The position numbers were made by a program, and so were the translations under genes. Below are positions 1 through 25,795 of a stretch of DNA of 25,795 bases, one piece after another. Position 1 is the stretch's first letter. Every line of letters begins with the position of its first letter. Source of the stretch: Bdellovibrionia bacterium (lineage in GTDB: Bacteria; Bdellovibrionota; UBA1018); contig JBMSSC010000025.1 of the NCBI GenBank assembly GCA_049424145.1, positions 1 to 25,795 on the forward strand, given 5' to 3'. The notes under the pieces are model-generated. The model did not search any database and was not told the origin of the DNA. It saw only the letters and a program-made list of their open reading frames with translations.

Positions 1-464
1 TTCTCTAAAACGATCGTATAGGCGCTCTTCTTGGCTGACTCAGCAATCACCGTTTTTAACTTGGCAATAATGGGCTGCGTGAGGTCTCGTTCTTTTTGCT
101 GGATCTCAGCCTGAGATCGAGCTGTGAGCTCTTGAAACTTGAGGATCTTCTCCTGCAGCTCCGCTTGCTTTTTTGCCCGTGCCTCATCATTCATCACAAG
201 CGATTGCTTCTTAAATTCCTCACTGAGCTTCTTAATGGAAGCCTCTTCTGCTTGAAGCACTTTTTTCTTTGCATTGAATTCTTTTTCAAGTTGAGCACGG
301 GCTTTTTTTCCAGCCTCAACGGTTTGCAAAACGGTTTGCATATCAACGGTGCCAATTTTCAATTCTTCAGCTGCCTGAGCATTCATCACACCCAACAGAG
401 AAAGACCTCCGACCGTTACTCCCATCCATTGCTTTTGAAGACTTTTAAAATTTCCTAATTTCAT
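1..464 (-). CDS. skp: OmpH/Skp family periplasmic outer-membrane-protein chaperone (3' end runs off the window)
   Basis: Not in the ORF track; translated by hand from ATG at 464: MKLGNFKSLQKQWMGVTVGGLSLLGVMNAQAAEELKIGTVDMQTVLQTVEAGKKARAQLEKEFNAKKKVLQAEE...TQPIIAKLKTVIAESAKKSAYTIVLE. It has a signal peptide, the 'KIGxVD' start of Skp, a long coiled coil and a 'YTIVLE' strand. SD GAGGAG lies at ~472-477, and the gene is downstream of bamA as is typical. Confidence 0.93.
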   Translation of the reverse strand, partial: MKLGNFKSLQKQWMGVTVGGLSLLGVMNAQAAEELKIGTVDMQTVLQTVEAGKKARAQLEKEFNAKKKVLQAEEASIKKLSEEFKKQSLVMNDEARAKKQAELQEKILKFQELTARSQAEIQQKERDLTQPIIAKLKTVIAESAKKSAYTIVLE

Positions 465-740
465 AACCCAACTCCTCAATTTTAACTGAAGCAACCCAAG
501 CTCACTGATCGAGTCCCAGCCCGCCATGGAAAAAATCCACTCTCTGGAGAGCTCTGAATCCTAGGATCAGCGACGGGAGCGTCTGGATGATTCTTTCTCT
601 AGATTGAACTTAAGCCCGCAGACTTCTGGTTTCGTTCAAAGTGCCTTAAGAAAACCACAGGACCCCAGTAAGATCAAGCTTTAGTCTTAGTCAGGATGCA
701 CCTGAAAAACACTCGATTCTCAACGGTTAGGCAGGACGGC

Positions 741-1451
741 TCAAAACTCAAAGCCGCACTCGCCCTTGTCTCCCTGAGCTTCATCCTTCCACTGAAACAC
801 CATAAACCGCGATACCTTGCCGCGAAGGTCTAAAAAATCAAATCCTCGACTCAAGTAAAACCCTTCTGAATATTCCCCGAGACTGGCTAAGGCGATGCCA
901 TTTTTTTGCTGCGCGCGGGCCCAGCCCTTAAGAAAACCCAAGGCCGCCGTACCCCCGCCGCGGCGCCTTTGATTCTCCATCTCGATTCGCACCGACTCAT
1001 GCGGATCCTTTGCCGTCTGAAGATGAGAACGGACCAGAGGAGGAGCACTCACCAAAAGTTTTAAATAAAGATAATTGCCTAAGCCCGACAATTCCCAAGG
1101 CAAGGGACCCACTTGACCAATCGAGAGAATTTGACCCCCTGGGTTACACAGAGCAAAAACACTTTTGGCATTTTGATCGGGAAACGTCTGCATTCGAAGG
1201 TCAGGAGGAACACAATCGATCTCCCTGAGTAAAAGCCCTGCAATCAATTCATGTTCAGAGGTCCCCATCTCGATCCACTGAGTTAAAACACCCCTTAAGT
1301 CAGCAAAAGTGACTCCTCTTTCAACACAATGCTCCGCTTGAATTGAGGCACTGTGGGGACATGAAAAGGGGAGCATGGCTTGAGCCAAAGACCCTGTAAA
1401 AAATGCCAAGATGAGGACCCAGGACTGAAGACGGTGCGAGATCAAAATCAA
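741..1451 (-). CDS. Hypothetical exported protein with a GNAT (N-acetyltransferase)-like C-terminal region
   Basis: 236-aa ORF with a TTG start. The N-terminus is hydrophobic and ends 'SLAQA'. The C-terminal region has 'QRRRGGGTAAL' (acetyl-CoA-binding R/QxxGxG/A motif) and 'SEGFYLSRGF' (GNAT 'xxFYxxxGF' motif). Confidence 0.6.
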   Translation of the reverse strand: MILISHRLQSWVLILAFFTGSLAQAMLPFSCPHSASIQAEHCVERGVTFADLRGVLTQWIEMGTSEHELIAGLLLREIDCVPPDLRMQTFPDQNAKSVFALCNPGGQILSIGQVGPLPWELSGLGNYLYLKLLVSAPPLVRSHLQTAKDPHESVRIEMENQRRRGGGTAALGFLKGWARAQQKNGIALASLGEYSEGFYLSRGFDFLDLRGKVSRFMVFQWKDEAQGDKGECGFEF

Positions 1452-1506
1452 ATGAATTCACTACTTTCTGAAGCAAACTCTCCCATCGCGCTCTGGAATC
1501 CAAGGC

Positions 1507-3867
1507 TTAAAACGGAGGACCAATGAAGAACTGAAACTGAAACACATCTTCGTTTGGCCTTCGATCCAGCGGGTAGCCCCATTCAAATCGTAGGGGCCCC
1601 ATGGGAGAGAAGTACCGAATCCCAAACCCAGCATCTGAGCGAAGGGGGAATAACGCGCGGCCGTACTCCACAGTGTTTCCGATATCGAAGAACAACACAA
1701 ACTTCAAGCCAGCCTCTTTGACAATCGGATACTCCAGCTCAAAAAGGGAGTAAAGCTGAACATCCCCTCCAAGAGGACTATCAAAAGGATTACCCCCCTG
1801 ATCCAAAAGCCTCACTTGAGGACCCAATGAGAAGATTCGAAAACCCTTTAAATTATTCGGACCCCCCAGATAAAACTTTTGAGCAGGGGGAACAACCCGC
1901 CCGGAGATTTCCCCATATTCGGTGCTGTTTCGAAAAACCAGGTCTCCAATCAAGCGATGGTAGAACCGATTATTGACCATGAACTTCAGAAACTCTTTAT
2001 CCCCGCCTAAGCCTGCAAACTCCACTGAAACACTTTGGTAATTACCCGCGGTGGTTTCAAAGCGATTGTTTCTCTGATCCCGAATCACGCTCAGAGTGAG
2101 GCTGGAGATCAAACCGGCATCTAGAGCCAGATTCGGCACATTACTGAGTGCATCCAGCGGCTCCATCCCCTCAAGCTTGTAGGTCAAGTAGGCATAGCTG
2201 TAGTTCCAGACAGGATGCCCCAGGCGAACGTCAAACCCCTGCCTTTTGGAAATGTACTTATTGGGGATCGGAAACATGACTCGATAGACATCAAATCCGG
2301 CGCTCCAGAGCGTATCAAAAGCATAGGGATCGGAGAACCCGAGATTAAAGCTCTGAGCTCTTTGAGCAGAGGCCTGATTCACCGAGAGGTTGGCAGCCAA
2401 GCTGAGGGTTTGACCGCGACCCAGGAAGTTGATGTCAGAAACCTGCGCTTGAAACCCTAAGCCGGAGGTAGGGCCGTAGGAAAGACCCACATTAATGGTG
2501 CCCGTGGAGCGTTCTTTGACTGAGATTTCAACATTCACCACATTGGACCGACCGGGAACCGAGAGCGTATTAAAAGTCACCTCTCCAGGCGAGAAGTACC
2601 CCAACCGCTCGACGGCTTCTTTCGAGAGCCTGAGTTTGGAGCCATTGTAGAGTTCCCCTTCGTGAATCTTCAACTCTCTGCGAATCACCGGATCATAGGT
2701 TTTTGCGTTTCCTACAATATTGATCTGACCGAAGTGAACGAGATCGCCTTTTTCAAAATCGTACTGCAGATCAATGGTCAACAGATCATCGTGGAAGACC
2801 ATCTGAGGCACCACGTTGACAAAGGCATAGCCCAAATCCTGATACTTCTCCGTTAAACTCTGAATGTCTTGATTTCTCTTACTGAGACTGAAGATTTGGC
2901 CACTGCCCATAACTAAGGGCTCTAGCAGCTCCGATTTCTGAAAAAGAAGATCGCCTCCAAACTCCACGGAGCCGATTTGATACTGCTCTCCTTCGTCCAC
3001 ATAAATGGAGATGAACAACCACTTCTGGTCATCACTGACGGTGATTACCGGCGGTTCACTTTTGAACTTCACATAGCCATGCTCGAGGTACCAATAAGTG
3101 AGACGCTGCAAATCCACCTTGAAAGCGGACTCTTTGAAATTTCCAGAGCTACCGAGAAAAGAAAAAGGCCCCCCCTCTTTGGTCTCAGCAAAGACGGCCT
3201 TGAGTTGGTCATCGGAGAACTTTCGATTATTGAGAAACGTAATCCTCTTAATTTGAACTTTATCAAAGTCCTGAATCTTAAACACCAGCTCGAGCTGATC
3301 GGGCTTCTCCGTAGGACGGAGCTCATAAGTGACCTTGGCTAAAAAGAAGCCCTTCTCTTCGTAATGCTTTTGAATTGCAGCAACGTCCTCATTGACTTGA
3401 TTGATGTCGAGAATCGACCAGTCCTTGAGTTTCACTACGTCTTTGAAATCAGCTGCCGTCAGTTGCTCTTTTCCCTCGAAACTGATTTTAGCAATCACGG
3501 GACGTTCTTTGAGCTCATAAATGAGATGAAGCCGCCCCTCGCGAATCTCACCCCACACAGCAATGTCATCAAAATAGCCGAGGCGATATAAGTCCTCAAT
3601 GTCTTGCCGAAGCCCAGATTGAGTCAAGCGACTGCCTGCTTTGGCCTGCAGCTTTCCTAAGACCGCTTCTTTTTCAATTCGGTGAAGCCCTTGGATTTCA
3701 ATGCGCTCGATCACTTGACCAAACGCACTCTGCTGCACTGAGGATTTTAACTGAGAAGACGAACCGGATTGAGCCGCTTGTGCGGAGGCCACCCCCCCTT
3801 CACTCCCGAGTGAAACCAAAACCAGCGCGACCCAAATCCGTGAGAATTTCCAAATAAAATTGAGCAC
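1507..3867 (-). CDS. bamA: Outer membrane protein assembly factor BamA
   Basis: 786 aa with a signal peptide and POTRA repeats ('IERIEIQGLHRIE', 'GNAKTYDPVIRRE', 'ISVKERSTG'). The barrel has 'NFLGRGQ' and 'GFGIRYFSPMGPLRFEWGYPL' and ends in Phe. It sits in lolCD-bamA-skp context. Confidence 0.97.
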   Translation of the reverse strand: MLNFIWKFSRIWVALVLVSLGSEGGVASAQAAQSGSSSQLKSSVQQSAFGQVIERIEIQGLHRIEKEAVLGKLQAKAGSRLTQSGLRQDIEDLYRLGYFDDIAVWGEIREGRLHLIYELKERPVIAKISFEGKEQLTAADFKDVVKLKDWSILDINQVNEDVAAIQKHYEEKGFFLAKVTYELRPTEKPDQLELVFKIQDFDKVQIKRITFLNNRKFSDDQLKAVFAETKEGGPFSFLGSSGNFKESAFKVDLQRLTYWYLEHGYVKFKSEPPVITVSDDQKWLFISIYVDEGEQYQIGSVEFGGDLLFQKSELLEPLVMGSGQIFSLSKRNQDIQSLTEKYQDLGYAFVNVVPQMVFHDDLLTIDLQYDFEKGDLVHFGQINIVGNAKTYDPVIRRELKIHEGELYNGSKLRLSKEAVERLGYFSPGEVTFNTLSVPGRSNVVNVEISVKERSTGTINVGLSYGPTSGLGFQAQVSDINFLGRGQTLSLAANLSVNQASAQRAQSFNLGFSDPYAFDTLWSAGFDVYRVMFPIPNKYISKRQGFDVRLGHPVWNYSYAYLTYKLEGMEPLDALSNVPNLALDAGLISSLTLSVIRDQRNNRFETTAGNYQSVSVEFAGLGGDKEFLKFMVNNRFYHRLIGDLVFRNSTEYGEISGRVVPPAQKFYLGGPNNLKGFRIFSLGPQVRLLDQGGNPFDSPLGGDVQLYSLFELEYPIVKEAGLKFVLFFDIGNTVEYGRALFPLRSDAGFGIRYFSPMGPLRFEWGYPLDRRPNEDVFQFQFFIGPPF

Positions 3868-3876
3868 TAGATCTTA

Positions 3877-3905
3877 TGTCTAGGTGGCCAAGACCTTACT
3901 GTCAA
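3877..3905 (-). promoter_or_regulatory. Candidate sigma70-type promoter for bamA
   Basis: On the minus strand: TTGACA (3905-3900), a 17-bp spacer, then TAGACA (3882-3877), an imperfect -10. It lies 9 bp before the GTG start, and no SD is visible. Confidence 0.35.
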
Positions 3906-3934
3906 CAATAAGAAGAAGACTCAGGAATTAATTT

Positions 3935-4708
3935 CTACCTCGACGGAGAACCTTGCGGTCGAGACTCCTGGACCACGAGTCCATCTTTCATCACCAAGAT
4001 TCGATCCATTTTTTGAGCCAAGACGAGATCATGCGTCACTAAAAGGATCGACACACCGGTGATTCGATTTAACTTAATCAACAGGCTCATGACCCGATCG
4101 CAGTTTTCCGAGTCCAAATTCCCCGTCAGCTCGTCGGCCATGAGAATTTTGGGTCTAAGAATCACAGCACGCGCAATCGCCACACGCTGCTGTTCCCCGC
4201 CGGAGAGTTCACTGGGCCGATGCTCCATGCGATTTTCAAGACCTACGAATTCCAAGAGGGCTTTGGCTTGTTTTTGAGAGTCCGCACGCGTGTAGCCTGC
4301 AATCAAAGCTGGCATCATGACATTTTCTAAAGCTGAGAACTCAGGCAGCAAGTAGTGAAACTGAAACACGAAGCCTAGGGATCGATTCCTAAAGTTAGCC
4401 AGGGCCTTTTCTGAGAGTTTAAAAATATTCTCCTGCTGAGGACCAAAGAGGACTCGACCTGAAGTCGGAGTTTCAAGTGTCCCTAAAACGTGAAGTAAGG
4501 TGCTTTTTCCCACTCCCGAGGCTCCTGTGATGGCCACCATTTCCCCGGCCCTCAAGGAGAGATCGACCCCTCGAATCACGGGAACTTCTTTTTTCCCCTT
4601 AAAGAAGGATTTCTTAATCTCGTGAGCCCTCAATAGAACATCCGGAGATACCTTGCGCTCAGAGACTTTTTGATTCAATTGAAGAGGTTCCATCGGCTTA
4701 CGCATCAT
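3935..4708 (-). CDS. lolD: Lipoprotein-releasing ABC transporter ATP-binding protein LolD
   Basis: Walker A GASGVGKST, 'RNRSLGFVFQFHYLLPEFSALENV', signature LSGGEQQRVAIARA, 'DELTGNLD' and 'VTHD'. The start was moved from 4777 to the ATG at 4708 (or 4705), which overlaps the lolC/E stop. Confidence 0.93.
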   Translation of the reverse strand: MMRKPMEPLQLNQKVSERKVSPDVLLRAHEIKKSFFKGKKEVPVIRGVDLSLRAGEMVAITGASGVGKSTLLHVLGTLETPTSGRVLFGPQQENIFKLSEKALANFRNRSLGFVFQFHYLLPEFSALENVMMPALIAGYTRADSQKQAKALLEFVGLENRMEHRPSELSGGEQQRVAIARAVILRPKILMADELTGNLDSENCDRVMSLLIKLNRITGVSILLVTHDLVLAQKMDRILVMKDGLVVQESRPQGSPSR

Positions 4709-5918
4709 ATCTGAGTCCTTCCAAAGGAGATCTCCTCGCCACTTTCCAAGAAGGATAGAGTGTTGCAGCAAAGGCAATCAACAGTGCCACAACGCCAATG
4801 AGAGCAATCTCTTTCCAGCGAACAATGACAGATAAAAACTCAATCGAATAGATATCTGGAGGGAGCTGAATCCAGTGAGTTTGATTAATCACCCAACCCA
4901 ACGCTAATCCCAAAGCCATTCCCCCCAGAGTTCCCACACACCCAATGCCAAGACCAATCCAACAAAACAGTCCAAACCCTTGGGATGGTTTTAATCCCAT
5001 GGCCTTTAGGATTGAAATCTCCTTGCTTCGGTCGTGAATCATCATCATTAGAGTACTGACCACATTAAAAGCCGCAACAATGACGATGACTGTCAGAATG
5101 ATTGCAATCACCACTTTTTCTAACCGGATGGCATAGAACAAATTCTTATTCAGATGACTCCAGTCCTTGGCTCGAAAGGGGAAGCCAAAGCCATCCGTCA
5201 ATCGCTCCGCCACCTCACGGCTCTTGGTGCTTGAGTCCAATTTTAGATGAAAGGTCGTCACTCGCCCGGGCTGATGAAGAAACGCTTGCGTCTCCTGCAG
5301 GGTCATAAAGATGAACTTGGAGTCGTAGTCATACATCCCCATCCGCACCCGGCCCACAACGCGAGCTTTCATCATGCGAGGTGCGGAATCCACCCCTCCT
5401 GCAAAAGGAGCCACCAGACGAATCTCAGAACCGAGCTCCGCACCAATCTTATCCGCCAACGCAGAACCCACGGCCACTTCGCCTGCAGACTCAGGGAGCC
5501 TTCCTGAGGCCAAAGACCGAGGAATCGAAGTCACCTGAGCAAGAGTCTCAGGATCAAACCCCTGAAGGATGGCGCCGGAGACACCCAGATCGGTGGAGAC
5601 CATGAGCTCACTGATAAACGAAGGACTGATGGCCTTGACCTCAGGAGCCATTTTCATCACTTCAGCAAGAACCTGCTGGGGGGCTGCAACCGGATCCCCG
5701 CGCGAGTAAAGCAGCACCTCACCATTCATCCCCGTAATCACTCGAGTCAACTGACCTTCAAAACCGTTGATCACGCTGGTCACCACGGTGAGCGCCATCA
5801 CGCCCAAAGTCACTCCCAGAACAGAGACCCAGGAGATGTAAGATAAAAAACCGTCATTATATTGAGAGAGTAAAAACTTCCTTGCTAGCAGCACAATCAA
5901 AGAGGATCGAGATGCCAT
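4698..5918 (-). CDS. lolC: Lipoprotein-releasing ABC transporter permease (LolC/E family, single copy)
   Basis: 406 aa with 'GVMALTVVTSVINGF', a periplasmic domain with 'GMYDYD', 'IVAAFNVVSTLMMMIHDRSKEISILKAMG' and a C-terminal 'YPSWKVARRSPLEGLRYD'. Confidence 0.92.
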   Translation of the reverse strand: MASRSSLIVLLARKFLLSQYNDGFLSYISWVSVLGVTLGVMALTVVTSVINGFEGQLTRVITGMNGEVLLYSRGDPVAAPQQVLAEVMKMAPEVKAISPSFISELMVSTDLGVSGAILQGFDPETLAQVTSIPRSLASGRLPESAGEVAVGSALADKIGAELGSEIRLVAPFAGGVDSAPRMMKARVVGRVRMGMYDYDSKFIFMTLQETQAFLHQPGRVTTFHLKLDSSTKSREVAERLTDGFGFPFRAKDWSHLNKNLFYAIRLEKVVIAIILTVIVIVAAFNVVSTLMMMIHDRSKEISILKAMGLKPSQGFGLFCWIGLGIGCVGTLGGMALGLALGWVINQTHWIQLPPDIYSIEFLSVIVRWKEIALIGVVALLIAFAATLYPSWKVARRSPLEGLRYDA

Positions 5919-5930
5919 CCGTTTGGGCTC

Positions 5931-7436
5931 CTACCCTTCTGAGGGAATCGGTCTCATGAGCGGAAATAAGATCACATCGCGAATGCTGGGGGAATCAGTA
6001 AAGAGCATGACCAGACGATCGATCCCGATTCCTGCCCCTGCCGTCGGAGGCATTCCATACTCAAGAGCAGTGACGTAATCCAAATCCATATCCGTGGCTT
6101 CTTCGTTACCCGCTTGTTTGGCTGCTACTTGAGCCTCAAAGCGAGCTTTTTGATCCACGGGGTCGTTTAATTCTGAAAAGGCGTTGGCCATCTCTCGACC
6201 ATAAATGTAAAGTTCAAACCGATCCACAAGAAACGGATCCGCTTCATTTTGTCGAGAGAGAGGGGAAACATCAAGTGGGTAGTGCGTCACGAATGTGGGT
6301 TGAATCAACTTAGACTCCACTTCGTGATCAAATATCACCATCATCAAGCCGCCAACGGAGTCTTTAGGGTCCATGGGAAGGCCTTTTTTCTGACCATAGG
6401 CCAGCAGGGCTTGGCGATTTCGAAGCGCAGAGGCATCCTGAAACCCACTGAACTGAAGAATCGCCTCTTCGACTCGAATCCTTTTCCAGGGGGCCTGCAA
6501 ATGAATTTCAGTGCCTTGATAGATTAAGGGTTTTCCTTCTAAAACGGTCTTTTGAAGCCTAAAGAATAAGGTTTCAATGGACTCCATCAGATCTTCATAG
6601 GTAGCGTAAGCCTGATAAAATTCAAGCATCGTAAACTCAGGGTTATGCTTGATGGAAATCCCTTCATTTCTAAAATTGCGATTGATCTCAAACACCCGCT
6701 CAAAGCCACCGACGACTAGCCTTTTTAAATACAGTTCAGGTGCAATCCTCATGAACAATTCCATGTCCAAAGCATTGTGATGAGTGGAAAACGGTCGAGC
6801 CGTTGCGCCCCCTGCAATGGGGTGAAGCATCGGAGTTTCCACCTCCAAGTAATCGGCTTCAACAAAGAACTTTCGAATCTCCTCGATTAATCGAGACCGC
6901 CTACGAAACGTCTCACGCGTTTCTGGGCTCATCATCAGATCCAAGTACCGTTGGCGGTACTTGATTTCTACATCGGCAATCCCGTGATACTTCTCCGGCA
7001 AGGGCCTTAAAGATTTCGTCAGTAGATCGAGACTGGAGCAGTTCACCGAGAGCTCACCGGTTTTGGTTTTAAAGACGACTCCTTGGGCAAAGACAATATC
7101 GCCAATGTCTAAGCCTTTATAGAAGGCATGCCCTTCGGCCCCAAGCTTTTCTTTTTGAACAAACAACTGGATCAAACCAGTTCGGTCTTTCAAGCGAACA
7201 AAAGCGGCCTTCCCAAAATCTCGAATTGCCATGATTCGCCCGGCAACGGAACACGGATGCTGAAGGGCTTCGAGTTCCTCTTTGGATTGATGAGCATAAG
7301 CCTGATGAAGGTCTTTAGCCAAAGCCGAAGGCGTGCGGCCATTGGGGTACGGATTCCTTCCTTCTTGTCTTAAGCGATCCAACTTCTCAAAGCGGACTCT
7401 CACTTGCTCAGAGTGATCGATGACGGCGTTCTCCAT
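5931..7436 (-). CDS. lysS: Lysine--tRNA ligase (class II)
   Basis: 501 aa with an OB anticodon domain ('AGRIMAIRDFGKAAF'), 'YRQRYLDL', motif 2 'FRNEGISIKHNPEFTMLEFY' and motif 3 'GMPPTAGAGIGIDRLVML'. SD AAGGAG lies upstream. Confidence 0.98.
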   Translation of the reverse strand: MENAVIDHSEQVRVRFEKLDRLRQEGRNPYPNGRTPSALAKDLHQAYAHQSKEELEALQHPCSVAGRIMAIRDFGKAAFVRLKDRTGLIQLFVQKEKLGAEGHAFYKGLDIGDIVFAQGVVFKTKTGELSVNCSSLDLLTKSLRPLPEKYHGIADVEIKYRQRYLDLMMSPETRETFRRRSRLIEEIRKFFVEADYLEVETPMLHPIAGGATARPFSTHHNALDMELFMRIAPELYLKRLVVGGFERVFEINRNFRNEGISIKHNPEFTMLEFYQAYATYEDLMESIETLFFRLQKTVLEGKPLIYQGTEIHLQAPWKRIRVEEAILQFSGFQDASALRNRQALLAYGQKKGLPMDPKDSVGGLMMVIFDHEVESKLIQPTFVTHYPLDVSPLSRQNEADPFLVDRFELYIYGREMANAFSELNDPVDQKARFEAQVAAKQAGNEEATDMDLDYVTALEYGMPPTAGAGIGIDRLVMLFTDSPSIRDVILFPLMRPIPSEG

Positions 7437-7562
7437 GGAACCGGACTCCTTTTTTTAGACTGGGGGAGGGATACACAAGCAGCTATCGGGCTTTTGATTC
7501 TTGTTTTCAATGGACTTCAGCGCCTGACCCTGGTTGCAAACATCCCCTTCTGTTTTCAGTCA

Positions 7563-7598
7563 GAGGGGATCGCCCGAGGTTCCTCTGGCGACCCCCTC
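7563..7598. repeat. Near-perfect 17-bp inverted repeat in the trxB-lysS spacer
   Basis: Arms are gaggggatcgcccgagg (7563-7579) and cctctggcgaccccctc (7582-7598). Fifteen of 17 positions are Watson-Crick, one more is G.U on the minus strand, and one is a mismatch. Confidence 0.8.
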
Positions 7599-7657
7599 AG
7601 CTCTTGTCAAGCAGACTCACCTCAACCCAGACCTGGGGATGGGTTCAGGAGTGCTTC

Positions 7658-8626
7658 TTAATGATTCTCCTGCTGTTCTAAAAAGCGCTCTGCATCAATG
7701 GCAGCCATGCATCCACTTCCCGCAGCCGTCACTGCTTGACGGTAGACCGGATCTGCCACATCGCCGGCTGCAAAGACTCCGGGGATGGTGGTCCGAGTGG
7801 ATCCTGGATCAATGAGGAGGTAGCCTGCCTCATTGGTTTTAAGCTGCCCCTTAAAGATCGAGGTATTCGGCTCATGACCGATGGCAACAAAAACCCCTTC
7901 ACCTTTGAGGTCTTCCAGGGCGCCGGTTTTTAAATTTTTGACTCGAACCCCAGTGACCGCTTGATCTCCTAGGATTTCATCAATTGCTGAGTCCAGGATG
8001 AAGCGAATTTTGGGATTTTTCCGAGCTTTCTCCTGCATGATTTTGCTGGCTCGAAGCTGTTCACGGCGATGAATTACGGTGACGGACTTGGCAAAGCGAG
8101 TCAAAAAGGTCGCCTCTTCCATTGCCGTATCTCCTCCACCCACGACAAACACATCTAAGTTTCTGAAGAAAAACCCATCACACGTTGCGCAAGCAGAAAC
8201 CCCTTTACCCATGAGGCGCTTTTCCCCTGCAGCTCCGGTCCATTTGGCCGAGGCTCCTGTGGCGATGATCAGCGTTTGAGCTCGAATCGTTTTTCCATCG
8301 GAGAACTTCAAAGTAAAGGGTCGACAGGAGAGGTCAGCTGAGACCACATTGCCTTGATGAAACCGAGTCCCAAACCGCTCGGATTGCTTTCGAAACGCGG
8401 TCATCAACTCAGGACCCATCACGGGCTCAGCAAAGCCTGGGTAGTTTTCCACATCACTGGTGATGGTCAACTGTCCTCCGGGCTGTTCACCCTCCACACA
8501 GAGGGGCTGCAAATTGGCTCGAGCCGAATAAATCGCTGAGGTCAAACCAGCAGGACCGGTCCCTAAAATCACCAGATCCTCAACGGTACGTTCTGGGGCT
8601 TCACTTTTTGGGGTCAGATCACTCAT
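7658..8626 (-). CDS. trxB: Thioredoxin-disulfide reductase
   Basis: 322 aa with FAD-binding GTGPAG, 'GGQLTITSDVENYPGF', redox CATC, NADPH-binding GGGDTA and 'GVFAAGDV...YRQAVTAAGSGC'. Confidence 0.98.
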   Translation of the reverse strand: MSDLTPKSEAPERTVEDLVILGTGPAGLTSAIYSARANLQPLCVEGEQPGGQLTITSDVENYPGFAEPVMGPELMTAFRKQSERFGTRFHQGNVVSADLSCRPFTLKFSDGKTIRAQTLIIATGASAKWTGAAGEKRLMGKGVSACATCDGFFFRNLDVFVVGGGDTAMEEATFLTRFAKSVTVIHRREQLRASKIMQEKARKNPKIRFILDSAIDEILGDQAVTGVRVKNLKTGALEDLKGEGVFVAIGHEPNTSIFKGQLKTNEAGYLLIDPGSTRTTIPGVFAAGDVADPVYRQAVTAAGSGCMAAIDAERFLEQQENH

Positions 8627-8634
8627 GAGAGCTC

Positions 8635-8853
8635 TCAGTGCTGTTGGCTGTTGACCGAGCGAGTGCGCTGTGACTCATCGATCTGGGGAGAAAAGGATTC
8701 TAAACTGATCCAATCTGCATTTTCTGCATCATCTGGGAGCGCGTGCAGGGCTTTCTCTACGTCTTCTTTCTTGATCACCCCTCGAGCGATATTTTTTTCA
8801 ATCAATCGAACATCTAATCTTTTTAAATCCACTGCATCATGTAAAAGTGCCAT
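8635..8853 (-). CDS. Small hypothetical protein (72 aa)
   Basis: Likely start is the ATG at 8853: MALLHDAVDLKRLDVRLIEKNIARGVIKKEDVEKALHALPDDAENADWISL... It has protein-like amphipathic helices and stops 8 bp before trxB on the same strand. Confidence 0.7.
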   Translation of the reverse strand: MALLHDAVDLKRLDVRLIEKNIARGVIKKEDVEKALHALPDDAENADWISLESFSPQIDESQRTRSVNSQQH

Positions 8854-8960
8854 AGCGCATTGATAAATCGGTCCAGGCCCCGCTGTCAATCCTAACCTCA
8901 GCCCTGGACTGAAAGAACCGGAGTGAAGGAGCGCAGGCAAGTGGTTTCAGCCGAGGGTCT

Positions 8961-9737
8961 TCAGTGCCAAGTTCGGGGATGATTTCCTGAGTCAGAATCA
9001 TCGCTTCCATCAAAATCCGTCTGAGCCGGGGGGACGAGCTTTAAGTGCTGCGCCTGCCGCCGTTTTTTTTGTCCAGAGCGGGAGTGGAACTTGGAACTTC
9101 TCTTTTGGGAGGCCCCACTCCAGGTCTTGGCCCAGCTCATACTCCTCCACCCCCTCTGCCCCCAGAAATAGGCCAGTCCTGCTGCCATTCCCCCGAGATG
9201 AGCCAATCCTGCCACCGCACTGCCGGATGAAAACACGGAATTCATCAGCTCGATACAAGCCAAGATCCAAATCATGTGCTTGGCTTTCATGGGAAACAGC
9301 ATCATGAAAAGCAAAACCCGATCTCCAAAAAGAAGGCCGTAGGCCATTAAAAGGCCATAGATGCCACCGGAAACCCCGACCAAAGGAGCCCAATGATGGC
9401 CGAACACGCTTTGAATCAAAAGATAAAGAAGGGCCGAGCCCAGGACACAAAAAAGGGAATACCGGATGAAACGAGGAGTTCCCCAGGTCTGCTCAAGCTC
9501 CGAGCCGACAAAAGCGAGCATCAGCAAGTTAAAAAACAAGTGCATCACATCGAGATGCACCAATGAGTAGGTGAGGATCTGCCAAACCTGCAGGCGATGC
9601 ATCACGCCGCTGAAAGTGAGACCCAGAACCTCCAACAGATGGGTTCCAAAAAACTGGTCTCCCGTTTGTTGAATCAGAAAAGTCACAAAACAAAGAACAG
9701 CTGTCCATTTCACAGCCGGAGTGAGACGAATGGGCAT
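8961..9737 (-). CDS. Rhomboid family intramembrane serine protease
   Basis: 'WQILTYSLVH..HLFFNLL', catalytic 'GVSGG' (GxSG) and 'AHLGG', with several TM helices. The start is likely the ATG at 9737 (MPIRLTPAVKW), just after the upstream stop at 9754. Confidence 0.92.
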   Translation of the reverse strand: MPIRLTPAVKWTAVLCFVTFLIQQTGDQFFGTHLLEVLGLTFSGVMHRLQVWQILTYSLVHLDVMHLFFNLLMLAFVGSELEQTWGTPRFIRYSLFCVLGSALLYLLIQSVFGHHWAPLVGVSGGIYGLLMAYGLLFGDRVLLFMMLFPMKAKHMIWILACIELMNSVFSSGSAVAGLAHLGGMAAGLAYFWGQRGWRSMSWAKTWSGASQKRSSKFHSRSGQKKRRQAQHLKLVPPAQTDFDGSDDSDSGNHPRTWH

Positions 9738-9753
9738 AAGTCTTATCAGTATA

Positions 9754-10161
9754 CTAACCTGGCTCCATGAGCTCAATCAGAATACCGCCGGCGTCCCCTG
9801 GATGAATAAAATTCACACGCATTCCTTGGGCGCCTGGCTGAGGTGCTTCATAAATCAGCCTCAACCCTTCTGCCCTCAACTGGTTTAAAATCGGCTCAAG
9901 CTCACCGGCAGAAAAACAAAAGGCCAGGTGATGAATGCCCGGACCTTTTTTTTCAATAAACCGTGCGACCGTCCCTTGAGGATCCAAGGGTTCTAAAAGC
10001 TCCAGATGAGTACTGGTTTCAGGCAGAGGAAGAAAATGAGTCATCACCCCTTGCTCTAAGACCGCTTGCTGGTGCTCCACCGTAAGACCGAGGATTGAAA
10101 ACAGCTTTTTCATTTGAGGGAGGTCTTTCACTGCAATTCCAATGTGATTGAGCGTAATCAT
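9754..10161 (-). CDS. mce: Methylmalonyl-CoA epimerase (VOC/glyoxalase superfamily)
   Basis: 135 aa with 'LNHIGIAV', 'EQGV', 'LELLEP', 'FIEKKGPGIHHLAF' and 'FIHP..AGGILIEL'. SD GGAGGAG lies upstream. Confidence 0.9.
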   Translation of the reverse strand: MITLNHIGIAVKDLPQMKKLFSILGLTVEHQQAVLEQGVMTHFLPLPETSTHLELLEPLDPQGTVARFIEKKGPGIHHLAFCFSAGELEPILNQLRAEGLRLIYEAPQPGAQGMRVNFIHPGDAGGILIELMEPG

Positions 10162-10248
10162 GGATCTCCTCCCTGATTTAACCGACTATCCGGTGAACAA
10201 TCAGAATTGCTGGAATTTTTACCATGATCGGGAATGGAGGGATAGGAG

Positions 10249-10337
10249 AAAAAAGGACGAGGACTACCCACACCTGTTGCTGTACCCGAAATCACCTCAA
10301 CTTCAGTAATTTCAGCAAGTGCAAGCAGTCCTCAGTC
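10249..10337 (-). ncRNA. Putative structured RNA element (long bulged hairpin plus U-tract); could be an sRNA, a processing site or a terminator
   Basis: Minus-strand pairings: GAGGACUGCUUGCAC with GUGUGGGUAGUCCUC (15 bp, 4 G.U), UUGCUG with CAGCAA (6 bp), and AAAUUAC with GUGAUUU (7 bp, 1 G.U), closing a 10-nt loop. U6 follows at 10254-10249. Confidence 0.5.
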
Positions 10338-10378
10338 AAGTCGCCTAAGCCTCGATTACCCACCAAAGTCCTCGTTGC

Positions 10379-11296
10379 CTAGACAATGATCTCATCGGTA
10401 GAGCAAGGAAGAACCTGAGGTCGATTTGCAGAAAAAGGGATGATTTTTTTCAGCTGATGATGAAGCCAATCCATTTCCTGTGAAGTAAAAAACAAAACAT
10501 AGGACACCATCATCAGACCAGCAAAGTAGGGCAATTGGAGAGCGACCCCAATTCCCAAGTGAAGAACCCCGCCTAAGAGGAGCATTGGACGTCTCAGACT
10601 CTGGCTCCAAACAAGCACGGGAAAGTAGATCTCCCAAAATAGGATCACATAATTTGACACGGCGAGCAAAGCAGGGTAACTGCCCAAAGCACTAAAATCC
10701 CACCGCGCGAGTGCAGGATTCATAAGAACATCCCAGACGGCTTCACCTCGCCACCAATGAGTCCCTGATAGCTTAAGAATTCCCGAATAAAAATAGATAA
10801 TGCACACCTGAACCTGAGTTAAACGCAGAAACAAGGAATTGAAGATCCTTCGATAACCCCTTGCACTTGGGTCTGCGTCCGCAAAAGATAGATAAAGAAG
10901 AAAATAAGTCGCAACGGAGTCTACCCCGTAGGCCACCACAGGGTTTCGATGTAAGAATGAAAGGTGAAGTAGGAAGGCTACAAAAGCCAGTAGCCTGGGA
11001 TAAACCCCCAAGGCCATGCCGAGCAAACTTCCTAAGAGCAGAATATGGCAAAACCAAAGCCAAAAAGTCCCTTTTAAAACGGTAAAAACCGAATAAAGAG
11101 CATAAGGACTGATCACCTCGGCCAAATTGGAGAGCATCAAAAGCCCTCGATCGGAGTAAAAATCCTCCAAATCGAAAGAACGGCTGATGAAATAAAAAAA
11201 CAACATGAAGCCGACCAGAAATCGAAACACGATCCCCTGTTTTTGAGCGGGAGACTGAAACCAGAACGAATCCCAACGGGCGTAAAGGGATCTCAA
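10379..11296 (-). CDS. HTTM-domain (SdpB / vitamin K-dependent carboxylase-like) integral membrane protein
   Basis: 305 aa, polytopic. Motifs 'LHRNPVVAYGVD', 'QVQVCIIYFYSGILKLSGTHWWRGEA' and 'LHLGI...LPYF' fit HTTM proteins. TTG start with SD AAGGA 6 nt upstream, 3 bp after the upstream stop. Confidence 0.85.
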   Translation of the reverse strand: MRSLYARWDSFWFQSPAQKQGIVFRFLVGFMLFFYFISRSFDLEDFYSDRGLLMLSNLAEVISPYALYSVFTVLKGTFWLWFCHILLLGSLLGMALGVYPRLLAFVAFLLHLSFLHRNPVVAYGVDSVATYFLLYLSFADADPSARGYRRIFNSLFLRLTQVQVCIIYFYSGILKLSGTHWWRGEAVWDVLMNPALARWDFSALGSYPALLAVSNYVILFWEIYFPVLVWSQSLRRPMLLLGGVLHLGIGVALQLPYFAGLMMVSYVLFFTSQEMDWLHHQLKKIIPFSANRPQVLPCSTDEIIV

Positions 11297-11299
11297 GGG

Positions 11300-11842
11300 C
11301 TATCCTTCTTTCTGCTCACAAAAACTATGGACCATCCATTGACGATCGGTTGAGGAGAGAGACTCTTTTAAAGACCCTGGCTGGGAAAGTTTGCGGCTGG
11401 CTTGAGTTAAGGCCAGAGGGTGCTCCGCTTTTTGCCAAATCTGAACCGACTTGGCCTGAGGCACTTGCGAGCAAACGTAGGGAACCATCATTTTCTCATA
11501 GCGATAAGAAGAACCGTACATGAACCGCACGACGGTGATTCTTCGATTTTGGCGCTCTCTAAAAAAATATGGATCAGGTGAGGTCGGCAAAGTTCCCTGT
11601 TGAATGACTTGCCCGGCAGAGTTGAGAGCCTCCCACTCCAGCGCAGCTGCGAATCCTGGCTCGGGAGCGAAAAAGCCCCACTCCGCCATGAGCCCTGAGA
11701 AACCTAAATAATCTTCAAACAAAAAACGAGCCCTCGCCCCGAGATCAGACTTGTAAAGCATGGGGGCCAACAATACCGATACCAGATGAAAGAGGAGCCA
11801 ACAGGAGAGAAGCCCCTTAACTCCTCTTTCATCCCACCTCAG
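11300..11842 (-). CDS. SdpA / DUF5819-like partner of the HTTM protein (start uncertain)
   Basis: Contains 'WGFFAPEP', resembling the W-x-F/L-F-x-x-x-P motif of SdpA/DUF5819 proteins. The frame stays open upstream of the track's TTG (11773) and encodes a TM segment 'LLSCWLLFHLVSVLLAP'. It lies directly upstream of the HTTM gene. Confidence 0.65.
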   Translation of the reverse strand: MRWDERGVKGLLSCWLLFHLVSVLLAPMLYKSDLGARARFLFEDYLGFSGLMAEWGFFAPEPGFAAALEWEALNSAGQVIQQGTLPTSPDPYFFRERQNRRITVVRFMYGSSYRYEKMMVPYVCSQVPQAKSVQIWQKAEHPLALTQASRKLSQPGSLKESLSSTDRQWMVHSFCEQKEG

Positions 11843-11850
11843 TTTGAAGT

Positions 11851-14079
11851 TTAAAATGTACCCATTCCTCCCATGCCGTAGCCCATGCTAAATCCACCCA
11901 TTGCCATCCCCATGGAGAAGGAACCCATCTGTAGCTGCTGTAAACGCTGTTGCGCTTGCATCAGTTGCTGTTGCGCCAACATCATATCGCCCTGATTTTG
12001 CATCGCATACTGTGGAGCCATACTGGCTTGCATCATCTGAGCATTCAACATCGATTGGTACTGAGGATTGCCATACCCTAAGCCTCCGTAGGGCATTGCG
12101 CCCATACCCATTCCCATACCGAAGCCACCCCCAACGGGCATGGTACTCACAGGCATACCACCCATTCCGAAAGGTGCACCAAGACCCATTCCCGTACCCA
12201 TCATCATCCCAGGCATCCCCATTCCCATGGCGGCCCCAGGAAAACCGGTATAGCCAGGCATGCCCATTCCAACTCCCATTCCTAAGCCCATGCCCGTCCC
12301 CATCGGCATCCCCATTCCCATGCCCATCATTCCAGGCATGCCCATTCCGACTCCCATTCCTAAGCCCATGCCCAAGCCCATCGGCATGCCCATTCCCATG
12401 CCCATCATCATCCCGGGCATTCCCATTCCCATGCCCATTGGCATGCCCATCATCATTCCAGGCATCCCAACGCCCATTCCGATCCCCATGCCTAAGCCCA
12501 TTGGCATGCCCATCATCATCCCGGGCATTCCCATTCCCATGCCCATCATCATCCCGGGCATTCCCATTCCCATGCCCATACCTAGGCCGAGACCCATACC
12601 ACCCAGAGGACCTCCCATGAAGCCAAACCCACCCATATAACCAGGAGGAGAGAGGAAACCAGGCATCGAAGGCACACCTACCCAATTATTGGCGTCTACG
12701 TATGCGCTATACATCCCGTTCTGATTATTCATGTAATTACTGTACATGTTGCTGTAGGCGTTCTGACCAATGGCGTAAGCACCGAGATTCATTCCTCCGA
12801 TCATCGCAGGAGTCAGCGCTGCAATGACTCCCATTGCAACTTCCCCTTTGCTCGGAACTCGGTTCACAAACCCTGCAGGCCCCATCATCCCAAAACCATA
12901 TCCCATGCCGCCTACGACGGACCCACCGGTAGCAGAGGTGTTTTGGGTACAATTCACGCAACCATATTTATCTTTAAGCTCGGCCTTAATTTCAGCAATC
13001 TCAGTTTGAATCTTAGAATTCGTTTCTTCGCATTCTTTATTTTGAATTTCCAGTGCACGAATCTCAAATCCGATTTGGGTGGGAAAACAGCTCATGAGAC
13101 GCCGTTTGCATTGAGGTGATATCTCCTCGATCTTGTCTTCACGCTTGAAGCTCTCAAAAATCTCTTCACAAAGATTTGGATTAAGCGGATTGCTCGCGTC
13201 AGCCCCCGTTTTTCCCACCTCCGAAACACCCTTCGAACTGTCCTCTGGACGATCTCCCGGCTCAACCTGAACCCCGACTGAATTGGACGCAGAACCGGAC
13301 GTCACAGCGGCAGCTGAAAAAGCCCTTCTTACCGGAAGAGTCCGTGCCCCTCCAGCAGAACCAGCACTTTTTACTCCAGGGGCAGAGACTGCTCTCGCTG
13401 AGGTCACTTTTTTTGAAGCATCGGAAGTCGCAGCTTGAATCGGTGAAGCGGCAGATGCCCAGCCGGCAGGTAAGGAGTCCGTTCTTTTATTTAACGGAAC
13501 CTTTTCAGCAGCACCCAAATTCGGCTCAGAGGCTGCTCGCAATCCGCTCGGAGTGCTATCCGAAATCTGAATTTTAATATCGTCAGCACTTACTGAGGGA
13601 TCTGACTTCACGGCTGAATCCAAAGAAGCAACCTTTCTACCCCCCTGAGATTCATTCTCTTCAGACTCTACAGCCGCGGAAGAGACTCGAAATCGAGAAT
13701 ACTGAAAATCCGAAGCAAGGCAGTTGTCTTCATTTGGAGTGAGGTGACATTTGCTCTGACAACCCCCATGCATCGCCTCATAGGCACCCGCTTTCACTCG
13801 ATTCATTAAACCCGAATGAGAAATCGCTAATTTCTTCTTTTCAATATCGAGTTTATTGGTTTTGATGAGCTTTTCACACTTTCCCAATTCTTTTTGTAAG
13901 CTATCTCGCCTCAGAATCAGGTCTTCACGCTCTTGGCTTACGGGACTTTGCCCCTGAGGAATCGCCGGATACATGATTTGAGCTGAACTAGGAGAGGAAG
14001 CTAAAAGCGATGAACAGAGCAAACTAATGCCTACCGTCTGATTCAAATGGACCTTCTTCTGAGTTCGTTTGAATTGCAT
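11851..14079 (-). CDS. Large secreted hypothetical protein with Cys/coiled-coil N-half and Gly/Met-rich low-complexity C-half
   Basis: Likely start is the ATG at 14079 (SD AAGGA 6 nt upstream), giving 742 aa. It has a signal peptide ending 'SPSSA', two coiled-coil-like segments, ~10 Cys including CVNC (12960-12949), then (GM)n/PGMMM repeats and a Q-rich helix. Confidence 0.85.
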   Translation of the reverse strand: MQFKRTQKKVHLNQTVGISLLCSSLLASSPSSAQIMYPAIPQGQSPVSQEREDLILRRDSLQKELGKCEKLIKTNKLDIEKKKLAISHSGLMNRVKAGAYEAMHGGCQSKCHLTPNEDNCLASDFQYSRFRVSSAAVESEENESQGGRKVASLDSAVKSDPSVSADDIKIQISDSTPSGLRAASEPNLGAAEKVPLNKRTDSLPAGWASAASPIQAATSDASKKVTSARAVSAPGVKSAGSAGGARTLPVRRAFSAAAVTSGSASNSVGVQVEPGDRPEDSSKGVSEVGKTGADASNPLNPNLCEEIFESFKREDKIEEISPQCKRRLMSCFPTQIGFEIRALEIQNKECEETNSKIQTEIAEIKAELKDKYGCVNCTQNTSATGGSVVGGMGYGFGMMGPAGFVNRVPSKGEVAMGVIAALTPAMIGGMNLGAYAIGQNAYSNMYSNYMNNQNGMYSAYVDANNWVGVPSMPGFLSPPGYMGGFGFMGGPLGGMGLGLGMGMGMGMPGMMMGMGMGMPGMMMGMPMGLGMGIGMGVGMPGMMMGMPMGMGMGMPGMMMGMGMGMPMGLGMGLGMGVGMGMPGMMGMGMGMPMGTGMGLGMGVGMGMPGYTGFPGAAMGMGMPGMMMGTGMGLGAPFGMGGMPVSTMPVGGGFGMGMGMGAMPYGGLGYGNPQYQSMLNAQMMQASMAPQYAMQNQGDMMLAQQQLMQAQQRLQQLQMGSFSMGMAMGGFSMGYGMGGMGTF
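12397..12579. repeat. 33-bp coding repeat (encodes GMGMPGMMMGM)
   Basis: Identical copies of catgcccatcatcatcccgggcattcccattcc at 12397-12429, 12505-12537 and 12538-12570, plus a partial copy to 12579. Degenerate copies span ~12100-12610. Confidence 0.9.
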
Positions 14080-14561
14080 ACCGCTTCCTTTCAATCCTTG
14101 TTCTCAAACCAGTTTCAATTCTTCTATCTCGTCATTCTATATCGAATTATTTTTTAAATCAAAAAGAGATTTAAATAGAAAAAACCTGATTAATTCACTT
14201 TTAATAATAAAACACAGAGGGTTCAATCATTCGTTCATTAATCTGAAGTGAAAAAAACCATTAACCGCAGGAAATAAAGAATACGAATGAGAAGAAGCAG
14301 AAGCATTCCTATCTTTCTAACGTCAAATCCATGGCTACAAGAAGGTGAGAAGACACTCCACCTGAGAAAAGTCTAATATTCGACTCTCAAGTGAGATCAC
14401 CCATCAAACCAAACATCGAAAGACTGAAAACCCCGCTAATCACTCTAAATCACAACCGACGGCCTGAAACACCAAGTACCCAGTCCAAAAATGCGTGCCT
14501 CAGCCCAGCTAGCTTCCCTTTTCTACAAAGAGAGGTCGCTTTCTTCATGAAGAATCAGAGT

Positions 14562-14584
14562 AAAAACGAAGAGGGGTTCTCCCC
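14562..14584 (-). terminator. Possible weak intrinsic terminator after the 36-aa ORF
   Basis: Minus strand GGGG-AGAA-CCCC followed by TCTTCGTTTTT, immediately after the TAA. Confidence 0.35.
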
Positions 14585-14586
14585 GA

Positions 14587-14697
14587 TTAGCGAGTCTTGC
14601 GCACCGACTGTCGGCGTCTTTTGACCCGAGCCTTCTTCGCAGCTTGACGTCTTCTGTTTTTCATTTTCTGAGCTTTATTTTTTCTGCCTCGTCCCAT
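14587..14697 (-). CDS. Small highly basic protein (36 aa)
   Basis: Below the ORF-track cutoff; translated by hand as MGRGRKNKAQKMKNRRRQAAKKARVKRRRQSVRKTR*. Nineteen of 36 residues are K/R and none are acidic. A short hairpin and T-run follow. Confidence 0.7.
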   Translation of the reverse strand: MGRGRKNKAQKMKNRRRQAAKKARVKRRRQSVRKTR

Positions 14698-14753
14698 ACC
14701 TTTATTTTTCTGACACTTTCTCTAAATAATCAAGTAGTTTAATAAAAGGCTAA

Positions 14754-14782
14754 TTGCCCGGATCCAATCCTTCTGCTAGTTT
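14754..14782 (+). promoter_or_regulatory. Candidate sigma70-type promoter for the carD-family gene
   Basis: TTGCCC (14754-14759), a 17-bp spacer ending in TGc, and TAGTTT (14777-14782), with an AT-rich tract upstream. Confidence 0.35.
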
Positions 14783-14896
14783 TAAATGAAGACATTTTTA
14801 CGCCTTGAGTTAAGCTGATTCTCAATCATAATTTAATAAAATTAAAAAAAGAATAAACAAAGAGACTCAATTGAGCCTCAAAAAAGGGGAGAAAAC

Positions 14897-15466
14897 ATGG
14901 AAACCTACAGTCCAGAGAAAATCCAAAAAACGGAGTTTCTTCCCGGCACTTATGTCATTTATGCAATGCATGGAAAGTGCTACCTCGCAGGACGAGAGAC
15001 GCGAACCATCGGTGGGGTACCGATTGACTTTTACAAACTTGAGCTTAAAAAGGCCCCGTTATCTCGTTCTCAAAAACAAGAGCCTGCCATTTGGGTTCCC
15101 GTTGCTCATGCTCAAGAACGGGGCTTGAGAGCCGCAATGTCTCAGCCCGAAGCCGAGGCTGCTCTTCAGATCCTGATGAGCAGGGAGTATTATTTTAAAC
15201 TTTTAGATGAACCTTGGAGCACCCTTCAGCCCCAACTCGAAAACACGATCCGAATCGAAGGGGGCGAGGGACTGGCTAAGGTAGCCAGTTTTCTCTACGT
15301 CCTGGCTAAAAAACAGATGGTTCCCTCAAGTGACCTATTAAAGTTCAAAGAGAATGTGTTTAAACTCCTGCTGAAAGAGATCTCCGATGCGCTCTGCCTC
15401 AATTCAAAAGCCATTGAAGAGAAGATTCAAAAGGGACTCAGAAGCAAACTCTTTACGGATAGCTAA
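14897..15466 (+). CDS. CarD/CdnL family RNA polymerase-binding transcription regulator (divergent)
   Basis: N-terminal CarD/TRCF-RID pattern 'FLPGTYVIYAMHGKC...ETRTIGG...FYKLE...IWVPV...GLR'. The helical C-domain has a Trp in 'DEPW'. SD GGGGAG lies upstream. Confidence 0.85.
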   Translation: METYSPEKIQKTEFLPGTYVIYAMHGKCYLAGRETRTIGGVPIDFYKLELKKAPLSRSQKQEPAIWVPVAHAQERGLRAAMSQPEAEAALQILMSREYYFKLLDEPWSTLQPQLENTIRIEGGEGLAKVASFLYVLAKKQMVPSSDLLKFKENVFKLLLKEISDALCLNSKAIEEKIQKGLRSKLFTDS

Positions 15467-15491
15467 AGAAATCAACGGTTTGCTTGCCGTT
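15465..15491 (-). terminator. Possible intrinsic terminator between the convergent carD-like and topB-recQ genes
   Basis: Minus strand AACGG-CAAGCAAA-CCGTT (15491-15474) followed by GATTTCTTT. Confidence 0.4.
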
Positions 15492-15501
15492 CGCCCGAGA
15501 C

Positions 15502-18500
15502 TTAGTCGACTTGAATGGACTGAACGATTCGTAAAATCTCGTTTCCATAGAGGGTCTCAGCCTTAGGTCCGACTCCTTTAACGCTTCGAAACTCTTGAAG
15601 GTTCTTCGGTTTCTCCACGGCGAGGGTTTGCAAGACTCGGTCACTTAAAATTCGAAACGCAGGAACGCCTCGTTCAAGTGCAAGCTTCAAGCGCCACGAC
15701 TTGAGGGCTTCAAAGACGCCGCGCTCGGAAGAGGACTCCGTCTCCTGAAATCGTGAATACGGCTTACGGGAAGAGGCCAGCGAGGAGGCCTTCTTGCTGC
15801 TTTGGGATTTTAAGTGAGTTTTGGACTTCAACCTAGAGGAAGACGACGCGGAGCGTAAGTGAGTTTTTCCCGAGGTAAAGGGTAAGCGGATTTTCTTTAA
15901 GTCAGCAGCCGTTGCGCTCAGACCCTTGGCACACGCCGATACTGCGCGATAGGTAATTTCTTGGGCTCCTTTTTGAAACGTCTCTTCACTGACCTCCAAC
16001 CATCGGGCTTGCGAAAGACCTTTTAAAATCCTCTCAAACTCATTTCGTTCCGTGTTCGGGGCCATTTCTTGAACTTCTTGAAACAATCGCCCCACTGGAA
16101 TCAAGCTTTGGCCAACTAAGGAAACCATCACAGCGGAGATGATCTGCTTTTCAAGCTCGGTGACCCCCTCATTGAGGGCACCTCCTTGCTTCAGAATCGA
16201 GTTCTGAGAGTGCTCGGAGTCGGGGTCACAAAAGTCACAAACTCCACAGTTTTGACCTGAGTCAATCTGATCTCCAAAGTGACGCACGAGATTTTTCATG
16301 CGACACTCCATTTTTTCAGTAAATGCGACCATCTGCTTGAGTTGCTTTTGCTTGGTGCGATATTGCTCGAGGTAGGCATTTTGCCACTGAGGACTCCCTT
16401 GAGAGATATTCTCCTCAGGATCGATTAAAGCGCCCTGGTGAATCCAGAGTTTCTCAAGCGCCTTGTCAAAAGAGTCGGGGTCCAGCTTCTTCACCTTTTT
16501 TTGAGCTTGAGCTAAAATCCAATCTTTAGGCTGTTTCTGTTCACTTAAGAGGTCATAGATCGCAGCCAACAGACTCACGTCGGGATAGTCTCGCTCGAAA
16601 AAAAACTCATGCGTTCTTTGATCAGCATACGAGTGAAGGAGAACTGCAACCGAAGGCTTCCCATCGCGTCCGGCCCGACCAATTTCTTGATAATAGCCTT
16701 CGACACTCCCTGGAAGGCCTGCATGAATGACGGTTCGGACATTCGACTTGTCAATCCCCATGCCAAAGGCCACGGTGGCAACGACCACCTCTAAACGTCC
16801 TGCCAGAAATTGGCTCTGAGTCTGATCCCGGGCTTGCGAGGACATTCCGGCGTGATAAACCTCCACATGAAAATGCCGCTTCAGCTCAGCCGTGAGGCTC
16901 TCGGCCAACTTTCGAGTGGGGGCATAGACGATCGCAGGGAGTCGATCTTTTCCTTTTAAAATCATTAACGCCAGCTCAAGGCGTTCACTGGGTTGAGCGA
17001 CCCAATTTTGGATCGCAATGTTGGTTCTTCTAAAACCCTGAATGAAGCGCGTCTCATTCTGAAACCCAAGCTGAGTAGCAATATCAGTCTGAACCAACGG
17101 GGTCGCCGTTGCCGTTAATGCGATGACGGGTGCGGGCTTGAGCTCCTGAAGGCGACTCCCTAAGAGCCGATAACTGGGCCTAAAATCATGACCCCATTGA
17201 GAGATGCAATGAGCCTCATCTACGGCAATGAGCGCAGGGGGGCGACGAGCGAGCATCTCCACAAACCCCGGGACCCCTAAGCGCTCAGGCGCAATAAAGA
17301 GAAAGTTCAGCTGGCCAGAGAGGTAATCTTGACATGCTTTTCTAGAATCGGATTTAGCCCGAAGCGAATGAATCCTCTCGGAACGCAGGCCCATTCGATT
17401 GAGTTTCTCCACCTGGTCCTCAATGAGTGCCACCAAAGGGCTAATCACTAAGGTGGTTCCACCCCGAGCTAAGCCAGGCAATTGGTAACAAAGGGACTTT
17501 CCTGCGCCCGTAGGCATGACTAATAGAACGTCAGCTCCCTGCAGTACAGCGCGACAGACGGCCTCTTGATGGGGTCGAAACTGATCGAATCCAAACCGCG
17601 CTTTGAGCAATGCCTGGAGGTCTTTTGGGTCCAACGAACTCTGCTGGCCTGAGGCTTGGACTCTTAAGGAGGCTTGGTTCTGGGCATGAGGTGAGCCAAC
17701 TAGGGAGGCATCCTGAGAGTTGAAACGGCCTTCATTCGAAGAGGCGAGCCCCGATTTGAGATCCCCGGAAGAAGCCCCTAAGAACTCAGGATCTCTTCCA
17801 GGCAGATGAGCGAGGGTTTTAGGCGGTTGGCTTAGGATTTGCGTGACTTGCTTTTGAATTTCGTTCTCCAAAGAAGCCATGAACGCTGAGAGGGTTTTCT
17901 TCTGCGCTTGAATGAGGGCTAAGTCCTTTTCCCATCGCGCAGTGAGCTCCGGGCTTTTAATCGAATCATCCACCGACTCAATCAGGCGAATGCCCATGTC
18001 TGTGGCTCGAAGGGTTTTTCCCTCTCGCTTCAGATAGTTTCGCGAAAGGAGGGTTTCAATCATGGCAGCACGCGTGGCGGCAGTTCCGATCCCACAGTCT
18101 TCAATGGCTCTTGCGAGGTTTCGATCCTCGATCCTGCGACCTGCATTTTCCATTGCAGAAAGGAGCGCGGCCTCAGTTAAAGGAGGAGGGGGAGTCGTTT
18201 TTTTCTGATCCACTTGGGCTTTTTGAACCCGAACTTCTAGTTTTTCCTGGATCCAAGCCGGCAAGCGCCGCTGAAACGCATCGGATTGTCCTTTGATCTC
18301 AAGCCTTCTCCAACCGGTTTGAATTTCCGTCATCCCTTGGGTGAGAAATAGCGCTTCATGGGCGTGAAACTCCTCCGGCGAGTCTTCGGGGACTTGAACT
18401 TCGGTTAAGACGGTGGTGAGAGACGTGATGTGATCTTCTTGCCATGCTGACAGCAGCCGCCGCGCGATGAGGTCGTAGACTCGATCCTCATCAGAGCTTA

Positions 18501-19728
18501 AAGGCTTCGAAGATCGAGACACTTCCGTGGGAATTATGGCATGGTGATCGCTGACCTCGGCATCATTCACAAAGCGCTTGGATAAGCTCACTTGACCTGT
18601 TGCATCCACCAGGAGTGAGGCATAGGGAGCTTGAATTTGCTCAACGATTCTCGGCAAAGTGTCGGCAACGCTACTGGAGAGCACCCGACAATCCGTCCTG
18701 GGATAGCTAATGAGCTTATGCTTTTCATATAAGGCTTGAGCAATCTCAAGCGTTCTTGCGGCTGAGAATCCAAACAGGCGATTGCAGTGCCTTTGAAGCT
18801 CGGTTAAATCATAGAGGAGGGGCGGAGGATCTTTCACCTCTTTTGTCTTAAGACGAAACACCTGAGCCACACCGCGACGAATGAGTTCGGCTAACGCTTG
18901 AGCCTGCTTTCCGTCTGCAGCAAAACGCTTGGGCTTCAGTGAGGAGAGTTCCTTGTGTAACTGAGGTTCAAGCTCTTTTTTACTCCCACAGTAGGTGCCC
19001 GAGTAGGAGGTCGGCTGAGCCCCTGAATCAGGTATGGCCTCCTTTTGTTTCTCAAAACTGGCCGTGAGCTCAAAGTAGGTTTCAGGCTTGAAGTTCAGAA
19101 TTTCCAAATCCCGCGCCACCACAATGGCAAGCGTGGGGGTCTGCACGCGCCCCACAAAAAAGGGCTCACCTGTGGATAATGTATAGGCCCGAGAGAAATT
19201 CATCCCGACTAACCAATCGGCTCGACTCCGGGCACGAGCGGCATCGGCAAGGGCATCGTAACGATTCGACTGAGCCAACTGCTCAAGCCCTTTTTCAATG
19301 GCCTGCGGGGTCAGCGAGGAGATCCAAAGGCGCTGAAAAGGTCCTTGATACCCTGCCATTTCAATGATGTAGCGAAATATCAACTCCCCTTCCCGGCCAG
19401 CGTCGGTAGCACAGATCAGGGATCGGGATTGATGGATCAGGCGTTTGAGTAGTTCAAACTGAGATTCCGTGTTTTGTAAAACCTTCAGAGGCCAGCAAGA
19501 GGGAATCATGGGAAGAGTCGTTTTTCTCCACATTTTCCAGTCTGGGTTGATCTCATACGGTTCCGGGATCGTGACCAAATGCCCCAGGGCCCAACTCACC
19601 AGGTATCCATTGCCGCTTAAGTACCCGGAATGCGACTGGGTTGCACGTACGACCTGGGCAATATCCCGAGCAACCGAGGGCTTCTCTGCGATAATCAGAA
19701 TTGAGTTGAGTTTTTGCTGAACTCCCAT
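15502..19728 (-). CDS. DNA topoisomerase III - RecQ helicase - HRDC fusion protein
   Basis: Single frame, likely start ATG 19728 (SD AAGGA), ~1408 aa. Topo IA/TopB motifs: '[12 protein letters not shown]', 'GHL', '[12 protein letters not shown]', 'GRVQTPTL', catalytic 'ISYPRTD', 'GIGTAATRA'. RecQ motifs: '[10 protein letters not shown]', '[14 protein letters not shown]', '[15 protein letters not shown]', 'TATA', 'AFGMGIDK', '[10 protein letters not shown]', Zn site 'CR...CGVCDFC'. HRDC: 'ALKSWR...GVPAFRIL...VKGVG'. Confidence 0.95.
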
Positions 19729-19911
19729 TGAATCCTTAACCTTAGGGCTGAACCGGATGCATTTGAGGGGAGGGGTCCAGTCCACATCCAAGCTCGCCCT
19801 CTAAATTCTACTTCACACTCATCACCCACTGATCTGAGCTGAACTGACTAGGCTGAATGACTCTTCTACTCCGTTATAGCAGAAAATCAAAACACCGTGT
19901 GCTTGGGTTTT

Positions 19912-19932
19912 AAAAAAATGGGGACTAACCCC
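19912..19932 (-). terminator. Probable intrinsic terminator of the 1869-aa gene
   Basis: Minus strand GGGG-TTAGT-CCCC-A-TTTTTTT, starting 24 bp after the stop codon. Confidence 0.5.
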
Positions 19933-19955
19933 TACCTGGGATTCAGGGATTTGGC

Positions 19956-22900
19956 TTAACGGCTCAAGTGAGACGACCTTGATAAAGTGGCGACCGGGGC
20001 TTTAAACGCGCTGAGCACCTGAAAAATGTGGGCCTGTTGTCGTTTAAAAAACTCGTTCGTATGAGTCACGGCTCCTGCGCTCTCCTCAGTATGAGTCCAC
20101 TCATGGGTCAAGGTATTAATCCAGCTTGCCTGGAGCTCTAGATCGTGACCCAAGGGATCCGATCCTTCCTTAGCAAACGTCTGACAATAGGATTTAAACG
20201 CGGAGCTCACCAAATTGACCTCAATCACTCGAGGCTCTGAGCTTTGGCCCTGACGTGCCCGAGCCATTGAATCTTCAGAACTCGAATAATAATGAATTTG
20301 GAGCGAATTCATCGGACCCATGATCTTGCCAATCTTCACTAAAAACTGATCGAGATGACCAGTGCACTTCGAGATCTGCTCCTCATCGAGCCCCAGTTGC
20401 TTAGTAACGGACTGGTGAAGGGATTTCATCTCCTTCGAATCGCTGGCAGGCTTTGCGGTGTGCTCCTTAAACTCAGGGTCCAATCTAGCCAAGTGCGCCT
20501 GCAGTTCTGCTTCTTTTTCCTTCTGTTTAAAATAAGGACGGACGATCCTCGAAATCACATTCTTCAAATGGCTCTGATCATCGGAACTTAAAGAGCTGAC
20601 GTTTCTTTTCTTGAGAATTTGTTCTTTGATCAGATTGCTCACATCGTCTTGTACAGAATAGCCGTAGCCCTGACTTAAAAATGGAGTTGCCTCCTTCTCA
20701 AGGATTTGAAAAACCTGTTCAGATAGCTCAAAGAAGTCCCATGAGTCCTTTGACCGGGATGGATCCGTTGAATTTAAAAAAGGGATCGGTGCCGCAAGCT
20801 GAATCATCGTCAGTCGATCGGAGTGGGAGGAAGGATCGTCAGAAAAAATATCTAAAATCGTCTTCGAATCCTTCTTGGAAGCCGAATCCCTCAGTGAATT
20901 CATGTACTGGGCTCGCAAACCTCGCGCGGCGTTTATCTTCTCACGATATCCCCCTCGGTCGACGTTATATCCATAATCATACCCCATCAGACCGTGCACT
21001 TCTTCATCTGAAACATATAAATTTCTAGCGTCATTTAATTTTGAGCGAAGTGCTCGAGTCACCAAATCCCTGGCCTGACTTCGAATCAAAGGATGAACTG
21101 ACGGATCGACAAAGCCAGATCGACCTGGAAGCTGCTTAAGGTTAGCATCATCTAGGTCGAGCCTAAGATCTGAAATAAGACTTTCAAACTTGGCTTTTTT
21201 CGAACTTGGAATCTCTGGAAAAAAACCCACAATCGAAAGATCAGCTAGAGGCGCACCATTGTAACAGACTTTGCCCGCATTCTGATAAGACTTGACTAAA
21301 TTAAATTTTGCACCTTGCGATGGATCATTTGCTAAGTGGACTTGATGATTGGATTGAATCACTTCTTTCTTCCCTCGGGCAGCAGAGAATCGGTCGTCCC
21401 CATGAATCTTCAGGTCCCCCGAAAAAGCGTCTCTCAGGGATTGAAACCGCTCGGTAAGCGTGGAAAACTCCAAAGGAGAGAACTTCTTGGATTTTCTCGC
21501 TCGAATTTCAGTCCCAGGACTCCCTGATGCATCATCAACCTGCTCTTCGTGAAACCGAAAGACCTGATCGGTATTCGTCAAATAGATACGACTCTTTTTA
21601 GGTTCACCCTCTTTCTTCGATTCGACCAAAACTTCATCAAAGTACTTAAACAGCGTGAAAAAACCCCACCCAAAATTGATATCCCCATCAGCTCGACTTT
21701 TTGTGGTCAAATTGGGAATATAAAAAGCTGACATTCGACCCAACCCCACTCCATGGCCATCATCCTTGATCGAAACAGTGACATTTTTCGTCGACAACTC
21801 ATCGAACCCTATTTTCACATCGAGATTCTTTGCGTTTGCCTCATTTGCATTTTTCAAGATCTCATAAACCCAAGAATACTCGTTTGGGTTTTGATTGGAG
21901 GCAACATGGTACTCCTTCTGAATCAGAAAGGAGTCGCGCCCCAGCACTTTTCTTACCTCCAGATTTTCAGAAATCGGAATGCTCTTGCTCGGCGGGGAAA
22001 ACCCTACTTGAAACTTCTCACTTCCAGGTACCTGTAGACTTGGATTTAAAACCGCATCTAAATAAGGAGCGAATTGTTTACAATCAGCATGCGCTCGGAT
22101 CGGACCAAAATCTCGGTAGGCATCCTCGAGAGACCTTGGAGATCGACCTTTCTCCAAGAGATGATTAATAATCTGATTTGTGCACTTGTAGTTATGGTCA
22201 ATACTAATCGCAGAGACACCCTCTGAACTGGTCAATATCTCAACACAATTCTTCGAGAACTGCTTTGTCAACTCATCCGAACCCGAGCTTGAAAACTTCA
22301 AACCACAGAGAGCGTTTTGAAGAAGTGCAAATCCTCCCCGATCCCAGGGCAGTTGATGAACGGGTGCGGAAGAAAAAAAACGAATTACCGAATCCGACAA
22401 ATAGGGAGGCAAATCCTTCAACATTTTTTGTTCCTGCTCAAAATCAACGGGTCTCGTCTCATTTTTCAATACTCCACCCAAGTGAGGAATACCAAAGTAC
22501 CTTAACTCTCTTATGCGGAAGATCTTCGGGGGTTCAAGCAAATGCCGAGCAGATAAAAGAAAGATGAGATTTTCTCCATCGATCTTTTTTCCCGCCGCTT
22601 TTAAGAGACGAAATTCGTTTAAGACGTCATGGAGACCAATAGATGGATGATCCTCAAGGTATTTCTGCAGCCTTGCTGCTCCGAAGATATCTTTATTACT
22701 CTCAAGCCCGTTCTCATACCCTCTGACTGGAAAGATCCGAGCAAAAAACTCATCCAAATCATTCTTATCTTTCACTGAATTCAATGCCCCGGGCCGAATT
22801 GATTTTGTAAACTGCCATAGCAGGTTTTGATAAATCTCCATTACCTTGGCCGGACCATGAGAAGGCTGATATTTGACTCCTGCTATTCCTGAGGACTCAT

Positions 22901-25565
22901 AGAAACCACGAAAAAACTCGTCTAAACTACGCTGACGTTCCTCTTCTTCTTCTTTTTTCATCAGGAGATCGCGAAGAACCTCTTTAGACACTCCCAAAAA
23001 GTAACCCTGAAATTCCCTCTCGATCGCAAGCGATTTCTCTTTTTCATTTTTAAAAGTTGAATACCTTGGAGGAATCTTATACATGTTGCTAATCTGCTGC
23101 TGAACATCGAAGAGACCCTGATCAGATGAAGCGATGTCTCGAGCTTGCTCTACAAGAGTCTTTCGTAAAAGCGGATGAGATGGGTCCACATGAGAGTCCA
23201 CCAAAACAAAGGTCTTTGAGCCAGATTTTGCGACCTCCATGACTCCGTCCAGTTTTTTCCCAGGAGTTAATTGAATGGGAAGAAAGATCAGCGACTCCGA
23301 GGGAGGGTCGACTAAATCTTCGTAGAGGTCAGAGTGGACCAGATTTTTAAAGTTGATCTCCACGAGAGCCTTACCCTCTTTTTCCTTCAGCTTTTGAATA
23401 TCTTTTAAAGATCCCACAGCGGGTAAGACCTTCCAGTGTCCAAATTTTTTTGGAATCCATTCATTCAAAATAGAACTGGCATTATCCTTACTCAACAAAA
23501 ACTGATAAAAGCTATTGATCAAAGTTAAGCGACTCTGCTCAGGCTGTTCATCAATCGCTTTTAAGATCCCCTTGAAAACATCTCTTGCTGCAGGCGAACT
23601 GAAATCCAAGGTACTCCGATCGGAGGTCAATGGAGTATCCTCAGGTAACTCAACCACCAGATGAGGGTAGAGATTAACTCCAGAAATTGGAACTTCTTGA
23701 ATGACTACGCCATTCACGAGAACACTGATTTTGGAACTCCCTTCTTTCTGGGGCTCACCAAAAACTTTGACTCGAGCGCGGTCCGCCTGAAATTCTAATC
23801 GGGGACGATCTAAACTCCGAATGGGGGCTTCATTGAGTAAGATCTCCGCCTTCTGGTTGTACTTGAACTTTCCGATCACAGCATCACTTTGAATTTGTCT
23901 TAAGGAGGATTCGTCTAATTGAGCCGAGCTCATCAGAATCTGAGTCCCGTGGTTCTGACAGGGAGACTCAGGGGAGTGAGGAATTTCATCCAAATCCGTA
24001 ACGAGCTCGCCGTTTTTTCGATGAATCTTAATTTTTAAACATCCGTCTTTGGACGACTGAGAGCGGGTGTGAATCTCTAGAAAGTCGTTCTCCGTTTTGA
24101 GCAGAGCGAGATTCGAAAAAAAGCCTTGACCAAATCGTCCGGTCACCCCCTGAGATGCCTGTGCATGATCCACAAGCATTTTATTTCGGGAGCGATGAGG
24201 GGTGAGCAAATAGCGGACGACATCATCCAGACCCATTCCCACTCCCTGATCACTGACGGACACCACACCCTTGCCATCGGCTCCTGCTCTCACTTCGACC
24301 TTCACGCTTGGGGGATGCGTAGTCTCACCCCGATGCTCAGGCTTGTGGTAATAGGAATCGATGGCGTTGGCAATGAGTTCTCGGACCGATTGATTCGCCT
24401 CCACTTGATAGTCTGAGAGAATTTGTAAGTCCTTTTTACTTCTCTCTCGCATTTGTGGCGATACCTGAAGCTTCTTCATCTGTTCGCTTAACCGCCTTAG
24501 GTCATCGACCGGAGGATCAAGATCAGGATCCAACATTCGTCCATAGTCGATCCAATCGAGGAGAGAGGCAGAGATGGAGGACGATTGAGGCAGCGCCTCG
24601 GTTTTTTTGGGACTCAAGGGAGAGTCGAGTTTTTGCATTGTAGACGCGGCCAAACTTCCTACGGAAAACACATTATCCACTTCGGCGACGAGAGATTTCA
24701 GAGGAGGTTCCACACGAGTTGGGGAGGGCAAACAGAGTGCACTGGGTGCCTTCGAAGTTCCTTGAGCGAGTATAGGGATAGCAGGTGTAGCAGTTGTAGA
24801 CTGAACCGACTTTTGAGGCTGAACCTCTTCTAAGTCCTCAAGGGCGAGCTGATGATAGGCTTGAACCAGGCGATCATAGCCTAAAAGAGCGGCGTCATAT
24901 TTCTTTTTCTGTTCGGTTCTGGACAAACCCGTTTGCCGAGAATGGAGATAGTCGGCAATCAGCACATCGTAAGCCTGGGCCGCCTGAAGGTATTTTTCCA
25001 CGCCTGAGAAAGTCTGAAGGTGGGTCACAAAAGCCTTCATCAGGGACCCATAAGCCGCTGAAGAGGCTTGACTCCCCTGATGTCCTTTTTGTTCACTTGA
25101 ATGCTCATCCATCAGATGATTTCGGTAAGCTTTTGCTGCAGTCTTGAGGGCTTGATTCGAATCCGTTTCGGAGAGCTGTTTGACCAATTCCTTATAGAAA
25201 TGAGCAATTTGGGCCTGCACGGTGGGAATCTCGACCCCCTTTTTTGTGGTGGGTGCGGCACGTGAACTCGGAGAGAGCGAGGATTGATATTGGATGAGGG
25301 CCTCAATCTGTCGATCGGATTCTGCTGCCGACTTGGCCCGAACGACCTTGATGGCATCTTGAAGCGCGTGCCGAAGTGCCTGCTGACGATCGGGCGACCA
25401 TTCGAACGCAGGCAGGGGTGCTGCGCTCCCCTCGACTGGGGGATGGGGATGGGTAGGGTTGCTTGTGGGATGAGCATAAGCCAACAGGCCAGAGACACCC
25501 CAGGAAGCTAAGAAAAACCCGATCGAGGCGACCTTCCGCGTGTTCAGTCTTGTCCAATTTGCCAT
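19956..25565 (-). CDS. Giant exported protein with two GHKL (Hsp90/MORC-like) ATPase domains and a C-terminal HExxH motif
   Basis: 1869 aa with a signal peptide ending 'LLAYA'. GHKL-1 (~24390-23930): 'RELIANAIDS', 'SDQGVGM', 'GRFGQGFFS', 'GTQI'. GHKL-2 (~21875-21500): 'YEILKNANEA', 'DDGHGV', 'NFGWGFFT', 'GTEI'. 'THEWTH...HTNEFF' lies at ~20108-20046. Confidence 0.85.
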   Translation of the reverse strand: MANWTRLNTRKVASIGFFLASWGVSGLLAYAHPTSNPTHPHPPVEGSAAPLPAFEWSPDRQQALRHALQDAIKVVRAKSAAESDRQIEALIQYQSSLSPSSRAAPTTKKGVEIPTVQAQIAHFYKELVKQLSETDSNQALKTAAKAYRNHLMDEHSSEQKGHQGSQASSAAYGSLMKAFVTHLQTFSGVEKYLQAAQAYDVLIADYLHSRQTGLSRTEQKKKYDAALLGYDRLVQAYHQLALEDLEEVQPQKSVQSTTATPAIPILAQGTSKAPSALCLPSPTRVEPPLKSLVAEVDNVFSVGSLAASTMQKLDSPLSPKKTEALPQSSSISASLLDWIDYGRMLDPDLDPPVDDLRRLSEQMKKLQVSPQMRERSKKDLQILSDYQVEANQSVRELIANAIDSYYHKPEHRGETTHPPSVKVEVRAGADGKGVVSVSDQGVGMGLDDVVRYLLTPHRSRNKMLVDHAQASQGVTGRFGQGFFSNLALLKTENDFLEIHTRSQSSKDGCLKIKIHRKNGELVTDLDEIPHSPESPCQNHGTQILMSSAQLDESSLRQIQSDAVIGKFKYNQKAEILLNEAPIRSLDRPRLEFQADRARVKVFGEPQKEGSSKISVLVNGVVIQEVPISGVNLYPHLVVELPEDTPLTSDRSTLDFSSPAARDVFKGILKAIDEQPEQSRLTLINSFYQFLLSKDNASSILNEWIPKKFGHWKVLPAVGSLKDIQKLKEKEGKALVEINFKNLVHSDLYEDLVDPPSESLIFLPIQLTPGKKLDGVMEVAKSGSKTFVLVDSHVDPSHPLLRKTLVEQARDIASSDQGLFDVQQQISNMYKIPPRYSTFKNEKEKSLAIEREFQGYFLGVSKEVLRDLLMKKEEEEERQRSLDEFFRGFYESSGIAGVKYQPSHGPAKVMEIYQNLLWQFTKSIRPGALNSVKDKNDLDEFFARIFPVRGYENGLESNKDIFGAARLQKYLEDHPSIGLHDVLNEFRLLKAAGKKIDGENLIFLLSARHLLEPPKIFRIRELRYFGIPHLGGVLKNETRPVDFEQEQKMLKDLPPYLSDSVIRFFSSAPVHQLPWDRGGFALLQNALCGLKFSSSGSDELTKQFSKNCVEILTSSEGVSAISIDHNYKCTNQIINHLLEKGRSPRSLEDAYRDFGPIRAHADCKQFAPYLDAVLNPSLQVPGSEKFQVGFSPPSKSIPISENLEVRKVLGRDSFLIQKEYHVASNQNPNEYSWVYEILKNANEANAKNLDVKIGFDELSTKNVTVSIKDDGHGVGLGRMSAFYIPNLTTKSRADGDINFGWGFFTLFKYFDEVLVESKKEGEPKKSRIYLTNTDQVFRFHEEQVDDASGSPGTEIRARKSKKFSPLEFSTLTERFQSLRDAFSGDLKIHGDDRFSAARGKKEVIQSNHQVHLANDPSQGAKFNLVKSYQNAGKVCYNGAPLADLSIVGFFPEIPSSKKAKFESLISDLRLDLDDANLKQLPGRSGFVDPSVHPLIRSQARDLVTRALRSKLNDARNLYVSDEEVHGLMGYDYGYNVDRGGYREKINAARGLRAQYMNSLRDSASKKDSKTILDIFSDDPSSHSDRLTMIQLAAPIPFLNSTDPSRSKDSWDFFELSEQVFQILEKEATPFLSQGYGYSVQDDVSNLIKEQILKKRNVSSLSSDDQSHLKNVISRIVRPYFKQKEKEAELQAHLARLDPEFKEHTAKPASDSKEMKSLHQSVTKQLGLDEEQISKCTGHLDQFLVKIGKIMGPMNSLQIHYYSSSEDSMARARQGQSSEPRVIEVNLVSSAFKSYCQTFAKEGSDPLGHDLELQASWINTLTHEWTHTEESAGAVTHTNEFFKRQQAHIFQVLSAFKAPVATLSRSSHLSR

Positions 25566-25795
25566 ACCTGATCAATACTATCGGCAATTAAAGAGAAAAA
25601 CTAAATGGAAGGATCTGTAGGACTATAACGGCGAGAAATAATTGGGGATTTATGCTCCCTTAACACAGAGAAAATAAATTATATTAGTTTAATTGGTTTC
25701 AAGAAAATATGATTTCAAGTAGTAAATGAGGCGAAAGAAGAAAAAAAATGGGGGCATCGAGCTAGGTTAGCGCCGAGCTTCCTCGGTACTAGAAT

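Follow-up and report, generated by a model that had tools for sequence, protein, structure and literature searches.

The window analyzed here, the whole stretch of 25,795 nucleotides from a Bdellovibrionia bacterium, contains three co-oriented minus-strand open reading frames that encode a large Gly/Met-rich protein, a small membrane protein and an HTTM membrane protein (Table 1). The trio was confirmed as real, closely packed genes, and the flanking features that the original prediction had described were also recovered. The 817 bases upstream of the large gene have a GC content of 37.8%, compared with 48.5% for the window, and folding of the 3' region beat 200 of 200 shuffled sequences (z -4.0). 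A simple terminator scan did not flag the 3' hairpin, counts of sigma-70 promoters and terminators were no higher than chance, and an Rfam search of positions 9700-15000 returned no match. The conserved block downstream consists of mce, followed by genes for a rhomboid protein and a thioredoxin reductase-like FAD oxidoreductase, and lysS; mce follows in 32 of the 37 loci of this block.

Table 1. Features of the three-gene locus and its surroundings
Feature	Positions	Strand	Remark
Gene for 742-aa putatively exported Gly/Met-rich protein	11851..14079	-	ATG at 14079
Sec-type signal-peptide-like N-terminus, residues 1-33	13981..14079	-	read from sequence; similar in homologs
CxxC motif (CVNC), residues 374-377, ending a coiled coil	12949..12960	-	both Cys invariant
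Gly/Ala/Pro helix, moderately hydrophobic, residues 412-430	12790..12846	-	conserved
Conserved Gln-rich helix between Gly repeats and Gly tail	11923..12066	-	
Gene for ~180-aa single-pass membrane protein, DUF5819-like	11300..11842	-	start codon uncertain
Gene for HTTM membrane protein, 305 aa	10379..11296	-	predicted GGCX transmembrane fold
Long hairpin then U run after HTTM gene, terminator-like	10256..10337	-	folding compared with shuffles
AT-rich intergenic region, common to large gene and divergent CarD-like gene	14080..14896	.	
Methylmalonyl-CoA epimerase gene (mce)	9754..10161	-	context only, outside the system

No in-frame ATG, GTG or TTG occurs in the small gene before position 11773, a start at 11773 would strip the protein of its conserved transmembrane helix, and position 11842, where the original prediction began the gene, is a CTG codon. 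Contigs from four runs in three studies contained no indel at the start of this gene, which excluded a frameshift or sequencing error; the missing standard start is thus not an assembly error, and the gene probably uses a noncanonical start codon.

Judged from its sequence, the large protein is a member of an undescribed and unannotated family of exported Gly-rich proteins of the Bdellovibrionota. It had no match in Pfam or NCBIfam and no usable match in the ESM Atlas. The family was present in 138 of 401 Bdellovibrionota genomes and comprises about 156 clusters at 50% identity. Its members have, in order, a disulfide-braced coiled-coil hairpin, the CxxC motif and a Gly/Ala/Pro helix of membrane-seeking character; Gly-X repeats, 250-650 residues long and almost free of charge, come next, and a Gln helix and an aromatic C-terminus close the protein. 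Both CxxC cysteines were invariant in 20 of 20 rows of one family alignment and 41 of 41 rows of another, and the motif was also kept in homologs without the adjacent pair of membrane genes (hereafter, the pair). The Gly/Ala/Pro helix is the only 19-residue segment with a mean hydropathy above 1.3 (1.41), and a conserved YxxY stretch and then G-[IV]-P lie on its C-terminal side. Gly makes up 28.6% and Met 24.3% of the 367-residue cargo that follows CVNC, in which just 6 residues are charged, and the protein is the richest in Gly plus Met among the 4202 stop-to-stop ORFs of the genome. The Gly tail ends in F, Y or W in 19 of 21 homologs adjacent to the pair and in F or Y in 13 of 18 homologs without it; the possibility that the Gln helix and aromatic tail form an anchor like that of trimeric autotransporters was considered.

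The HTTM protein itself did not match the Pfam HTTM model. Of the 64 sequences aligned with it, 24 matched PF05090, and superfamily membership was also supported by the fold. On comparison of structural models, the protein has the transmembrane fold of human gamma-glutamyl carboxylase (GGCX), the vitamin K-dependent carboxylase (Foldseek E 2.8e-6, TM 0.65; structure comparison Z 21.6, rmsd 3.4 over 267 residues), and a profile based on a broader alignment matched GGCX with E 2e-23, although one built from close homologs missed it. Residues K175, W181, E222, H246 and F258, equivalent to GGCX K218, W223, D263, H287 and F299, were invariant in 64 of 64 HTTM homologs. In contrast, GGCX N159 and H160, which contact the Glu carboxylate (PMC12647623), align to G124 and V125, adjoining a near-invariant D126. 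The pair further differs from human GGCX in that it is split in two genes, covers only GGCX residues ~42-333 and has 19% identity.

The small protein contains the sequence WGFFAPEP, has W55, F57, F58, P60, P86, C124 and C175 as invariant residues and was predicted with a pLDDT of 90.3. Its model resembled a DUF5819 cluster with a TM score of 0.63, which is under the tool's naming bar, and PF19136 (DUF5819) did not match the window protein and matched 1 of 60 homologs at E 0.009. Fold searches found nothing that clearly matched (best Z 5.1, Foldseek E 0.12), a result that implies neither novelty nor difference. Its profile did not match PDB sequences, and neither profile nor model matched GGCX when equivalents of its Tyr395/Met401 region and clamp domains were sought. 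A published predicted DUF5819-HTTM complex (10.64898/2026.08.19.745780) and MloH resemble the pair in that a single-pass DUF5819-like protein adjoins an HTTM protein with a GGCX-like fold, and in the spacing of their conserved Lys, Trp and Phe. Compared with these, the pair has no fused DCC1 domain, does not match PF19136 and lies beside a candidate protein substrate. By analogy, the two membrane genes probably encode one split GGCX-fold enzyme, and its assembly as a complex and its orientation would follow the published DUF5819-HTTM model and GGCX.

HTTM proteins with a small partner are also found in linaridin biosynthesis. LinG is an HTTM protein (PMC9927463), and LinHL has been given as an epimerizing system (PMC10406935). 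In the cypemycin and corynaridin clusters, LinG/LinH and LinL are described as acting on a ribosomal peptide, and dehydration and epimerization are attributed to them. The locus differs from these clusters in having no alpha/beta-hydrolase (LinE) among the scanned neighbors, no LinT or LinM, and a 742-aa candidate precursor with 2.5% Thr in its cargo instead of a short Thr-rich one. In the literature examined, all characterized HTTM systems act on peptides or peptidyl intermediates.

The original prediction had further expected a secreted low-complexity gene to be linked to the pair in relatives. Within the family this was borne out, as the Gly-rich gene lies directly upstream in 26 of 26 family genomes with a close HTTM ortholog (E <= 1e-60); 13 of the 32 family genomes carrying the Gly-rich gene had no HTTM match. 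Across the 401 genomes of the phylum, the Gly-rich gene was found in 76 of 94 genomes with this close ortholog (67 profile matches and 9 contig-end fragments, from kin that are not independent) vs 72 of 307 without one. The HTTM genes beside the Gly-rich gene form one clade (support 96 in a quick tree), so that the 26 cases of linkage represent one event, and the adjacency arose once within a conserved gene block. In most relatives, by contrast, the expected linkage failed: directly upstream of the pair at 80 GTDB loci were scpB in 37, the Gly-rich gene in 25 and a MenE-like ligase gene in 5.

By gene order, Bd3304, a hypothetical protein of B. bacteriovorus, was identified as the Bdellovibrio homolog, and it is probably a remote homolog of the 742-aa protein. 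HHalign comparison of the two families gave 96.8% over 93 columns, with 47.7% for the reversed control; among individual parts, the post-CxxC region alone gave 5.9% and the Gln helix 20%. The Bdellovibrio-only profile matched the window protein with E 1.7, and reciprocal profile matches were weak. Bd3304 has its parts arranged as in the window protein, from the signal peptide through to the Gln helix, but its similarity is remote and its neighbors are different, namely a response regulator, Flp secretin, ATPase and hydrolase. Orthology is uncertain because many Bdellovibrio genomes hold two copies.

Published supplementary data show an 11.7-fold attack-phase induction of Bd3304 (RPKM 322 vs 27; PMC3627812) and Tn-seq predation fitness values of 0.004, 0.060, 0.036 and 0.083 (PMC6561027). 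The attachment and rounding scores listed there, 0.72 and 0.89, are both above the defect thresholds of that study. Polarity does not account for the Bd3304 defect, since the tabulated fitness of the downstream hydrolase mutants was just mildly impaired (0.17-0.65). The Bdellovibrio pair, Bd1978/79, is not linked to Bd3304 and, unlike it, is listed in published expression data with an induction of 11.6- and 13.6-fold during the growth phase, and its mutants were unimpaired in the tabulated Tn-seq fitness (0.98-1.9 and 1.7-4.3). In Bdellovibrio Tn-seq the pair was dispensable and Bd3304 was needed, which may speak against a dependence of the Gly-rich partner on the pair; the relevance of this result to the window passes through remote homology, and HTTM paralogs could compensate for loss of the pair. 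A search of full-text literature on Bd3304, Bd1978 and Bd1979, with a coverage that leaves out most subscription journals, found no relevant paper.

The locus had been proposed to be a dedicated unit that matures its product in the manner of SdpABC. Like B. subtilis SdpABC/YitPOM, it has a small membrane protein and an HTTM protein beside a secreted protein with Cys before a hydrophobic segment. The proposed SdpB likeness of the HTTM protein held as a weak match to TIGR04033 (E 2.9e-5, 23.8 bits), which does not reach the cut-off of 178.4. The small protein appears DUF5819-like and is SdpA-like by analogy only: neither it nor its 60 aligned members matched the SdpA model TIGR04034, whose sole match in the genome (E 0.25) lies on a different contig. 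The SdpC model TIGR04032 had 0 matches at E <= 1 in this genome, which is 95% complete, and B. subtilis controls passed both TIGR04033 and TIGR04032. No SdpI/YitQ-like immunity gene is adjacent, the neighbors being the CarD-like gene, mce, rhomboid, FAD oxidoreductase and lysS. The host is Gram-negative, the low-complexity cargo has ~370 residues rather than the 42 in Sdp (~9 times longer), and the Gly-rich protein exists without the pair. On this evidence it is highly probable that the locus is not an Sdp-type toxin unit.

We favor the interpretation that the pair modifies the large protein as an accessory step, to which we assign a probability of roughly 45%. The locus would then consist of two separable modules, an exported Gly-rich protein and a split membrane enzyme. 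The former would be exported by the Sec route, belong to an old family of the Bdellovibrionota and most likely assemble with itself, either in the envelope or where prey is contacted; as suggested by the remote homolog Bd3304 rather than by the source organism, it likely acts in predation after attachment. The latter, on the DUF5819-HTTM model and GGCX, would be a GGCX-fold enzyme that faces the periplasm. Its likeliest chemistry would be removal of a proton from a peptide C-alpha, leading to epimerization or dehydration as attributed to LinH/LinL, because the Lys base is kept and the Glu-binding Asn-His is not. It may serve as optional tailoring of exported Gly-rich proteins, here the neighboring one, and would not be needed for core function.

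A bolder and unlikely extension is that Bdellovibrionota predators export a predation-linked Gly-X polymer of several hundred residues (the Bd3304 family) in which the split GGCX-fold enzyme turns many L- into D-residues. This would be a mass-silent, protein-scale, RiPP-like change that tunes a beta-helix, pore or fiber after attachment, presumably comparable to gramicidin or polytheonamide, and enzymes of this type would act likewise on unrelated Gly-rich exported proteins in Planctomycete-type loci.

The main alternative, somewhat less probable but quite conceivable, is that the genes are unrelated neighbors. In that case the pair would be a membrane enzyme found across the phylum that acts on something else (another exported protein, a lipid or a quinone), and a single insertion between mce and the Gly-rich gene in the ancestor of the family would have been carried along with the conserved block. 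The single origin of the adjacency, the scpB and men-operon contexts of the pair elsewhere, and the opposite expression phases and dispensable pair in Bdellovibrio are all consistent with this. So is the absence of the pair beside the Gly-rich gene at 12 of 12 family loci with visible downstream DNA, 7 of which lead straight into mce. Repeat composition was alike with and without the adjacent pair (21 vs 18 proteins), so that no residue class flags a modification target, and this comparison gave no compositional signature of pair-dependent modification. Against it, at 9 of 10 loci examined from a separate HTTM clade, the HTTM gene follows the gene of an unrelated exported protein that contains a Gly/Ser/Tyr tract. 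Three of three such proteins tested matched TIGR03000 above cut-off, and Gly content that high was found in only 5 of 1892 ORFs of this genome; this independent second pairing with a Gly-rich exported protein supports a substrate link. The tight gene spacing, which persists at 35-50% HTTM identity, and the peptide substrates of characterized HTTM systems also argue against unrelated neighbors.

It is distinctly improbable that the pair is a genuine carboxylase that depends on vitamin K (menaquinol) and acts on acidic residues, e.g. in the large protein's coiled coils, which are rich in Glu and Asp. The fold with its K218, W223 and F299 equivalents would suit such an enzyme, this genome has menB, and in a sister family the pair forms the last two genes of a menF-D-H-B-A-C-E operon. 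The preprint on DUF5819-HTTM complexes proposes a vitamin K carboxylase role, but itself reports a blocked substrate channel and names no substrate (10.64898/2026.08.19.745780). Moreover, N159/H160 are replaced, and pair presence did not correlate with menaquinone genes: menB occurred in 7 of 25 pair-bearing and 5 of 16 pair-less family genomes and mqnC in 0 of 41. Therefore, these searches found neither menaquinone route in 18 of the 25 pair-bearing genomes, which are 74-97% complete and may belong to organisms that scavenge from prey.

That the pair is required to free a hydrophobic toxin or fiber by cleavage near CVNC is very unlikely: the weak SdpB match, the gene order kept in the family, the invariant CxxC ahead of a hydrophobic helix and the need of SdpC processing for SdpA and SdpB (PMC6818787) speak for it, but CxxC and cargo are equally conserved without the pair, in Bdellovibrio Tn-seq the putative substrate homolog is essential and the pair is not, and for Bdellovibrio the reading is already contradicted if Bd3304 is the ortholog.

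Our results tie an unannotated protein family, through a probable remote homolog, to a Bdellovibrio gene whose loss nearly abolishes predation, although in pooled assays its mutants remain able to attach to prey and round it. Little is understood of what a predator requires once it has attached, and a tractable protein with conserved motifs can now be named. Bacterial HTTM/DUF5819 pairs are widespread, and the literature searched gave no assigned substrate for their Bdellovibrionota clade; the locus offers a candidate substrate and an argument from individual residues that Glu is not carboxylated, and in Bdellovibrio, which is genetically tractable, the enzyme and its candidate substrate can be deleted independently.

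When the open reading frames of the window were read, the three minus-strand genes of the original prediction were found as claimed, together with the AT-rich stretch upstream of them (GC 37.8%) and the structured 3' end (folding z of -4.0 for the 3' region). In the 742-aa protein, the 367-aa tail that follows CVNC contains 28.6% Gly, 24.3% Met and six charged residues. The window sequence holds no in-frame standard start codon for the small gene before 11773, and four runs from three studies agree on its start region without an indel, which suggests that this gene uses a non-canonical start. Named relatives place the organism in the Bdellovibrionota, and the window DNA occurs in aquatic metagenome runs.

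Features of the window, of its genome (G000; C, contig) and of compared loci (L-numbers)
Feature	Location	Coordinates	Strand	Length	Remarks
Gly/Met-rich protein	Window	11851-14079	minus	742 aa	CVNC at residues 374-377
Small membrane protein	Window	11300-11842	minus	~180 aa	Carries WGFFAPEP
HTTM membrane protein	Window	10379-11296	minus	305 aa	
Rhomboid protease	Window	8961-9776	minus		
Topoisomerase-RecQ helicase fusion	Window	15502-19791	minus	1429 aa	Toprim/Topoisom_bac; RecQ with HRDC domain
HSP90/sacsin-like protein	Window	19956-25565	minus	1869 aa	Two ATPase regions; DNA lower in GC; possibly defence-related
Second, divergent small-protein/HTTM-like pair	L289 (G000 C76)	4205-5610			NWRFF motif; upstream of large methionine-synthase-like ORF
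Large secreted-looking proteins, Gly/Met/Pro-rich tails	L291 (window genome)	1969-3840			
	L290 (window genome)	1-1167			
	L292 (window genome)	1-1476			
	G000 C64	7982-8830			
men operon ending in pair	L063	86-8918			
TIGR03000-type protein and pair	L185	5566-8936			
Rhomboid-like ORF	L257	12738-13457			Near Bdellovibrio-type locus

Despite having no match in Pfam, NCBIfam or Atlas, the 742-aa protein belongs to a clear family according to alignments of its homologues. Its members begin with a signal peptide, a coiled coil, a Cys-rich insert, a second coiled coil and an invariant CxxC, followed by a Gly/Ala/Pro helix, a YxxY stretch, G-[IV]-P, variable Gly repeats, a Gln helix and an aromatic terminus. 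With a core profile, the family was found in 138 of 401 Bdellovibrionota genomes, including 32 of 57 from the window's own family and 44 of 53 from the family with Bdellovibrio-type loci; the profile also found 156 clusters at 50% identity. Assemblies frequently break within the Gly repeats, ~1 kb upstream of the HTTM gene (L035, L039-L043, L274-L284), so the gene is under-annotated in metagenome-assembled genomes. The other Gly/Met/Pro-tailed proteins of the window genome were not matched by the family profile.

The Bdellovibrio-type homologue (2154 bp, 717 aa) lies between a metal-dependent hydrolase and, on the other side, a divergent response regulator, a secretin and an ATPase; it was identified as Bd3304 because gene order and length match Bd3303-Bd3307 in published tables. 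Profile-profile comparison of the Gly-rich family with Bd3304 gave a probability of 96.8% (reversed control, 47.7%), reciprocal matches ranged from 3e-5 to 1e-2, and the separate parts scored weakly, yet above their controls; the window protein reached only E 1.7 against a Bdellovibrio-only profile. These comparisons indicate that the large protein is probably a remote homologue of Bd3304, with orthology less sure because many Bdellovibrio genomes carry two copies. Bd3304 is induced 11.7-fold in attack phase (PMC3627812) and drops to 0.6 upon prey entry (PMC2797640). Its insertion mutants showed predation fitness of 0.004, 0.060, 0.036 and 0.083 (0.0009 in a mini-library), an attachment score of 0.72 and rounding of 0.89 +/- 0.65, and the downstream hydrolase scored 0.17-0.65 (PMC6561027). 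The mutants which that study validated singly do not include Bd3304, and its table lists the protein as having no signal sequence, unlike the homologue ORF read here, which starts with a typical one.

The proposed linkage of the pair (small membrane protein plus HTTM protein) to a secreted low-complexity gene held in all 26 family genomes with a close HTTM orthologue, where the Gly-rich gene lay directly upstream (14 on the same contig, 12 as 3' fragments at a contig end). At 80 GTDB loci, the immediate upstream neighbour of the pair was scpB (37 loci), the Gly-rich gene (25; 24 scripted calls plus L051), a MenE-like ligase (5) or some other gene (8); at the remaining 5 it had no assignment or fell beyond the contig. 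In a quick tree all Gly-adjacent HTTM genes grouped in a single clade (support 96), which also held three exceptions, so the adjacency arose once. A separate HTTM clade adjoins an unrelated upstream exported protein with a Gly/Ser/Tyr tract at 9 of 10 loci, and all three such proteins tested matched TIGR03000; given that comparable Gly-richness occurs in 5 of 1892 background ORFs, no other finding speaks as strongly for a substrate link as this second association. The TIGR03000-type proteins (L185, L183, L169, L179, L181, L182, L187, L188, L190) carry their tracts N-terminally, and one weakly matches the His-Xaa-Ser repeat protein HxsA4.

That the pair and the Gly-rich gene are unrelated neighbours is a credible, if somewhat doubtful, alternative. 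No HTTM match was found in 13 of 32 family genomes carrying the Gly-rich gene (82-98% complete), the pair adjoined none of 40 further Gly-rich loci, chosen mostly from genomes with the pair non-adjacent, and repeat composition was the same whether or not the pair was present. Of 37 trio loci, 32 have mce after the pair, and mce comes straight after the Gly-rich gene in 7 of the 12 pair-less family cases whose downstream sequence is covered, so the pair is an insert, not always present, within a conserved gene block. In Bdellovibrio, gene order and size identify the pair as two hypothetical genes after scpB (Bd1978/Bd1979; 510 and 900 bp), growth-phase induced in published expression values, with fitness of 0.98-1.9 and 1.7-4.3 and large errors (PMC6561027). 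Four pair-less family genomes (L228, L230, L235, L241) carry tandem or near-tandem Gly-rich duplicates. Most family loci, pair or not, have the rhomboid gene 2-3 genes downstream of the Gly-rich one; a rhomboid may act on the conserved Gly/Ala/Pro helix as its substrate, and coincidence of a housekeeping block is equally possible.

A model of the 305-aa protein (pLDDT 91.8) matched the membrane-spanning portion of human GGCX (Foldseek E 2.8e-6; Z 21.6 with an rmsd of 3.4 across 267 residues). The HTTM profile matched 24 of 64 members of its alignment, and a broader HTTM profile matched GGCX at E 2e-23, aligning K218/W223/D263/H287/F299 with K175/W181/E222/H246/F258, invariant in 64 of 64. N159/H160, which bind substrate Glu in GGCX (PMC12647623), are replaced by G124/V125, with a near-invariant D126 next to them. 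The small protein, confidently modelled, is single-pass with seven invariant positions and resembles DUF5819 below threshold. In a preprint, a DUF5819-HTTM pair is modelled as a complex resembling GGCX (10.64898/2026.08.19.745780); by analogy, we infer that the window pair is the same split enzyme.

A true carboxylase is unlikely. The pair ends a men operon at the MenE-type loci examined, and in a sister family (L063, L058, L133, L067) the DUF5819-like/HTTM pair forms the final two genes of menF-D-H-B-A-C-E, which hints at a quinone cofactor. The window organism's genome has menB, but among the family genomes menB was found in only 7 of the 25 with the pair and 5 of the 16 that lack it; mqnC was found in none of 41. 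The retained Lys, the lost Asn-His, the many hosts without menaquinone genes and linaridin precedent favour putative C-alpha acid-base chemistry instead: LinG is an HTTM protein (PMC9927463), deletion of the linaridin genes abolished the product (10.1101/2020.07.09.196543), and PMC10406935 and PMC10849128 list LinHL as an epimerase system. A dedicated Sdp-type toxin unit (PMC6818787) is very improbable: of the Sdp-like system originally proposed, the HTTM part stood, with a weak SdpB match, but the small protein had no SdpA match in profile searches, and every Sdp membership test run came out negative. The locus resembles Sdp or linaridin HTTM modules at most in mode of action.

Altogether, we tentatively favour, at a probability of about 0.45, that the pair tailors the Gly-rich protein as an accessory step. 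The Gly-rich protein would be exported, self-assemble and act after prey attachment, and the pair would form one enzyme facing the periplasm. Literature searches on the Gly-rich family, passages of PMC11656739 and PMC3818213 included, returned no paper, and PMC10880069 was uninformative. More valuable than the pair is the outcome of a predation-linked Gly-rich family without prior annotation.
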